NCBI RefSeq assembly: GCF_028858535.1
Contig: NZ_JAPMOU010000004.1
Coordinates: 149,473-213,472, forward strand
Length of the DNA: 64,000 nucleotides
Direction: 5' to 3'
Source of the DNA: Spartinivicinus poritis
GTDB lineage: Bacteria > Pseudomonadota > Gammaproteobacteria > Pseudomonadales > Zooshikellaceae
The translations under genes were made by a program, and so were the position numbers. Under the pieces are notes generated by a model, which searched no databases, was not told the DNA's origin, and saw nothing but the letters and a program-made list of their open reading frames with translations. Positions 1 to 64,000 of this stretch are shown here, in pieces (within the stretch, counting starts at the first letter, position 1; each line of letters starts with the position of its first letter).

Positions 1-272
1 ATATCGGTTGGTGGCGCCATAGGCGGAGCCGTTGTTTTACTCGCTGCCACCCCCTTAGTTGCACCACTCACTGAATTTGGTGTTAATAAAATTAGGGCAA
101 AAAAGTTTCTACATGAAGTAGTTACTCGTGTAGAACAAAATATTTTACAAACCAAGCCTGATGCTACTAGCGTCATTGCCCATATCGGTACTTATATACA
201 GTTACTGCCAGATTTAATACAAGCACTAAGAGTAATTAAGTAGCCAAGGGCATCTCTGTTTATAGTCTCTAA

Positions 273-1580
273 TTAAAAAACATAAAGTGCAGATAAATCA
301 TAATCTACCTGTACTGGTAAATGTGCTGACGTATTTGATTTATATATACCGAATTTAAAGTAAGGCGCCCACTCATCATTATTACCTATTGGCCCATTGT
401 AATCTGCCAGCTTTTGAGCTGTTTCAGTATTATATAGCTGAACTCTACCATACTGTAATCTATTAAAATCATCATTTTCCCAGTGTGGCCAGTTAACGAT
501 AACGGTTAATGTAACCCACTGATCAAATAATGATGGAGTGATTGGATGCTTCCAAATCACACTTACACCAGACGCCCAGTTGTTATTAAAGTGGCTTTCA
601 ACATTATTAATTGAGTTTGCCATGAAATAAGGCTTCAGCTGTTTTGTTTTATAATCACAAACATAAAACCTTCCTATTTTTGCTGGTATCTCTCCAGAGA
701 CCGAAATTTTAGGGCACCTGGTTAGCCGTCGATCATGTACAGGGTATCTATAATAATTTGCTATGAGGGCAAGATAACCATCTTTAATCTTTAATGCCAT
801 CGGAGGAAAACCTCCTTGATCAAATAAATAGTCTTGCTGTTTTAGTTCATGATATTGGTTTAAACTTGCTTCCAGTACTTTATCAGAATAGTCACTTACC
901 TCCAGCTGTTGATATTGCCAAGGTTGATCAGTTTCATGGCGATATTTTAGTCTATCAGGAGTGCCATGCCATTGAGCAATAATAACAGACATATCATCAG
1001 CCAAAATGCTCGCCTTATTTTTTTCTTGCAAAAGCGGTTTTAACTCTTCTCTAAAGGCTGATGGTATTCGGAATCGTAACTGATAATATTGATAATGAGA
1101 ATTTGTTGGCCACTGCCCTGCCATCATCGACTTGGTTTCAGATTTAAACTGTAATGCTTTCATAGAACGTTGATTAGATAAAAACTGGCTAAGAGGAAAA
1201 AAGCCAGTTGTAAACTCAACTCTTTGTCTCCCATCAGCAAGTGAACCAAACTCTGGTAATACAGTTGTCGGAATTGCTGATAATGAAACCCTATTAAGCC
1301 CATATATCTGGCTAGGTAATCTACCTAATGGATGCTTAACCCCAACAGGAGAAATTATTATTTGATTTAAATCAAGCGTGCATTTTTGATCAATTAAATA
1401 CCGTTGTGGATTGATTTTTCCGCTTATTATAGTGTTATTAATTGAGCAGTCTTGCTGAATATAATTGTTTATTGTGTGGTCTATATTTGATTGCCCAAAG
1501 CCTTTACTACTCAAAGCTAAACAAAAAAATAAAAAGTTAGCACAAACTCTCAAAATACCATCCCATTTAGTTTTTATCAC
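273..1580 (-). CDS. secreted hypothetical protein, possibly polysaccharide-lyase-like beta-jelly-roll
   Basis: 435-aa ORF with an N-terminal signal peptide (MIKTKWDGILRVCANFLFFCLALSS). The C-terminal motif YFKFGIY resembles the YFKAGVY box of PL7 / alginate_lyase2 folds. Other PL7 motifs are not clearly in the canonical order, so the function is tentative. Confidence 0.5.
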   Translation of the reverse strand: MIKTKWDGILRVCANFLFFCLALSSKGFGQSNIDHTINNYIQQDCSINNTIISGKINPQRYLIDQKCTLDLNQIIISPVGVKHPLGRLPSQIYGLNRVSLSAIPTTVLPEFGSLADGRQRVEFTTGFFPLSQFLSNQRSMKALQFKSETKSMMAGQWPTNSHYQYYQLRFRIPSAFREELKPLLQEKNKASILADDMSVIIAQWHGTPDRLKYRHETDQPWQYQQLEVSDYSDKVLEASLNQYHELKQQDYLFDQGGFPPMALKIKDGYLALIANYYRYPVHDRRLTRCPKISVSGEIPAKIGRFYVCDYKTKQLKPYFMANSINNVESHFNNNWASGVSVIWKHPITPSLFDQWVTLTVIVNWPHWENDDFNRLQYGRVQLYNTETAQKLADYNGPIGNNDEWAPYFKFGIYKSNTSAHLPVQVDYDLSALYVF

Positions 1581-1648
1581 TTTGTGCGAACTATAAGCTT
1601 TTTAAAAAAATGCTTCAATTACTCCTTCATTTTAGGCAACGAATACCG

Positions 1649-4183
1649 TTATGACTTCCTATCCTCAGGCTCTGAAACCCCTGCATTATAGCCAACCCAA
1701 CGGTTCATCAAATTGGCTAACGCTTCTTTGTCAATAGGTTTAGAAATATAATCATCCATGCCAGCATCAAAGCAATCTGCTTTATCTGCTTCCGATACAT
1801 TAGCTGTCATTGCTATTATTGGTACATGTCGATGCGGTGGTGTAACTTGCTTTAATTCTTTTACCAATAGCAAACCATTTTTATCAGGTAACTCGCAATC
1901 AAGAAATACTAGATCATAAGGATGCGCTTTATATAATAGTAATGCCTCTTTTGCATTTGCTGCGGTGGTAACATCACAGTGCATTTTCGCTAACAGACGC
2001 ACTGCCACCATCTGATTAATCGCATTGTCTTCTACTAACAGCACACGATAATGGGGCTTCTCAACTGGTTGATTTAGTAGTGGAGGATAAACAATGGCAC
2101 TATCTCGAAGCATATCTCTGGTAACAATAGAGTCGTCGTCTGTTGCTAATATCCGACAAATCATGTCCTTTAACACCTGAGCTCTCACAGGCTTCACCAA
2201 AAAGCCTGCAAACCCAGCCTTAGAAAACTGCTCAAGAGCAACCGTTTCATCTGAAGAACTAATCATTATCAGTTTTGTTTCAGCAATGGTTGGGTCTTGT
2301 TTAATACCACGACCTAGTTTTAAACCATCCATTAGTGGCATTTGAAAGTCTAGTAGCGCTAATTGATAAGGCTGATTGGCCAGAGCAGCTTGCGTAATTC
2401 GTTCTAATGCTTCGCGGGCTGAACTGGCTAAGTCACACTGCATCCCCCATTTAACCAGTAAACGATCAAGGATATAACGATTTACCTGAGTGTCGTCTAC
2501 TACCAATACTTTTATATCTGTGAGCGCTACTTCAGGTACTGGCTGTTTATGTGCCTGTTCATCCGTATACAGTGGCAATATCACAGAAAATGTAGAGCCC
2601 ACCCCGGGTTCACTAGATAGCGAAATACGTCCTTCCATCAAAGCAACTAATTGTTGGCAAATTGTCAGGCCTAAACCTAACCCCTGAAAAGCTCTAGTCA
2701 CAGATGCATCACCTAATTCAAATGCATTAAATAAACGCTCCTGCTCATCATCAGGGATACCCATTCCCGTATCTGTGATATCAAGTTGTATATGAACCTT
2801 ATCTGTTTCCTGTTGATGCAAACTGACTTCTACCATTACATAGCCAGTTTCAGTAAATTTAGTGGCATTACCAATCAGATGATAAAGAATCTGTCTTATT
2901 CTGCCTGGATCTCCTGAGAGTATTTCAGGAATATCCTCTCCATATTGCATCACTAGATCAATAGACTTTTGCTGCGCTGCACGTTGATAAAATTCAACCA
3001 CTTCATGAACCAATGCTTTTAAGTCAAAACTTACTCGTTCTAGTACTAACAGGCCTGCTTGTAATTTGGCATGGTCTAATAGGTCATTAATGGTAAAGAG
3101 TAATATTTCACCTGAGCGACGAATTTGTTCTACGTAGCTAAACTGCTCTCTATTTAATGAAGTTTCTTGTAATAAACCTGTCAAACCAATTACTCCATTG
3201 AGAGGAGTGCGAATTTCATGGCTTAATACTGCAAGAAAATCTGCTGAATGGGGTTTTTGATAAGGTATTTTTTCAACTGTTGGCTGTTCATTTTCCGTCT
3301 GACCAGCTGTTTCAGAATCATCTTGTGTGTGCTCAGCAGCAGTTTGAGAGATTATTGTCGTTTTTGGTAAATTGAATAAAATACCTAAAACAACAATACC
3401 ATAAGCAAAACTGCTTAATAGCACAGCCGCCGTATAAAATATCAATTGCGGCTGAGTATAACCTAACCCCCAGTATGCCAGTGCTGCTAGTGTTAAAAAA
3501 ATATAACCACTTACACCTGTGATAATAATATCATTTTGCTCAGATTTTAATGCCAACAAAACCCATAACGCACCTGACATTGCAATAACACTGATACCTA
3601 GTGTTAACAGTGTTTTAAAACCATCTTGCACTGTCAAAAACAAAAATAAACTCACTCCTCCTGTAATGACTGCCAACATACTTGCCACCACCCAGGCGGC
3701 TAAGCGAGGAAATAAGACACTTAATTGCTTTTGATAAAATAACGCAACTATAGAGGTAATTAAAATTAATACACTACTAATCACTTTGCTGTATAACACA
3801 GCATCAGCAATACCCAACCTAGGGGGCATAGCAATAATTGCAGGCAACTGCATTGCAGACAGTAGAATTACAATCTCTAGCGAACACCCAGCCCAAAAAG
3901 AAGTCAATAATAAAGAGGATAATGGGTTATGGTCTGTCCCATTCAGACGAGGCCAAAAAACCAAGATCGAAGTAAGTAATAACCAACAAAGCAGTAGATT
4001 TGAAAAACAAAGCCAAAGCACCGGGTGATACTGCCAGTTGGTGTCAATAGGCTCCAATCCAGGCAATTGCTGTGCAATAAACCAAGGCGTAGTGCCAACA
4101 GTACAAATAAATAGTAAGCTTAACCACTTAAATACAGCTGGTGTTTCTACTGAGGGAGCTGTGAGCGGCTGTTGCACATCCAT
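1649..4183 (-). CDS. hybrid sensor histidine kinase/response regulator (multi-TM sensor, HisKA, HATPase_c, two REC domains)
   Basis: 844 aa. The N-terminal ~280 aa form multiple hydrophobic helices. H-box HEIRTPLNGVIGLTGLL is present, along with the G-box region GTGMGIP...GLGLGL. Two receiver domains carry LVVDD and LLVEDN acid pockets. Confidence 0.85.
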   Translation of the reverse strand: MDVQQPLTAPSVETPAVFKWLSLLFICTVGTTPWFIAQQLPGLEPIDTNWQYHPVLWLCFSNLLLCWLLLTSILVFWPRLNGTDHNPLSSLLLTSFWAGCSLEIVILLSAMQLPAIIAMPPRLGIADAVLYSKVISSVLILITSIVALFYQKQLSVLFPRLAAWVVASMLAVITGGVSLFLFLTVQDGFKTLLTLGISVIAMSGALWVLLALKSEQNDIIITGVSGYIFLTLAALAYWGLGYTQPQLIFYTAAVLLSSFAYGIVVLGILFNLPKTTIISQTAAEHTQDDSETAGQTENEQPTVEKIPYQKPHSADFLAVLSHEIRTPLNGVIGLTGLLQETSLNREQFSYVEQIRRSGEILLFTINDLLDHAKLQAGLLVLERVSFDLKALVHEVVEFYQRAAQQKSIDLVMQYGEDIPEILSGDPGRIRQILYHLIGNATKFTETGYVMVEVSLHQQETDKVHIQLDITDTGMGIPDDEQERLFNAFELGDASVTRAFQGLGLGLTICQQLVALMEGRISLSSEPGVGSTFSVILPLYTDEQAHKQPVPEVALTDIKVLVVDDTQVNRYILDRLLVKWGMQCDLASSAREALERITQAALANQPYQLALLDFQMPLMDGLKLGRGIKQDPTIAETKLIMISSSDETVALEQFSKAGFAGFLVKPVRAQVLKDMICRILATDDDSIVTRDMLRDSAIVYPPLLNQPVEKPHYRVLLVEDNAINQMVAVRLLAKMHCDVTTAANAKEALLLYKAHPYDLVFLDCELPDKNGLLLVKELKQVTPPHRHVPIIAMTANVSEADKADCFDAGMDDYISKPIDKEALANLMNRWVGYNAGVSEPEDRKS

Positions 4184-4361
4184 TGTGTAAACCCCAAAGT
4201 GTAAGCATTACTCATTGCTTTGGCTAGAGATCCATACGCAAAACAAGATAACAACTTAACGCATGCAGCACTTGTTACCATTCGCATTGGCTACAGGGCG
4301 CCTCTAGCATTATTAGAAGCACCCTAATTATAAAGTTCTTTATAAAAATATAGATGAATAA

Positions 4362-5225
4362 CTATTGGCTTTCTTGTTTATTGAGAGAAGACGCTACTGG
4401 CATATCATAAAGCCAAGTACGCTTCGCCTTTTCCAGCATTCCAGACTTAGCCAAAGCCTTCATCCCCCTGTCAAAAGCAGTTATTAACTCGCTTGCTCGT
4501 GGGTTGTCTATCGCACTCACTACAAACTCATAGGTACTGTCAAATGCTGGTAACTTTCGATATTCCGTTGATTTGTTCATTTTATTTAAGGTGTAATCAA
4601 AAACAGGAAAGTAGCCTGCAAAGCCATCTACTCGGTTATTATCAAGCATTCTAAACCCTTGCAACACATCGTTGACAGGAGTCATTTTTACATTTCTTAA
4701 ATCGTCCCACTGCTCTCCATAACTCCAGCCTCTCATTAAACCAATACGAAGGTTTTTTAACCCTTGCAAACCTTTCCACTGGATACTACTGGTTTTTTTT
4801 ACATAAATTAGAAAGTCGACTTTGTTAATCGCCTTCTTTGAATATAATAAGTACTCACTCCTATCTTTAGTCCAACCAGCCGGAAATAGTAAATCAACTT
4901 TTTGTTTTTTTACCTCTTCTATAGCACGTACCCAGGGGTAAACTTTCAGATTAATGGTATAACCCTGTTGATGAAAACTACTGCGAAACACTTCCCAGCT
5001 ATAACCCATAATACTATCGGAGTCTATTCCAGGAGGAACAACTTCGTAATGAGCAACACGCAATCTTCGTTTAGCAATAATAAATGGCGGATAACCTACT
5101 AAAGTGGCTACACTAAGTTGCTTTACACTTTGAGTTTGCTCTAACTGCTCTTGACTACTGGTTTGCTCTGTAATGCCAAAAAAGCTCAGGTAAAAAGTAA
5201 CGATGTACAAGGAAGACCTAATCAT
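4362..5225 (-). CDS. periplasmic solute-binding (family 3 / PBP2-like) domain protein, orphan
   Basis: 287 aa with a signal peptide. Conserved PW.RA and G..D(G) segments are typical of family-3 substrate-binding proteins. No permease or ATPase gene is adjacent. Paralogous to 15310-16074, 44149-44919 and 51199-52023. Confidence 0.65.
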   Translation of the reverse strand: MIRSSLYIVTFYLSFFGITEQTSSQEQLEQTQSVKQLSVATLVGYPPFIIAKRRLRVAHYEVVPPGIDSDSIMGYSWEVFRSSFHQQGYTINLKVYPWVRAIEEVKKQKVDLLFPAGWTKDRSEYLLYSKKAINKVDFLIYVKKTSSIQWKGLQGLKNLRIGLMRGWSYGEQWDDLRNVKMTPVNDVLQGFRMLDNNRVDGFAGYFPVFDYTLNKMNKSTEYRKLPAFDSTYEFVVSAIDNPRASELITAFDRGMKALAKSGMLEKAKRTWLYDMPVASSLNKQESQ

Positions 5226-5713
5226 ACACTTACTGCAAAAAATTTAACCAAAACAGATATTTAAATTACTGCATGAAGTAACATATGGTGTAACCAGTAC
5301 CAGGCAAGTATATTCACCCAACAACCTAAAACTATAATCAAATTGTAGCATAACTATATAGGTGCACTTAATGTAATTAACAACCAGTATATATACTCCT
5401 CTTCATGCAGATTATATAGCCACAGCAAATGGTATAGTTAAAAACATATCAACTGTTACATTTTTGGATCGTTAATGGCATCATTTCAGTCGCATTGAGT
5501 TGCCATAAATAAGATACATAACAAGATGCGTATATCCTACATTAATAGTAATATTGCTATCATAATTATAGCCGGCTTAGGTTGTATACTATTTGTATTA
5601 GTTATGTTGTCTTGGGGTTAAATTATTTTTTACAAAAAAGGCTAGAGTAGCTCAGTGTTAACTATACTGATCTTTGCTTTGCTAGCTTGCCAACATTAAA
5701 CATGGAGATGAAT

Positions 5714-6553
5714 ATGAAAAAACCAATCTTTAGCAGGAAGCTGTCTGCTTTGTTGGTACTTCCACTGATTTTAACTGGTTGTGCCACTCAAGGCCCTTGG
5801 TATGAAGACTGGCGCAATTGTGCTTATGTAGGTGCAACTACAGGCGCGGTAATAGGCTCATTTGAAGATTCTGAAGACGCCGCTATTGGTGCAGTAGGTG
5901 GTGCACTTATTGGGGGTATCACCTGTGCACTAATGAACCGAGAGTCCGATAGCGATGGTGATGGGGTACCAAATAGTCGAGATAAATGTCCTGCAACGCC
6001 TAAAGGTGCTGCAGTTGATGTACACGGTTGTGCTTTAGATTCAGATAATGATGGTGTACCAGACTATCGCGATGAATGCCCAAATACACCAGCTGGAGCC
6101 AAAGTAAATGCTCGCGGCTGCCTGCTAGATTCGGATAATGATGGCGTTACAGATAATAAAGACCATTGCCCCAATACACCTCCTGGTGCCAAAGTTAATG
6201 CTTTAGGTTGTGTTGAAGCTCTAAAACTTGATGGTGTTGAGTTTGAGTTTAACTCTGACAAACTTACCTGGGCAGCTAAAGAGTATTTAAATACCGTAGC
6301 TGAAAAACTCAAATTACACGCTGGTACTCGTCTTGAGTTAGGTGGTCATACAGACAATATTGGTAGCAATCAATACAACAGAGACTTATCTCAAAGACGT
6401 GCAAACTCTGTTCGCAGTTATTTAATTAGCCGTGGTATTAGAACGGGTGACTTAAGAGCAGTAGGCTATGGTGAGTCACGCCCTGTTGCTGATAACAGTA
6501 CCGACTCAGGTAGAGCCCGCAATCGTCGAGTAGAGCTCAATGTGTTAGATTAA
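5714..6553 (+). CDS. OmpA-family lipoprotein with thrombospondin type-3 (DxDxDGxxD) calcium-binding repeats
   Basis: Start is preferred at the ATG at 5714 (MKKPIFSRKLSALLVLPLILTGC lipobox), with GGAG 6 nt upstream. There are three D.DNDGV.D..D repeats. The C-terminal OmpA_C-like domain shows GHTDN.GS..YN..LS.RRA. Followed by a hairpin terminator. Confidence 0.85.
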   Translation: MKKPIFSRKLSALLVLPLILTGCATQGPWYEDWRNCAYVGATTGAVIGSFEDSEDAAIGAVGGALIGGITCALMNRESDSDGDGVPNSRDKCPATPKGAAVDVHGCALDSDNDGVPDYRDECPNTPAGAKVNARGCLLDSDNDGVTDNKDHCPNTPPGAKVNALGCVEALKLDGVEFEFNSDKLTWAAKEYLNTVAEKLKLHAGTRLELGGHTDNIGSNQYNRDLSQRRANSVRSYLISRGIRTGDLRAVGYGESRPVADNSTDSGRARNRRVELNVLD

Positions 6554-6573
6554 CGCTGTTAATCTGATATAAA

Positions 6574-6596
6574 GCCCGTCATCTGACGGGCTTTCT
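6574..6596 (+). terminator. rho-independent terminator after the OmpA-family gene
   Basis: GC-rich hairpin GCCCGTCA-TC-TGACGGGC followed by TTTCTG. Confidence 0.6.
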
Positions 6597-6792
6597 GTTA
6601 TCTATTGGTAAGTGTTTTCTCCATATCATAATCATTGGTACTAACCTCTAGCACCTAAGCCACTGAGCTGTACTAGCTAAGCACTAGTAGCTTTTCTCCT
6701 TAAACATTAGTGACCTTATTTTACTTGCCCCACTAGGCAACGACCCACTAACACTTTATCCTTACGCTTTGTTCGACAACAGGTGATGGCTG

Positions 6793-7812
6793 ATGAAGAA
6801 AAAAATATACATTGCCTATACAGGCGGCACTATTGGAATGCAGCGCTCTGAAAAAGGCTATGTTCCAATGAGTGGGCTAGATGCACTAATCGCAAATAAA
6901 ATTCCTGGTCATATGTCAGCCAATATGCCTGACTATGAACTACATGAATATGATCAGTTAATAGACAGTAGCAATATTATTCCTGAAAACTGGTTAACCA
7001 TTGCAAAGGATATTGCTGACCGTTACAACGATTATGATGGCTTTATCATTCTCCATGGTACTGACACCATGGCTTATACAGCTTCTGCATTATCATTTAT
7101 GCTACAGGGGATTAATAAGCCAGTGATTGTTACTGGCTCACAAATACCATTAAGCGAAATCCGCAATGATGCGCAGGACAATTTAGTAACAGCCATGATC
7201 TTGGCAAGTCATTACCAGATTCCTGAAGTATGCTTGTACTTTAATGGACGATTATTACGCGGTAATCGTACCAGCAAGTTAAAAGCCACTGGCTTTGATG
7301 CATTTGATACACCCAATTACCCTTGGTTAGGTCAGGTAGGCATTCATATTGAAATCAACCAATCTGCTTTGTTACCTCCCTCCAGTGCAGACCCAATATT
7401 TATCTTGCCAGAGAGCTACCGCCAATGGCGTGTCATTCCGTTAGTGCTGTATCCAGGTATGCCAGCAGAGCTTATCGACAAAGTTGCCGAGCTTGATACA
7501 AAAGGAATCATTCTCCAGACTTATGGGGTAGGCAATGCTCCTGACAATGATAAAGCGCTACTTAAAGCCCTAACTAAAGCTAATGAACAGGATATTGTGC
7601 TAGTTAATTTAACTCAGTGCATTCAAGGCCGAGTTGACCAATCCAGCTATGCGACTGGATTTGCCCTGGCCGATACAGGTATTATTGGTGGCTATGACAT
7701 GACCTTAGAAGCTGCTTTTACCAAGTTACACTATTTATTAGCTCAGGATTTATCAGTAGAAGACATTCGTCAAAAAATGCAAGAAAGCCAGTGTGGAGAA
7801 CTCACCAGCTAA
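6793..7812 (+). CDS. ansA: L-asparaginase I (cytoplasmic)
   Basis: 339 aa. N-terminus IYIAYTGGTIGM matches the asparaginase TGGTIAG threonine motif. HGTDTM second active-site motif is present. Length and order match type I AnsA. Confidence 0.9.
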   Translation: MKKKIYIAYTGGTIGMQRSEKGYVPMSGLDALIANKIPGHMSANMPDYELHEYDQLIDSSNIIPENWLTIAKDIADRYNDYDGFIILHGTDTMAYTASALSFMLQGINKPVIVTGSQIPLSEIRNDAQDNLVTAMILASHYQIPEVCLYFNGRLLRGNRTSKLKATGFDAFDTPNYPWLGQVGIHIEINQSALLPPSSADPIFILPESYRQWRVIPLVLYPGMPAELIDKVAELDTKGIILQTYGVGNAPDNDKALLKALTKANEQDIVLVNLTQCIQGRVDQSSYATGFALADTGIIGGYDMTLEAAFTKLHYLLAQDLSVEDIRQKMQESQCGELTS

Positions 7813-7816
7813 ATTA

Positions 7817-7866
7817 AGGGTACCTCTAATAACACCAGTAGCAGCAAACAATTATTAGAGGTGTCT
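7817..7866. repeat. short palindromic intergenic element (GGGTACCTCTAATAA ... TTATTAGAGGTGTC), member of a dispersed family
   Basis: Inverted repeat with a ~20-nt spacer immediately 3' of ansA. The core recurs near 10003, 16090 and 54274. Confidence 0.6.
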
Positions 7867-8091
7867 ATATGCTTGAGCCAGACAATGGAAAGGCAACTAC
7901 GCAAACTTGCTTTACAAGAAATAGAGTTTCTGGCCTCAAATAGTCAAAGGCACCCCACTTCCTGATAATGACCAACTGGATAGAGTTATTGACTCTACAG
8001 TTAAAATGTTTCTAAGCTACTATGCACCTACTGATTAGTGGTGTGTGCGTAAAATAAAATGAATGAACCACTTCATCTATGGGGCGCTCTT

Positions 8092-8757
8092 TTATAAGGA
8101 TTGTGCTGAAAATATAATTTGTAAGCCTTTTTCACTCATTTTAAGTGTATGTTGGTGATCCCAGTTAACTCTGCTTACAATTTGATCTATTGCAGGCTCT
8201 ACCTGACCTGCTTTTTCAAAGCTTAAATTTAATTTACAACTATTAGTTCTACAGTCAATATTATCGAGATAAGCGCCTTCAATCTCTCCAACAGATATTG
8301 CCTGCTGAATCGAAAAAATAGCTTCAGAAGCCCATTCACCATCAACGGGTTGAGACAAATGCTGCTGTTCTGCTAAAAGCATTGGATCAATATCTGTATT
8401 ACTATCTATACTTACTTTACTGTCTGCTTCACTCACCTCATTAATAGCAGTTTCGACAGTTGGATGATATTTATTAATTTGCTCTGATAGCTTATTAATA
8501 TCCTGCAATATTAACTCATAAGAGTTAATGGTTGCTTGCTCTGGCTTTATCGCTACGGCTAATTGGCCTAGTTGTTTTTTTAAACCTAATAATTCAACTT
8601 CAACATTGTGAACGTTAAGATTATTAGTGTCATAACTCCCTTTTTGCACTGTTTTGTTTGCTTCTTGAAAGTATAAAAATAAAACATTAACTACTGATGA
8701 AACAATAATTATCAAAAACAAAGTAAAAAAATAATGTTTAACAATCGACCTTTCCAT
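8092..8757 (-). CDS. membrane-anchored hypothetical protein (N-terminal TM helix, coiled-coil region)
   Basis: 221-aa ORF with a hydrophobic N-terminus FFTLFLIIIVSSVVNVLFLYF. No recognisable catalytic motif. Confidence 0.5.
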   Translation of the reverse strand: MERSIVKHYFFTLFLIIIVSSVVNVLFLYFQEANKTVQKGSYDTNNLNVHNVEVELLGLKKQLGQLAVAIKPEQATINSYELILQDINKLSEQINKYHPTVETAINEVSEADSKVSIDSNTDIDPMLLAEQQHLSQPVDGEWASEAIFSIQQAISVGEIEGAYLDNIDCRTNSCKLNLSFEKAGQVEPAIDQIVSRVNWDHQHTLKMSEKGLQIIFSAQSL

Positions 8758-8922
8758 ATATTACACCTATTTCCCTATTTTATAGCTATTAACGTTTAAT
8801 CTATTTCCCGAATCATATCTATTCTCGTTTCCTACCTAATAGCATAAAACAGCTAATACCTGCTACATAACACAGGCATTAGCTAACGTGGCATTAAATT
8901 CTATTCATTTTTATTGCTAAAT

Positions 8923-9417
8923 TTATAATTCATTAGCTGAGTATGAATATAATGTTGTTGAAGGTGGTAACTTACACTTCATATGCATAGTATATTTTGC
9001 TCCTCCTTGATTTAAGTTTGGAAAGTCAAGTTGCTGCATTGTAGTTGAAGAGCCACTTGAGCGCTTTACATAGCCACTCGCAACGGTGCCGGTATCATAG
9101 ACACGATAAAAAGCACACTCTACATCGTCTGCTGCATTACGATCTTTTACTCTTACATAACCAGCAGATGCTTGGTTATTAGCGGTTGTATCGTCTCTAA
9201 CTAGCGGACATTCAAGATAAAGCCACTTTGAAGACGATTTATTCTGAATATATCCAAAAGGATGGCTATATCTGTATTCAGATGAATAAGAGCTACTAGA
9301 GGTAATCGGCACACAATGTGTACCTTGATAGTTTTTTATATCAGCAGCATGACTAGAAACAGTTATAGCACTAGATACCAACACACCAAATACTGTTAAA
9401 GTTTTATTTTTCATCAT
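8923..9417 (-). CDS. secreted hypothetical protein
   Basis: Signal peptide MMKNKTLTVFGVLVSSAITVSSHA. Start chosen at the internal ATG preceded by GGAG. Cys-containing mature domain; no recognised family. Confidence 0.5.
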   Translation of the reverse strand: MMKNKTLTVFGVLVSSAITVSSHAADIKNYQGTHCVPITSSSSYSSEYRYSHPFGYIQNKSSSKWLYLECPLVRDDTTANNQASAGYVRVKDRNAADDVECAFYRVYDTGTVASGYVKRSSGSSTTMQQLDFPNLNQGGAKYTMHMKCKLPPSTTLYSYSANEL

Positions 9418-10470
9418 TGAACTCTCCATGTTTACATTTAAAAATCAACCTACCTATTTACTAAGTAAATGCACAACTTATCCTGTTACTTATTATTATT
9501 TAAAATATAAGTGCTAACTGAAGAAACTTATGACAATTCATTATTTTTAAACACAAGGAAAAATAATAATATTTTTTAGGAATCTAAAGATAGAAGATGG
9601 TTTTTCAGCTGACAAAGAGTTTTCAGGAATAAGCTACTCCCTACTTATAAAAAACAATGAATAATGCTTTTATTTGATAAAGACACTACTCTAAGCGCTA
9701 CACAGACTAGAAAACAAAGCTTTTAAAGCGATTTACAAATATTACGATTAAAAGTTTAATCAAGGCAAAGAAGTTAATACTAAATAATCTTATACCTGAT
9801 ATAGTCAAAGCGAATGTTTTTTAGGTACAACTACTGAATGCCAAAACACCATAAACCTGACAATAAAATGCTCCTTAGCAATTGCTCCTGCATTACTCTA
9901 ATTGGTGGTATCCATACCATCATACATTACTATCTTTGTTGATTAGCAATGAAGATCAAGTACCCTAGAGGTTTAGATATCTTCCAAGAAGAGTATATTA
10001 TAGGGGCACCTCTAGTATTTGTTATGCCTTTCAGAACTCTCTTTTAGTTGCATAGATCATTGCAAAAATATCATAAACCGAGGATGTTCTAGTAATCACT
10101 CACCAAAGCTCATTTATCAGTCAATCTAAAAATTAACAATTGAGCATTAATTGACTTTAAACACTTTCAAGACTATCCAGTCAAATATAGCTAAATGCTA
10201 TCCTTACATACCTAAAGCGACTAAATACAACCAACTCATAGTAAGTAAGTTATTTTATACACACATTTATTTTTAACTTACAAAAATCAAATTATTTCCA
10301 GGTCTATACAACAACATTAAAATAACATTACAATGTCAACTTATTTACTCAATCCAGTTATAAAAGTAAGTAATCACAATAAGTTCGATTTGAAAGATAA
10401 CTTTTTAAAAGAGTAACTATTTTTTTGTTATCTAAAGATAACTTATTTGCCCTAGTTAGGAGTTTACATT

Positions 10471-12060
10471 TTGGAGGCACAAGAAAAAATTTCCACCCCG
10501 ATTAATGACGAGTTATCAAAGATCAAGGTTCTGTCTTATAAAGAATTATTAGAAAATAAATCTTTTAGTGGCCTAGGCTTGCATCAAAGGGAAATTACTG
10601 GAGTAACATACCCCAAAAGCAGTACAGAAGTACAGCAAATCATATCCACTGCATCCAAACAAAAAGCCCCTGTCTATCCAGTTTCATGTGGCAAAAATTG
10701 GGGCTATGGAAAGAGCTGCCCCCCTAAAACAGGTTGCATTGTTTTAGATATGCATAAAATGAATCGTATTATTGACTTTGATCCAGTATTAGGGAGTGTA
10801 GAAATTGAGCCAGGGGTAACACAAGGACAACTTGCTAACTTCCTAAAAAATACAGACTGGATGATGGATTGTACAGGAGCTGGGCCAAATACTAGTATTA
10901 TGGGCAATATACTAGAAAGGGGATTTGGCCACTCTCCACTAGGTTATCGTGTGCGCCACTTCGCTATTACCGAGTTAATACTAGCTAATGGCAATATTTA
11001 TAATCTATCACCACCAGGTAAATATGCTGGCCGCATAGGGTTAAGTGCTGGAATTCACGAAATATTTACTCAAAATAATATAGGGGTTGTCACTAAAGTT
11101 AGGATTGAATTAATCCCTCGTCCTGAGTGTAGTTTACGCTGTATAGTTAAGCTTAAGGATCATGCTGCAATTGGTGAGTACATCAATGCAATGCGAGAGC
11201 TTAAGTCTGAAGGAACTGTTGATGCATTACCACATATAGGCAACCATTATCGTATGCTTGGTATGTTTTCTCAGTTTGATTTTACCAGGTGGGATACCAA
11301 AATAGGCTCCAATAAAAGTGATATCAATGACTTGCTGAAAAAGCTTAAAATATCCCCCTGGATGGCTACGTTTTCCATCTTTGGAAATACCTCTGTTGCC
11401 AAAGCAAAAGCCAAAAGAATTAGAAAAAAGCTACATAAAGTAGCAAAAGTATATACTATTCCCTACAGCCTTTTCCAAAAAGCTCAATCTTTAGTCAACT
11501 GGTTATCATGCCACGCGAGTTGGATACCTCAAATTGAAACAGCCAATAATAAAGTTACTGAAATATCGAAAGCAATGGGAATTTTTGAAGGTATTCCAGA
11601 TAATGTTGCTCTTAAAGGCTGTTATTGGAGAAATAAAAATAGTGTCCCTCGAATAGATATAGATCCAATTGATAATGGCTGTGGCTTTTTCTGGCTTGCT
11701 CCCTCTCTACCAATGATCGGAAAAGACGTCGAAAAACTCTTATCTATAACAGAGAATGAGTTTGAACAAGCAGGTTTTGAAATGGCTGTGACATTAACAG
11801 CTGTTACATCAAGTCTTTGTCAGGCCATTATCAGTTTATATTATGATACATCAAATTTCGATGAAACGCAGTTAGCTCACGAAACTATAAAAAAACTAAG
11901 AAAAAAATATATTGAGCTAGGTTGGATACCTTACAGAAGAGCTGTTGATGAAATGCCTCTTAACGATGGACTAGAACAAGATGCCCTTTCTTTAAGAAAG
12001 ATAATTAAACAAGCTATAGACCCTCAAAATACTATAGCACCCGGACGTTATGAGTGTTAG
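10471..12060 (+). CDS. FAD-binding oxidoreductase (PCMH-type FAD-linked oxidase family)
   Basis: 529 aa. An N-terminal FAD-binding segment with a glycine-rich stretch and a GFGHS motif is characteristic of VAO/PCMH flavoproteins. A long substrate domain follows. Confidence 0.75.
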   Translation: MEAQEKISTPINDELSKIKVLSYKELLENKSFSGLGLHQREITGVTYPKSSTEVQQIISTASKQKAPVYPVSCGKNWGYGKSCPPKTGCIVLDMHKMNRIIDFDPVLGSVEIEPGVTQGQLANFLKNTDWMMDCTGAGPNTSIMGNILERGFGHSPLGYRVRHFAITELILANGNIYNLSPPGKYAGRIGLSAGIHEIFTQNNIGVVTKVRIELIPRPECSLRCIVKLKDHAAIGEYINAMRELKSEGTVDALPHIGNHYRMLGMFSQFDFTRWDTKIGSNKSDINDLLKKLKISPWMATFSIFGNTSVAKAKAKRIRKKLHKVAKVYTIPYSLFQKAQSLVNWLSCHASWIPQIETANNKVTEISKAMGIFEGIPDNVALKGCYWRNKNSVPRIDIDPIDNGCGFFWLAPSLPMIGKDVEKLLSITENEFEQAGFEMAVTLTAVTSSLCQAIISLYYDTSNFDETQLAHETIKKLRKKYIELGWIPYRRAVDEMPLNDGLEQDALSLRKIIKQAIDPQNTIAPGRYEC

Positions 12061-12661
12061 ATTAAAAATGAAAGTGACTTCAACAAGAGTAATTAAAGAT
12101 AAACAAAGTCTACAAGAATTCAAAAATAAATATCACTATATTTCTGGAAATCATGTTGACAGTAGATACCTTGAAGCTGCTTCAATTGTACGCGGTATTT
12201 ACAATAAAAATTCCGAACTAATTGGTGGTTATGTATTAAACTCAAACATTCCACATCGCTATCTTTCTGATATCCCCAAAGAAGCCATATTACAAAGCAG
12301 CACCCCATCACAAGATGACTTAGTGGAAGGTTGTTGTATATGGATGAGCAATGAACTTAGCTCATTTAAACGGGGTTGGGTTTATCTGATGACATTTTAT
12401 GATTACTTGTCCTTAGGCAAACGTTATATGCTCGGCGCATCTATTGAACCTAAAGTAGCAAAATTACAAAGGCTCGTTTTTCCAAATGTATTATACGAGG
12501 GCCCCCTTGAACATGCTCCTTGGTGCTGTATGTATTATGGAACTCGTCGTCATATGGCGAAGCTAATATTAGTTATTATCTATAAATACTGGGTATCAAG
12601 CTTTATCAAACACAGAGTAAAGTCTTTCAAAAGCCTTTTTACTTTACAAAGTAAGGCTTAG
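12050..12661 (+). CDS. hypothetical protein translationally coupled to the FAD oxidase (possible small acyltransferase-like fold)
   Basis: 203-aa ORF overlapping the upstream stop by 11 nt (ATGAGTGTTAG). No LuxI or canonical GNAT motifs were identified. Function unknown. Confidence 0.45.
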   Translation: MSVRLKMKVTSTRVIKDKQSLQEFKNKYHYISGNHVDSRYLEAASIVRGIYNKNSELIGGYVLNSNIPHRYLSDIPKEAILQSSTPSQDDLVEGCCIWMSNELSSFKRGWVYLMTFYDYLSLGKRYMLGASIEPKVAKLQRLVFPNVLYEGPLEHAPWCCMYYGTRRHMAKLILVIIYKYWVSSFIKHRVKSFKSLFTLQSKA

Positions 12662-12792
12662 TAACCCACAGACAAAAGCAGGAAAATATAGAGTGATAAG
12701 GTGTCCTAGAGCTGCTGCGCTACTCAAAGCAAACGACAGCAACCAATCAATAAAGGGGACACCTTTAATATAAAAAGTGCTAGTGGAACCAG

Positions 12793-13785
12793 CTAAAGCT
12801 CATTCCCTGACGCTATACCCTCATAAAAACACTTTGCATTAAACAGAGTAGTGCTGGCTATTGAGCTAAGTGCATCTTTTGTGAAAAAACCTTGATGTCC
12901 GGTAATCAGCACATTAGGAAACGTTAACAGCCTACCCAACACATCATCGAGCAGTAACTCATTAGAGTGGTCATCATAAAGCATTGGTTTTTCATTTTCG
13001 TAAACATCAAGCCCTAGATTGCTAATTTTTCCAGATTTTAAGCCTTCAATTACAGCTTCTGTATCAATTAAACCACCTCTGCTGGTATTAATTAACATTA
13101 CTCCTTCTTTCATTGTCTTAATAGCTTGCTCATCAATAATATGATAATTGTCCTCCGTCATAGGACAATGTAATGTAATTACATCAGATTCAGCCAGTAG
13201 CTCAGAAAGACCTACATAATTAACGCCCACATCAATGCAGTCGTTACTTTCTACAATATCATGAGCAAGTATTTTACAACCCATTCCGCTTAAAATTTTT
13301 ACTACCGCAGTTCCAATCCTGCCAGTGCCAATAACACCAACCGTACAGTTATGAAAATCAAAACCAATAAATCCATTTAAAGCAAAATTATTTTCTTTTA
13401 CTCGATTATAGGCTCGATGTATTTTACGGTTTAATGTTAGCATTAGACCAACAGTATACTCTGCAACAGACTCTGGTGAATAAGCTGGCACATTCGCAAC
13501 GGTAATACCATGCTGCTTAGCAGCAGCCAAATCCACATTATTATAACCAGCAGCGCGTAAAGCAATTAACCGAGTGCCTCCCTTTGCAAGCTGCTCTATG
13601 ACTTCTTCATCAATAACATCATTAACAAACGCACAAACTGCTGGATAGTTTTCAGCCAACTTTGCAGTTTCTGCTGTTAAACGAGGTTCAAAATAACTAA
13701 TAGACAAACCACACTGCTCGTTTGCTTCAGTAAAAAATGCTTTATCATAACTATGGGTGTTAAATACTGCTAACTTCATCAGCAT
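12793..13785 (-). CDS. ldhA: D-lactate dehydrogenase (fermentative 2-hydroxyacid dehydrogenase)
   Basis: 330 aa. N-terminus MKLAVFNTHSYDKAFF parallels E. coli LdhA (MKLAVYSTKQYDKKY). NAD-binding GxGxxG (GVIGTGRIG) and the catalytic R/E/H arrangement of D-2-hydroxyacid dehydrogenases are present. Confidence 0.85.
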   Translation of the reverse strand: MLMKLAVFNTHSYDKAFFTEANEQCGLSISYFEPRLTAETAKLAENYPAVCAFVNDVIDEEVIEQLAKGGTRLIALRAAGYNNVDLAAAKQHGITVANVPAYSPESVAEYTVGLMLTLNRKIHRAYNRVKENNFALNGFIGFDFHNCTVGVIGTGRIGTAVVKILSGMGCKILAHDIVESNDCIDVGVNYVGLSELLAESDVITLHCPMTEDNYHIIDEQAIKTMKEGVMLINTSRGGLIDTEAVIEGLKSGKISNLGLDVYENEKPMLYDDHSNELLLDDVLGRLLTFPNVLITGHQGFFTKDALSSIASTTLFNAKCFYEGIASGNEL

Positions 13786-13914
13786 ACTACATCCTCACCT
13801 TTTGCTCTTGTCTTCATGATAAACCAACAGATCAAAACTTATTTGATTTACAGCAGGCATATACCCCACATGAATCATTTTTAGGTGTCAAAAATACTCA
13901 CATATCACTTCTAC

Positions 13915-14664
13915 TTAACGCCTGGCGCCTGCCAGCTCAATAAAACTACCAGAGCAGTATGAAGCTTGCTCAGATAACAGCCACATAATTGCATTGGCTA
14001 CTTCTTCAGCAGTACCACCCCGTTTCATCGGAATAACTTCTTTTAATCGGTCAACACGACCTGGTTCACCACCACTGGCGTGGATATCAGTATAAATCAT
14101 CCCTGGCCTAACAGCGTTCACCCTTATACCTTCAGCAGCCACCTCTTTAGCCAAACCTATCGTCAAGCTATCAATAGCCCCTTTAGAGGCTGCATAATCA
14201 ACATATTCATTAGCCCCACCAATAAATGAGGCGGTAGAGGATACATTGACTATTGCCCCACCCTGCCCCCCATGCTGAGTAGACATTTGCAGGATCGCTT
14301 CACGAGCACAAAGCATACTACCAATAACATTTATATTAAAAATACGTTGCCAACGCTCAACTGACATGTGTTCAAATTTAGTTTGTTGATCAAGTACACC
14401 CGCATTATTAACTAAGCCAGTAACAGGACCTAGCTCTCTTTCCGTTAGTTCAAATAAATGCTTAACCTCTGTCTCCTTACTCACATCGGCAGCAACAGCA
14501 ATAGCCTTACCGCCCGCAGCCTGAATTGCGCTGACTACTTTTTCAGCAGCAGTGTGGTCTTTGTGATAGTTAACACAAACAGCATAACCCTGCTCAGCAG
14601 CCAGTAATGCCGTAGCCGCACCAATACCACGACTTGCTCCAGTAATAATAATTACCTTTTCCAT
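13915..14664 (-). CDS. SDR family oxidoreductase
   Basis: TGASRGIG Rossmann motif, NNAG, and YxxxK (YAASKGA). Confidence 0.85.
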   Translation of the reverse strand: MEKVIIITGASRGIGAATALLAAEQGYAVCVNYHKDHTAAEKVVSAIQAAGGKAIAVAADVSKETEVKHLFELTERELGPVTGLVNNAGVLDQQTKFEHMSVERWQRIFNINVIGSMLCAREAILQMSTQHGGQGGAIVNVSSTASFIGGANEYVDYAASKGAIDSLTIGLAKEVAAEGIRVNAVRPGMIYTDIHASGGEPGRVDRLKEVIPMKRGGTAEEVANAIMWLLSEQASYCSGSFIELAGARR

Positions 14665-14764
14665 TGGTATTCTCCAGGTTATAATTTAACTATTGCAAAT
14701 AGTAACGAGTTTGCTTTGTTAGGTAAATAGCGTTTACCTATAGCAGGGTAGGTTTTAAAAACAA

Positions 14765-15163
14765 ATGCAGTTATTTTTAATTATCTTGAGTATTTTATTC
14801 CTGCCTTTATTTTTGATTGCATTAACAAATAAAAAGATAGCAACAAACGCTATCTTTTTAGTAGTATTTTTTGCAATTATTATGTTTAGCTTAGGCAGCT
14901 GGAACTCCTTTCTTAATGGGTTAGCTTTTATTCTTCTTATTATAATAGTTGGATACCGATGTTTAGAAGCCTTTGTCGGGTTATCCATAGTAACTAAAAA
15001 AATTTTAAGTGTATGGACCGACCCTGAAAATAAAGTGGATTCAATAGTCAACAAAAAAACCCTTAAATTAATTGTTGGCCCCATCCTTATTTTTGTTATA
15101 GTGGCCATTACAGCTGCGGCTATTATACTGCTCAACCCAAAGCTAGCTGAGCTGTTCATCTAG
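14765..15163 (+). CDS. small integral membrane protein (hypothetical)
   Basis: 132-aa ORF with 4 predicted hydrophobic helices. The alternative antisense ORF 14755-15159(-) is less protein-like. No SD was identified. Confidence 0.35.
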   Translation: MQLFLIILSILFLPLFLIALTNKKIATNAIFLVVFFAIIMFSLGSWNSFLNGLAFILLIIIVGYRCLEAFVGLSIVTKKILSVWTDPENKVDSIVNKKTLKLIVGPILIFVIVAITAAAIILLNPKLAELFI

Positions 15164-15309
15164 CAAAAATGAAAAGCCTAATCCTCTACCTGCAGACTGT
15201 CGCCAAAAACTACAGGACATATACATCAAACCATTTCAAGATGAAACTAGAAGAACTATTAACAAACAAAGACTAAAAACATTCGCGCCAGTGGTTCCCT
15301 TAGTCAAAT

Positions 15310-16074
15310 TTACTTTTTATATAGTCCTCTTCGAGCGTTTTCAAAATAGGTATCATATTTACCACTAGCTTTCAACTTTTTAAGGCCAGTATTAAACAAC
15401 TTTATTATTTTTTCATTCTGTTTGACTTTTTTACTTAAAATTAAGTGATAGGTTGTAGTATTATATGGTCGAGGATGATGCGTCACATTCTTTACTTCAT
15501 CTTCAGAAAAGTTACTATATAAAATAGCATAGCCTGCATCTAAATCAGATGGCAGTATATCAACTCTTCTATTCAATAACATTTTAAATATGGCTATTTC
15601 AGAATAAGCTCTTTCAATCTTAATATCTTTGTTTGATTCAAATTGGTATTTATAACCAATCACACCACCCACTTTTACACTGACAAAATCTGAGTAGTCT
15701 TTCCAATCAAAGGGCATAGACTTCAAGTGAAATAGTACTGACCTTCCATGAATGATAATATCACTGAAGAAAAACTCCTTTTCACGATCAGGGTCAAGAC
15801 TCCAGATAAGGGAGCCATCGAATCGCCCTTCTTTTGCTTCAATATAAGCCCTTTTCCATGGCATAAAAACATAGTCTACTTTAACATCCACACTCCTAAA
15901 TGCCTCTGTCACTATGTGAGAAGCAACACCATAATGCTTAAGATTTTCCGACTGATAGGGAAGCCACTCTCCATTAGTCAAACGAACAGTTAACTGATTA
16001 GTTGCATATACAAAATTAGAGACTAGCAAGAGAAAGCCTAAAAGTAGGTACATATCAGCAACCCTATAAACCAT
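15310..16074 (-). CDS. periplasmic solute-binding (family 3-like) domain protein, orphan paralog
   Basis: Signal peptide. The W.RAYIEA / G.FDG segment is shared with the 4362-, 44149- and 51199- paralogs. Confidence 0.65.
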   Translation of the reverse strand: MVYRVADMYLLLGFLLLVSNFVYATNQLTVRLTNGEWLPYQSENLKHYGVASHIVTEAFRSVDVKVDYVFMPWKRAYIEAKEGRFDGSLIWSLDPDREKEFFFSDIIIHGRSVLFHLKSMPFDWKDYSDFVSVKVGGVIGYKYQFESNKDIKIERAYSEIAIFKMLLNRRVDILPSDLDAGYAILYSNFSEDEVKNVTHHPRPYNTTTYHLILSKKVKQNEKIIKLFNTGLKKLKASGKYDTYFENARRGLYKK

Positions 16075-16185
16075 ATATTAATAGTAGTATAGGGCACCTC
16101 TAATAATTATCTTATATAGAAAAAATTCTATTTAAAAAAGCATTTTACCTTAACCATATATTAGGTAAAACCGTATTTTATTTTC

Positions 16186-16566
16186 TTAAAACTGCTCTAC
16201 TACTGTGAAATCATCCTCAACCAACAGCCATTGGCCATTTCCCTGTCGCTGCCATAACTCTTTGCTGATATAGCCACGACCTACATTCATTTGCCAATTT
16301 GCAGACAAAACAGCATTATTCTCGTCCAACACGTCAACATTGACATCTTTATAAATTAATTCAGAGGCCCCAGTAGACTGAATAAATTGCTGCCAAAATG
16401 CCAGAATTGATTCGCGCCCGACAAATTGTCCGACAGGCCTGGCATCCATTACTGCATCAACTACATAGCCTTCTGAACAACCTTTGGCATCTCCCTTATT
16501 AAAGGTTTCAATCCATTGCTTACTCGTCGCTAATACTTGCTCTTCAACTGACTTAACATGACTCAT
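16186..16566 (-). CDS. NTF2-like / SnoaL-like domain protein
   Basis: 126 aa with a cone-shaped alpha+beta NTF2-like pattern (W..F..GD...., WQMN). Small, acidic and cytoplasmic. Confidence 0.55.
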   Translation of the reverse strand: MSHVKSVEEQVLATSKQWIETFNKGDAKGCSEGYVVDAVMDARPVGQFVGRESILAFWQQFIQSTGASELIYKDVNVDVLDENNAVLSANWQMNVGRGYISKELWQRQGNGQWLLVEDDFTVVEQF

Positions 16567-16690
16567 GTGCTTGCTCCGTATTCATCTGTTAACTTGAGTA
16601 CCATTATATTAGTATTTATTATATTGATAATTAGTCTTTTCATGAAAAGTTTGGTTAAAATTATTGAACAATAATTAGTGAGCAGGTTTT

Positions 16691-17587
16691 ATGAAAAGTA
16701 TTTACCGCATGTTAGTGTTTGCAGAAGTTGTCCAAACTGGCTCATTTACCCGTGCAGCAGAAATGCTAGGGCATACTCGTTCAGGGGTTAGCCAGCATAT
16801 CAGCCTGCTAGAAGAGGAGTTAGGGGTTAGACTGATGAACCGCTCTACTCGCCGGCTCAGCTTAACCGAAGAAGGCCGGGTTTTTGCCCGCCGCTGCCAA
16901 TCCATTAAGGAGCTAGTCAATATATCCTTCGAGGAGGTACAGTCCCAAGCCAGCAGCCCTGAAGGCCCACTCGTTATTACCGCCCCCCATGCTTTTGAGA
17001 GCCAGTTGATACTACCGACACTCACTCAGCTGTGTAAGTTATTCCCTAAAATTGAGCCAAAATTAATTATTAATGACCAACGTTTAGACTTACTTAGCCA
17101 TAAAATTGATATAGCCATTAGCGTCGGCGCATTACCCGACAGCAACTACAAAGCTAGAAAATTAGGTGAATTAACCGAAATTTTCTGTGCAGCCCCAGCC
17201 AAGTTGGAACAATTAGGTGAGATCAACCAACCAGAACAGCTGGCCGCCCTTCCTCATATAGCAACCAGCTGGCAGGAAAGACGCAAACAACAAACACTTT
17301 TATGGAATGGTGAAAAAATTAAGCTAAAACTACAACATCAGTTTAGGGTTAATACCCTGCCTTCAGCTGTTAATATCGCTGAGCAAGCATTAGGCATTGC
17401 CTTATTACCTGATATATATGCCCAAGACTTAATTAAACAAGGTAAACTAGTACAAGTCTTTCCCCATGTAAGATCTGAACCAAGGGAAGTTTATTGTATT
17501 CACCCTTATAGTCAGCAAGTACCGCTTAAAGTGCGAACATATATCAATTTACTTATAGATAGGATAAACATCGACAGAAATTCTTAA
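16691..17587 (+). CDS. LysR family transcriptional regulator
   Basis: N-terminal HTH (FAEVVQTGSFTRAAEMLGHTRSGVSQHISLLEEELG) followed by a LysR substrate-binding domain. Confidence 0.85.
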   Translation: MKSIYRMLVFAEVVQTGSFTRAAEMLGHTRSGVSQHISLLEEELGVRLMNRSTRRLSLTEEGRVFARRCQSIKELVNISFEEVQSQASSPEGPLVITAPHAFESQLILPTLTQLCKLFPKIEPKLIINDQRLDLLSHKIDIAISVGALPDSNYKARKLGELTEIFCAAPAKLEQLGEINQPEQLAALPHIATSWQERRKQQTLLWNGEKIKLKLQHQFRVNTLPSAVNIAEQALGIALLPDIYAQDLIKQGKLVQVFPHVRSEPREVYCIHPYSQQVPLKVRTYINLLIDRINIDRNS

Positions 17588-17678
17588 GCAGAGCGCCAGT
17601 TTTTTCTGATACAACAGTCATCCCTCTTAAGTTACAGTTCTATACTTCTGGAATGTGCTTAAAGGTGGAGCGATATCA

Positions 17679-18437
17679 GTGATCTCTCTTAAAAATAAAA
17701 CAATTTTACTAACCGGTGCCTCTGGTGGAATTGGCTTGGCTACAGCTAAATGCCTATTAAAAGCAGAGGCTAAATTAATTCTGCATTATAATAGTGCTTC
17801 AGAAAATATTGGCTTGCTACAAAAAGAATACGGCTCTGACCATTGTCATCCAGTTCAAGCTAACTTAGCTAGGCCAGAAGAAGTCGATCGATTATGGCAA
17901 AATGCCCTTGACTGGCAAGGCACTCTTGATGGAGTAGTCAACAATGCGGCTTTTGAGTCACCTGCAGCCATTGACTCCCCAACACAAGAGTGGAGAGATT
18001 TATGGCAAGCAACCTTAGATATCAATGTCGTCGCGGTTGCAGATTTATGCCGTTATGCAATAACACATTATCAACAATACACTGGTGGTGTAATTATTAA
18101 TTTAGCCAGTAGAGCAGCATTCAGGGGGGACTTACCTGATATGATGCATTATGCAGCCTCAAAAGGCGCTATTGTTTCACTGACTCGCTCAATCGCTAAA
18201 GCTTATGCAAAAGATAGAATTTATGCATTTAATATTGCTCCAGGGTGGATCAACACAGATCGTATCCAGGCAAAATTAGCTAAGCCTGGTAATGAAGCAT
18301 TGCTTAATGAAGTACCTACAGGCAAGCCAGCGCCACCAGAAGAAGTGGCCAATATAATTGCATTTTTACTTTCCGGCCTTTCAAATCATGCAACTGGTGC
18401 AACCATTGATATCAATGGTGCCTCCTACTTTCACTAA
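17679..18437 (+). CDS. SDR family oxidoreductase
   Basis: TGASGGIG, NNAA and YAASKGA motifs. The GTG start at 17679 is preferred because the SD AGGTGGAG sits 8 nt upstream. The ORF track gives 17655. Confidence 0.75.
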   Translation: MISLKNKTILLTGASGGIGLATAKCLLKAEAKLILHYNSASENIGLLQKEYGSDHCHPVQANLARPEEVDRLWQNALDWQGTLDGVVNNAAFESPAAIDSPTQEWRDLWQATLDINVVAVADLCRYAITHYQQYTGGVIINLASRAAFRGDLPDMMHYAASKGAIVSLTRSIAKAYAKDRIYAFNIAPGWINTDRIQAKLAKPGNEALLNEVPTGKPAPPEEVANIIAFLLSGLSNHATGATIDINGASYFH

Positions 18438-18459
18438 TTTATGAAAAAAAACATTTGCA

Positions 18460-19074
18460 ATGAATAAAGAAAAACCTGACTTAGCCAATAGTGCAGTTGT
18501 TATTATAGATGTTCAGTCTGATTATATAAGCGATACAAGAACTTTATTAGAACAACAACAAGCCAGTTTACTTGAGCAATTCCCTCATTTTCCCGATAAC
18601 ATTCGTTCACTACTGGAAAATGCGAGGAAAAATAAAGTGCCCGTTATTCATATCCGAGAGAAAGATAACAACAAAAAGAGCACATGGATTCCCTGGTGGA
18701 ATAAACTCCATCCACCGGGAAATATTGCATTAGGTGAAGGATCTCCCGAGCCCTATGCAAAAGAGCTGAAGAATGAAGCAGTGTTTATAAAGTGGACCTA
18801 CGATTTATTTCATAGTATTGGTGACGAGTTTGAAGCCTATTTAAAATGTAATAATATAAAAAGATTGTACATGTGTGGTGTATTAACTAAAGCGTGCGTT
18901 ATGTTTTCTGCTAACTCAGCCTTTTGTAAGGGATATGAAGTCTATATTCTAGAAGATTGCTGTGCAGACAGGAACAAAGCACATCATGATGCCATACTCA
19001 CTATTTACGATGGTTATCATATTAAAGTCATTAATTCAAAAAATTTATGGGAATCAACTAAAATAACTAACTAA
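18460..19074 (+). CDS. isochorismatase-family cysteine hydrolase
   Basis: VVIIDVQSDY (catalytic Asp region) and MCGVLTKACV (catalytic Cys motif) are typical of the isochorismatase / YcaC family. Confidence 0.7.
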   Translation: MNKEKPDLANSAVVIIDVQSDYISDTRTLLEQQQASLLEQFPHFPDNIRSLLENARKNKVPVIHIREKDNNKKSTWIPWWNKLHPPGNIALGEGSPEPYAKELKNEAVFIKWTYDLFHSIGDEFEAYLKCNNIKRLYMCGVLTKACVMFSANSAFCKGYEVYILEDCCADRNKAHHDAILTIYDGYHIKVINSKNLWESTKITN

Positions 19075-19076
19075 AC

Positions 19077-19937
19077 TTATTCTTCATTAATCAAACCAAC
19101 TAAAAAACTTATTAAACGAGAGTTAATAGTTTGTACTGGATGTAACAGCGTAATCTCTCTTTGGTACTTTTTAACATCCACATTGCTAATGACAATATCA
19201 TTTGCAATTTTTTCAAGGCCTTGCCAATAAGGGATTAAGCTTACTCCTACACCTTCGGATACCAATATGGCAATTGCTTCCAAACCATCTAAATCACACA
19301 AAGGATCTACCGTTATTTGTTGATCATGCAAATATTCTGTCGCTAACCGTCCACCCCACGAATGTGGGTCGTACTGAATATACGGCTTACTTTGTATAGC
19401 CTCTGCAATAGGCAAAGATACTGACTTTGATTTTATAAAGACTAGAGGCTCTACATAGAGTGTTATTTTTTTCATCATTTTTGGTGTATCAAAAGGCGGA
19501 TCAACCACTACAATAGCATCCAACTCTTCAGCTATTAACCTTTCATATAATGAGGCAGAGGTTCCTGGCACTATGCTCAGTTTAACATCTGGTGCTTGAG
19601 TCATTAACTTTTTCATTAGCTGTGGTATTAAGCCCGTTAATGCTGTTGATATAGCGCCAATACGCAGCTCTCCCGTTAGCCCTACTGGGTCTAAATCAGT
19701 TTTTAATGCTTGAATCTCTTGAACAATTTTTCTGGCCCGAGGCACCAGCCGCATGCAGCTTTCCGTTGGTTTAGCCGTATTTCCAATCCGAGAGAATAAT
19801 GTTACTCCCAATTCCCTTTCCAAAGCTTGAATACGCTGACTAACAGCAGATGAGGTTAAATTTTCATGTCTTGCTGCATCAGCGATTGACCCTTTATCAA
19901 TCACAGCCAATAAGCTTTTTAAAAAACGTACATCCAT
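19077..19937 (-). CDS. LysR family transcriptional regulator
   Basis: N-terminal HTH (LLAVIDKGSIADAARHENLTSSAVSQRIQALERELG). Divergent from a VOC-family gene. Confidence 0.85.
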   Translation of the reverse strand: MDVRFLKSLLAVIDKGSIADAARHENLTSSAVSQRIQALERELGVTLFSRIGNTAKPTESCMRLVPRARKIVQEIQALKTDLDPVGLTGELRIGAISTALTGLIPQLMKKLMTQAPDVKLSIVPGTSASLYERLIAEELDAIVVVDPPFDTPKMMKKITLYVEPLVFIKSKSVSLPIAEAIQSKPYIQYDPHSWGGRLATEYLHDQQITVDPLCDLDGLEAIAILVSEGVGVSLIPYWQGLEKIANDIVISNVDVKKYQREITLLHPVQTINSRLISFLVGLINEE

Positions 19938-20045
19938 AAGATTCCCTAATGATTAGCAACAGTAATTTTCAGTAGCAACCCGTTTCCTACTACTACTGAA
20001 TAAGTTAGGATAAATTTTATAGAAAACAACTCAGGAAATACAATT

Positions 20046-20459
20046 ATGCAGTCATTTTTTCATATTGCTTATCATGTTAATGATTTATCTGAAGCTAGAG
20101 AGTTTTACGGAAATACATTAGGCTGTAAGGAAGGGCGCAGTACTGACACCTGGATTGATTTTAACTTTTTTAATCATCAGATATCCCTACATTTAGGAAC
20201 ACCTTTTACAAGAACATTAACAGGCATAGTGGGAGAACATAAAGTACCCATGCCTCATATTGGGCTCATATTAGAACTAAATGAGTGGAATAAACTTGCT
20301 GACCGCCTATGCAAGAAAAACATCAATTTTATTATCTCCCCTACTATTAGATTTAAAGGCCAACCAGGCGAGCAATACACCATGTTTTTTTCTGACCCAT
20401 CTGGCAACCCTATAGAAATAAAAGGCTTCCGCAACCTAAATCAAATCTTTGATAAATAA
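20046..20459 (+). CDS. VOC family protein (glyoxalase/bleomycin-resistance/dioxygenase fold)
   Basis: 137 aa. The HIAYHVNDLSEAREFY N-terminal beta-alpha-beta-beta-beta module is typical of VOC proteins. Confidence 0.65.
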   Translation: MQSFFHIAYHVNDLSEAREFYGNTLGCKEGRSTDTWIDFNFFNHQISLHLGTPFTRTLTGIVGEHKVPMPHIGLILELNEWNKLADRLCKKNINFIISPTIRFKGQPGEQYTMFFSDPSGNPIEIKGFRNLNQIFDK

Positions 20460-20669
20460 AAAATGTAGGAACTATGCTGAGCTTTATACATTAAAAACAA
20501 TACTGTATTAAAAATTTATATCCAACTTTTAATACAGGAAACAATGATCTTCCAGAACAGATAATATAACTACTTTAATCATAAAAATTTTAATCAAAAA
20601 TATTTGCCGGAAAACTTGGCCACCAACTAAGAGCACATCCTTGTACACAAAAAGTAACTTATAAAGGCA

Positions 20670-21530
20670 TTACTTCTTTACCGGCATCCGGCTCGCTTTT
20701 AAGCTGTCTTTTATTGCCTTCAGGTGTTTTTGAAAATCTACCCCACGCTTCAAAGTAACACCTGTTGCTAATACATCCAGTACGGTTAAATGCACCATCC
20801 GCGATGCCATGGGCATATATACGTCAGTATCTTCCTGGGTGGTTACTCCAATTGTCAGGGTGCACTCTTCTGCTAAATAAGAGTCTGGAGCAGTAATACC
20901 TATCACGGTAGCGCCAGCTTCGCGGCCTATTTTGGCAACTTCGACTAATTCTCTTGTACGACCAGTGTAGGAAATAATGACGATGACATCGCCCGTTCTA
21001 GCAACTGATGCCACCATTCTTTGCATTAAAAAGTCATCATAAGCCATTACAGGGATATTAAAACGGAAAAATTTGTGCTGGGCATCCATTGCTACTGGGC
21101 CAGAGGCACCTACCCCAAAAAAGCTAATTTGTTTTGCTTGAATCAGATAGTCTACTGCCTTGGTGATTTCATTAGCATCAATACTTTGTCTGGCCGCGTC
21201 CAAGCTGGCGATACTGAAAGAAAAAATCTTGTCTGTGTACTCTTGAGCAGTATCATCTTGCTCTACATTACGACTGACATAAGGGGTACCACTGGCCAGG
21301 CTTTGGGCTAACTGCAACTTGAAATCTGGATAGCCTTTCGCATCAAAACTACGGCAAAACCGGTTAACAGTAGGCTCACTTACACCTGCTTCTTGAGCTA
21401 AGGCAGCGATACTGTAGCGCGTAGCAGAATGTGGGTCTTTCAAAATCACATCAGCTACTTTGCGCTCTGAACGATTTAGCGTATCTAAACTGGTTTTAAT
21501 ACGCTCAATTAAATTTATAGGTCGATTCAT
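20670..21530 (-). CDS. hexR: HexR (RpiR/MurR family, HTH + SIS domain) regulator of central carbon metabolism
   Basis: RpiR-type HTH ([45 protein letters not shown]) followed by a SIS domain. Located divergent from zwf-pgl-eda, as in Pseudomonas. Start set at the internal MNRPINL. The longer ORF-track start would read through into the repeat element. Confidence 0.8.
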
Positions 21531-21663
21531 AAAGCAATCAGAAGACCGGTTAAGTAACAGATATGCCTTCAGGGCAATCGCTGCCGCTAAAAGCGATGTT
21601 CTTTGGCTATACAAATCAGTACTTTGCCAAGCACAGTGAATAAACCACCCCAGACATAGTAGC

Positions 21664-21814
21664 TGTCGCAAAAGTACTTAAAATCAAGTTCCTTCTCCCC
21701 TGTAGGGAGAAGGTTAGGATGAGTGAGTCCGCGTAGCGGAGACTTTAAAGTAACTTCACCCTCACCCCAGCCCTCTCCCAGAGGGAGAGGGAGCTAAATA
21801 TAACTTTTGCGACA
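21664..21814. mobile_element. 151-bp MITE/REP-like element with perfect 12-bp terminal inverted repeats in the hexR-zwf intergenic region
   Basis: TGTCGCAAAAGT at 21664 and ACTTTTGCGACA at 21803 flank three perfect hairpins: CCTTCTCCC-CTGTA-GGGAGAAGG, GTCCGC-GTA-GCGGAC-like, and CCCTCTCCC-AGA-GGGAGAGGG. No coding capacity. Confidence 0.6.
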
Positions 21815-22085
21815 CCCTCTATATGAGAAAGTACGCGGTAACTCAGGGTACACCCCTTTAGGCTGACTATACTGAGTCTAAAAACGCGGCTTATCATAAC
21901 TTGGCTTACATAGTCCTACCAGTATTTAAATGGTCCAAACTTATAACATCATACTACTTACTCTACTGATATGTAGTAAATTTAACAAACAAAATTGCAA
22001 TATCAAGGTTTTAGCCCTATCATCAGGCTAAAAAAGTAATTAGATAACTACAAATTGATCGATACTATGAAAGCTGGTTGTCAGT

Positions 22086-23564
22086 ATGAATTCCAATCAA
22101 GACAAAGTTTGTGACTTAGCTATATTTGGTGCTCAAGGAGACCTGGCACTCCGAAAGCTATTTCCTTCTCTGTTTCAGCTGGATAAAGCAGGCCTGCTGG
22201 ATGCAGAAACACGCATGATCGGGCTGGCTCGCGATCATGTCGACCAACCGGGCTTTAAAGAAAATGTTACAGAACACCTGAAAAAATACATTCCAGCAGA
22301 CGAGCTTGATAACGAAGTACTACAACGTTTTTGTAGTCGGCTTCAATATATCAAGCTGGATTTTGCCACAGAAGAAGGCTATGACCAGCTGGTTGCCACC
22401 CGAGCAAAGGTAAAGCATCGCTTGATATGTTATTTTGCCACACCAGCCTCCGTTTATGGCCCCATTTGTGAAAACTTGTCTAAGCACCAGCTAATAGACA
22501 GCAAAACTCGTGTAGTACTAGAAAAGCCTATTGGTTACGACCTAGCCTCATCTTGCGAAATTAACGATCAAGTGGCTAAGTATTTTGATGAATGCCAAAT
22601 CTATCGTATTGACCACTATTTAGGGAAAGAAACTGTTCAAAACCTTATCGCGTTAAGGTTTGCCAATAATTTGTTTGGCTCACAGTGGGATTTAAATCAT
22701 ATCGATCACATTGAAATCACTGTAGCTGAAAAAGTGGGTATTGAAGGCCGCTGGGGGTATTTTGACAAAGCAGGACAACTGCGAGATATGGTCCAAAATC
22801 ACCTTCTGCAATTACTCTGTTTAATTGCAATGGATCCACCCAGTGACTTATCAGCAGACAGTATCCGTGATGAAAAAGTAAAAGTACTCAAGGCACTACA
22901 GCCTATTACACCAGAGCTATTGACGACACATGTAGTACGTGGCCAATACGGCGCTGGTACTATTGACGGCAAACCAGTACCTGGCTATTTAGAAGAAGAG
23001 AATGCCAAATCCAGCAGTAGTACTGAGTCGTTTGTTTCACTAAAAGTAATGATCAACAACTGGCGTTGGGCCAATGTCCCCTTTTACCTTAGAACAGGTA
23101 AACGGATGCCTGAAAAACTGTCGCAAATCATTATCCACTTTAAACAACAACCTCATTATATTTTTGCACCCGAGCAGCGGAGCATTGCCAGCAATAAATT
23201 AATTATCCGCCTCCAGCCTGACGAAGGTATTTCACTACAGGTGATGACTAAAGACCAAGGCTTGGATAAAGGTATGCGGTTAAGAGCTGGGCCTTTACAA
23301 TTAAGTTTTTCCGACACATTCCACGCCGATCGAATCCCTGATGCTTATGAGCGTCTGCTGTTAGAGCTGATGAAAGGCAATCAATATCTGTTTGTCCGGC
23401 GTGATGAAGTGGAATACGCCTGGCGTTGGTGTGATCGAATTATTCAGGGCTGGGAAGACCAAAATACCCGCCCACAAAAATATCCTGCAGGCTCCTGGGG
23501 GCCGGTTTCTTCAATTGCAATGATTACTCGAGACGGGAGATCCTGGTATGAAGACTCAGCTTAA
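22086..23564 (+). CDS. zwf: glucose-6-phosphate 1-dehydrogenase
   Basis: 492 aa. N-terminal NADP-binding region ([21 protein letters not shown]). The G6PD signature region RIDHYLGKE is present. Confidence 0.95.
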
Positions 23565-24276
23565 TCAGCTAGAAGCGTTGTTAAATAACAAACTGGCTAA
23601 TTTTGATAATGCTGATCAGCTAACAACTGCCCTAGCCACGGATATTACCAAACAACTAACTAAAGCTATTGCAGAAAAAGGGCATGCCACTCTGATTTTA
23701 TCTGGAGGACGCACCCCTATTCCATTATTTAAGCAATTGGCCAATACGGACATTGAATGGGAAAAAGTTTATATCACGCTAGCCGACGAGCGTTGGGTAA
23801 ATCCTGATGATGAAGCGAGCAATGAACGATTAATCCGCCAACACCTATTACAACAGCATGCCGCTAAAGCTAGTTTTACCGGTTTAAAAAATCACCATGA
23901 TTTAGCTACAGCAGGCGAAACTGAATGTAACAATCTATTAGGCAAATTACCTTACCCATTTGATGTGGTAGTGCTGGGAATGGGCAATGACGGGCATACC
24001 GCTTCTTTATTTCCAGAATCTACACGCCTGGCAGAGGGGTTAGATCCCAATAACCCTAACCACTGCCTTGCTATCACCCCAATGCACGCTCCCCATGAGC
24101 GAATGAGTTTAACCTTTGCCTCATTAAAACAAGCCAAACAGATTATTTTACATCTTTGCGGAACAGATAAATTAAATACCTTACAAACTGCCTGTGAGGA
24201 TGGACCCATAGAAGACATGCCAATCAGAGCATTTCTCCGCAGCCAGTTGCCATTGACAGTCTATTGGAGTCCATAG
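23548..24276 (+). CDS. pgl: 6-phosphogluconolactonase
   Basis: 242 aa. Overlaps the zwf stop by 17 nt. LSGGRTP motif of the glucosamine-6-P isomerase / 6PGL family. Confidence 0.9.
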
Positions 24277-24301
24277 TTAGGGATTAAAGGTTTTAAGAAA
24301 T

Positions 24302-24955
24302 ATGACAACACAACTGCCAACGTCTATCACCAGCCAAATTGACCACATTTGTAGTCAGTCTCTGATAATGCCTGTTATTACAATTAATTCTGCTGAACAG
24401 GCATTACCTTTAGCAGAGGCATTATTAGCAGGCGGTATCAATGTATTAGAAATCACCTTACGTTCTGAATATGGCTTAACTGCCATTGCTGAGCTAAGAA
24501 AAAAACTACCAGAAGCCTGGATTGGAGCAGGCACAGTCACCAATCGCGAGCTATTAAAACAAGCGCAAGAGGCAGGCGCACAATTTATAGTAACGCCAGG
24601 CAGCACTGATGATTTATTAGCAGCCGGCGTAACAGCTAATATCCCACTATTACCAGGTATTGCTACTGGCTCCGAATTAATGATGGGGCTGGAAAAAGGC
24701 TATCAACGGTTCAAATTCTTCCCTGCCGCCATAAACGGAGGAACAGCAGCACTAAAAGCATTTTCAGGCCCATTTGGCCAGGTAAAATTCTGCCCAACCG
24801 GCGGAATCAATTTAGACAATGCCGCTGAGTACTTAGCCTTAAATAATGTGATCTGTATAGGCGGTAGCTGGGTAGTATCTAAAGACGCCATCGAAAATAG
24901 CGATTGGAAAAAAATCACTACTATAACCAAAGAAAGTATTGAGCAGTTGGCTTAA
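24302..24955 (+). CDS. eda: KDPG / KHG aldolase
   Basis: 217 aa. Typical Eda fold motifs (PVITIN...LEITLRS; the Schiff-base Lys region GQVKFCPTGGI). Confidence 0.9.
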   Translation: MTTQLPTSITSQIDHICSQSLIMPVITINSAEQALPLAEALLAGGINVLEITLRSEYGLTAIAELRKKLPEAWIGAGTVTNRELLKQAQEAGAQFIVTPGSTDDLLAAGVTANIPLLPGIATGSELMMGLEKGYQRFKFFPAAINGGTAALKAFSGPFGQVKFCPTGGINLDNAAEYLALNNVICIGGSWVVSKDAIENSDWKKITTITKESIEQLA

Positions 24956-25203
24956 TATACCCAATGCGAAGGGTTTTTAGGGCTAGCCTACAGAGGTGAG
25001 GCTAGCAATAATAGCATTAACTGATAAAAGAGCGTTATCGGCAAGCCATCAAGTGACGAGTTCCAGTAGCACTTTTTATATCAATTAAAGTTGCTACCGC
25101 AAGTCTTACAGTAGTAGACTTGCCCCCATGAGCCTATATTAATAGGTGACTGGGGTGAGGAATGAAGATAACAAAACCTAAAAATGATTCGCGACGGGTA
25201 TAA
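24956..25203 (+). repeat. MITE-like structured repeat, copy 1 (full length)
   Basis: Begins TATACCCAATGCGAAGGGTTTTTAGGGCTAGCCTACAG immediately after the eda stop. About 90% identical over ~205 bp to the inverted copy at 34301-34504. Contains the hairpin GCTAGCCT...AGGCTAGC. Confidence 0.8.
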
Positions 25204-25630
25204 TACAGCTAGTGAGGCACTTACAATAGTGTTTACTAAAGGGAGTAATGACTCCCTTTACATTTGAGCATGATATTACTTTTCTACCCCACTAAACATC
25301 GTTGTTTTTTTGCCTTTAATTACTAATGACCAAGCATTTTTTACGCCCGACCCAGTGTAATTATTTTTTTCTGTATCTTTAAACCAATAATACAGTGGCA
25401 AACCATCATAAGTTAACTGTAATCAATTACAACTTAACAACAATACAAAAATAACACCAAAACAATGTTTGATGAGCATACCCCCCCATAAAAGCTCTTG
25501 TTGACTTATATCAATCATTGCTTTTTATTATAATCAAAAGATTACTTTAGAGCTGCCATTACTCTAACTGTCAAGTAAAATAAGCACACGACAATGATCA
25601 ATAACCAACCAATTTTTAAAGGAGTAACCT

Positions 25631-25744
25631 ATGTTAGCTCGGATGGCATTGGCTATTATTATATGGGCATTAACTATTACCGCCATCAACTTACAAGCAG
25701 CTGAAGTTAACTGTTTCCACACCGAGCAAACATGTAATAATTAA
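25631..25744 (+). CDS. candidate small ORF (37 aa, hydrophobic, two Cys) with strong SD
   Basis: AAAGGAGT sits 6 nt before the ATG. Peptide MLARMALAIIIWALTITAINLQAAEVNCFHTEQTCNN. Lies in a 1.2-kb AT-rich non-coding leader upstream of the GspE-like gene. Not in the supplied ORF track (too short). Confidence 0.25.
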   Translation: MLARMALAIIIWALTITAINLQAAEVNCFHTEQTCNN

Positions 25745-26390
25745 CAGCAAGGAAAGATAAATAAGGATCTATAAAAAAAGGGACAATCACCAATATCATT
25801 TAATTCTAGTAATTCCTCGTAGCTGCTCATTTAAATGACTACGAGGACTTTTATATATAGTTCTTATAGTTTGCTAAAGCTTACTCCACTTCTTAATAAT
25901 AGCTTTCTAGCCTTATATAAAAAACAAGATAATGCAAGTCTATATAACCCCTTACATAATGCAGGGCAAACATACGATGTAAGTTGATTTAACACAACAA
26001 TAATATTATTAACGATTGTTTTATTATGCTAACTTTCAGCGCTTGTGAATAATAACCAACATGCGAGCGAATTAGCATTTTCAGGCATATCTAATGATTG
26101 TTTACCCCTGAAGTCAGTCACTGCTACTATAAAAATTTTGGATACTATAATAAGGATGTAACTCACTAGTTATTTTTTACTTTCAAAAATATAGGCGCAC
26201 TATATTAATTAGAAATAATTTTGCAATTAATATAATAAACAATTATATAACAATATTTTTACCTGCTTATGTATGATTACCAAAAAAATTTGCTAGAATT
26301 ATAAAGCGCTGTTGAAGAAATTGATATCACCTATGATCAACTATTTAACCAGCTTACCTTTACAACAATTTTTAGGTTAAGGTTAAGCTT

Positions 26391-28160
26391 ATGCCTGGCC
26401 ATAATACCACTAACTTAAGTGTTCAACCTCTTCCCGAACCTATCAAGTCTTCCAGCCTTTTACTTAAAAGGCTGGAAGCTGCGAGTACTCCGGTATCTTA
26501 TCGCCTGGATATTTTACTTATTGTATTCGGTTTTCTGTCACAAGAAGCAAGACATGAAAATATTAAATATTTAAATAAACTGAACGCTGACTCAGACATT
26601 GGCCACTACTTAATAAGTAAAAATATTATAACAGAAAGAGAGTTTCAGCGTGTTTTAGCTTATAAATTAGGTATGCCTTTTGTGTCACTTATAGATTTAG
26701 AATTTGACCTAAATATTATAAATCTTTTACCTGAAGAAGTCGCTAGAGACCATACTGTATTGCCAGTATTAGATCTTGGAGAAAAACTAGTCATAGCAAT
26801 GACGTTGCCACTAAAAAGCCAAACTATAAAATATTTAAGTTTTTTAACCAATTTTGTTATTGAGCCTGTAATTGCAGAGAGAAAAGATATTGAGTTCGCA
26901 ATAGCAAGACTATACGGGACCAGTAGTGAACTTGAAGCATTAGAAGAGTTTAAAAGCAACTACCATGAAGGAAACAAGCTAACTAGCAAAGACAACCTAT
27001 TACTTGGCCAAAAAAAGCCTATTGTAAAACTTGTTCATAATATGATTCTTGATGCTATTGGTAGCAAGGCCTCCGACATACATTTGAGACCTTGTGAAAA
27101 CGGGATAGATTTATTATTTAGAATTGATGGTAGCTTAATTAAAATACGAACATTTACTAAAGGGCTACTAGCCCCCATCATAAGCAGGTTAAAAGTCATG
27201 TCAGGAATGGACCTTGCTGCACACCATTTACCACAGGATGGACAGGCTTATTTAAAAAAAGGTGATCGGCAAATTGACTTACGGTTTTCAGTTATACCTA
27301 CTATTTATGGAGAAAGCGCAGTTATAAGAATTCTTGATGCAAAGTATGGCATGAAGAATTTATCTGGTATTGGTTTCTCAGAAAAAGACTTAACCTTATT
27401 TACTAATTTATTACACCGATCAAATGGTATTATTCTAGTGACAGGACCTACTGGCTCCGGAAAATCAACAACCCTTTATGCCGCTTTACAAGAAATAAAA
27501 ATGCGTAATGTTAATGTTGTTACCGTAGAAGATCCGGTTGAATATCATATTGACGGTCTTGTACAAATACAAGTCAACCACTCGATTGGCTACACTTTTT
27601 CAAGGGCATTAAGGCATATTCTAAGACATGACCCTGATGTGCTTATGGTAGGTGAGATAAGAGATTTAGAGACAGCACAAATGGCTATTGAATGTAGCCT
27701 TACAGGACATATAGTACTCTCTACGTTACATACTAATAGTGCAGCAACAACTATAGCACGTTTACTAGAAATTGGTATTGATCCTTATCTTGTAAATACT
27801 TCCTTGTTAGGTGTTTTAGCCCAGCGGCTTGTTCGTTGTAACTGTAAACATTGCTTAGTGGAAGAAAAAGTAAGGGCTGGTGTTCACTCTTCTCTGGGTT
27901 TGAAAGATGAAGAAACTTTTTATCGAGGTAAAGGTTGCGACCACTGCCGTAACACAGGTTATTCAGGCCGGCATGCCGTTTATGAGTTACTGATTATGAG
28001 CAATGAAATTCGTCAAGCAACTATTAATGGTAGTGGTGCTGAGCTTATTAAAAATGCAGCTATAAAAGAAGGTATGACACCGCTCACACAACAAGCACTT
28101 AGCTTGGCTCGTAATAAACTAACATCGTTAGAAGAAGTATATCGAACCATTTTAGATTAA
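26391..28160 (+). CDS. GspE/PilB-family type II secretion / type IV pilus assembly ATPase, orphan
   Basis: 589 aa. N-terminal T2SSE_N-like domain. Walker A VTGPTGSGKSTT, Asp box, His box and the tetracysteine motif (C..C...C..C: CNCKHC...CDHCRNTG). No other secretion or pilus genes nearby. Confidence 0.85.
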   Translation: MPGHNTTNLSVQPLPEPIKSSSLLLKRLEAASTPVSYRLDILLIVFGFLSQEARHENIKYLNKLNADSDIGHYLISKNIITEREFQRVLAYKLGMPFVSLIDLEFDLNIINLLPEEVARDHTVLPVLDLGEKLVIAMTLPLKSQTIKYLSFLTNFVIEPVIAERKDIEFAIARLYGTSSELEALEEFKSNYHEGNKLTSKDNLLLGQKKPIVKLVHNMILDAIGSKASDIHLRPCENGIDLLFRIDGSLIKIRTFTKGLLAPIISRLKVMSGMDLAAHHLPQDGQAYLKKGDRQIDLRFSVIPTIYGESAVIRILDAKYGMKNLSGIGFSEKDLTLFTNLLHRSNGIILVTGPTGSGKSTTLYAALQEIKMRNVNVVTVEDPVEYHIDGLVQIQVNHSIGYTFSRALRHILRHDPDVLMVGEIRDLETAQMAIECSLTGHIVLSTLHTNSAATTIARLLEIGIDPYLVNTSLLGVLAQRLVRCNCKHCLVEEKVRAGVHSSLGLKDEETFYRGKGCDHCRNTGYSGRHAVYELLIMSNEIRQATINGSGAELIKNAAIKEGMTPLTQQALSLARNKLTSLEEVYRTILD

Positions 28161-28189
28161 AAAAAAACAAACTTGCTATCAATGGAGTA

Positions 28190-28447
28190 TTGACTATGCA
28201 TATCTCCTTAACGAAACCAGAGCTAGATAGAGCACTGATCAAAGCCACAGAAATGTGGGAAAAAAGTGATGATAGTGACTATTTAGCAAAATCGTTACTT
28301 TATCATAATCAGTTAGTGAAAAAGCTAGATGCTGTTTATAAGGCAGCTAAGCTATATTTACATTCAGGTAGTGGAGCAAAGGAGCATACAAAACTCATTA
28401 GAGCTATAGATATAGTAGAACAAATCGAGTCAATTAAAGAATGGTAA
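28190..28447 (+). CDS. small helical hypothetical protein cotranscribed with the GspE-like ATPase
   Basis: 85-aa ORF 29 nt downstream of the ATPase gene. GGAG lies 8 nt before the ATG. Followed by a hairpin terminator. Confidence 0.45.
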   Translation: MTMHISLTKPELDRALIKATEMWEKSDDSDYLAKSLLYHNQLVKKLDAVYKAAKLYLHSGSGAKEHTKLIRAIDIVEQIESIKEW

Positions 28448-28465
28448 AAACCATATCATAATTCA

Positions 28466-28495
28466 GGTAATAGTTTTTCAAACTATTACCTTTCC
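28466..28495 (+). terminator. hairpin terminator between convergent GspE-operon and rtcR
   Basis: GGTAATAGTTT-TTC-AAACTATTACC (11-bp perfect stem) followed by TTTCC. Confidence 0.6.
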
Positions 28496-28524
28496 AACGA
28501 AAACGGAGATAACTTTATAAACCA

Positions 28525-30147
28525 CTATGATCTAACCTGATTAAAGCTCAAACCAAACTTAGACAAATAAATCCGTAAACGATGACTATCATTATTAGAT
28601 GCTTTTTGCGTTCGAGAATAATTAAACAATTCCCTTCCTGCCGCCGATAACGACGATTGCTGCTGGCAAATAGAAATCACCTGCTGTAGTTGTAACTGAT
28701 CAAACAAATCAATTGAAGCTAATTGTTCTTCACTAAAATAATGTGCTAAGTCTACACCAAAATGATTAACTTTGGGCTGATCGGTTTGCCAGTGCTTGGA
28801 TAACCGTTCTACTTCTTCACTGACAATGATTTCATTAATTCGTCCTCCTTCTGCTAACGTTAACATCCTTTGTACGCTGGCATTTAAGTCACGAAAATTG
28901 CCTCGCCAACTGGCCTGTGAAGATGTAGCAAAAGCTAGGTATTGCTGCTTTGCCTGTTGATTAAAACTGGCTTTATGGGCTGTTTTTCGCTCATGCTCCT
29001 GTAGCTCATAATTCAAGTTTGGCTCAATATCTTCTTTTCGTTGAGCTAAACCAGGCAGCTGATAAGTCCATAAGTTGATACGAGCTAATAAGTCATCACG
29101 AAATACCCCTTCTTCAACTGCCTGATATAGATCTTTATTGGTGCCAGCTATTTGTTGAAAATCACTTTGGACAGGCTTATCACTACCTAATGGGTAGAAT
29201 GTTTTTTCCTCAATAGCATGTAGTAGCATAGCTTGTTCATCTAGCCCAAGCTCACCAATTTCATCAAGAAATAACAACCCTTGGTTTGCTGCTAATAATA
29301 AACCATCCCGCTTATTTTGAGCTCCAGTAAATGCCCCTTTAATATGACCAAATAATGCTGACATAGCATTATCACCTTTTAAGGTTGCACAGTTAACTGC
29401 AATAAAATCACCAGCAACCAAGCCTTTTTGTTGTTTTAGCTGATAAATTCGTTTTGCCAGCATTGATTTACCTGCTCCAGTTGGCCCAGTAATTAACATG
29501 GGTGCCGTACTCCGAACAGCGACTTTCTCGATCTGCTCGATCATTTGGTTAAACGCTTTATTTTTAGTTTGAATGCCACTTTTTAAGAAAGACTGGTCAT
29601 CTAAAGCTTCTTTTTGAAAACGCTGCGCTAAGGCATCATATTTAGATAAATCCAGATCAATAACGGAGTAAGTACCAATCGCATTACCTTCTTCGTCTTT
29701 TACTCCTGGAGAAGACTGCAATAAACGGGCAGGTATATAGTTAGCTTCACACAATAAAAACCAACAAATCTGCGCTACATGGGTCCCAGTGGTGATGTGC
29801 AAATAGTAGTCTTCCTTTTCAGGCTTAAACGGGTAAGACTGACAGAACTCCAATAGCACACTATAAACTTCTTCAAAATCCCAAGGGTCGATAAAGCGAA
29901 CTGAATGCAAATTGTAAGCTGTATGATTAGACACCTCCTGCACATCTTCACACACCTTAGTTGCCAAGTTTTTATCCCTTGGTTGATGCAGCAACTCTAA
30001 ACGATCTAGCTTAAGATCCTTTTGCTGAAAAATACTAACGGTTGGCCGCCAGCTACTCCAACGCTTAGTCCCTTTACCTCGACGATCCTTAGTCGTACCC
30101 AGCAAACCAATGGCAACCTTAGTTTTGTTTGTTTTTTCACTCGTCAC
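28525..30147 (-). CDS. rtcR: sigma-54-dependent transcriptional regulator RtcR (N-terminal CARF domain, AAA+ sigma-54 activator, C-terminal HTH)
   Basis: 540 aa. Collinear strong similarity to E. coli RtcR as recalled from memory, not searched (VAIGLLGTT, WSSWRPTVSIFQQ, DRLELLH, WDFEEVY, HITTGTHVAQICWFLL, MIEQIEKVA). Walker A LITGPTGAGKS. GAFTGA sigma-54 contact motif. Confidence 0.9.
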   Translation of the reverse strand: MTSEKTNKTKVAIGLLGTTKDRRGKGTKRWSSWRPTVSIFQQKDLKLDRLELLHQPRDKNLATKVCEDVQEVSNHTAYNLHSVRFIDPWDFEEVYSVLLEFCQSYPFKPEKEDYYLHITTGTHVAQICWFLLCEANYIPARLLQSSPGVKDEEGNAIGTYSVIDLDLSKYDALAQRFQKEALDDQSFLKSGIQTKNKAFNQMIEQIEKVAVRSTAPMLITGPTGAGKSMLAKRIYQLKQQKGLVAGDFIAVNCATLKGDNAMSALFGHIKGAFTGAQNKRDGLLLAANQGLLFLDEIGELGLDEQAMLLHAIEEKTFYPLGSDKPVQSDFQQIAGTNKDLYQAVEEGVFRDDLLARINLWTYQLPGLAQRKEDIEPNLNYELQEHERKTAHKASFNQQAKQQYLAFATSSQASWRGNFRDLNASVQRMLTLAEGGRINEIIVSEEVERLSKHWQTDQPKVNHFGVDLAHYFSEEQLASIDLFDQLQLQQVISICQQQSSLSAAGRELFNYSRTQKASNNDSHRLRIYLSKFGLSFNQVRS

Positions 30148-30366
30148 ACCAACCTCACCTTATTACATTGCATACAAATGCTGCTACTCGGCCCTACCAA
30201 TTAACCGCTAACATACATATTATTTATATAGATCAATATTATATCCATATAGATATTTCAACAACAAAACTTCAGCGACAGCAATTCATGCTGGCCTCTC
30301 AGGTGATTCTTGCTATACCTTGAATATCAAGGCCTCCAACACTTTTAACAAAGAAATTTTAAAAGT

Positions 30367-30382
30367 TGGCACGTTAATCGCC
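30367..30382 (+). promoter_or_regulatory. candidate sigma-54 (-24/-12) promoter divergent from rtcR
   Basis: TTGGCACGTTAATCGCC. It has an exact TGGCACG -24 element and GG-N10-GC spacing, with -12 TCGC (one mismatch to TTGC). Orientation reads rightward into the tRNA-like RNA region, mirroring the rtcR/rtcBA divergent arrangement. Confidence 0.4.
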
Positions 30383-30607
30383 TTATGATTACTGTGCAAA
30401 GCGGAATGCTTTAGCAGGTCTGGTTTTTTGCTTCAAACCAAAGCCAGCCTGGTAACTCTTGTTTCAAGTAAGTTGTACCAAAGCGTCCCAAGACACAGTG
30501 CCCTTTCTCGGCATGGATTCGTAAGAATCTTATTGGGTTTTTTATGATATGGCATACAACTGGGTTCGAGTCCCTAAAAACCACCATTCATACTGGCTTT
30601 TAACCAG

Positions 30608-30680
30608 TGCTTGATAGCTCATTTGGTAGAGCAGTTGCTTAGGGAGCAATTGGTAGAAGGTTCGATTCCTTCTCAAGCTG
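30608..30680 (+). tRNA. tRNA-like element / atypical tRNA (anticodon AGG, U1.U72 mismatch), possibly a Y-RNA-like tRNA mimic or pseudo-tRNA
   Basis: Folds into a full cloverleaf by hand. Acceptor is 6 bp plus a U.U pair. U8-A9 present. D-arm GCTC/ATTTGGTA/GAGC with G18G19. Anticodon arm GTTGC/TTAGGGA/GCAAT (U33, anticodon AGG, R37). 5-nt variable loop. T-arm GAAGG/TTCGATT/CCTTC. No encoded CCA. The body resembles tRNA-Lys but the anticodon loop is altered. AGG is not a normal bacterial anticodon. Confidence 0.5.
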
Positions 30681-30720
30681 TATAAATGTAAAAAGACTAC
30701 GCAAGTAGTCTGCAATGAAA

Positions 30721-30849
30721 TATACCCAAAGCGAAGGGTTTTTAGGTGAGGCTATCGAGTGATGAAGCCCCGTGAGCCTATAAATAATAGGTGATTGGGG
30801 TGAGTCACGATGATAACAAAGCCTAAAAGCGATTCGCGAAAGGTATAAA
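30721..30849 (+). repeat. MITE-like structured repeat, copy 2 (internally deleted, direct orientation relative to copy 1)
   Basis: TATACCCAAAGCGAAGGGTTTTTAGG ... GAGCCTATAAATAATAGGTGATTGGGGTGAG ... GATAACAAAGCCTAAAAGCGATTCGCGAAAGGTATAA matches both ends of copy 1. Confidence 0.75.
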
Positions 30850-31231
30850 AGAGGTTAGCGGTTGTTGCCGCTGTTTAGCTTAATTAAATAACAGCATTAA
30901 ATTTATCAAAACTTAAAGTGAATGCAGGAAGCAATTACTTAAGGAATGGTGACTTTAATGAGGTAGCTAAAGCTGTACTAGTAGTTACCAGTTATTTAAT
31001 TATTTGGTTCGTTATTGAATCATTCCTTACAGGGTTACATTCTGTGGATCAACCACATACGATGTACAAATGTAAGCGAACCATTCTTTAACCACCACTA
31101 TTCAAGTAACCGCCCCTAACTTCTTTAGTTATGATGAGTCGCTTTTTAGTAGTTAATCAACTACTGACCAGTACTCATCATGACTAATAAGTCCTATTTT
31201 TAAGGGCATTTAGATTTAATGGAGATGTATT

Positions 31232-32770
31232 GTGTTTAAGAAAATAGTTGTCGGGCAAAATGAGCGACTAATTGTTGTTAAAGATAAAAGATTAAGTAAA
31301 GTTCTATCGACAGGAGTACATTATCTGCCTATTTGGCAATATGATGATGTAGAATTGGTTAGTACTGAGTCAGTACGCTTCACTCATGACAGCCTAGAAC
31401 AGTGGCTAAAAGAGCCTGTATTTTTACAATATTTTGATAAACTAGAGTTAGGCCGATTTGAAGTTGGGTTAGTTTATAAACATGGTCAGCTTTGGCAGTT
31501 ATTAAACCCGGCGACTACCCACTATTTGTGGAAAAATAGTGATGATATTGAGGTGCGTACCATCAATACCGAAAATAGTTATTATCTTGAAGATGATCTA
31601 TTATGGCAATTAACAAACAAAGAGCAGTTTGTTATTAATGCTAATACCAGTAATGTTACTACCCATAAAGTTAATGCAGGATTCGTTGCTTTAATCTATG
31701 TGGACAGCCAACTTATCGATTTGCAAGGTGAAGGTGAGTTTGGAGTATGGCAGTATCAGCGCAAAATTGAAGTAGTCATGATGGATACCCGCAAAGGGTT
31801 AAAACTTGATTATATATTGCAGGAAAACTGGTTAGAAATTCCTGCTGTTGCAGAACAAATTGCGCTATTTAAAACTGAACCACAGCAAGTTGGGCTACTG
31901 TATGAAGTACAGCATGGCCAGCGTCGTTTTAATCAATTACTGCCACCAAATACTGAAATTGCTGTATGGCAACAGAATAAAGTGTGGGAGCTTGATCTGG
32001 TTGATATCAACAACGACTTTCGGGTAACCAAACCATTGCTAGATAGCTTACGTCAGTATTTAAGTGGCCAGTGGTTAACAACCTCTATCGACCAACAGCA
32101 TATCGGTTTGCTACTGCAAGATGGTCAATTGGTTAGCACCCTGAATACTGGGCTACACGCTTATTGGCCTTTTGGTCGCCAACTGGAAATAAAACAGTTT
32201 GATTTACGCTGGCAAACAGTGGAAGTCAGTGGACAAGAAATATTAACCAAAGATCGGGTTAGTGTGCGGGTCAACCTAAACGCCAACTATCGTATTTTAG
32301 ATGCGGTAACGACTTTTGAAAGCGTTAACAATGTTAATGAGTTTATTTACCGTACGTTACAGCTAGCATTACGAGAAGCCATAGGTACACGAAACTTAGA
32401 TGATTTGTTAATGGATAAAGAGCATGTAAATCAGCTATTGCTAAAGCAATCAGCGGAGCATTTATCATCTATTGGGATAGAGCTTGGTCAACTGGGAATA
32501 AAAGACATTATTTTACCTGGTGAGATGAAGGAAATTCTTAACCAGGTGGTTAATGCCCAAAAATCAGCAGAAGCTAACAGCATCAAGCGTCGGGAAGAAA
32601 CAGCTGCTACTCGTAGCCTGCAAAACACCGCCAAAGTTATGGAAGGCAACCCAACTTTGCTGCGCTTGAAAGAACTGGAGTCATTGGAGAAAGTAGCAGA
32701 AAAAATTGACCAATTAAATGTATATGGAGGATTAGAACAAGTAATGAATGGCTTAGTTAAGCTAAAGTAA
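31232..32770 (+). CDS. SPFH/Band 7 (stomatin/prohibitin-like) domain protein
   Basis: 512 aa. N-terminus VVGQNERLIVVKDKRL is typical of the SPFH beta-start. The C-terminal region carries an SPFH core and coiled-coil (ILPGEMKEILNQVVNAQKSAEA...). No NfeD partner adjacent. Confidence 0.75.
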   Translation: MFKKIVVGQNERLIVVKDKRLSKVLSTGVHYLPIWQYDDVELVSTESVRFTHDSLEQWLKEPVFLQYFDKLELGRFEVGLVYKHGQLWQLLNPATTHYLWKNSDDIEVRTINTENSYYLEDDLLWQLTNKEQFVINANTSNVTTHKVNAGFVALIYVDSQLIDLQGEGEFGVWQYQRKIEVVMMDTRKGLKLDYILQENWLEIPAVAEQIALFKTEPQQVGLLYEVQHGQRRFNQLLPPNTEIAVWQQNKVWELDLVDINNDFRVTKPLLDSLRQYLSGQWLTTSIDQQHIGLLLQDGQLVSTLNTGLHAYWPFGRQLEIKQFDLRWQTVEVSGQEILTKDRVSVRVNLNANYRILDAVTTFESVNNVNEFIYRTLQLALREAIGTRNLDDLLMDKEHVNQLLLKQSAEHLSSIGIELGQLGIKDIILPGEMKEILNQVVNAQKSAEANSIKRREETAATRSLQNTAKVMEGNPTLLRLKELESLEKVAEKIDQLNVYGGLEQVMNGLVKLK

Positions 32771-32806
32771 ACGTTGTGGTGCATATAGATGCACCACAAC
32801 GTTTTT
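32771..32806. terminator. bidirectional hairpin terminator between the convergent SPFH and 438-aa genes
   Basis: Perfect 14-bp stem ACGTTGTGGTGCAT-ATAG-ATGCACCACAACGT followed by TTTTT. An A-tract lies on the other side. Confidence 0.65.
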
Positions 32807-32832
32807 AATAAAAACAATTGATATTAAATAGG

Positions 32833-34149
32833 TTAATTACTTTCCCAATTGAATACTGTGCCGTCACTAAAATGAATCATCACTGTATTAGGCTTCACTA
32901 CTTTTTTGTTTAATAAATAATCTTTACTGCTAAAATTGGCGGTAATCGTGGAGCCATCACTAAAGGTTGTTTGTTGTACTTGTCGACTTTTAGTTAAGTC
33001 AAGAAATTTCACTAAAGCCTTATCCCAAAGTTTTTCATGAGCTATCTGAAATCCTTTCGCATAGTGTTTTAAAGCAGGCAACCGCTTTCGTAAGCTATTA
33101 CGACTAATATGCAACATTGGCGGTGTGTTATATAACATCGCGGTTAAATCACGTACCACTTTCACATCGGAAAATTTTAAACTGTCTGCCCCCCAATGGT
33201 AGCCATTAATAACAGCATCATGAAACACGGCCTGATATAACGGCAGTTTATACTCGGGCGCAAACAATAAATTTTTATAAAGCATTTTGACTTGAGCTGG
33301 CTTAAAGAAAACCTGCGGCTCGTCATTTGGCCACCAAGTACCAAGATAATATGGTGATTGTTTATTTTTACGCATGTCTGGATCACGCCAACCAAAACCT
33401 GTAGTTTGAATTCCATGAGCAAATACTATTGACGACGTATTAATTGCATTACCATCTTCAGAGCCTAATGGTAGTTGATATTGATCCACAAACCACTGCA
33501 AGCGATAATTAAATCCTTTTGCCATGGTAGACTGGGAGTGTAAACGTTTAGAATGGTAATCCTCATAAAGCATTCCAGTGGCATCAGCGTCCAAAAATAA
33601 ACTATTAAAACCACCATAGTGCATGATTTTAGCAGTACGTTGCTGATAGTAAGTTTGCATACAACTTGGATTGGTATATACTCCTTTTCCTTTATAGCCC
33701 ATTTTTTTATATCCATCTTTCTTAACAATGCCACAGTTTTCCCGTAACTGGCTAGGTATCTGAGCAGTCAGCCAATTATCATTTACCCCCATCGGTATTG
33801 CTGTATTATACGAATCATAGGTGCTTATTAAGTAGCCAGCCTGTTTTGCCGCTATGACAGCCTCTGGATGATAAAAAGCTGAGGTCCAACTGGGTGTCAG
33901 TAATAATAATTTATTCAATTTGGCTGTTTGAAAATCCTCTATGACAGGTTTGGATAATCCCTGTCCCCAATTGACTACTGGCTTTAAAAAAACTCCCAAT
34001 CTTGCTTTCACTATTTTTTTTCTTTTTTTTGCTACCAGGTACTGCTGATCAATAAAATCTCTTTTATCCGGATCAGAAGAGACTGGTAATACTTTTGTGA
34101 ACGCATGATTAAGCATTTCAATCACTTTACGCTGGTGATAGTGATTCAT
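32833..34149 (-). CDS. hypothetical protein (large, possibly carbohydrate-active/TIM-barrel-like)
   Basis: 438-aa ORF with good coding statistics. No confidently recognised motifs; the carbohydrate-enzyme idea is tentative. Confidence 0.55.
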   Translation of the reverse strand: MNHYHQRKVIEMLNHAFTKVLPVSSDPDKRDFIDQQYLVAKKRKKIVKARLGVFLKPVVNWGQGLSKPVIEDFQTAKLNKLLLLTPSWTSAFYHPEAVIAAKQAGYLISTYDSYNTAIPMGVNDNWLTAQIPSQLRENCGIVKKDGYKKMGYKGKGVYTNPSCMQTYYQQRTAKIMHYGGFNSLFLDADATGMLYEDYHSKRLHSQSTMAKGFNYRLQWFVDQYQLPLGSEDGNAINTSSIVFAHGIQTTGFGWRDPDMRKNKQSPYYLGTWWPNDEPQVFFKPAQVKMLYKNLLFAPEYKLPLYQAVFHDAVINGYHWGADSLKFSDVKVVRDLTAMLYNTPPMLHISRNSLRKRLPALKHYAKGFQIAHEKLWDKALVKFLDLTKSRQVQQTTFSDGSTITANFSSKDYLLNKKVVKPNTVMIHFSDGTVFNWESN

Positions 34150-34300
34150 CCATTGTGAATTTATACCCGTATCGAATCATTTTTAGGTTTTGTTATCTTC
34201 GTTCCTAATCACCAAGGATGGTGTGAATGCAGTTAATGCATTATGACATGGATGTCATGTATTAGGGCAATGCAGGAGTAGTTGCCTAGGAGCATTTAAC

Positions 34301-34504
34301 TGTCACCCCAATCACTTATTAATATAGGCTCATGGGGACAAGTCTACTACTGTAAGACTTGCGGTAGCGACTTTAATGGATATAAAAGTGCTACTGGAAC
34401 TCGTCACTTGATGGCTTACCAATAACGCTGTTTTATCAATTAATGCTATTATTGCTAGCCTCACTGCTGTAGGCTAGCCCTAAAAACCCTTCACATTGGG
34501 TATA
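34301..34504 (-). repeat. MITE-like structured repeat, copy 3 (inverted relative to copy 1)
   Basis: Its reverse complement begins TATACCCAATGTGAAGGGTTTTTAGGGCTAGCCTACAGCAGTGAGGCTAGC and stays ~90% identical to copy 1 through ...GGGGTGA. Confidence 0.8.
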
Positions 34505-34610
34505 TATAACGTTAAAAACACATAAATATTAAAGCAATCAATATCATAAAAAGCGTTTATAACAATTTTTTACCAGTTAGGCTTATGAAAATTATATAGC
34601 TCAGAACCTA

Positions 34611-34871
34611 TTACTGCCACTTGCACAGAGGCTGCTCATAGATAGTATATTTCTCACAGCTACTTTTAGTCCTAAATCCTCCACACCATTTTTTTAAATT
34701 AAAATCTTGCGTCTGGTAATTATTCTCTGAATTTTGTAAACAGCTTTGTGCTTTAACTTCAACATAACCTGGATATAAACTTAGCTCTGGTTTATCATAA
34801 CAATAATTCATGACTGATTCTTTATCATATGATCCAATAAATACAAATAAATTATATAATTCTTTTAACAT
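34611..34871 (-). CDS. small Cys-rich hypothetical ORF downstream of bla (overlaps its 3' end by 20 nt)
   Basis: 86-aa ORF with 6 Cys. No SD check possible. Could be spurious. Confidence 0.25.
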   Translation of the reverse strand: MLKELYNLFVFIGSYDKESVMNYCYDKPELSLYPGYVEVKAQSCLQNSENNYQTQDFNLKKWCGGFRTKSSCEKYTIYEQPLCKWQ

Positions 34872-35643
34872 GTAATGCTTCTTTTATAATCTGTTTTCTT
34901 AGTTTTCGTTGACTATCTTTCATTAGATCTATATTTATTGCAAAAAACCATGTTTGATTATCCTTCTCTAGGAAACCAACATACCAGCCTATGTCTATCC
35001 CTTTTCCATTTTTCATTACCCAACCTGTTTTTCCATATAGTTTATATGATGGATTACTTTCATTAAGCATAATCTTCTTAGTTTTTTTCTGATATTTTTT
35101 GTAGTATGGCAGTCTTTCAGAATATAATTTTTTTAGAAACTCAATTTGTTGATATGCATTGATTCGTAACTTTCCATCTAACCAAAACGTCGTTAAATTG
35201 CCTAACTCTCTATTACCATAGTTCATTTTTTTTAAGTGATACCGATACTGCAATCTCCCAACATCTTGAGCTACCTCTTGATAACACCATATACATGAAT
35301 TGGATAATGCAGACTGTAATGTATGATTTTGATTCCATATCTTCCATCCTTTATCTTTTCCATCCCATAAAAATACATGACCATCAGGATTTATAGCCCC
35401 CTCTGCAAGACCAATTAGTGTATTAGGGATTTTGAATGTTGATGCAGGTAAATAATTTTTTTTTGCTCTAGATTCATTATGTATGTACACTTTTTTTCCA
35501 TCAGTGGACGATATAACCAATGTACCATTTACATTATATTTATTGAAAATGCTTAATAATTGCTTATCCTCAACCCCATATGAAAAAACAGCCTGAATAA
35601 ATAAAAGCGAACCTAAAAATAGGTTTTTGATATGTATCTTCAT
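34852..35643 (-). CDS. blaOXA: class D (OXA-type) beta-lactamase
   Basis: 263 aa with a signal peptide. Class D motifs are present: STFK (PASTFKIPN), YGN (NYGNRELG), KTG (YGKTGW) and W.xG (IGWYVGF). Confidence 0.85.
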   Translation of the reverse strand: MKIHIKNLFLGSLLFIQAVFSYGVEDKQLLSIFNKYNVNGTLVISSTDGKKVYIHNESRAKKNYLPASTFKIPNTLIGLAEGAINPDGHVFLWDGKDKGWKIWNQNHTLQSALSNSCIWCYQEVAQDVGRLQYRYHLKKMNYGNRELGNLTTFWLDGKLRINAYQQIEFLKKLYSERLPYYKKYQKKTKKIMLNESNPSYKLYGKTGWVMKNGKGIDIGWYVGFLEKDNQTWFFAINIDLMKDSQRKLRKQIIKEALHVKRII

Positions 35644-36243
35644 GATTTTAGAAGCCTATTAATGTAAATTGAAAAAACTATTTTATATAAATAACTAAGA
35701 AACTTTGTACTTTTCTGATGATCAATTATGATAAAAAATGGCATTAAGTACCCATTTATTTAATCTTACCGAGCACCCTATTATTACACGCCTTGCCTCT
35801 CACGCTAGAATTTAAACAGTAAATTAGTATTGTATTTATTGTAATGGGTATTACACTCCAAAGGTAAAAGTCAATAAAATATTTACCTATTTACAAAGAA
35901 AAATATAGAGGGTAATCAACAAGAAAGAAGATTATTATTTAACTTGGCATTAATTATATTTACATTCTTAAAAGATGTTTAATTACACAATAAATTCTGA
36001 ACTTAATAGATATTTGTACTTATTGTGGTAGATATTCGTCCATCCAACGTACACTTTAAGTGTGAAGTTATTAAAGTGTACGCTATGACCTACTAAATCT
36101 TTAATTGAAGGGTTCGTTATTATTTTTCGTCTATATTGAGTTTAATTCTGAACAGTTGACTTGCTGGAGATAAAATAGTGATATTTCTTTATTTGATATA
36201 ATTTCTTGCTTTGGCTTTATTTTTACTGTTGCACAAAACAAAT

Positions 36244-36777
36244 TTAAAGATTGAATCCAGCTTTTATCAATGTATTTTTTTTGTGCTGGTTGATTTTTTT
36301 ATAACATGTATTTTTATCATTGCATGTCTTTCTTATATCAGTAATTGTTCCTCCCATCTGATATCCATCTTTTTCTGCATTGAATAACGTATAGCCTACA
36401 TGCACCTTAAACTGGCCATTTTTACATGGCTGAATCACTTTAGTAATTAGTGAGTTAGATTTATTATTAGGAGAATAATCTGCAACTTCGTTTAGTACTT
36501 TTTCTTTTATAATGTCTTCAAAGCTATTATATGTACGATTAGGAGAACCTATTAATGCAGCAATTTCACTTGATTCTATTCTCTTAGCAAAATCACTACG
36601 TTTTAATTTAACCTTATCAAGATCTAATTGCTTTTCTTTACAGGGAGAGCGTATAACACTTAATTCATAAGGCGTTAAATTATATACTTTAAAAGTATAA
36701 TTCTCAGGTGCAGCCTGAACTGTCAGTACTACCATTAAATTACTAATGATAGCTAGTTTAATTCTATACAACCACAT
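36244..36777 (-). CDS. secreted hypothetical protein
   Basis: 177 aa. Signal peptide ...LMVVLTVQAAP. Lys-rich and AT-rich gene in the low-GC insertion. Confidence 0.5.
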   Translation of the reverse strand: MWLYRIKLAIISNLMVVLTVQAAPENYTFKVYNLTPYELSVIRSPCKEKQLDLDKVKLKRSDFAKRIESSEIAALIGSPNRTYNSFEDIIKEKVLNEVADYSPNNKSNSLITKVIQPCKNGQFKVHVGYTLFNAEKDGYQMGGTITDIRKTCNDKNTCYKKINQHKKNTLIKAGFNL

Positions 36778-36947
36778 TATTAATTACTCAAATGCTGACT
36801 ACTTTGATATAACACTCAACAGCAGGCAGACATCTTCTAGTTCTATCAGATTACATTAAGCTGGTGAAGGATACAGATAAAGGCTCCTTTAAACATCATA
36901 GGTTACTGCCCCTATCAAGATTATTATTTTATGCCATAAATACTAAT

Positions 36948-37250
36948 CTAATTAGCATTACAAGGATATCGACTTACAAATGCTCCTTCAGGATTTTTAG
37001 TTTTTGCAAGATCGGCAACTGGATATTTTTCACACATTTTGGTAATTTTGCTACCAAGATTAAACTTATCTTCAATATGGTGTTCTTCCGACGCAATAAC
37101 CTGACCATCCTTATAAGCATAAAATGTGTAGATACCCTTTGGCAGACCACCAACTGCATTTCTTAACCATTGACTACTACAACCACTCAGCAAAATTAAA
37201 CCAACAAATAACAAGACCAATTTTTCTTTCATAACAAATCTTTTAGTCAT
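36948..37250 (-). CDS. small lipoprotein (hypothetical)
   Basis: Lipobox LLSGCSS after a hydrophobic segment. 100 aa. Confidence 0.5.
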   Translation of the reverse strand: MTKRFVMKEKLVLLFVGLILLSGCSSQWLRNAVGGLPKGIYTFYAYKDGQVIASEEHHIEDKFNLGSKITKMCEKYPVADLAKTKNPEGAFVSRYPCNAN

Positions 37251-37385
37251 ATAAATAATTGGAGATAAGTAAACTTATTATTTTCAAATAATATTAACAA
37301 AATGTCACGTGAATGTAACATTTTCAACAAATATAAGACAATTTAAGTATAAACACCTACTCTTTTTGAAGATATTGAGCGAATA

Positions 37386-37691
37386 TCAATCAGATCTGTT
37401 TTCATTTATTAGCATTGAGTAAATGCAATTCAATGTTAGACTTTCAACTACCTCTAACTCAAAACTACCAGTGTTTAAACAGTTTTTTGCAACAGTTATG
37501 ACTGAGTCAATCATAGACAATGCCCATTCTATAGGGATATCTTCTCTTAGTTTTCCTTTAAGCTTCAAAGCAATTAACTCACTTTTAAGCCTGTTTGTAG
37601 CATTAAATTTTTCACCTTGAATTAATTGTATTACTAAATACTCTATATTACATTTTTTTCTTTCAAATACAGTTGATGAGTTTTCGTTCAA
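37386..37691 (-). CDS. hypothetical protein
   Basis: 101-aa ORF. Preceded (5') by a copy of a ~40-bp motif that is also found 5' of bla. Confidence 0.4.
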   Translation of the reverse strand: MNENSSTVFERKKCNIEYLVIQLIQGEKFNATNRLKSELIALKLKGKLREDIPIEWALSMIDSVITVAKNCLNTGSFELEVVESLTLNCIYSMLINENRSD

Positions 37692-37970
37692 TTACATTTA
37701 CCTTATTATTAGAATGCCTATTACCTAACAAGCAAGTATATCCAACAGAATTGCTTTGGCAGGCAATCCTACACCAAGGCATTATAATAACAATGGTTTT
37801 ATGAAGATCAATTATGACAAAAAATGACATTAAGATAATTTTAAGTGCTCACTTTTCAACAGTGATTCCAGCATTCCAACACAACAACACCTTCTCAACA
37901 CCAATATTTACACCAATTTATTAACGACACCTGAACTATTGTAGTTACACTGCTCCTTTCCCAGACACGC

Positions 37971-38213
37971 TTGCACAGTTGGCTGTATTATCTAACGTTT
38001 ATTTTCTTAACTGCCTTTGTATTTTTAAATATGATGGTAGATACGATCTTAGATGTAATGAGCCAAGAGCAAGAAAAATTTCGCGCTGAATCTCATGGTG
38101 AAACAGAAGAAGGTGGTACACCTGCCAGTCGGGCTCAGATTGAAAAGCTAGAAAAAGAGTTAACTGAAATAAAAGCGCTATTAAAACAACAAACATCTAT
38201 CAAAGAACAATAG
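37971..38213 (+). CDS. hypothetical membrane-anchored coiled-coil peptide
   Basis: 80 aa. N-terminal hydrophobic helix then a charged coiled-coil. Weak support. Confidence 0.3.
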   Translation: MHSWLYYLTFIFLTAFVFLNMMVDTILDVMSQEQEKFRAESHGETEEGGTPASRAQIEKLEKELTEIKALLKQQTSIKEQ

Positions 38214-38277
38214 CTACTTTTAGTTAGCCCAGCGAAATTTATCTTCTGAGCTAACACAAACTGTAGGACACCTTTAA

Positions 38278-39240
38278 TCAGGAAATATAACTATTATTAA
38301 GTGCCGCAGCCGCTCCCACTAACCCAGGATATTCACTTAATACTAAATAAGTAGGTATTTTTTCTGCGTAGCTTTGTAACCGCCCTTTATTTTCAAATGA
38401 TTGCCTAAATTGACTCGCAGCAAAAAAATCTTTAAAGCGTGGAATAATACCACCCATTATGTAAACGCCCCCTTCTGCTCCCAAGATAAGCGCTGCATTA
38501 CCTGCAGCAGCACCCAACAAATTACAGAAATGGGCTAGTACTTGATGCTCTATTGAGTTTTCATCACTTAATGCTATGGATGATATATCAGCTGCTGACT
38601 GCTGCTTAACAGGTACTTTGTTTAATTGGCAATGGGCTTCATATAAATCCACCAAGCCGGCACCACATAGCAGTCTTTCAACTGATACGCGTGGATACTT
38701 TTTTAAGAAAAATTCCAGAACATCCATTTCAAAGCGATTGCGGGGGGCAAAATCCACATGGCCGCCTTCGCCGGATAATGCTAACCAACCACTGCTGGTT
38801 GAAGCTAATCCTGCCATACCTAGCCCTGTGCCCGGACCAATCACCAATTTAGTTTTATTTGCAACAGCTTCACCGCCGCCTATTTGCATTAATTCATCGT
38901 TAGTTAAATAAGGTACTGATAAGGCAAGTGCCGTAAAATCATTAATTACCTTAAATGAATCAAAACCAAATTGCTGCTGCACAGCTGACTGTGAAAAATC
39001 CCAATGGTTATTGGTCATTTTAATTCGGTCTTGATGAATAGGACAAGCAAAGGATAAACAAGCTTGTTTGACATCGGGATTGCCCACCAATGCTAAATAA
39101 TCAGCTAACGCATCTGGCATATTGTTATAGTCTGCGCAGGGCAGCACTTCGATTAACTCAGGCTGCACACCCCCATCTAATACCATGGCAAACCGGGCGT
39201 TTGTGCCCCCAATATCACCAACGACAATTGGTTGGTTCAT
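38278..39240 (-). CDS. glk: glucokinase
   Basis: 320 aa. N-terminus [15 protein letters not shown] matches the Glk ATP-binding motif. Overlaps the edd stop by 4 nt. Confidence 0.9.
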
Positions 39241-41066
39241 TTAACTTCCTCATTCGCAAAACCAAACACTGAAGCACCCTGTTCAGCACCACCGGCAAAC
39301 GCTCGCATTTGACCGAACAGCTCTCGGCCCATGCCTTGGTGAGAGTTGGATAAATCCACCTCAACTGCTGTACGCTGCAGCCATTCTTGATCATCGACTA
39401 ATGCAGTCAACTCTCCGGTTTCTGCATTTAAACGTATAACATCGCCTTCCCGCAGTTTGGCAATTGGTCCACCTTGGGCAGCTTCAGGATACACATGAAT
39501 AGCTGCCGGCACTTTACCAGAAGCACCTGACATTCGGCCATCAGTAACTAATGCGACTTTAAATCCCTTATCTTGCAATACACCCAAATAAGGCGTCAGT
39601 TTATGTAGTTCTGGCATGCCAATCGCCTGTGGCCCTTGAAAGCGCACCACAGCAATAAAGTCTCTTTCCAGTTCTCCGCGTTTAAAGGCTTCAGCTAAAT
39701 CATTTTGATCATGGAAAATTACCACGGGGGCTTCAACTATTTGATTATCCTTAGCGACGGCCGACACTTTGATCACACCACGGCCTATATTGCCATTTAA
39801 TAGTTTTAAACCACCTTCCGGGCTAAATGGATTTGCTGCAGGTCTTAGTACCTCCGCATCATGAGTTTCCTCCACTCCATCTCGCCACACTAACTTATCC
39901 CCATCCAAGAAAGGTTCTTGCGTGTATTGACGAAGCCCTTTGCCAACTACAGTTGTGACATCATCATGAAGCAAGCCACTATCTAACAATTCACGTATTA
40001 AAAAAGCCATCCCCCCAGCTGCCTGAAAATGATTAATATCTGCCTGACCATTGGGATATATCTTGGTTAATAAAGGCACCACCGAAGAGAGTTCTGAAAA
40101 ATCATCCCAGGTTATGTTTACCCCTGCTGCTGCTGCCATCGCAACTAAATGCATGGTGTGGTTAGTTGAGCCACCAGTCGCCAGCAATGCCACCACAGCA
40201 TTGATAATCGTCTTTTCAGATACCACCTGATACATTGGTGTAAAATCACTACCTAATGCAGTAATTCGAGCCGCTTGTCGAGTCGCTTCTTTTGTCAGCT
40301 CATCACGTAGCGGAGTATTAGGATTAATAAAGGATGCTCCTGGCAAGTGTAAGCCCATCACTTCAACTAGCAGCTGGTTACTATTAGCTGTTCCGTAGAA
40401 GGTACAAGTGCCTGGGCCATGGTAAGACTGAGATTCCGCTTCAAGTAATTCTTCTCTACCGACTTTACCTTCAGCAAACAATTGGCGAATTCGAGCTTTT
40501 TCCTTATTTGGCAAACCTGATGGCATTGGGCCTGCTGGTACAAATATCACAGGTAAATGACCAAAGCGTAAGGCACCTATAAATAAGCCAGGCACAATCT
40601 TGTCGCATACCCCCAGGCACAGAGCTGCATCAAACATATTGTGGGAAAGGGCTACTGCAGTAGCCATTGCAATCACATCACGACTGAATAGGCTTAGCTC
40701 CATACCCGGCTGGCCTTGAGTCACCCCATCACACATCGCCGGTACCCCACCAGCAAACTGAGCCACCGAACCAACATCATGGGCAGCTTGTTTAATTAGC
40801 TCAGGAAATACCTCCAAAGGCTGGTGTGCAGACAACATGTCGTTATATGACGAAATAATCCCTATATTGGCCTGATTCATCATCTTAAGTGCCTGCTTGT
40901 CTCCACCAGAACAGGCAGCAAAGCCGTGGGCTAAATTACCACAAGACAATACCCCTCGATGAGGGCCCTTTTGCTCCGCATGCTTCATCGCTTGCAGGTA
41001 GGCTTGCCGAGAGCGACGACTTCTCTCGATAACCCTACGGGTTACGTTATCTACTACTGGGTGCAT
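39237..41066 (-). CDS. edd: phosphogluconate dehydratase (Entner-Doudoroff)
   Basis: 609 aa. ILVD/EDD family motifs: CDGVTQG, the Fe-S Cys ligands and C-terminal GRMSGASG. Adjacent to glk and zwf-pgl-eda. Confidence 0.95.
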
Positions 41067-41327
41067 GGGGCCTCCTCATCTTTTTTCCCGAAGCATAGGA
41101 TATGGGCTTTCGTTCCTAGCAAATATTGTAATATTACATAACTTTTTAAATTTATTTCAGCATTCCAGCTTGTTAACTGGAATTTTTATTTGTAATATTA
41201 CCAAACAAACAGAATAAGAGTCTTCTTTTTATTTTCTCATAAATTTGGCAAGAGTCGCCTGTTATGTGAACGTTTATTTAAAAAGTACATGGTAATGTGG
41301 CTTGTATCAGCTTGTTAGGAGGTTTAA

Positions 41328-42332
41328 ATGACCATTCGTGTTGCCATTAATGGTTATGGTCGTATCGGTCGTAATATCTTGCGTGCTCTGTACGAAAATG
41401 GCTATCGAGACCGAATCCAAGTCGTTGCAATTAATGATTTAGGCGATGCAGAAATCAATGCCCACCTAACCCGTTTTGACAGCGTTCATGGTCGCTTTGC
41501 TGGTGAAGTAAAAACAGCAGGCAACGCTATGCAGGTTAATGGTGATACCATTCGTATCAGCTCAGAGCGTGACCCAGCCAAGTTGGATTGGAGCTCATTA
41601 AATGTTGATGTGGTTTATGAGTGCACAGGCCTGTTTACCAGTAGAGAAAAAGCCGCCGCTCACCTACAAGCAGGTGCCAAAAAAGTCATTATCTCTGCAC
41701 CAGGTAAAGATGTAGATGCCACCATCGTATATGGTGTTAATCACGACATATTACGCCAGTCTCATCAAATTATTTCCAGTGCATCTTGCACTACAAACTG
41801 TTTAGCGCCTGTAGCCAAAGCATTAAATGACAAAATTGGGATTGAGTCAGGCCTGATGACCACTATTCATGCCTATACCAATGACCAAAATTTATCTGAT
41901 GTCTATCACTCAGATATGTACCGTGCACGTTCCGCGACTCAATCTATGATTCCAACCAAAACCGGTGCTGCCGCAGCCGTTGGGTTAGTGTTGCCTGAAC
42001 TTAATGGCAAACTGGATGGACAAGCCGTGCGGGTACCCACCATTAATGTTTCACTTGTCGATTTGAACTTTGTTGCCAGCCGTGCCACCTCTATTGAAGA
42101 GGTTAACAGCATAATGAAAGCAGCAAGCGAAGCTTCAACTATTCTGGATTATAACGATATTAAATTGGTGTCTATCGACTTTAATCACAGCACAGCCTCA
42201 GCCACTTTCGACTCTACCCAAACTCGGGTAAACGGCCAGCTGGTAAAAGTAATGGCTTGGTACGACAACGAGTGGGGCTTCTCTAATCGAATGCTCGATA
42301 ACACCTTAGCTTTAATTAATGCACCTGCATAA
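41328..42332 (+). CDS. gap: glyceraldehyde-3-phosphate dehydrogenase
   Basis: 334 aa. N-terminus [12 protein letters not shown]. Catalytic region [11 protein letters not shown]. Confidence 0.9.
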
Positions 42333-42362
42333 ATTAGACGATAGCCTGTAGAAGATTACCTG

Positions 42363-43811
42363 ATGATTCGCAGAACTAAAATTGTAGCAACCCTTGGTCC
42401 TTCCTCTAGCGAGATTGAAACGTTAGAACAGATGATCGCAGCTGGGGTCAATGTTGTTCGTTTAAACTTCTCCCATGGAGAAGCCCAGGACCACATTGAA
42501 CGCGCCCAGCGGGTTCGTGAGGCGGCTGCCCGTCAACAAGCGTTTGTTGCAATTTTAGGTGATTTGCAAGGGCCAAAAATTCGTATTTCTCGTTTTAAAA
42601 ACAAAAAAATAGAATTAAAAAATGACGATACTTTTATCTTAGATGCCAAGTTAGATAAAGAAGCAGGCACTGAAGAACGAGTTGGTATTGAATACAAAGC
42701 ATTAGTCGCCGACTCAAAACCTGGTGATATTTTATTATTAGACGACGGCCGTATTGAGCTTGAAGTAACAGGTGTTACCGCTCACGAAGTCATCACCAAA
42801 GTCATTATTGGTGGTCCATTATCTAATAACAAAGGTATTAATCGCCAAGGTGGCGGCTTATCAGCAAAAGCTTTAACTGAAAAAGATAAGCAAGATATTA
42901 AAACGGCAGCAAAAATTGGCGTCGATTATGTAGCGGTTTCCTTTCCACGCTCTGCTGAAGATATGGAAGAAGCGCGACAGCTTCTTAAAGAAGCAGGCTC
43001 AAGCGCTGGCTTAATTGCCAAAATTGAAAGAGCTGAAGCAGTAAATGACGATGAAATTTTAGATGGTATTATTAAATCATCTGAAGGGGTAATGGTTGCC
43101 CGTGGTGATTTAGGTGTTGAAATTGGTAATGCCCAATTGGTTGCCGTGCAAAAGCATATTATTGAACGTGCTCGCACCTTAAATAAAATTGCGATTACAG
43201 CGACTCAAATGATGGAGTCAATGATCAGCAACCCTATGCCAACTCGGGCCGAAGTATCTGATGTAGCCAATGCTGTTTTAGATGGCACCGATGCTGTCAT
43301 GCTTTCAGCAGAAACGGCAGCAGGGTTGTATCCAGTACAAACTATAGAAGCAGTACATAATGTGTGTGTTGGCGCTGAAAAACATCCTTTAGCGTTTCGA
43401 TCTAAACACCGTATCGACGAGCCTTTTCAGCGCACAGATGAATCAATAGCATTGGCAGCTATGTATATTGCCAATCATTTGCAAGGTGTTAAAGCAATTA
43501 TTGCAATGACCGAAAGTGGGGCTACTCCATTACTGATGTCCCGCATCCGCTCGCATTTGCCTATTTTTGCTTTTTCACGCCGCAAGGACACCCAAAACCG
43601 GGTTGCTCTCTATCGAGGGGTCATTACCGTACCTTTTGATACGGATGAAATTGACAACGCTCAAGTGAATCAGTGCTCTATTGATAAACTAAAAGCACTG
43701 GATGTTGTTAATGAAGGTGACCTGGTAATTATCACCAAGGGCGATTATGCCAACGCCCAAGGTGGCACCAACACCATGAAAGTGGTTAAGGTGGGTAACA
43801 AAATTCTTTAA
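42363..43811 (+). CDS. pyk: pyruvate kinase
   Basis: 482 aa. N-terminus [15 protein letters not shown] signature region ([11 protein letters not shown]). Confidence 0.9.
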
Positions 43812-43914
43812 GTTAGTAAAAGTCATAATCACTTTTACTGGTTTAGAGAATCATGGGAAATTTTACTTAAGCTCCCAAGTGCAAGGCTGTTTTCAGTCCT
43901 GTGGACTTTTAATA

Positions 43915-43939
43915 GGGTACTTTTAGTACCCTTTTTTTT
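43915..43939 (+). terminator. rho-independent terminator after pyk
   Basis: GGGTAC-TTTTA-GTACCC followed by TTTTTTTT. Confidence 0.7.
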
Positions 43940-44148
43940 GTCTAATACAAACTAATTCAATAATATTCATACCAACAAAACCATGTTTAGCCATAATTTT
44001 GTTTATTTCCCGAGATTCTTCTAACTTAGCAAGCTCCAAGCTCCTTTTCAAAAGCTTGTTTAACTAATAGGGTCAGTTGTCAACAACTACTGTTTGTTGC
44101 TTTGCATAACGCATTGGAGCAACAAGTATAAGAACCCACAAGCTTTTT

Positions 44149-44919
44149 TTAGTAAACATCATCTACACGCCAACCGTGCTTTTTCATTATTTCTTTTACC
44201 ATTCCCTGCTGTATCAACAAACTAAACCCCTGATTAAAGTCAGCTAATACATTGTCATGCTTAGGAGATTTTTTGGGTATCATTAAAAATAACTTATGAG
44301 ATACTAATGGTTTCTCTAATATCTCCAAGCTAAAATTTCTATTTTTAAACTTTGTGTTAAGCAAGTACTGAGTTACTTTCTCTTCTGCCACAATAAGATC
44401 TAGTCGACCAATTAATAGCAAATTAATGTTTCGTTCAGTATGAACCTCTTCCAGCTTTTGCAAGTAGTGGGCTTTGTTAAATTCATCTGTATAGTGATAA
44501 CCTCTAACAATACCGATTCGATATGGAGATAAGTCTTCCAAAGCTTTATAGCTTATCTGCCCTCCTTGTTTTTGGAAAAAAACCAAATTACTGGTTGATA
44601 TAGGTTTTGAGTAGCTAAACAGCCTTTCTCGCTCTTTTGCATAAAAAGCCCCGACCAATCCATCATATTTGCCCTTCTTGCCTAGCTCAAAAGCTCGATT
44701 CCACGATGTATATAAAATACCTGCAGTTTTGCCTACTTGCTGAAAAGCTTGATAGATAATATCAGCAAAGTAACCTTCATCAGCCAGCTTAGGACCAAAA
44801 TGAGGAGGCCAGGGCTCAGTCGCTAATAAATAATCATGCTCTTTCTCTGCCATAACCATAGAGCAGACAGAAAAGATATAAATCAAAATTATCCTTTTAA
44901 AGATAAGCAGAATAGGCAT
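44149..44919 (-). CDS. periplasmic solute-binding (family 3-like) domain protein, orphan paralog
   Basis: 256 aa with an N-terminal hydrophobic signal. The W.RAFELG..GKYDG segment is shared with the paralogs. Confidence 0.6.
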   Translation of the reverse strand: MPILLIFKRIILIYIFSVCSMVMAEKEHDYLLATEPWPPHFGPKLADEGYFADIIYQAFQQVGKTAGILYTSWNRAFELGKKGKYDGLVGAFYAKERERLFSYSKPISTSNLVFFQKQGGQISYKALEDLSPYRIGIVRGYHYTDEFNKAHYLQKLEEVHTERNINLLLIGRLDLIVAEEKVTQYLLNTKFKNRNFSLEILEKPLVSHKLFLMIPKKSPKHDNVLADFNQGFSLLIQQGMVKEIMKKHGWRVDDVY

Positions 44920-45068
44920 AGTCGACTGTAGGCTTAATTACTATTAACTAAAAAATAGCATAAAGGCTCTAAATCTGTGTTTGAGAGGAATTGGAAGACC
45001 AATTAAGAAGGGATAACCAGCCTGTAAAACAGGCTGGTTATTCACGAAGGCTGATACTTGGAAAGTAA

Positions 45069-46187
45069 TTAGCGATCAATACGCTCGTCGGTCTTAGGAT
45101 CAAAAAACACCGCTTTACTCATATCAAAGCTTAAATCCAATACAGTATCTGGTCGAGCATCACAGTCAGGGGAAACCCTGGCAGAAATTTCCACACCATT
45201 TAGCTCAGACATAACTAACGTATCAGATCCCATTGGCTCTGTTACTTGAACAGGGCATGAGATTGTCCGATTAAGTGGCTTTGAAACCAAATGAGGTAAT
45301 GGCTCAGTAATTTGTTCTGGGCGGATACCTAAAATTACCTGCTTGCCAACCCAGCTTGACAGCCCTTGGCAGCGCTCAGGCACAGGTAATAACTGAGGTT
45401 GGCCACCTTGATAGCTCACTTCAACCTGCAAGCCAGAGTCAGACTCTACAATTTGCGCAGGAATAAAGTTCATTCCTGGTGAGCCCATAAAACCAGCTAC
45501 AAAGCGGTTAGCAGGGTCATCATAAATTTCTTTTGGCGTGCCCAGCTGCTGTAGCTCACCATCTTTCATAACTGCAATACGATCAGCTAAGGTTAACGCT
45601 TCAATCTGATCGTGAGTTACATAAACAATAGTGGTACCTAAACGCTGGTGTAGCTTCTTAATTTCTGTGCGCATTTCTACCCGGAGCTTGGCATCCAGGT
45701 TACTTAGTGGCTCATCAAATAAATAGATTTGTGGCTTTCTGGCTAAGGCACGCCCCATCGCTACCCGCTGCCGCTGGCCACCCGATAAATGGGCTGGCTT
45801 ACGATCAAGCAAATGCTCAATCTGGAGCATTTTCGCTACCCGCTCTACTTCTTGGGCACGCTCTTGTTTAGAAACACCCCGCATTTCCAAACCAAACGCA
45901 ATGTTATCTCGTACCTTCATATTGGGATATAGCGCGTAAGACTGAAACACCATAGCGATATCACGATCTTTTGGTGCACTGTTAGTAACGTCATTGCCAT
46001 CAATTAAAATTCGGCCGTCGGAAATATTATCAAGGCCAGCAATGGAGTTCATCAGGGTAGATTTACCACAACCAGATGGCCCTACTAAAATCAAAAACTC
46101 ACCACGATCAATGGCTATATCAATGCCTTTTAATACTTCATGGTCGCCATAGCGTTTTTTTACATTATCAATAGTTAAAGCAGCCAT
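45069..46187 (-). CDS. gtsD: sugar ABC transporter ATP-binding protein (MalK/UgpC family; GtsD-like)
   Basis: 372 aa. Walker A GPSGCGKST, signature LSGGQRQR, Walker B, and a C-terminal TOBE regulatory domain. Confidence 0.9.
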   Translation of the reverse strand: MAALTIDNVKKRYGDHEVLKGIDIAIDRGEFLILVGPSGCGKSTLMNSIAGLDNISDGRILIDGNDVTNSAPKDRDIAMVFQSYALYPNMKVRDNIAFGLEMRGVSKQERAQEVERVAKMLQIEHLLDRKPAHLSGGQRQRVAMGRALARKPQIYLFDEPLSNLDAKLRVEMRTEIKKLHQRLGTTIVYVTHDQIEALTLADRIAVMKDGELQQLGTPKEIYDDPANRFVAGFMGSPGMNFIPAQIVESDSGLQVEVSYQGGQPQLLPVPERCQGLSSWVGKQVILGIRPEQITEPLPHLVSKPLNRTISCPVQVTEPMGSDTLVMSELNGVEISARVSPDCDARPDTVLDLSFDMSKAVFFDPKTDERIDR

Positions 46188-46201
46188 TATTTATCCCTCC
46201 A

Positions 46202-47086
46202 TTACCCCTTAACAGACCCAGCAGTTAAACCACGCACAAAGTATTTGCCAGCCAGTACATACACTAACAAGGTAGGTAACGCGGCAATGATGGCGGCAGC
46301 CATTTCAACATTATATTCTTTCACGCCTGTGCTGGTATTCACTAGGTTATTCAATGCAACTGTTATTGGCTGTGTATCACCCGCAGCATAAACAACACCA
46401 AACAGGAAGTCATTCCAGATTTGAGTAAACTGCCAAATGACACAAACTACAATAATTGGTGTAGAAACAGGTAATAAAATTCGCCAGAAAATTGTAAAGA
46501 AGCCGGCTCCATCAATTTTGGCAGCACTGACTAGCTCTGAAGGCACCGACACATAGAAGTTACGGAAAAATAAGGTAGTAAATGCCATACCATAAACCAC
46601 ATGAACAAATACTAAGCCTGCTGTAGTGTTGGCTAAACCTAACCAACCTAGCGTTTGCGCCATCGGCAATAGTACTACCTGGAAAGGAATAAAGCAGCCA
46701 AACAGCAACAGACCAAAAAATAAGTCACTGCCTTTAAATTTCCACTTGGTTAATACGTACCCATTGAGTGCTCCCAGAAAAGTGGAAATGAATACTGCAG
46801 GCAAAACAATTTTAATAGAGTTTAAAAAGTAGCCTGAAACACCTTCACACGCTACCCCAGTACAAGCACTGGACCATGCTTTGCCCCAGGCATCAAATAC
46901 AAATTCTTTTGGCCAGGATATTAACGTACCTGTTCGAATATCTGCCATGCTTTTAACCGAGGTCAAAAACATAACTACCAATGGCATCAAATAAAACAAT
47001 ACTAAAAATGCCAATATAGCGTAAATAAATATCCGCCCCAGTTTTGCAGAAGAGGTTTGCGGCCCTAACACAGTACTATCATGCAT
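46202..47086 (-). CDS. gtsC: sugar ABC transporter permease (GtsC/MalG-like)
   Basis: 294 aa, six TM helices. EAA-like loop (AAKIDGAGFFTIFWRILLP). Confidence 0.9.
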   Translation of the reverse strand: MHDSTVLGPQTSSAKLGRIFIYAILAFLVLFYLMPLVVMFLTSVKSMADIRTGTLISWPKEFVFDAWGKAWSSACTGVACEGVSGYFLNSIKIVLPAVFISTFLGALNGYVLTKWKFKGSDLFFGLLLFGCFIPFQVVLLPMAQTLGWLGLANTTAGLVFVHVVYGMAFTTLFFRNFYVSVPSELVSAAKIDGAGFFTIFWRILLPVSTPIIVVCVIWQFTQIWNDFLFGVVYAAGDTQPITVALNNLVNTSTGVKEYNVEMAAAIIAALPTLLVYVLAGKYFVRGLTAGSVKG

Positions 47087-48008
47087 TGCGGGTACCTCTC
47101 AGCTCAGAATATAAATAAGGAATCAATATCGCCAATACACCAGCCAACATCATCATGGCACTGGCAGAACCTAAGCCAATTTGACCTCGGGTAAATGAGA
47201 ATGCATACATAAAGGTTGCAGGTAAGTCGGTTGAGTAGCCAGGTCCACCATTCGTCAATGCTTTAACCAAATCAAAACTCTTGATTGCAATGTGGCAAAG
47301 AATGATAAATGCACTGAAGAATACAGGACGTAAGCTGGGTAAAATAATCCGCCAATAAATTTTAGGTAAGCTGGCCCCATCAATTTGAGCAGCTTTAATT
47401 ATAGAACTATCAATTGAGCGTAACCCTGCTAAAAATAATGCCATGACAAACCCAGAAGACTGCCATACTGCTGCAATTACCAGGGTATAAATAGCCATAT
47501 CAGAGTTTATTAGCCAGTCAAAGGTGAAGTTTTCAAAACCCATGTCTTTCACTAGGCGTTCCAGACCTAAACCAGGGTTTAAAATCCATTTCCAGGCTGT
47601 ACCCGTTACAATAAATGAAAGCGCCATTGGGTAAAGGAATACTGTTCTTATCGCTCCTTCAGCACGAATGCGCTGATCCAGCAAAATAGCCATAAATATG
47701 CCTAGTGCCAGACAAATTAAGATAAATAAACCACCAAATATGAATAAATTATCTACAGCGACGCCCCAGCGTTCATTTTCAAATAATTTTTCGTACTGCA
47801 AAGTACCTGCAAATTTATAATTGGGCAAAAAGCTGGATTTAGTGAAAGAAAGTACACCGGTCCAGATAACATATCCATAGATAAACACTATGGTCATTAA
47901 AATAGTTGGTGAAAGTACCAACTTAGGAATTTGATCCGCAATAAAATCAAGCGGCTTCTTTTTTGTTTTAGCAACAACCACTTGCATCTCTTCTGCATGC
48001 ACACTCAT
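47079..48008 (-). CDS. gtsB: sugar ABC transporter permease (GtsB/MalF-like)
   Basis: 309 aa, TM helices. EAA loop (AAQIDGASLPKIYWRIILP). Overlaps the downstream gene by 8 nt. Confidence 0.9.
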   Translation of the reverse strand: MSVHAEEMQVVVAKTKKKPLDFIADQIPKLVLSPTILMTIVFIYGYVIWTGVLSFTKSSFLPNYKFAGTLQYEKLFENERWGVAVDNLFIFGGLFILICLALGIFMAILLDQRIRAEGAIRTVFLYPMALSFIVTGTAWKWILNPGLGLERLVKDMGFENFTFDWLINSDMAIYTLVIAAVWQSSGFVMALFLAGLRSIDSSIIKAAQIDGASLPKIYWRIILPSLRPVFFSAFIILCHIAIKSFDLVKALTNGGPGYSTDLPATFMYAFSFTRGQIGLGSASAMMMLAGVLAILIPYLYSELRGTRNA

Positions 48009-48157
48009 AGTACAAGCTCTCTTATACTGTAACGCTGTTTATAGAGCCTTAACCTGAAAAATCAGACTAATATTTTTTCAGCAATTTAAAATGGATTATG
48101 GAGTAATCCTAAATGCCAACAGTAGCCGTGTTATCCTCCACTGCTGGCATTGACTTC

Positions 48158-49411
48158 TTATATACTAGCTTTCACAGCCTTAGCTAATTTTTGAGCAGCT
48201 TCTTTAGCAGTTATTTTATCACTGTTAAAGTAGTTAGAGACCACATCAAAAATTGCACCTTGTATATAGGAAGTGGTAGACATGCCATGAGCCATACTTG
48301 GTACTAACCCACCAGACTTACTGGTAGATACAAAGCTATTCATGGAATCTTTGGCACAACTATCAAACTTCTCCATATTCATGCCTAAACGCACAGGAAT
48401 TGATCCTTTGTTTAGGTTGAAGACTTCTTGGAATTCAGGTTCGAGGATGGTTTTTGCCAAGGCAGCCTGCGCCTTTTTGTTTTCTGGATCTTTCACATTA
48501 AACATGGCAAAACTATCAATGTTAAAAGTAAAGCTGTTTTGTGTGCCTGGTGCAGCTACACAGAGGTAATCTTTGCCTGGTTTTTTGCCTGCAGCAGCAA
48601 ACTCACCTTTAGCCCAGTCACCCATTAATTGCATAGCCGCTTCACCTTTAATTACCATAGAAGTGGCAATATTCCAGTCACGACCTGGTGCATCTTTATC
48701 CATATATTGTTTCAAGCTTTTGAATACCTCGAACACTTCAACCATCTTGTCGCTTTGCAAGGTTTTCATGTCATGTTCAACAAAAGCTTTACGGAAAAAT
48801 TCTGGGCCACCAATGCCTAATGCTACTGATTCAAATACAGTTGCATCCTGCCAAGCTTGACCACCATGAGCTAAAGGTACAAAACCCGCTTTTTTGATTT
48901 TTTCAGCTGCGTCTTTAAATTCAGCCCAAGTAGTCGGTACTTTTGCACCGGCTTTTTTGAAGATTTCTGGGTTAACCCATAACCAGTTTACTCTGTGCAC
49001 ATTGACAGGCACAGCTACATACTGGTCATCATACTTCATCACCTTACTAACAATTTCAGGCATTAAAGAAGACCACTTGTTCTCCTCTGCCACTTTATCC
49101 AAATCAGTAAGGAAGCCTAGCTCTCCCCACTCTTGGATATCTAACCCCTTAATTTGTGCTGCAGAGGGAGGATTTCCGGAAACTGCACGAGACTTCAATA
49201 CAGTCATCGCACTTTCACCACCGCCTCCGGCAACAGCGAAGTCTTTCCAGGTATGGCCTTGTTTTTCAAGCAGTTCTTTCAGTACTGCGACAGACTTGGC
49301 CTCACCACCAGAAGTCCACCAATGCAATACCTCTACTTCACCAGCATAGGCACTTAGGCTCATAACACTGGAAGCAGCAATGGCAAGTAATGACTTTTTA
49401 AATTTTTTCAT
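48158..49411 (-). CDS. gtsA: sugar (glucose/mannose-type) ABC transporter substrate-binding protein, copy 1
   Basis: 417 aa. Signal peptide, family-1 SBP. ~65% identical by eye to the upstream paralog. Confidence 0.9.
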
Positions 49412-49816
49412 AAATCAGACCCTGTAAATAATTATTATCGTCGTCTGTCTCTGACAAATGCCCCTAAAGAGTGCACTCCTGCACTATAGCGACTACCTGG
49501 AGTGTATTAAGAGCGCTAGAGGATGTAACGTAAGATAACGCAAGCTAATGTAACAAAGTCTTACAAGTGTGGCACTTATTCTTTAAGAAGCTGTAGTTCT
49601 GGATATTTTTTATCCAAATCTATTAAGATTTGGTTACAAAAAAGTGGCGGGGTCTCAGGACTGTTAAATTTTAAGTTAAGGTAATTTGCTACAAAAGTCA
49701 CACTTCTATATTGCTACAAACAAAAGTGGGCAAGCTCTTCCTTCACTCTGAAGGTAAGTCTAAACAATAATAATGAATCATTGATGACAAAAACAATAAC
49801 AGGCAACAACTCAAGA

Positions 49817-51067
49817 TTACAAACTGGCTTGAACGGCCTCTCCAAGTTGCCGAGCCGCTTCTTTTGGTGAAATTTTGTCATTACGGAAGAATTTAGTGAC
49901 AACATCAAATATGGCATTTTGCGTATAAGTTGTAACAGCCATGCCATGAGAAAGGCTAGGTATAATCTTGGAGTCTTTACTAATAAGCACCTCTTTACTC
50001 TCTTTAGCACACGCATCAAAGTTGCCTATTGCCATATCTTGACGAACAGGAATAGAGCCCTTATTCATATTGAATGTTTGCTGAAACTCTTTATTCAAAA
50101 TATTTTTTACTAAATCAGCCTGCGCTTTTTTATTCTCAGGGTCTGAAATTTCAAACATAATGAAGCTATCAACCACATAAGGGAAATACATTGATGTAGA
50201 TGGAATTGAGACACATAAAAAGTCTTTACCTAATTGTTTTTTTTCAGTAATAAACTCACCTTTTGCCCAATCCCCCATAATTTGCATAGCTGCTTTACCA
50301 TTAATAACCATACTGGTCGCAGCATTCCAATCTCGATCTAAAATATTTGGATCCATATACTGCTTAAGCTTTCTAAAAGCCGCAAAAACACTCACCATCT
50401 TATCACTGGTTAAACTTGCATTGTCTAGCTCCACAAATGCCTTGATATAAAAATCAGCGCCATTCATCGCTAACATTAACAGTTCAAACACTGTTGAGTT
50501 TTGCCATGGCTGATCACCATGAGCAATGGGTGTTATCCCCGCTTTTTTGAACTTTTCAAGCGCTACCCAAAATTCAACTAAATTAGTGGGAACCTTGGCT
50601 CCTGTCTGCTTAAAAAGTTTTGGATTAATCCATAGCCAATTTACACGATGGATATTAACAGGTACTGCGACATAATGGCCGCCATAGCTGACAAGTTTTC
50701 GAACAAAGTCTGGCAATATTGCTTCCCATTTCTGCTCGTTAGCAATTTTGTCTAAGTTTGTGAGTAGTCCAAGTTTTCCCCACTCCTGAATATGGTGCCC
50801 TAAAATTTGTGTCGCTGTAGGAGGGAAACCCGACAGGGCTCTAGACTTTAATACCGCCATTGCTTTATCACCACTGCCACCCACTACAGCAAAATCTTTC
50901 CAGCTATGGCCCTGCTTAACCAGTTTTTGTTTGAGCACATCCAGCGAGCGGGCTTCTCCACCAGAGGTCCACCAGTGCAGTACTTCAACTTCTCCAGCAA
51001 CTGAGATTTGGCTAAGCATCATAACCAAAGCAATAAACACAGGGGAAAATCTCTGCTTAAAGTTCAT
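49817..51067 (-). CDS. sugar ABC transporter substrate-binding protein, copy 2 (tandem paralog)
   Basis: 416 aa. Signal peptide. Shares [15 protein letters not shown]...VAVPVN.HRVNWLW with copy 1. Confidence 0.9.
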   Translation of the reverse strand: MNFKQRFSPVFIALVMMLSQISVAGEVEVLHWWTSGGEARSLDVLKQKLVKQGHSWKDFAVVGGSGDKAMAVLKSRALSGFPPTATQILGHHIQEWGKLGLLTNLDKIANEQKWEAILPDFVRKLVSYGGHYVAVPVNIHRVNWLWINPKLFKQTGAKVPTNLVEFWVALEKFKKAGITPIAHGDQPWQNSTVFELLMLAMNGADFYIKAFVELDNASLTSDKMVSVFAAFRKLKQYMDPNILDRDWNAATSMVINGKAAMQIMGDWAKGEFITEKKQLGKDFLCVSIPSTSMYFPYVVDSFIMFEISDPENKKAQADLVKNILNKEFQQTFNMNKGSIPVRQDMAIGNFDACAKESKEVLISKDSKIIPSLSHGMAVTTYTQNAIFDVVTKFFRNDKISPKEAARQLGEAVQASL

Positions 51068-51198
51068 ATCTTAGCCTTATTATGATTCACTTCAGCTATA
51101 TTCATGACTTGCTGCAACGTCATTCCCTTTCTACACTATTTGGACTAACAGTGGCTTCCATGCACTTATAACTTAATATAGATGTTAGAAACTCGTTT

Positions 51199-52023
51199 TT
51201 GTACAATAAATTAATTAGCTGGTATCGCTTATTGTATATCAAAAGTATTTTGTCAATTTTATCTTACAAGCCTTTAGCCTGGCTTAACTTAGTATTTCTA
51301 ACTACTTATATTCAGTACTTGCATGCAGCCGCTACTCCTTCTTGTCAGAAAACACCTTTGACGCTTGCGGCACCATTATCTCCTCCTTACCATACCAATA
51401 ACCAACAAGGCTTTATCGATAAATTTTTAAATTTAATTTTTTCAGAAATAGGTTGCAAAATAAAAGTTATTACGCTACCTGCCATGCGCACATTAAGCGA
51501 CACCAATAAAGGCAAACTCGATGGAAATTTTATGTTTTCAGATGAACTATATATTGATAAATACCCTAATTTAATAAGAATTGAACCCAGTTACTTTAGT
51601 TATTTTTTAGCTTTTACCGGGTTTGGTAATTTACCTAAATCAGATAAAGAAATTTCCATCTACAGACTAGCAACCATTAGAGGCATGTCATTACCTAAAC
51701 CCCTTGTAGATCATCAACATGTTTTTCTTGCTAAAGATCTCACTCAGTTAACCACCTTACTACGACGCAACCGAGTAGACGTAGCTATAATGCCAGTAGC
51801 TGTCGCCTACTTTTATAAACAACAAAGCTGTTTTAAGTCATTAAATATAACTGTTTATTCAGAGTTAAGTGTTAATTTATATATTTATTTACACAAACGA
51901 CATAGTAACATCAAAGCTCCTCTCAGCAATAGCGTGCGCCGGCTTAAACGAAGCAAGCAATACCAGCAGCTTTTACAAACAGCTATCAGAAAAGGGTTAG
52001 ATATTCCGTTACCAACATGCTAA
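51199..52023 (+). CDS. solute-binding (family 3-like) domain protein, orphan paralog (start uncertain)
   Basis: 274-aa ORF. The central region aligns loosely with the other three orphan SBP-like proteins. The N-terminal 45 aa are atypical. Confidence 0.45.
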   Translation: MYNKLISWYRLLYIKSILSILSYKPLAWLNLVFLTTYIQYLHAAATPSCQKTPLTLAAPLSPPYHTNNQQGFIDKFLNLIFSEIGCKIKVITLPAMRTLSDTNKGKLDGNFMFSDELYIDKYPNLIRIEPSYFSYFLAFTGFGNLPKSDKEISIYRLATIRGMSLPKPLVDHQHVFLAKDLTQLTTLLRRNRVDVAIMPVAVAYFYKQQSCFKSLNITVYSELSVNLYIYLHKRHSNIKAPLSNSVRRLKRSKQYQQLLQTAIRKGLDIPLPTC

Positions 52024-53487
52024 TCAGTGTCTGGGTAAAACCACCCTAACGATAAGCCCACACTCATGATGGTTATCAAGTAGCAGCTCACCACCATGGG
52101 CCTTCACTATGCTTCTTGCGATACCTAAACCTAAACCAGTACCACCTGTATTGCGATTACGGGATTTTTCTATACGATAATAAGGTTCAAAAACCTGTTC
52201 CAGCTCTTCTTCAGAAATACCAGGCCCATAATCACGAATAATTATTTTAATTTCATCGACATCATCTTCTAAATTTACCTCTGCTCGTTCGCCGTAGAAA
52301 ATAGCATTATCAATCAAGTTTGTTAAACAACGTTTAAGGGCCAACGGTTTTCCCATATAAGGTTTTTTAATTTCACCATAAATTTTAATGGTGTGACCAG
52401 CCTCTTCTACATCTCTTTTTAGTTTATTAATAATATCCATTAAATTTGTTGGTGACTGAGGCTCATCAAGCTCCGTATCTTTAGCACATTGTAAAGCGCC
52501 TTTAACCATTATTTCTAACTCTTCCAAGTCGGTAACAAACTTTTCTCTGCTGGTTTCTTCTTCCAGCATTTCTGCTCTTAGCCGCAACCGGGTGATCGGG
52601 GTCTTCAAGTCATGAGAAATAGCAGCGAATAACCGAGCCCGGTCATCTATATAGCGTTTCAGCCGTTGCTGCATTGCATTAAACGTTCGTGCAGTGGCAA
52701 TCATTTCCTTACTGCCTTTTTCTGCAAGTGGAGGGTGATCTAAATCCCTGCCTAAATCATCTGCAGCTTTTGATAATCTAGCCAATGGCTCAGTCAGCCA
52801 GCGTACCGCAAAAAAAGAAATTAATAATACGCAAAGAATGGTCAGCCCTAAAAATAATACCCGTTCAAATGATATAAACTCAGTCTTAGCTAAAAAAGTT
52901 GGGTGAGGTATTAGTGCTGCAACATATAACCATTCTTTTTCTGCTAGTTTTATCTGGGTAACTAAAATTGGAGGTGATAATGGTTTAATCAGTAAACTAT
53001 GATGAGCCCAGCGAGGAGGTAAGTCGGTCAAATAGGTATTGTTATTAAAAACTTTTAGCTTTTCTGCCTCAGCAAACTGCACAATTATTCTTGGCTTGCC
53101 CCCCAGCTCTTTCCGTAAAATTGTATAAAACTGATCGACTACTATGTCATGTAAGTAACTATCTGCCAGATCGTCTACTAATATTTGTGCTTGATTGACA
53201 CTAACAAAAAAGCGCGTGCCTCCCATATTACGTAATTGATCGAGCACAATATGTCGATATTGATGGGGCAATGACTGGAAAAACTTTACCGTAGAAGCCA
53301 CACCATAAGCCATATGATTCGCCATATTAGTGACACTGGCTTCTTCTGCCCGGCGAGCCTGGGTAATCCATACAACGCTGCTGATTACCTGGGCCAGCAA
53401 AACCCCCAGCAACAGCACAACCACCAATCGCCAGCGTAACGATCCAGGCCAAAGCTTCTGTTTACTAAGTTTAGAAGTCCACTTCAT
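52024..53487 (-). CDS. gtrS: sensor histidine kinase (GtrS-like, EnvZ architecture: 2 TM + periplasmic loop, HAMP, HisKA, HATPase_c)
   Basis: 487 aa. H-box AAISHDLKTPITRLRL. N, G1 and G2 boxes present. Located upstream of the gts operon, as in Pseudomonas. Confidence 0.8.
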   Translation of the reverse strand: MKWTSKLSKQKLWPGSLRWRLVVVLLLGVLLAQVISSVVWITQARRAEEASVTNMANHMAYGVASTVKFFQSLPHQYRHIVLDQLRNMGGTRFFVSVNQAQILVDDLADSYLHDIVVDQFYTILRKELGGKPRIIVQFAEAEKLKVFNNNTYLTDLPPRWAHHSLLIKPLSPPILVTQIKLAEKEWLYVAALIPHPTFLAKTEFISFERVLFLGLTILCVLLISFFAVRWLTEPLARLSKAADDLGRDLDHPPLAEKGSKEMIATARTFNAMQQRLKRYIDDRARLFAAISHDLKTPITRLRLRAEMLEEETSREKFVTDLEELEIMVKGALQCAKDTELDEPQSPTNLMDIINKLKRDVEEAGHTIKIYGEIKKPYMGKPLALKRCLTNLIDNAIFYGERAEVNLEDDVDEIKIIIRDYGPGISEEELEQVFEPYYRIEKSRNRNTGGTGLGLGIARSIVKAHGGELLLDNHHECGLIVRVVLPRH

Positions 53488-54208
53488 CTTGCTGAGCGAC
53501 AGGTACTGCTAGTACATAGCCAACTCCCCTGACTGTTTTAATAATCTGGGGGTTCTTACCATCATCACCTAAACGATGACGCAGCCGGCTGATATGCACA
53601 TCAATAGAACGATCAAATGGGCTAGCTTCTCGCCCTCGGGTTAAATCGGAAATTTCATCTCGTTTTAAAATAGTTTGCGGGCGCTCTAAAAATAGCATCA
53701 ATAAAGCAAAGTCAGCACCTGATAAGGTTACTTCATTGCCATTATCATCAACAAGTTTTCGGGCCGTTGAGTCTAATACCCAGTTTGAGAAACAAAAGAA
53801 ACGTTTGGCAGTAACTGCCTCCTGCTGCCTGTCTGACTGCCCTGTTCTTCGTAAGATTGCTTTAATTCTGGCCAATAGTTCACGAGGGTTAAAAGGCTTA
53901 GCCATATAGTCATCAGCCCCCATTTCTAAACCCACAATACTATCGGTTTCATCTGAGCTGGCAGTTAACATAATGATTGGCACATCCGACAATTGACGAA
54001 TTTTTTGACAAAGTGAAAACCCGTCTTCACCAGGCAGCATGATATCCAGTAAAATTAAATCGACCGGCTGAAGAGGGAATAAGCGAAATAACTCTGTTCC
54101 ATCACCTGCTTGAAGTACTTGAAAACCATTTTTCGCCAGATAATCATGGAGCAACTGTCGAAGCTCAATATCATCATCGACAACTAAAATTTTTTTTTCA
54201 TTATACAT
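53471..54208 (-). CDS. gltR: OmpR-family response regulator (GltR-like)
   Basis: 245 aa. REC domain (ILVVDDD...LDIMLPGEDG) and a winged-helix trans_reg_C. Overlaps the kinase gene by 17 nt. Confidence 0.85.
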   Translation of the reverse strand: MYNEKKILVVDDDIELRQLLHDYLAKNGFQVLQAGDGTELFRLFPLQPVDLILLDIMLPGEDGFSLCQKIRQLSDVPIIMLTASSDETDSIVGLEMGADDYMAKPFNPRELLARIKAILRRTGQSDRQQEAVTAKRFFCFSNWVLDSTARKLVDDNGNEVTLSGADFALLMLFLERPQTILKRDEISDLTRGREASPFDRSIDVHISRLRHRLGDDGKNPQIIKTVRGVGYVLAVPVAQQDEVDF

Positions 54209-54301
54209 GCAGTGTTTAATTGCCCTCTATTACCAGCCATAACCACTTTTACTTTAGGGCAGAGACAGCAAACAATTATTAGAGGTGCCCTTTAGCATTA
54301 T

Positions 54302-54835
54302 TTACGACTGTATAACTATACCTAATGCGTAGGGTTTCACCAACCTACATGATGGAGGCGGAATTTTTGTGCTCTTTTCATGCTTTAGTCTTTCAACGTT
54401 CTCTCGAAGCTGCCAAATTTCCCGCTCTAGTTCCCGTATCCGCTGCTCTGTACGATAAGCACGCTCTCCCTGGTGCCAGGCCCGTAAAAACTCAGCCTCT
54501 TCCTCCTCAGAGCAAACACCAGAGTAACTATAGCCATGTCGCCCCAGATAGTAGCCATTAGCCGGACGACAATAATGGCGAACGCCTTCCTCACGACCTT
54601 GTTGATAACTAGTTAAGTCTGGAACAACCCCATACTCTGCACAAGCTTTGCGGTGCTCTGCAACAAAGCCTGGTAATCGCCCTTTAGTACCATCTTCATA
54701 ACCAATAGTCTGCCAGTTAGCAGACAAACACTCTTCCCGGCTTAGTGTGGCACAACCATTCAACCCAACAATAGCAAGTCCTATCAAGGCCCAACGCCAC
54801 AAAGGCGTTATTTTTGTTGCAATTCTGACCACCAC
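54302..54835 (-). CDS. lipoprotein (DUF2799-like, Cys-rich periplasmic domain)
   Basis: 177 aa. Lipobox LNGCAT. Conserved Cys pairs and a coiled-coil C-terminus. Confidence 0.55.
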   Translation of the reverse strand: MVVRIATKITPLWRWALIGLAIVGLNGCATLSREECLSANWQTIGYEDGTKGRLPGFVAEHRKACAEYGVVPDLTSYQQGREEGVRHYCRPANGYYLGRHGYSYSGVCSEEEEAEFLRAWHQGERAYRTEQRIRELEREIWQLRENVERLKHEKSTKIPPPSCRLVKPYALGIVIQS

Positions 54836-55054
54836 TTGCTTACCTGCCTAACCCACTTTACCCTTTTTACATTATACAACTTGTCTCCCTTCTACGTGCT
54901 ATCAAGTTGCTGGCTATCAAACTAACGGTTATCAATATACAAGCTGTTCTATATTGAACTTTGAGTCATATAGCGTAATCTTTTAAATACTACCTAAGTA
55001 GTTTATCTGTTCAAGTAGCCAGTAACCTTGATATAAGAGTAATACACAAACCCA

Positions 55055-55744
55055 ATGAAGCGATATTATAAACCAGCTGTAGCCCTTCTGTTAGCTTGCA
55101 TTTTTACCTTGACCAGTTGCTCAAACCAACCTTTCCAAATTGAAAATCTTGCAAAAACAGACACTGATTTAGTAGCTGATTCAGTTCGACAAAACATGAA
55201 CAAGCTACTTAAGCGATTATTAATTAAGCTTTATAAGCGTAACCCTGCTGAGCTAGCTAAGAATCCAAATCAAACCATTAAAACACGCACTGAGCAATTG
55301 TTTAATAATGCAAGCCTGAAACGCTATCCAGAGCTTTCGGGCAAACAGGCTATCGACGCCATGCTATTGGCATTTGATGATCATTTTCATGGTGATCGAG
55401 TATTTGCTTTGATGGCAGGCTTAACCGACATGATCAAACAGTCTTATAATTATCGTAACGAGTTTTTTGTATTAGATGAGCTAGACCAGCAAAAACTTTA
55501 CAATAGCGCAAGGAATATGGAAGTATTGGCTTGGCGATTAAACAATCGACTAAATGCCCAAGGAAAGCCTTATCTACTCACCAATGCGACTAAAACTCAA
55601 TCACTCAATCTAAGTTTTGAACGGCTATTTGGAAAAATGATCGCTTTACAAGATATGATGGCCATGATTATTGCCGATAAAACCAACAGGACAATTAATT
55701 TTATAGTTAGAGGGGTAGCAACTGGAACATTTATACCCATTTAA
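55055..55744 (+). CDS. lipoprotein (hypothetical)
   Basis: 229 aa. Lipobox FTLTSCSN. Confidence 0.55.
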   Translation: MKRYYKPAVALLLACIFTLTSCSNQPFQIENLAKTDTDLVADSVRQNMNKLLKRLLIKLYKRNPAELAKNPNQTIKTRTEQLFNNASLKRYPELSGKQAIDAMLLAFDDHFHGDRVFALMAGLTDMIKQSYNYRNEFFVLDELDQQKLYNSARNMEVLAWRLNNRLNAQGKPYLLTNATKTQSLNLSFERLFGKMIALQDMMAMIIADKTNRTINFIVRGVATGTFIPI

Positions 55745-55999
55745 TAAAACTACACTACTAATAAGCTTGCTATTATTCAAGCTCATCACTAATTTAAATT
55801 GGTAGCAAGAAACATCTCTTCCAATATGAAGCTATTCATAATTTAAATAAAGTATTAGTAATTATAGTGATAATAACTAAGCTATAGCAATTCGCTAATA
55901 GTTAATTATAAATTATTTCATTCATTTTTTTGGTTAAAGCCCCCTGATTAAGCTAGGATTGAAACGTCAGCTGCCTGCACATGAAAGGAGCCTCGTAGC

Positions 56000-56293
56000 A
56001 TGTATCTCAGGAAAATAAAGTCTCACCATTTACCTATTCATGAGCTCAACATCATTTCCCATGAAGGGGATATATACATAGCAGAAGTTCGTATCCATGA
56101 TCATATCAGCGTCATTCGAGACGAAATAACAGACCAGCCAGTTATTTTTCATAGCGTTAACAGCGTGAAGGAATGCTTTCAGGGTATTAATATCGTTTGT
56201 ATGAATCTTGTTCACTATACCCCTTATGATGAAATGATAGGTAATGATACTGAATGTGCTGGAAAAATGGTTATACATTCAAATGTTGCATAA
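56000..56293 (+). CDS. hypothetical protein
   Basis: 97-aa ORF. AAGGAG sits 9 nt upstream of the ATG. Confidence 0.4.
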   Translation: MYLRKIKSHHLPIHELNIISHEGDIYIAEVRIHDHISVIRDEITDQPVIFHSVNSVKECFQGINIVCMNLVHYTPYDEMIGNDTECAGKMVIHSNVA

Positions 56294-56541
56294 CCACTGG
56301 CCTAAAAATTGCCGTGACTTTATCTCTAATTGTTAACGCCACTCATCTATTATTCATAGCCCCATGGGTGCAAATCTGTTACTGCAGTTGCTACCCTAGC
56401 TGATCAAAAATGCTACTGGGGCTCATCACTCAGTCGTCTAACCCAAAATTCTTTTACATTGGGTATACTATTTTCATTTCCCTTAGAATATCTTAATATT
56501 CACTATTAATTAAAATATAAGTTGCTTTTTACTTATCGGTT

Positions 56542-57312
56542 TTAGTCCTCCCCAAGAAACCTCTCGACAACCCGGCAGAATAGCTCTGGTTTTTCTGCAT
56601 GCAGCCAATGGCCTGTATTTGGAATTTCCCTCACTTGAGCATTAGGGAACATTGCTATAATTTCATTTCTATGTTTTGGTAATAAATAGTCTGAGTTTCC
56701 TCCCTTAATAAACAATACATCTCCATTATATGGTTTATCAAAGGTTTGCCCATCAATAATATTTTCATACTGATTATGTAAGGCAGCTAAATTCATTCGC
56801 CAGGTAAAACCCGCTTCAGTGCTTTTAACCAGGTTTTTTAATAAAAAGCTTCTTACTGGTAATTCTTTAATGTGCTGCTGTAAAATTTTATCTGCTTCAA
56901 TACGAGATTTTATAGCTTTTGGGTTAATCGCCTGCAGCCCTGCAAATACATCATTATGCCTGGCACTATATTTAATTGGTGCAATATCAGCTACTATCAA
57001 CTTATTTACATACTGTGGATTGTTTAAGGCAAGCTGCATTACAGCTTTTCCACCCATAGAATGTCCTAATAAATGTGCCGCCTTAATTCCATGCTCGTCC
57101 ATAAAGTGAGCAACATCACCTGCCATTAACTGATGATCCATTCTATCTGAATGAGGTGAACGGCCATGATTTCTCATATCAAGAGAATAAACCATAAACT
57201 TTTCAGCTAAAATTTTGGCAATACCTCCTAGGTTTTCCAGCGAACCGAATAACCCATGCACCAATATTAAAGGTTCACCAACGCCCAATACTTTATGATG
57301 TAGTTTCAACAT
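56542..57312 (-). CDS. alpha/beta hydrolase (YbfF-like esterase)
   Basis: Start at the internal MLKLHH. HGLFGS oxyanion region, GHSMGG nucleophile elbow, and catalytic His near the C-terminus (GHWLHAE). Confidence 0.8.
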   Translation of the reverse strand: MLKLHHKVLGVGEPLILVHGLFGSLENLGGIAKILAEKFMVYSLDMRNHGRSPHSDRMDHQLMAGDVAHFMDEHGIKAAHLLGHSMGGKAVMQLALNNPQYVNKLIVADIAPIKYSARHNDVFAGLQAINPKAIKSRIEADKILQQHIKELPVRSFLLKNLVKSTEAGFTWRMNLAALHNQYENIIDGQTFDKPYNGDVLFIKGGNSDYLLPKHRNEIIAMFPNAQVREIPNTGHWLHAEKPELFCRVVERFLGED

Positions 57313-57582
57313 AGTTATTTCACTGCAGCAACATAGTACCAATCAATCATTATGATGTGATTATAATAGAATTTCGGTTATATTAAAATACACTTTTAAT
57401 TTTATTTCATTATACCTGCAAGCAATTAAAACTATTTTTTAAAAAATAAAGTAAGAACCAGTAGATTGTAGAAATTATAAATTTAATCTGAACTATCCGA
57501 AAAACTGTATTAGTATAATACTATACTCTACTTATTGGGTATAACAAAAAGGAACTTTGTACGAAAAAATAGTGGTAGCAAA

Positions 57583-58176
57583 ATGGAAATTTCTCCTTTT
57601 ATATTTTACGCCGGTATCGAAGCAATTACTGTTCTATTCTTTTCTTGCATATTTCTTGGCTTCCTGTTATTCAAGTTAAAAAAAATGCATGTCAACATAT
57701 TACATGCACTATACAATTATCAGCCTAGCAAAAGGGTTTCATTTATTGAGGTTTTCAAACATTTTAAAAATCACTCTCCAACAACAAAAATACATCAGCT
57801 TCTGTCAGTTTGTACTGAACAAGAGCAAACTATTAACATGATGAAATTACAACTAGAGAAGTTAAGTTACCAAACAGAACTTGATGAAGGGGGTCCACAA
57901 GAGTTAGTTACACAGCAGAATGAAGTTATCAGACAGCATGAGAATACTATTAACAAGCTACAACAAGAGCTTGAAAGCTCAAATTTAAAAGTCAGCGAAC
58001 TTCAAGCCTTATTAAGTAAAAACGACCTAATATCTGGCTCAGAAGAAGATCTTCGCTCTATTATCCAGCGATTCATTATCGAAATAAAAGAACTAATGAA
58101 CTGCATATATACTCTTGAAAAGGAAAATGATTCTTTAAAATCTAAGCTAGGTATGGACTCTTTTGAAATAAGCTAA
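57583..58176 (+). CDS. membrane-anchored coiled-coil protein (hypothetical)
   Basis: ATG at 57583 is preferred over the TTG at 57535. One TM helix, then a long heptad-rich region. Confidence 0.45.
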   Translation: MEISPFIFYAGIEAITVLFFSCIFLGFLLFKLKKMHVNILHALYNYQPSKRVSFIEVFKHFKNHSPTTKIHQLLSVCTEQEQTINMMKLQLEKLSYQTELDEGGPQELVTQQNEVIRQHENTINKLQQELESSNLKVSELQALLSKNDLISGSEEDLRSIIQRFIIEIKELMNCIYTLEKENDSLKSKLGMDSFEIS

Positions 58177-58640
58177 TTACCAAAAATAGATAGCTATATC
58201 AGTAGAGCCTCTTATACCTCAATGGCTTAGCCAACTCCAACCCAACACCTACTTACCGTAAATACTGCTATTAGAGTAAGGGGTATCAGCAGCTTCATAA
58301 GCATTTTCGCTTATTTATTTTTCTTCAAAAAAACACAAAATAACCGCTATAAATATTCACCGTTTTTGAAATCATAAATATGCGCTACAAACAAGCAGTG
58401 ACTAGTCTATGTTCCACGGCATACAGTGCCTGAGAATCAAGTAAGTTCTTATGTTGTAGTCATCACCACCTGAATTAAAACCATTTCACGGATTTGTAAT
58501 TTAAGGTGATTTATAGCTAATAGCTATCAAAAACTGTGAATTCAAGGTTTGAGTTTATCTCTACTTGGAACTATGTTCTATCGCCTGTTATCACCTAATT
58601 TTAGGTGAAAAAGGACGCCTTCTTTACAAAGGACAATCTC

Positions 58641-58874
58641 ATGAAAAAAGCGATCTTTTTTTTATTATTCACGGGTTTATCCATCGTGGGTTGCTCACAA
58701 AATACTATCAACAATGAATCCCTGTTCATTTCAGAAGTAGTCACAGAGGAAGCCGCTTCAACTTGCACAGAGTGGGCATTTGAAGACAAAGTACCATCAG
58801 ATGCTGTTAATAAATACGTGAATGAGTGTGTTGCCTATTTAATAGGTGAGCGTGACGAGCCAGCCTATTTATGA
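58641..58874 (+). CDS. small lipoprotein (hypothetical)
   Basis: AAGGA sits 7 nt before the ATG. MKKAIFFLLFTGLSIVGCSQ lipobox. 77 aa. Confidence 0.4.
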   Translation: MKKAIFFLLFTGLSIVGCSQNTINNESLFISEVVTEEAASTCTEWAFEDKVPSDAVNKYVNECVAYLIGERDEPAYL

Positions 58875-59029
58875 TCCTAGATATCAATAGCTTAATTAGA
58901 GTAACTGTAGCAGTGACTTTGGATTGCTAGTTAATCCCACCACTACTGCTACTGCTACTCTGATTATGTTTATTGATACTTTATTAGATTATCACAAATA
59001 CGATCTAACTCTATCTATAGCCACTTCCA

Positions 59030-59863
59030 TTATACAGCAACCGCAGCTTTAATATGCGGATGCGCCTGATAGCCAACTAGTTCAAAGTCATCGTAGCTAA
59101 ATGAAAATATATCAGTAACCTGTGGATTAACTTTCATTTTAGGTGACGGGAAGGGCTCCCTTGTCAACTGTTCTTCTGCTTGCTGTAAATGATTACTATA
59201 TAAATGAGCATCTCCTAACGTATGGACAAACTCTCCATATTCCAGGCCGCACACCTGAGCAATCATCATAGTGAGTAAACTATAAGAAGCAATATTAAAA
59301 GGAACACCCAGAAAAATATCAGCACTACGCTGATAAAGCTGACAAGATAGCTTGCCATTTGCTACATAAAACTGAAACAAGCAATGACAAGGAGGCAGTG
59401 CTTGCTTACCATTTGCAGCGTTTTCGCTGGGTTTAAGCCCTGTATCAGGGAGTACAGCAGGGTTCCAAGCACTAACCAGTAAACGGCGAGAGTCTGGATC
59501 ACGCTTAATGGCTTCTACCAGCTCAGCAATTTGATCAATCGTTTCTCCACTACTTCCCTCCCATGATCGCCACTGCTTTCCATAAACCGGGCCAAGTTCA
59601 CCTTCTGCAGTTGCCCATTCATCCCAAATTGAAACACCATGTTCTTTCAGGTATTTAATATTAGTATCACCACGTAGAAACCAAAGCAGCTCATGAATAA
59701 TTGATTTCAAGTGACACTTTTTTGTAGTGACTAAGGGGAACCCAGCAGCTAAATCAAAGCGCATTTGATATCCAAAAACGCTATAGGTACCTGTACCAGT
59801 TCGATCTGCTTTATAAACACCATGTTCTTTAACATGACGCATTAAATCTAAATACTGCTTCAT
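59030..59863 (-). CDS. thyA: thymidylate synthase
   Basis: 277 aa. [11 protein letters not shown]...TGTGT N-terminus and the catalytic Cys motif region (PCH). Confidence 0.95.
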
Positions 59864-59952
59864 ATTGTTTTACAAATAGCCAGTGCTTTTGAAAGTTATC
59901 TAGAAAAAGTCTTGGGTCTGTTAATATTTCTAAGCTCAAGCATCAATGGACT

Positions 59953-60795
59953 CTATGCTTTTGCTTTGTGCTTATCTAAAAAAGCTTGGTCATCACTATT
60001 GATCCCATTAATTAAAGGATAGCGCTGGTAAGCAAAAATGATAAAGGCCACCCCCAGGATAATCATAGGTAATGACAAGATTTGCCCCATAGTTAACCAA
60101 TCAAAAGCTATGTATTGGAGATGTTCATCAGGTAAGCGGACAAACTCAACTAACGACCGGAATAAGCCATAACCAAGCAAAAATACTCCTGATACAGCCA
60201 TTCTTGGACGAGGTTTTTGAGAAAACCAGTATAAAATCAAAAATAATACGACACCCTCTAGGGCAAACTCATACAGCTGGGATGGGTGCCTAGGTTCTAT
60301 GCCTACACTTGGAAAGATAACTCCCCAACTACCATCTGTTGGCTTACCATACAGCTCCCCGTTAATAAAATTACCTATTCGACCAGCCCCCAACCCTAAA
60401 GGTACTAGTGGGGCAATAAAGTCTGTCATTTGAAAGAAAGATTTATTAATTTTTCGGCCATAAAACAACATGGCTACCAGCACGCCTAGTAGCCCACCAT
60501 GGAAAGACATTCCCCCTTCCCACACTTTTAATAACATCCATGGTCTAGCAATAAAGTCGTCAAAATAATAAAACAACATCGAGCCTACACGACCACCGAT
60601 CACAACACCTAAAGCACCGTAGAAAATTAGGTCTGACACCTGGTCTTTATTCCATAGCCCTTGGGATTTTGCTGCCCGGCTATTAGCCAACCACCAGGCA
60701 AGCGCAAAGCCAACCAAATACATAAGGCCATACCAGTGTATCTGAACTGCCCCTAGATCCAGTGCAACCTTATCTATGTTATGGGTGTATACCAT
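59953..60795 (-). CDS. lgt: prolipoprotein diacylglyceryl transferase
   Basis: 280 aa. Lgt signature ([13 protein letters not shown]), multi-TM. thyA-lgt linkage as in enterics. Confidence 0.95.
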
Positions 60796-60959
60796 TATTT
60801 CATCCCATTAAATTAATTGAGCCAGTAGCCACGCAATAAAGCTGATACTCCTTGCGACAGATTCTTTGAATTGAGAAACAGGGTGTATGAGTGCTTAGCT
60901 ATCGTAAAAACTCTCAATATCAGTCTAAATCTTATACAAAAGCATAAAACATCAGCTGC

Positions 60960-61748
60960 TTAAAAAAACATCATATGCCCACCAACAGCGCACAATAGCA
61001 AGGCAAACAGTTGACGTACATAATTTGAAGGAAGCCTGTGTGCTAGCCATGCTCCCAGCTTGGCAAATATCACACTGGTTAAAATAATTCCTAACAAAGC
61101 AGGCAAGTATACATAACCAACAGCCAGATCGGGTAGTGCGGGATTCCCCCATCCTACCACAATATATGTACAAGCCCCGGCAATTGCGATAGGAAGGCCA
61201 CAAGCAGCAGAGGTCCCTATTGACTGCTTGACAGGCACTCCTTGCCAAGTGAGAAAAGGCACAGTCATTGTGCCACCACCAATCCCAAAAATGGCAGACA
61301 AAAAGCCGATTACACCACCACCACCACTTAATAATGGTTTATTGGTCTTTTCTCGCTGTTGGCCAGGAGACCAGTTTACCGCCATTTTTAAACCTACTAA
61401 TAATGCAAAAACTCCAAAAACCAGCTGCAGTTTATCTCCAGAGAGTGAAGCAGCAAAAAACACCCCTAAAATAGAGCCAATAATAATGCCCAAAGTCAGC
61501 CATTTCACCAGTAGCCAGTTAACAGCTTGTTTATCATGATGCGCTTTTACGGAACTTAGAGAAGTAATTACAATAGTTGCCAAAGAAGTGCCTATAGCTA
61601 AGTGAGTTAGCGTATCAGGTGCAAACTGTTGTAGTTCAAAGCATGCAATCAACACTGGTACAATAATTAACCCGCCACCTACCCCAAATAAGCCAGCAAG
61701 TGTGCCTGCTACCATTCCTACTAAGATATAAGACAAAAACAAACTCAT
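60960..61748 (-). CDS. TauE/SafE family sulfite exporter-like membrane protein (YfcA-like)
   Basis: 262 aa, 8 TM helices. Internal duplication with GGG..G motifs is typical of TauE/SafE. Confidence 0.8.
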   Translation of the reverse strand: MSLFLSYILVGMVAGTLAGLFGVGGGLIIVPVLIACFELQQFAPDTLTHLAIGTSLATIVITSLSSVKAHHDKQAVNWLLVKWLTLGIIIGSILGVFFAASLSGDKLQLVFGVFALLVGLKMAVNWSPGQQREKTNKPLLSGGGGVIGFLSAIFGIGGGTMTVPFLTWQGVPVKQSIGTSAACGLPIAIAGACTYIVVGWGNPALPDLAVGYVYLPALLGIILTSVIFAKLGAWLAHRLPSNYVRQLFALLLCAVGGHMMFF

Positions 61749-61963
61749 AAAATTATCTGCCAGGTATAGATAAACGTGTTTTCAGAATATTTTTTCATAC
61801 ATTGAACCTACAGGTATACAACGGGTCTTACTTATGCATAATTACTCACATGAATGAACGCTCAATAATACTAATAAAAACCCAAAATCGTTCAATTTTT
61901 AAACACTTTTATTTTTGGTCTTGCAAACTTGATCAAAAATTTAATTTTTGAAAGGTATTAATT

Positions 61964-62542
61964 GTGCGCAATCGAAGCATGGAACAGAAGCTGTCTCGCC
62001 GCCAGTTTCTGATGTGTTCTGCTGCTACTTTGACCACAGCAGCATTATCAAGTTACAGTCAAGCCTCTATTTTTAAAGACTTTGCTCAACCTGCTTATAA
62101 GTCTCTCGTACTAAATAATACCCACACGGGGGAAAAAGTATCTGTTACTTTTTGGGAAAAAGGCCAAATTGTAAAAGATGCTATGTCTGAAATTAATCGA
62201 GTACTTCGTGACCACCGTTCAGGTGAAACATACAGCATGGATCCAGAATTAATGGACTTGCTTTTCTGGTTACAATATCAGCTCGATTTACCAGCCAAAA
62301 CACCCTTTAATGTTATTTCAGGCTATCGCTCACCAAAAACCAATGCAATGTTGCGCCGTCAGGGCCGTAGCGTAGCTAAAAATAGCTTTCATATGAAAGG
62401 AAGAGCCATAGATATAGCTGTACCTGGGCGTAACTTAAAAGATGTAAGAGGTGCAGCACTCAGTCTGAAAGGTGGTGGAGTAGGCTATTATCCTGGAAGT
62501 GGTTTCGTTCACTTAGATACCGGCCCCACACGCATTTGGTGA
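61964..62542 (+). CDS. Tat-exported DUF882 / peptidase M15A family protein (YcbK/MepK-like murein endopeptidase)
   Basis: Twin-arginine signal SRRQFLMCSAATLTTAAL. Zn-ligand region HMKGRAIDIA and C-terminal HLD. Confidence 0.8.
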   Translation: MRNRSMEQKLSRRQFLMCSAATLTTAALSSYSQASIFKDFAQPAYKSLVLNNTHTGEKVSVTFWEKGQIVKDAMSEINRVLRDHRSGETYSMDPELMDLLFWLQYQLDLPAKTPFNVISGYRSPKTNAMLRRQGRSVAKNSFHMKGRAIDIAVPGRNLKDVRGAALSLKGGGVGYYPGSGFVHLDTGPTRIW

Positions 62543-64000
62543 AGCACTGATTTCTGTCGGGTTAAGTTCTTTGGCAGGGGTCAAAATTTTTCCCAGCCCC
62601 GCCTTTCTTAACTCCAACTCAAGTGTACTGTGAATGATCTTGGCATCATCAAGCACAAGCACCTTGCTTAGTACTTCTTTTGCCCAGCCAACACTGATAT
62701 TACTCAACACCCATTTTACTTTGGGTAAGTTCGTAGCATTCATAGACAGCACATCAAACCCCATTGCAACCAATAGTACTACTGCTAGCGGTTCTCCAGC
62801 CATCTCACCACAAATACTGACAGGCTTTCCTGCAGCATGGGCATCTTTCACAACTGACTGCAATGCATACAATACTGCAGGATGAAACGAGTGATATAAG
62901 TCAGCCACCCGCGGATTATTTCTATCCACAGCCAGAATATATTGGGTCAGGTCGTTACTACCAATGGATAAAAAGTCAACGCGTTTTACAAATTCAGACA
63001 CTTGATATACAGCACCTGGTACTTCAATCATCACTCCCACTGGAGGAAATTGTACGTTAACGCCTTCACTCACAACCTCCCCATAGGCTCGATGAATTAA
63101 GTGTAAAGCATCATCAACTTCCGCCACGCTGGAAATCATAGGCAACATAATACGTAAATTATTAAGCCCAGCACTGGCCTTTAACATGGCGCGAATCTGC
63201 ACCAAAAAAATTTCAGGATGATCTAACGTAACTCGAATACCTCGCCAACCAAGAAACGGGTTATCTTCTTCAATTGGAAAATAGGATAGTGATTTATCAC
63301 CCCCAATATCCAGGGTTCTCATCGTAACCGGGCTCGGAGCAAATGCTTGCAGCTGGGCGCGATAGATTTCCTGCTGTTCATTTTCACTCGGAAACCGCTC
63401 CCGAATCATAAAAGGTACTTCTGTGCGATACAGACCAACCCCTTCAGCCCCACGGTCTAACGAGCGCATAACATCTGTCATTAGCCCGGTATTTACCCAT
63501 AATGGAATACGAAAGTTGTCGCGTGTAATACAAGGACGCCCTTTTAATCCTTCTAAACCGGCAATAAATTGCTTTTCTTCATCAACGACTTCTTGGTATT
63601 GGTTACATAGCTCACTAGATGGACTTAAATAGACTCGACCTAAATTCCCATCGACAATCATCTTTTTGCCGCTGAGTTGGTTATACGGCAGGTCAACTGC
63701 GCCCATTACTGTGGGAATTCCCATGGCCCGAGCTAATATAGCCACATGAGAGTTAACTGAGCCCAACACTGACACCAGCCCCACTAACTTTTCTTTAGGC
63801 ACTTCTCCTAGCATGGTAGGAGTCACTTCTTCACTGATTAAAATGGTGTTTTCTGGGTAGGAGACATTAATCTTATTGTCTTCTTGAAGGTAGGCTAAGA
63901 CTCTTCGGCCTAAGTCTTTAACATCGACTGCCCGCTCTCTTAAGTAAGGGTCTTCCATCATTTCAAAGGCACGGACATGCTCTTCAATCACCTGTCTCAA
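62513..64000 (-). CDS. ptsP: phosphoenolpyruvate-protein phosphotransferase PtsP (EI-Ntr), partial (N-terminus beyond window)
   Basis: The ORF runs off the right edge. PEP-utilising enzyme domains are present, including the phosphohistidine region and a C-terminal TIM barrel (GSNDLTQY). Adjacent to lgt-thyA as in E. coli. Confidence 0.85.
   Translation of the reverse strand: MRQVIEEHVRAFEMMEDPYLRERAVDVKDLGRRVLAYLQEDNKINVSYPENTILISEEVTPTMLGEVPKEKLVGLVSVLGSVNSHVAILARAMGIPTVMGAVDLPYNQLSGKKMIVDGNLGRVYLSPSSELCNQYQEVVDEEKQFIAGLEGLKGRPCITRDNFRIPLWVNTGLMTDVMRSLDRGAEGVGLYRTEVPFMIRERFPSENEQQEIYRAQLQAFAPSPVTMRTLDIGGDKSLSYFPIEEDNPFLGWRGIRVTLDHPEIFLVQIRAMLKASAGLNNLRIMLPMISSVAEVDDALHLIHRAYGEVVSEGVNVQFPPVGVMIEVPGAVYQVSEFVKRVDFLSIGSNDLTQYILAVDRNNPRVADLYHSFHPAVLYALQSVVKDAHAAGKPVSICGEMAGEPLAVVLLVAMGFDVLSMNATNLPKVKWVLSNISVGWAKEVLSKVLVLDDAKIIHSTLELELRKAGLGKILTPAKELNPTEISASPNACGAGI

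What the first reader, a model, noticed from the sequence alone, without database searches (positions are those of the whole stretch)
30608..30680. Near-canonical tRNA with a non-standard AGG anticodon and a U1.U72 acceptor mismatch
Hand folding gives every universal tRNA feature: U8, A14, G18G19, A21, U33, R37, T54-T55-C56, A58, C61, a 5-nt variable loop and a 7/5/5 stem architecture. The body is close to bacterial tRNA-Lys, as recalled from memory. The anticodon loop, however, reads UU-AGG-GA. A34-containing tRNAs are essentially limited to tRNA-Arg(ACG) in bacteria, and AGG would decode Pro codons. The terminal base pair is U.U and no CCA is encoded. The options are a pseudo-tRNA, an island integration-site remnant, a regulatory tRNA mimic (Y-RNA-like, which would match the RtcR context), or an unusual decoder.
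Basis: seen in the sequence. Interest (0 to 1): 0.6.

Follow-up and report, generated by a model that had tools for sequence, protein, structure and literature searches.

The report
Band-7-associated tRNA-like RNA gene
The odd "tRNA-Pro(AGG)" is a real, conserved tRNA-shaped RNA gene of a family predicted in 2016 and, as far as I could find, never tested, which always sits just upstream of a Band-7/SPFH scaffold protein in bacterial RNA-damage-response operons; it is almost certainly not a normal decoding tRNA.

Summary
The 73-nt cloverleaf at 30608-30680 is real (ARAGORN; Rfam tRNA 59.4 bits). It lies between a divergent RtcR gene with a sigma-54 promoter (30367-30381) and a 512-aa soluble SPFH/Band-7 protein (31232-32770). 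In 80 loci encoding homologues of that protein, 75 carry one or two homologous tRNA-like genes directly 5' of the Band-7 gene, wherever RtcB, RtcA or RtcR lie. [quoted passage not shown]

- The 1:72 pair is mismatched in 47% of members, and in 18 of 22 Band-7-proximal members of tandem pairs.
- CCA is encoded in only 31%.
- Only 61% have a 7-nt anticodon loop.
- There are 18 different "anticodons", 20% with A34.

The D-arm, T-loop and all stems are strongly conserved or covarying. The anticodon triplet turns over about four times faster than the body.

It is most likely a non-decoding tRNA-mimic RNA partner of the Band-7 protein, which has a vault-like predicted architecture, in an RtcR-controlled response to RNA damage. 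The mechanism is inferred. Unusually, the window has no RtcB or RtcA. Verdict: new member of a known, experimentally untested kind.

The parts
28525..30147 (-). RtcR: CARF-domain, sigma-54-dependent transcription activator, divergent from the tRNA-like/Band-7 unit
   Evidence: Pfam RtcR 5.2e-79 and Sigma54_activat 3.7e-49. RtcR homologues of 52-59% identity lie divergently upstream in 35 of 80 related loci.
30367..30381 (+). Candidate sigma-54 promoter, -24/-12 elements (TGGCACgttaaTCGC)
   Evidence: The pattern TGGCAYN5TYGC has 2 hits in 64 kb, with 0.64 expected; the other hit is inside edd. The same pattern lies 100-250 nt upstream of the tRNA-like genes in many RtcR-bearing loci. Promoter function is inferred.
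30536..30586 (+). Degenerate upstream ('type A') tRNA-like remnant: acceptor stem (GGUUUUU/AAAAACC) and T-arm only, ending in ACCACCA
   Evidence: Family CM R1 scores 15.2 bits, E=3e-4 in a local unfiltered search. It occupies the position of the upstream member of tandem pairs. Support is weak: its fold z-score is +0.24.
30591..30609 (+). Free-standing anticodon-stem-loop mimic (UACUGG-CUUUUAA-CCAGUG). The loop equals a canonical tRNA-Lys(UUU) anticodon loop (from my own knowledge), and the 3' strand overlaps tRNA positions 1-2
   Evidence: Fold z = -2.3. Similar YU-NNN-RA hairpins lie next to tRNA-likes in 15 of 73 loci against 3.4+-2.0 in controls.
30608..30680 (+). The finding itself: a Band-7-proximal ('type B') b7a tRNA-like gene with a Pro-type loop UU-AGG-GA, U1.U72, G73 and no CCA
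   Evidence: ARAGORN. Rfam tRNA 59.4 bits. Family CM R1 71.2 bits. Cloverleaf supported by covariation in 83 homologues.
30694..30711 (+). GNRA-tetraloop hairpin (AGACUAC-GCAA-GUAGUCU), a family-conserved module just 3' of the tRNA-like gene
   Evidence: Fold z = -5.5. GNRA hairpins with stems of at least 4 bp lie within 90 nt downstream in 42 of 73 loci against 4.6+-2.1 in controls.
30718..30850 (+). Inserted copy of a dispersed MITE/REP-like palindromic repeat. It is NOT a specific part of the system but lies inside its leader
   Evidence: Fold z = -9.45. Other copies with the same inverted termini are at 24954-25215 (+), 34181-34505 (-) and partly at 9806-9826.
30856..30873 (+). Terminator-like hairpin (TAGCGGTTGTTGCCGCTG, then TTTAGCTT). 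It could end a short tRNA-like transcript or attenuate read-through
   Evidence: Consensus scan only. Function not shown.
31105..31187 (+). Proximal leader element: motif AGUAACCGCCCCUAAC followed by a near-perfect hairpin (31124-31187) just upstream of the Band-7 start
   Evidence: Fold z = -8.8 and unique in the window. The motif AGTA[AG]CCGCCNCTAAC lies at the same relative position (-127 against -151/-152) in Pseudoalteromonas loci L001-L003 and L066. The hairpin apex is not conserved with those loci.
31232..32770 (+). Band-7/SPFH ('slipin') protein, 512 aa, predicted soluble: 4-5 N-terminal beta repeats, an SPFH domain and a long helix. This is the invariant protein partner of the tRNA-like gene

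Best explanation
The element is a genuine, selectively maintained tRNA-shaped RNA gene of the Band-7-associated tRNA-like family (b7a-tRNA; Burroughs & Aravind 2016). More precisely, it is the Band-7-proximal subtype.

How it most likely works:
1. It is transcribed from the RtcR-activated sigma-54 promoter at 30367. The transcript is a composite leader built from tRNA-derived modules: a degenerate acceptor/T-arm minihelix, a Lys-type anticodon-stem-loop mimic, the full cloverleaf and a GNRA hairpin. This leader precedes the Band-7 gene.
2. The cloverleaf does not serve as a normal decoder. It most likely acts in trans as the RNA partner of the soluble, vault-like Band-7 oligomer during the response to RNA damage, chiefly tRNA anticodon-loop damage. 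This would parallel Y RNA with Ro, or vault RNA with the vault.
3. The conserved D/T elbow and the stems provide the tRNA shape that proteins recognise.
4. The rapidly changing anticodon triplet, held in an otherwise canonical loop, acts as a variable mimic or bait for enzymes that act on the anticodon loop.

Shown here: the gene, its fold, its family membership, its fixed synteny with Band-7, and the RtcR/sigma-54 setting. Inferred: co-transcription, processing, binding to Band-7, the bait role, and non-aminoacylation.

My confidence is about 0.85-0.9 that it is a b7a-type non-decoding tRNA-like RNA, and about 0.35 for the specific partner-and-bait mechanism.
For: 1. Real cloverleaf.
2. Synteny: 75 of 80 loci encoding Band-7 homologues carry R1-matching tRNA-like genes on the same strand, directly upstream. 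Four of the five exceptions have no upstream sequence. The tRNA-like gene stays directly 5' of Band-7 whether RtcB/RtcA lie downstream, lie upstream or are absent, and whether or not RtcR is present.
3. Fold under selection: 94% of cells are paired, against 65% in shuffles and at most 43% in slid controls. The covariation score is 0.763 against 0.187, and 20 of 21 pairs show compensatory changes. The D-arm and T-loop are at least 90% identical across phyla.
4. The 1:72 pair is unpaired in 37 of 78 distinct rows (38 of 80 when all rows are counted). CCA is encoded in 26 of 83. The loop is 7 nt in only 51 of 83. There are 18 anticodons among those 51, with A34 in 10. In tandem pairs, the Band-7-proximal member has G1 in 0 of 22, a paired 1:72 in 4 of 22 and a 7-nt loop in 18 of 22. 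The window's copy fits this profile exactly.
5. The loop framework is kept while the triplet varies. Entropy is 1.90 and 1.62 bits at positions 34 and 35, against 0.5-1.15 bits at positions 32, 33, 37 and 38. In closely related pairs the triplet differs at 38% of sites, the body at 9% and the loop flanks at 7% (p about 7e-4).
6. A sigma-54 promoter lies upstream here and in many loci, with a divergent RtcR.
7. Additional tRNA-derived modules and GNRA hairpins are enriched in these leaders.
8. The partner protein is soluble, with repeats, an SPFH domain and a long helix, as in the major vault protein.
9. Literature: the b7a-tRNA prediction and its unvalidated status as of 2018; slipin, rtcB and a tRNA operon co-induced by translational stress in Anabaena; RlaP, a frequent operon member, acts on anticodon-loop-cleaved tRNA.
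Against: 1. There are no expression, processing or binding data for this or any b7a-tRNA. I found none in eight literature searches.
2. The primary 2016 paper is not held in the library, so its definition of the family comes from a secondary citation and from my recollection of its abstract.
3. The window lacks RtcB, RtcA and RlaP, so any RNA-repair role here would need enzymes encoded elsewhere.
4. A MITE-like insertion and a terminator-like hairpin lie between the tRNA-like gene and Band-7. These may uncouple their transcription.
5. Retention of U33, G37, A38 and a 7-nt loop means decoding is not formally excluded. CCA can be added after transcription.
6. One RtcR/sigma-54/Band-7 locus (L005, Pseudomonas soli) has no tRNA-like gene, so Band-7 can do without it.
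7. The vault similarity rests on a predicted model with low global TM-score (0.30-0.38). The triplet-turnover test uses only 7 pairs that are not fully independent.
Confidence: 0.75

Rival explanations
1. It is a cis-acting processing or stability signal only. On this view the tRNA-shaped modules are punctuation marks in the Band-7 mRNA leader. RNase P, RNase Z or RNase E cleave at them to set the mRNA 5' end and its stability. The excised RNA has no function in trans.
For: The element always lies on the same strand, 165-630 nt 5' of the Band-7 start, within a structured leader. Tandem copies abut head to tail like a tRNA operon. Partial modules suffice in some loci: L016, L063 and L009 have only a T-arm plus a hairpin. 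L005 has none.
Against: A pure RNase P/Z signal would not need a conserved D-arm sequence, a maintained anticodon stem, or a canonical loop framework with a fast-changing triplet. Non-G1 and a mismatched 1:72 are poor features for RNase P substrates (established knowledge, not tested here).
Confidence: 0.15
2. It is a sentinel or amplifier for RtcR. On this view the tRNA-like RNA is a bait that anticodon nucleases cut. Its 5' half, ending in a 2',3'-cyclic phosphate, then binds the RtcR CARF domain and boosts transcription from its own promoter.
For: In Salmonella, RtcR is proposed to be activated by tRNA 5' halves with cyclic phosphate ends (abstracts of PMC7790460 and PMC10159003). The gene sits directly behind the RtcR/sigma-54 promoter. 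The loop framework is canonical while the triplet is variable.
Against: RtcR is detectable within 7 kb in only 35 of 80 loci, and cyanobacteria are reported to lack it. The tRNA-like/Band-7 pairing persists without it. So the conserved link is to Band-7, not to RtcR. A sentinel expressed only after induction would be of limited use.
Confidence: 0.12
3. It is a functional, stress-induced decoder tRNA, either a tRNA-Pro(AGG) or a nuclease-resistant replacement tRNA. CCA would be added after transcription, and the RNA would be charged and used in translation when RtcR is active.
For: The cloverleaf has all universal tertiary-interaction nucleotides. The loop UU-AGG-GA differs from standard Pro loops (UU-NGG-GA, recalled from memory) only at position 34, and it keeps G37. 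Related loci carry arrays of canonical-looking tRNAs upstream of Band-7. The Anabaena tRNA operon is induced together with slipin and rtcB under translational stress.
Against: U1.U72 and G73 do not match the ProRS identity elements G72/A73 (established E. coli rules, from my own knowledge). A34 outside ACG is essentially absent from bacterial decoders. Homologues at the same position have 3-6-nt or 8-nt loops in 39% of cases and 18 different triplets. Proximal members almost never have G1 or a paired 1:72. None of this fits a decoding role under selection.
Confidence: 0.06
4. It is a pseudo-tRNA or the remnant of a tRNA-targeted island integration: a decaying copy of tRNA-Lys with no function.
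For: The closest E. coli match is tRNA-Lys. The module lies in a stretch of about 13 kb that interrupts an Entner-Doudoroff/glycolysis cluster and includes low-GC DNA.
Against: There is no repeat of the 3' end in the window, and no integrase among the 19 window ORFs I scanned between 19 and 46 kb; not every ORF in that span was scanned. Eighty-three homologues show 94% pairing with compensatory changes and an invariant T-loop. Synteny with Band-7 is fixed across three phyla.
Confidence: 0.02

Closest known systems
[quoted passage not shown] Cited and summarised in Wang et al. 2018, bioRxiv 10.1101/312249
   Same: [quoted passage not shown] The window's element has that position and shape. It scores 71 bits on a model built from 83 such elements.
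   Different: No RtcB, RtcA or RlaP occurs within 64 kb, so this is a reduced RtcR/tRNA-like/Band-7 unit. Its loop is Pro-type (G35 G36 G37), whereas the family usually has NNU triplets with A37. The leader also carries a degenerate minihelix, a Lys-type anticodon-stem-loop mimic and a MITE insertion. I could not read the primary paper, so I cannot say which of the details found here (two subtypes, GNRA hairpin, triplet turnover) it had already described.
YrlA/YrlB Y RNAs with Ro60 (Rsr) in the Salmonella rsr-yrlBA-rtcBA operon
   Same: A tRNA-mimicking non-coding RNA encoded inside an RtcR/sigma-54-controlled operon, next to a ring- or cage-forming scaffold protein. Functional redundancy between YrlA and b7a-tRNA has been proposed.
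   Different: There is no Ro/TROVE gene here, no Ro-binding stem formed by the 5' and 3' ends, and no Rfam Y-RNA hit even at E<=10. The element here is a complete 73-nt cloverleaf, not a tRNA-like domain within a larger RNA.
Eukaryotic vault particle: major vault protein plus vault RNAs, TEP1 (TROVE domain) and PARP4 (VIT-vWA domains)
   Different: Vault RNAs are not cloverleaves, and they are described as binding through TEP1, not MVP. Sequence identity is about 11%. Cage formation by the bacterial protein is untested.
Stress-induced accessory tRNA operons, such as the Anabaena trn operon under TrcR (PMC10272220)
   Same: Extra tRNA genes are co-regulated with rtcB and a slipin gene under translational stress. 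Several related loci carry arrays of 5-19 tRNAs just upstream of the b7a-tRNA/Band-7 pair.
   Different: Those arrays hold tRNAs with standard anticodons, and many encode CCA. The window has a single aberrant tRNA-like gene and no array.
Phage tRNAs with altered anticodon loops that evade host anticodon nucleases (van den Berg et al. 2023, as cited in PMC11090510)
   Same: Variation is concentrated in the anticodon loop, in a setting of conflict over tRNA cleavage (for the citation; for the variation here).
   Different: Phage tRNAs remain decoders with 7-nt loops and standard acceptor ends. About 39% of b7a members have non-7-nt loops, and proximal members have frayed acceptor ends.

Membership tests
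b7a-tRNA (Band-7-associated tRNA-like RNA) | Sequence folds into a tRNA-like cloverleaf | tested here: met
   ARAGORN. Rfam tRNA 59.4 bits over the full length.
b7a-tRNA (Band-7-associated tRNA-like RNA) | Encoded adjacent to a Band-7/SPFH-domain protein gene, upstream on the same strand | tested here: met
   The tRNA-like gene ends at 30680 and Band-7 starts at 31232, both on the + strand. The same arrangement holds in 75 of 80 homologous loci.
b7a-tRNA (Band-7-associated tRNA-like RNA) | Homologous to the tRNA-like genes found next to other Band-7 genes | tested here: met
   71.2 bits on CM R1. The window copy was one of the 83 training sequences, so this is partly circular. Independently, it shares the D-arm and T-loop that are at least 90% conserved across the family.
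b7a-tRNA (Band-7-associated tRNA-like RNA) | Lies in an RtcB-type RNA-repair gene neighbourhood | tested here: inconclusive
   RtcR and a sigma-54 promoter are present. RtcB, RtcA and RlaP are absent from the 64-kb window. RtcB is adjacent in only 35 of 80 related loci, so this may not be a strict requirement.
b7a-tRNA (Band-7-associated tRNA-like RNA) | Expressed as a stable non-coding RNA that acts with Band-7 | not testable with these tools
   No expression data are available. The literature described it as unvalidated in 2018, and I found no later study.
Canonical bacterial elongator tRNA-Pro | Anticodon belongs to the bacterial decoding set (CGG, GGG or UGG; A34 only in Arg-ACG) | tested here: not met
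   The anticodon is AGG. The rule itself is established knowledge.
Canonical bacterial elongator tRNA-Pro | Watson-Crick 1:72 pair, and the ProRS acceptor identity elements G72 and A73 | tested here: not met
   The element has U1.U72 and G73. The identity rules come from the E. coli literature (my own knowledge).
Canonical bacterial elongator tRNA-Pro | Orthologues at the same locus keep the same anticodon and a 7-nt loop | tested here: not met
   There are 18 different triplets among 51 seven-nt loops, and 32 of 83 members have loops of other lengths.
Canonical bacterial elongator tRNA-Pro | Aminoacylated and used on the ribosome | not testable with these tools
   Requires charging and polysome assays.
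Bacterial Y RNA (YrlA/Yrn1 type) | Adjacent Ro60/Rsr (TROVE) gene | tested here: not met
   The neighbours are RtcR, Band-7 and GH129. No TROVE hit appears among the 19 ORFs scanned between 19 and 46 kb.
Bacterial Y RNA (YrlA/Yrn1 type) | Ro-binding stem formed by the 5' and 3' ends; match to Rfam Y-RNA models | tested here: not met
   No Y-RNA family matches at E<=10 in 29500-32000. The element is a plain 73-nt cloverleaf.
tRNA-targeted genomic-island attachment remnant | Direct repeat of the tRNA 3' end (attL/attR), with an integrase nearby | tested here: not met
   No second copy of the 22-nt 3' end is found with up to 3 mismatches. No integrase domain appears among the scanned neighbours; not every ORF in that span was scanned.
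RtcR/sigma-54-regulated rtc operon | Divergent RtcR gene and a -24/-12 sigma-54 promoter upstream of the regulated unit | tested here: met
   with recurrence across loci. The activity of the promoter is inferred.
RtcR/sigma-54-regulated rtc operon | Operon encodes RtcB ligase and/or RtcA cyclase | tested here: not met
   tblastn with RtcB, RtcA and RlaP from L001 finds nothing in the window. A convergent GH129 gene follows Band-7.

The most novel reading that the evidence does not exclude
The Band-7 partner is a bacterial, soluble, vault-like cage protein (beta repeats, SPFH shoulder, cap helix). The tRNA-like RNA, together with the neighbouring anticodon-stem-loop mimic, is its 'vault RNA'. 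On this reading the RNA is a fast-evolving set of anticodon-loop baits, here of Pro and Lys type. The baits capture or report anticodon nucleases, or recruit tRNA-handling enzymes into the cage, under RtcR control. This would be a prokaryotic forerunner of the eukaryotic vault particle with a defined role in RNA-damage defence. The window would then show a minimal version that works without a linked RtcB ligase.
Probability: 0.2. Interest if true: 0.8.

Novelty: new member of a known kind. Interest (0 to 1): 0.45.

Why it matters
For annotation, the result has practical value. tRNA finders will call these genes as tRNA-Pro(AGG), tRNA-His(AUG), "tRNA-???" and so on, which inflates and distorts tRNA gene sets and codon-usage inferences. 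They should be labelled as Band-7-associated tRNA-like RNAs.

For biology, the family is widespread. Only the best 80 were examined for the tRNA-like gene. The family is linked to the RtcR/RtcB response, which is induced by ribosome-targeting antibiotics and by tRNA cleavage. I found no experimental test of it.

This analysis supplies concrete handles for experiments:
- two subtypes with distinct acceptor ends and loops;
- a conserved GNRA hairpin;
- an anticodon triplet that turns over about four times faster than the body;
- a soluble protein partner with vault-like architecture.

The window's RtcB-less unit is a simple system in which to ask what the RNA/Band-7 pair does on its own.

Tried and rejected
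1. Long hairpin 30718-30850 as part of the RNA. It is extremely stable (z=-7.7 to -9.5), and I first took it for a Y-RNA-like stem. I rejected this because it is a copy of a dispersed MITE/REP-like repeat with other copies at 24.95, 34.2-34.5 and 9.8 kb.
2. Sequence homology of the window's spacer to other loci. nhmmer found nothing. A k-mer scan found only T-arm, GNRA-hairpin and RBS motifs. Only a 16-nt motif near the Band-7 start is shared with Pseudoalteromonas, and the hairpin apex is not shared.
3. Known RNA families. Rfam at E<=10 gave only tRNA plus chance hits such as snoR29, mir-4869 and V_AS5.
4. Reading the primary description. Burroughs & Aravind 2016 (PMC5062991) is not held.
5. 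Fetching close relatives for fine-scale footprinting. P0002 and P0003 are not on record, and the P0004 contig has no upstream sequence.
6. Y RNA as a substitute in the tRNA-less locus L005. None was found.
7. Integration-site remnant. No att-like repeat exists.
8. The second sigma-54-like site at 39612. It lies inside edd and is a chance match.
9. The upstream minihelix as a stable structure. Thermodynamics do not support it (z=+0.24), so it is reported only as a degenerate remnant.
10. Literature on MVP homologues in bacteria. A 2019 preprint concerns other proteins and does not mention RNA-repair contexts.
Full report
**1. Observation**

The window contains exactly one tRNA-like gene, at 30608-30680 on the + strand. 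ARAGORN calls it tRNA-Pro(AGG). Rfam's tRNA model scores 59.4 bits (gathering 29, E=2.5e-10 for the window), aligns end to end, and marks only the 1:72 pair as non-canonical.

The closest E. coli gene is tRNA-Lys, at 80% identity over positions 4-63.

**2. Setting**

The gene lies in a 1.08-kb non-coding stretch with three neighbours:
- Upstream and divergent is RtcR (28525-30147, minus strand; Pfam RtcR 5e-79 plus a sigma-54 activator domain).
- At 30367-30381 is a sigma-54 -24/-12 motif, TGGCACgttaaTCGC. The pattern has two hits in 64 kb against 0.64 expected, and the other hit is inside edd.
- Downstream on the same strand is a 512-aa SPFH/Band-7 protein (31232-32770). It is 100% identical to a slipin-family protein of Spartinivicinus poritis, a gammaproteobacterium of the Zooshikellaceae.

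A convergent GH129 gene follows. tblastn finds no RtcB, RtcA or RlaP anywhere in the window.

**3. Lead from the literature**

Wang et al. (bioRxiv 10.1101/312249) summarise a prediction by Burroughs & Aravind (NAR 2016). [quoted passage not shown] They describe it as possibly redundant with the Y RNA YrlA and as not validated experimentally.

The primary paper is not in the library. Eight literature searches found no later experimental work on it. I therefore tested the idea directly.

**4. Comparative test**

A scan of one genome per species with an alignment of Band-7 homologues returned 80 loci from Gamma- and Betaproteobacteria and Cyanobacteria.
- ARAGORN finds one or two tRNA-like genes on the same strand, 165-800 nt upstream of Band-7, in 62 of the 81 regions scanned (the 80 loci plus the window).
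- A covariance model built from 83 of these genes (A2, R1) raises the count to 75 of 80 loci. Four of the five negatives have no upstream sequence, and the fifth (L005, Pseudomonas soli) truly lacks one.
- Clustering the neighbouring ORFs gives RtcR in 35 loci, RtcB in 35, RtcA in 16 and RlaP in 12.

The gene order varies:
- RtcR< [t] B7> RtcB> RtcA> RlaP>
- RtcR< RtcB> [t] B7>
- RtcB> RtcA> [t] B7>
- HNH> [tRNA array][t] B7>
- [t] B7> alone

The tRNA-like gene stays directly 5' of Band-7 throughout. The conserved unit is therefore tRNA-like plus Band-7. The window shows a reduced form: RtcR, tRNA-like and Band-7.

**5. Anatomy of the family and of this copy**

The cloverleaf is under selection:
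- 94% of cells form pairs, against 65% in column shuffles and at most 43% when partners are slid.
- The covariation score is 0.763 against 0.187.
- 20 of 21 pairs show double changes.
- The D-arm (uAGCUCA..GGUAGAGCA) and the T-loop are at least 90% identical across phyla.

The features that made the window's copy look odd are family traits:
- The 1:72 pair is unpaired in 37 of 78 distinct rows, whereas every other pair is unpaired in at most 16%.
- CCA is encoded in 26 of 83 members.
- The anticodon loop is 7 nt in only 51 of 83; it is 3-6 nt in 30 and 8 nt in 2.
- The 51 seven-nt loops carry 18 different triplets, 10 of them with A34.

The 22 tandem pairs resolve into two subtypes:

| Feature | Upstream member | Band-7-proximal member |
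|---|---|---|
| G1 | 16/22 | 0/22 |
| 1:72 paired | 19/22 | 4/22 |
| 7-nt anticodon loop | 4/22 | 18/22 |
| CC(A) tail | 14/22 | 5/22 |

The window's gene fits the proximal subtype. At 30536-30586 there is a degenerate relic of the upstream subtype. It has an acceptor stem and T-arm only, ends in ACCACCA, and scores 15.2 bits on R1 (local E=3e-4). It is not thermodynamically distinctive.

**6. The anticodon loop**

Within 7-nt loops the framework is kept: C32 in 42 of 51, U33 in 39, A37 in 39 and A38 in 47. Positions 34 and 35 are nearly free, at 1.90 and 1.62 bits.

In seven closely related pairs (body divergence of at most 12%), the triplet differs at 38% of sites, the body at 9.4% and the loop flanks at 7% (Fisher p about 7e-4). 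One pair is effectively duplicated, so the sample is small. For example, two Cellvibrio loci have CU-GUU-AA and CU-ACG-GA on nearly the same body. Two Enterovibrio norvegicus strains differ only by two substitutions, both in the loop.

The window's UU-AGG-GA is an unusual Pro-type loop in a family that mostly has NNU triplets with A37.

**7. Other modules in the leader**

- A GNRA-capped hairpin follows the tRNA-like gene within 90 nt in 42 of 73 loci, against 4.6+-2.1 in random windows. The window's copy is 30694-30711, AGACUAC-GCAA-GUAGUCU, with z=-5.5.
- In 26 loci a further partial tRNA module follows: an anticodon-arm-like hairpin, a GNRA 'variable arm' and a T-arm.
- Free-standing hairpins with YU-NNN-RA loops lie beside the tRNA-like genes in 15 of 73 loci, against 3.4+-2.0.
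- In the window such a hairpin (30591-30609) has the loop CUUUUAA, which is the tRNA-Lys anticodon loop (from my own knowledge). Its 3' strand overlaps tRNA positions 1-2.
- Spacers are more structured than shuffles across the family: median z=-2.6, and 32 of 72 are below -3.

**8. A correction**

The most striking structure in the window's leader, the 133-nt hairpin at 30718-30850 (z=-9.45), is not part of the system. It is a copy of a dispersed MITE/REP-like palindromic repeat with shared inverted termini. Other copies lie at 24954-25215, 34181-34505 (minus strand) and, in part, 9806-9826.

This insertion explains why the spacer here is 551 nt. Together with a terminator-like hairpin at 30856-30873, it may affect read-through into Band-7.

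**9. The partner protein**

The AF2 model (pLDDT 80.9) shows four or five small beta-repeat units, an SPFH domain and a long helix. There is no transmembrane segment (maximum Kyte-Doolittle 19-residue window 1.02).
- In Foldseek, stomatin, HflK/C and prohibitin align only to the C-terminal 220-250 columns. The major vault protein aligns over 560-627 columns (E of 1e-11 to 1e-8).
- VIT-vWA proteins, the domain pair found in vault PARP4, follow Band-7 in three Vibrionaceae loci.

This suggests a soluble ring or cage scaffold. It is a prediction, not a demonstration.

**10. Interpretation**

The evidence identifies the element as a b7a-type tRNA-like RNA gene (confidence about 0.85-0.9).

It most likely works as follows. 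RtcR/sigma-54 drives a leader made of tRNA-derived modules. The cloverleaf is excised, or acts in place, as a non-decoding tRNA mimic that partners with the Band-7 oligomer during the response to RNA damage, chiefly anticodon-loop damage. The elbow and the stems are the recognised shape. The anticodon triplet is a fast-changing bait or specificity element.

Supporting context comes from three papers:
- RtcR is proposed to sense cleaved tRNA halves (abstracts).
- RlaP acts on anticodon-cleaved tRNA.
- Slipin, rtcB and a tRNA operon are co-induced by translational stress in Anabaena.

All functional steps are inferred (mechanism confidence about 0.35). The rivals are a purely cis-acting processing signal, an RtcR sentinel, a true decoder, and a pseudo-tRNA or att remnant. 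They are scored in their own section. The last two are poorly supported.

**11. Verdict**

The element is a new member of a known, bioinformatically predicted and experimentally untested family, in an unusual RtcB-less configuration. Interest is moderate.

The most novel reading still open is a bacterial vault-like RNP that carries anticodon-loop baits.

Noticed in passing
window 30718-30850; also 24954-25215 (+), 34181-34505 (-), 9806-9826: A dispersed MITE/REP-like palindromic repeat. The copies share inverted termini (ATATACCCAAWGCGAAGGGTTTTTAGG ... CCTAAAAAYGATTCG..GGGTATAAA) and have variable internal content of about 133, 270 and 350 nt. All copies are intergenic, and one is inserted in the tRNA-like/Band-7 leader.
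   Followed up: partly
[not shown]
   Followed up: partly
L021, L023, L042, L049, L053, L062, L073, L074, L015 (upstream of the Band-7 match): Arrays of 4 to 19 canonical-looking tRNA genes lie just upstream of the b7a-tRNA/Band-7 pair, often together with an HNH endonuclease gene. They recall the stress-induced trn operon of Anabaena, which is co-regulated with rtcB and a slipin gene (PMC10272220).
   Followed up: no
L019, L030, L051 (downstream of Band-7 or RtcB): Proteins with VIT and vWA domains follow the Band-7(-RtcB) genes in Vibrionaceae loci. This is the same domain pair as in vault PARP4.
   Followed up: no
L016:6690-6775, L063:6760-6840, L009:6560-6640: Some RtcR/Band-7 loci keep only a partial module (GGUAA, a GNRA-type hairpin, a T-arm) in place of a full tRNA-like gene. 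The T-arm/elbow may therefore be the minimal conserved part.
   Followed up: partly
L005:6400-7000 (Pseudomonas soli): This RtcR/sigma-54/Band-7 locus has a GC-rich structured leader but no tRNA-like gene and no Y RNA. Its leader contains GGCCGCUGGAGCAAUGCUCCCGGCC, which resembles the apex motif GGCAAGCUGGAUGCUCCCC of the long leader hairpin in Pseudoalteromonas and Motilimonas loci (L001-L003, L066, L007).
   Followed up: partly
L030:6652-6725 vs L051:6649-6722 (two Enterovibrio norvegicus strains): The two tRNA-like genes are identical over 74 nt except for two substitutions, both in the anticodon loop (CCAAG vs CAACG).
   Followed up: partly
window about 20600-25000 and 38200-43800: An Entner-Doudoroff/glycolysis cluster (rpiR/hexR-like regulator, zwf, pgl, eda ... 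glk, edd, gap, pyk) appears split by about 13 kb. The intervening DNA carries a T2SS/T4P-type ATPase with an MshEN domain, RtcR, the tRNA-like gene, Band-7, GH129, a penicillin-binding/beta-lactamase-like protein and a low-GC stretch (0.31 at 34-38 kb). This suggests horizontally acquired DNA.
   Followed up: no
window 39612-39626 (+): A second match to the sigma-54 -24/-12 pattern (TGGCATGCCAATCGC) lies inside the edd coding region on the opposite strand. It is most likely a chance match (0.64 expected per window).
   Followed up: yes
window 30591-30609: A hairpin with a 6-bp stem and the 7-nt loop CUUUUAA, identical to a tRNA-Lys(UUU) anticodon loop, lies directly 5' of the tRNA-like gene. 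It shares two nucleotides with tRNA positions 1-2, so the two structures could compete. That competition may relate to the unpaired U1.
   Followed up: partly
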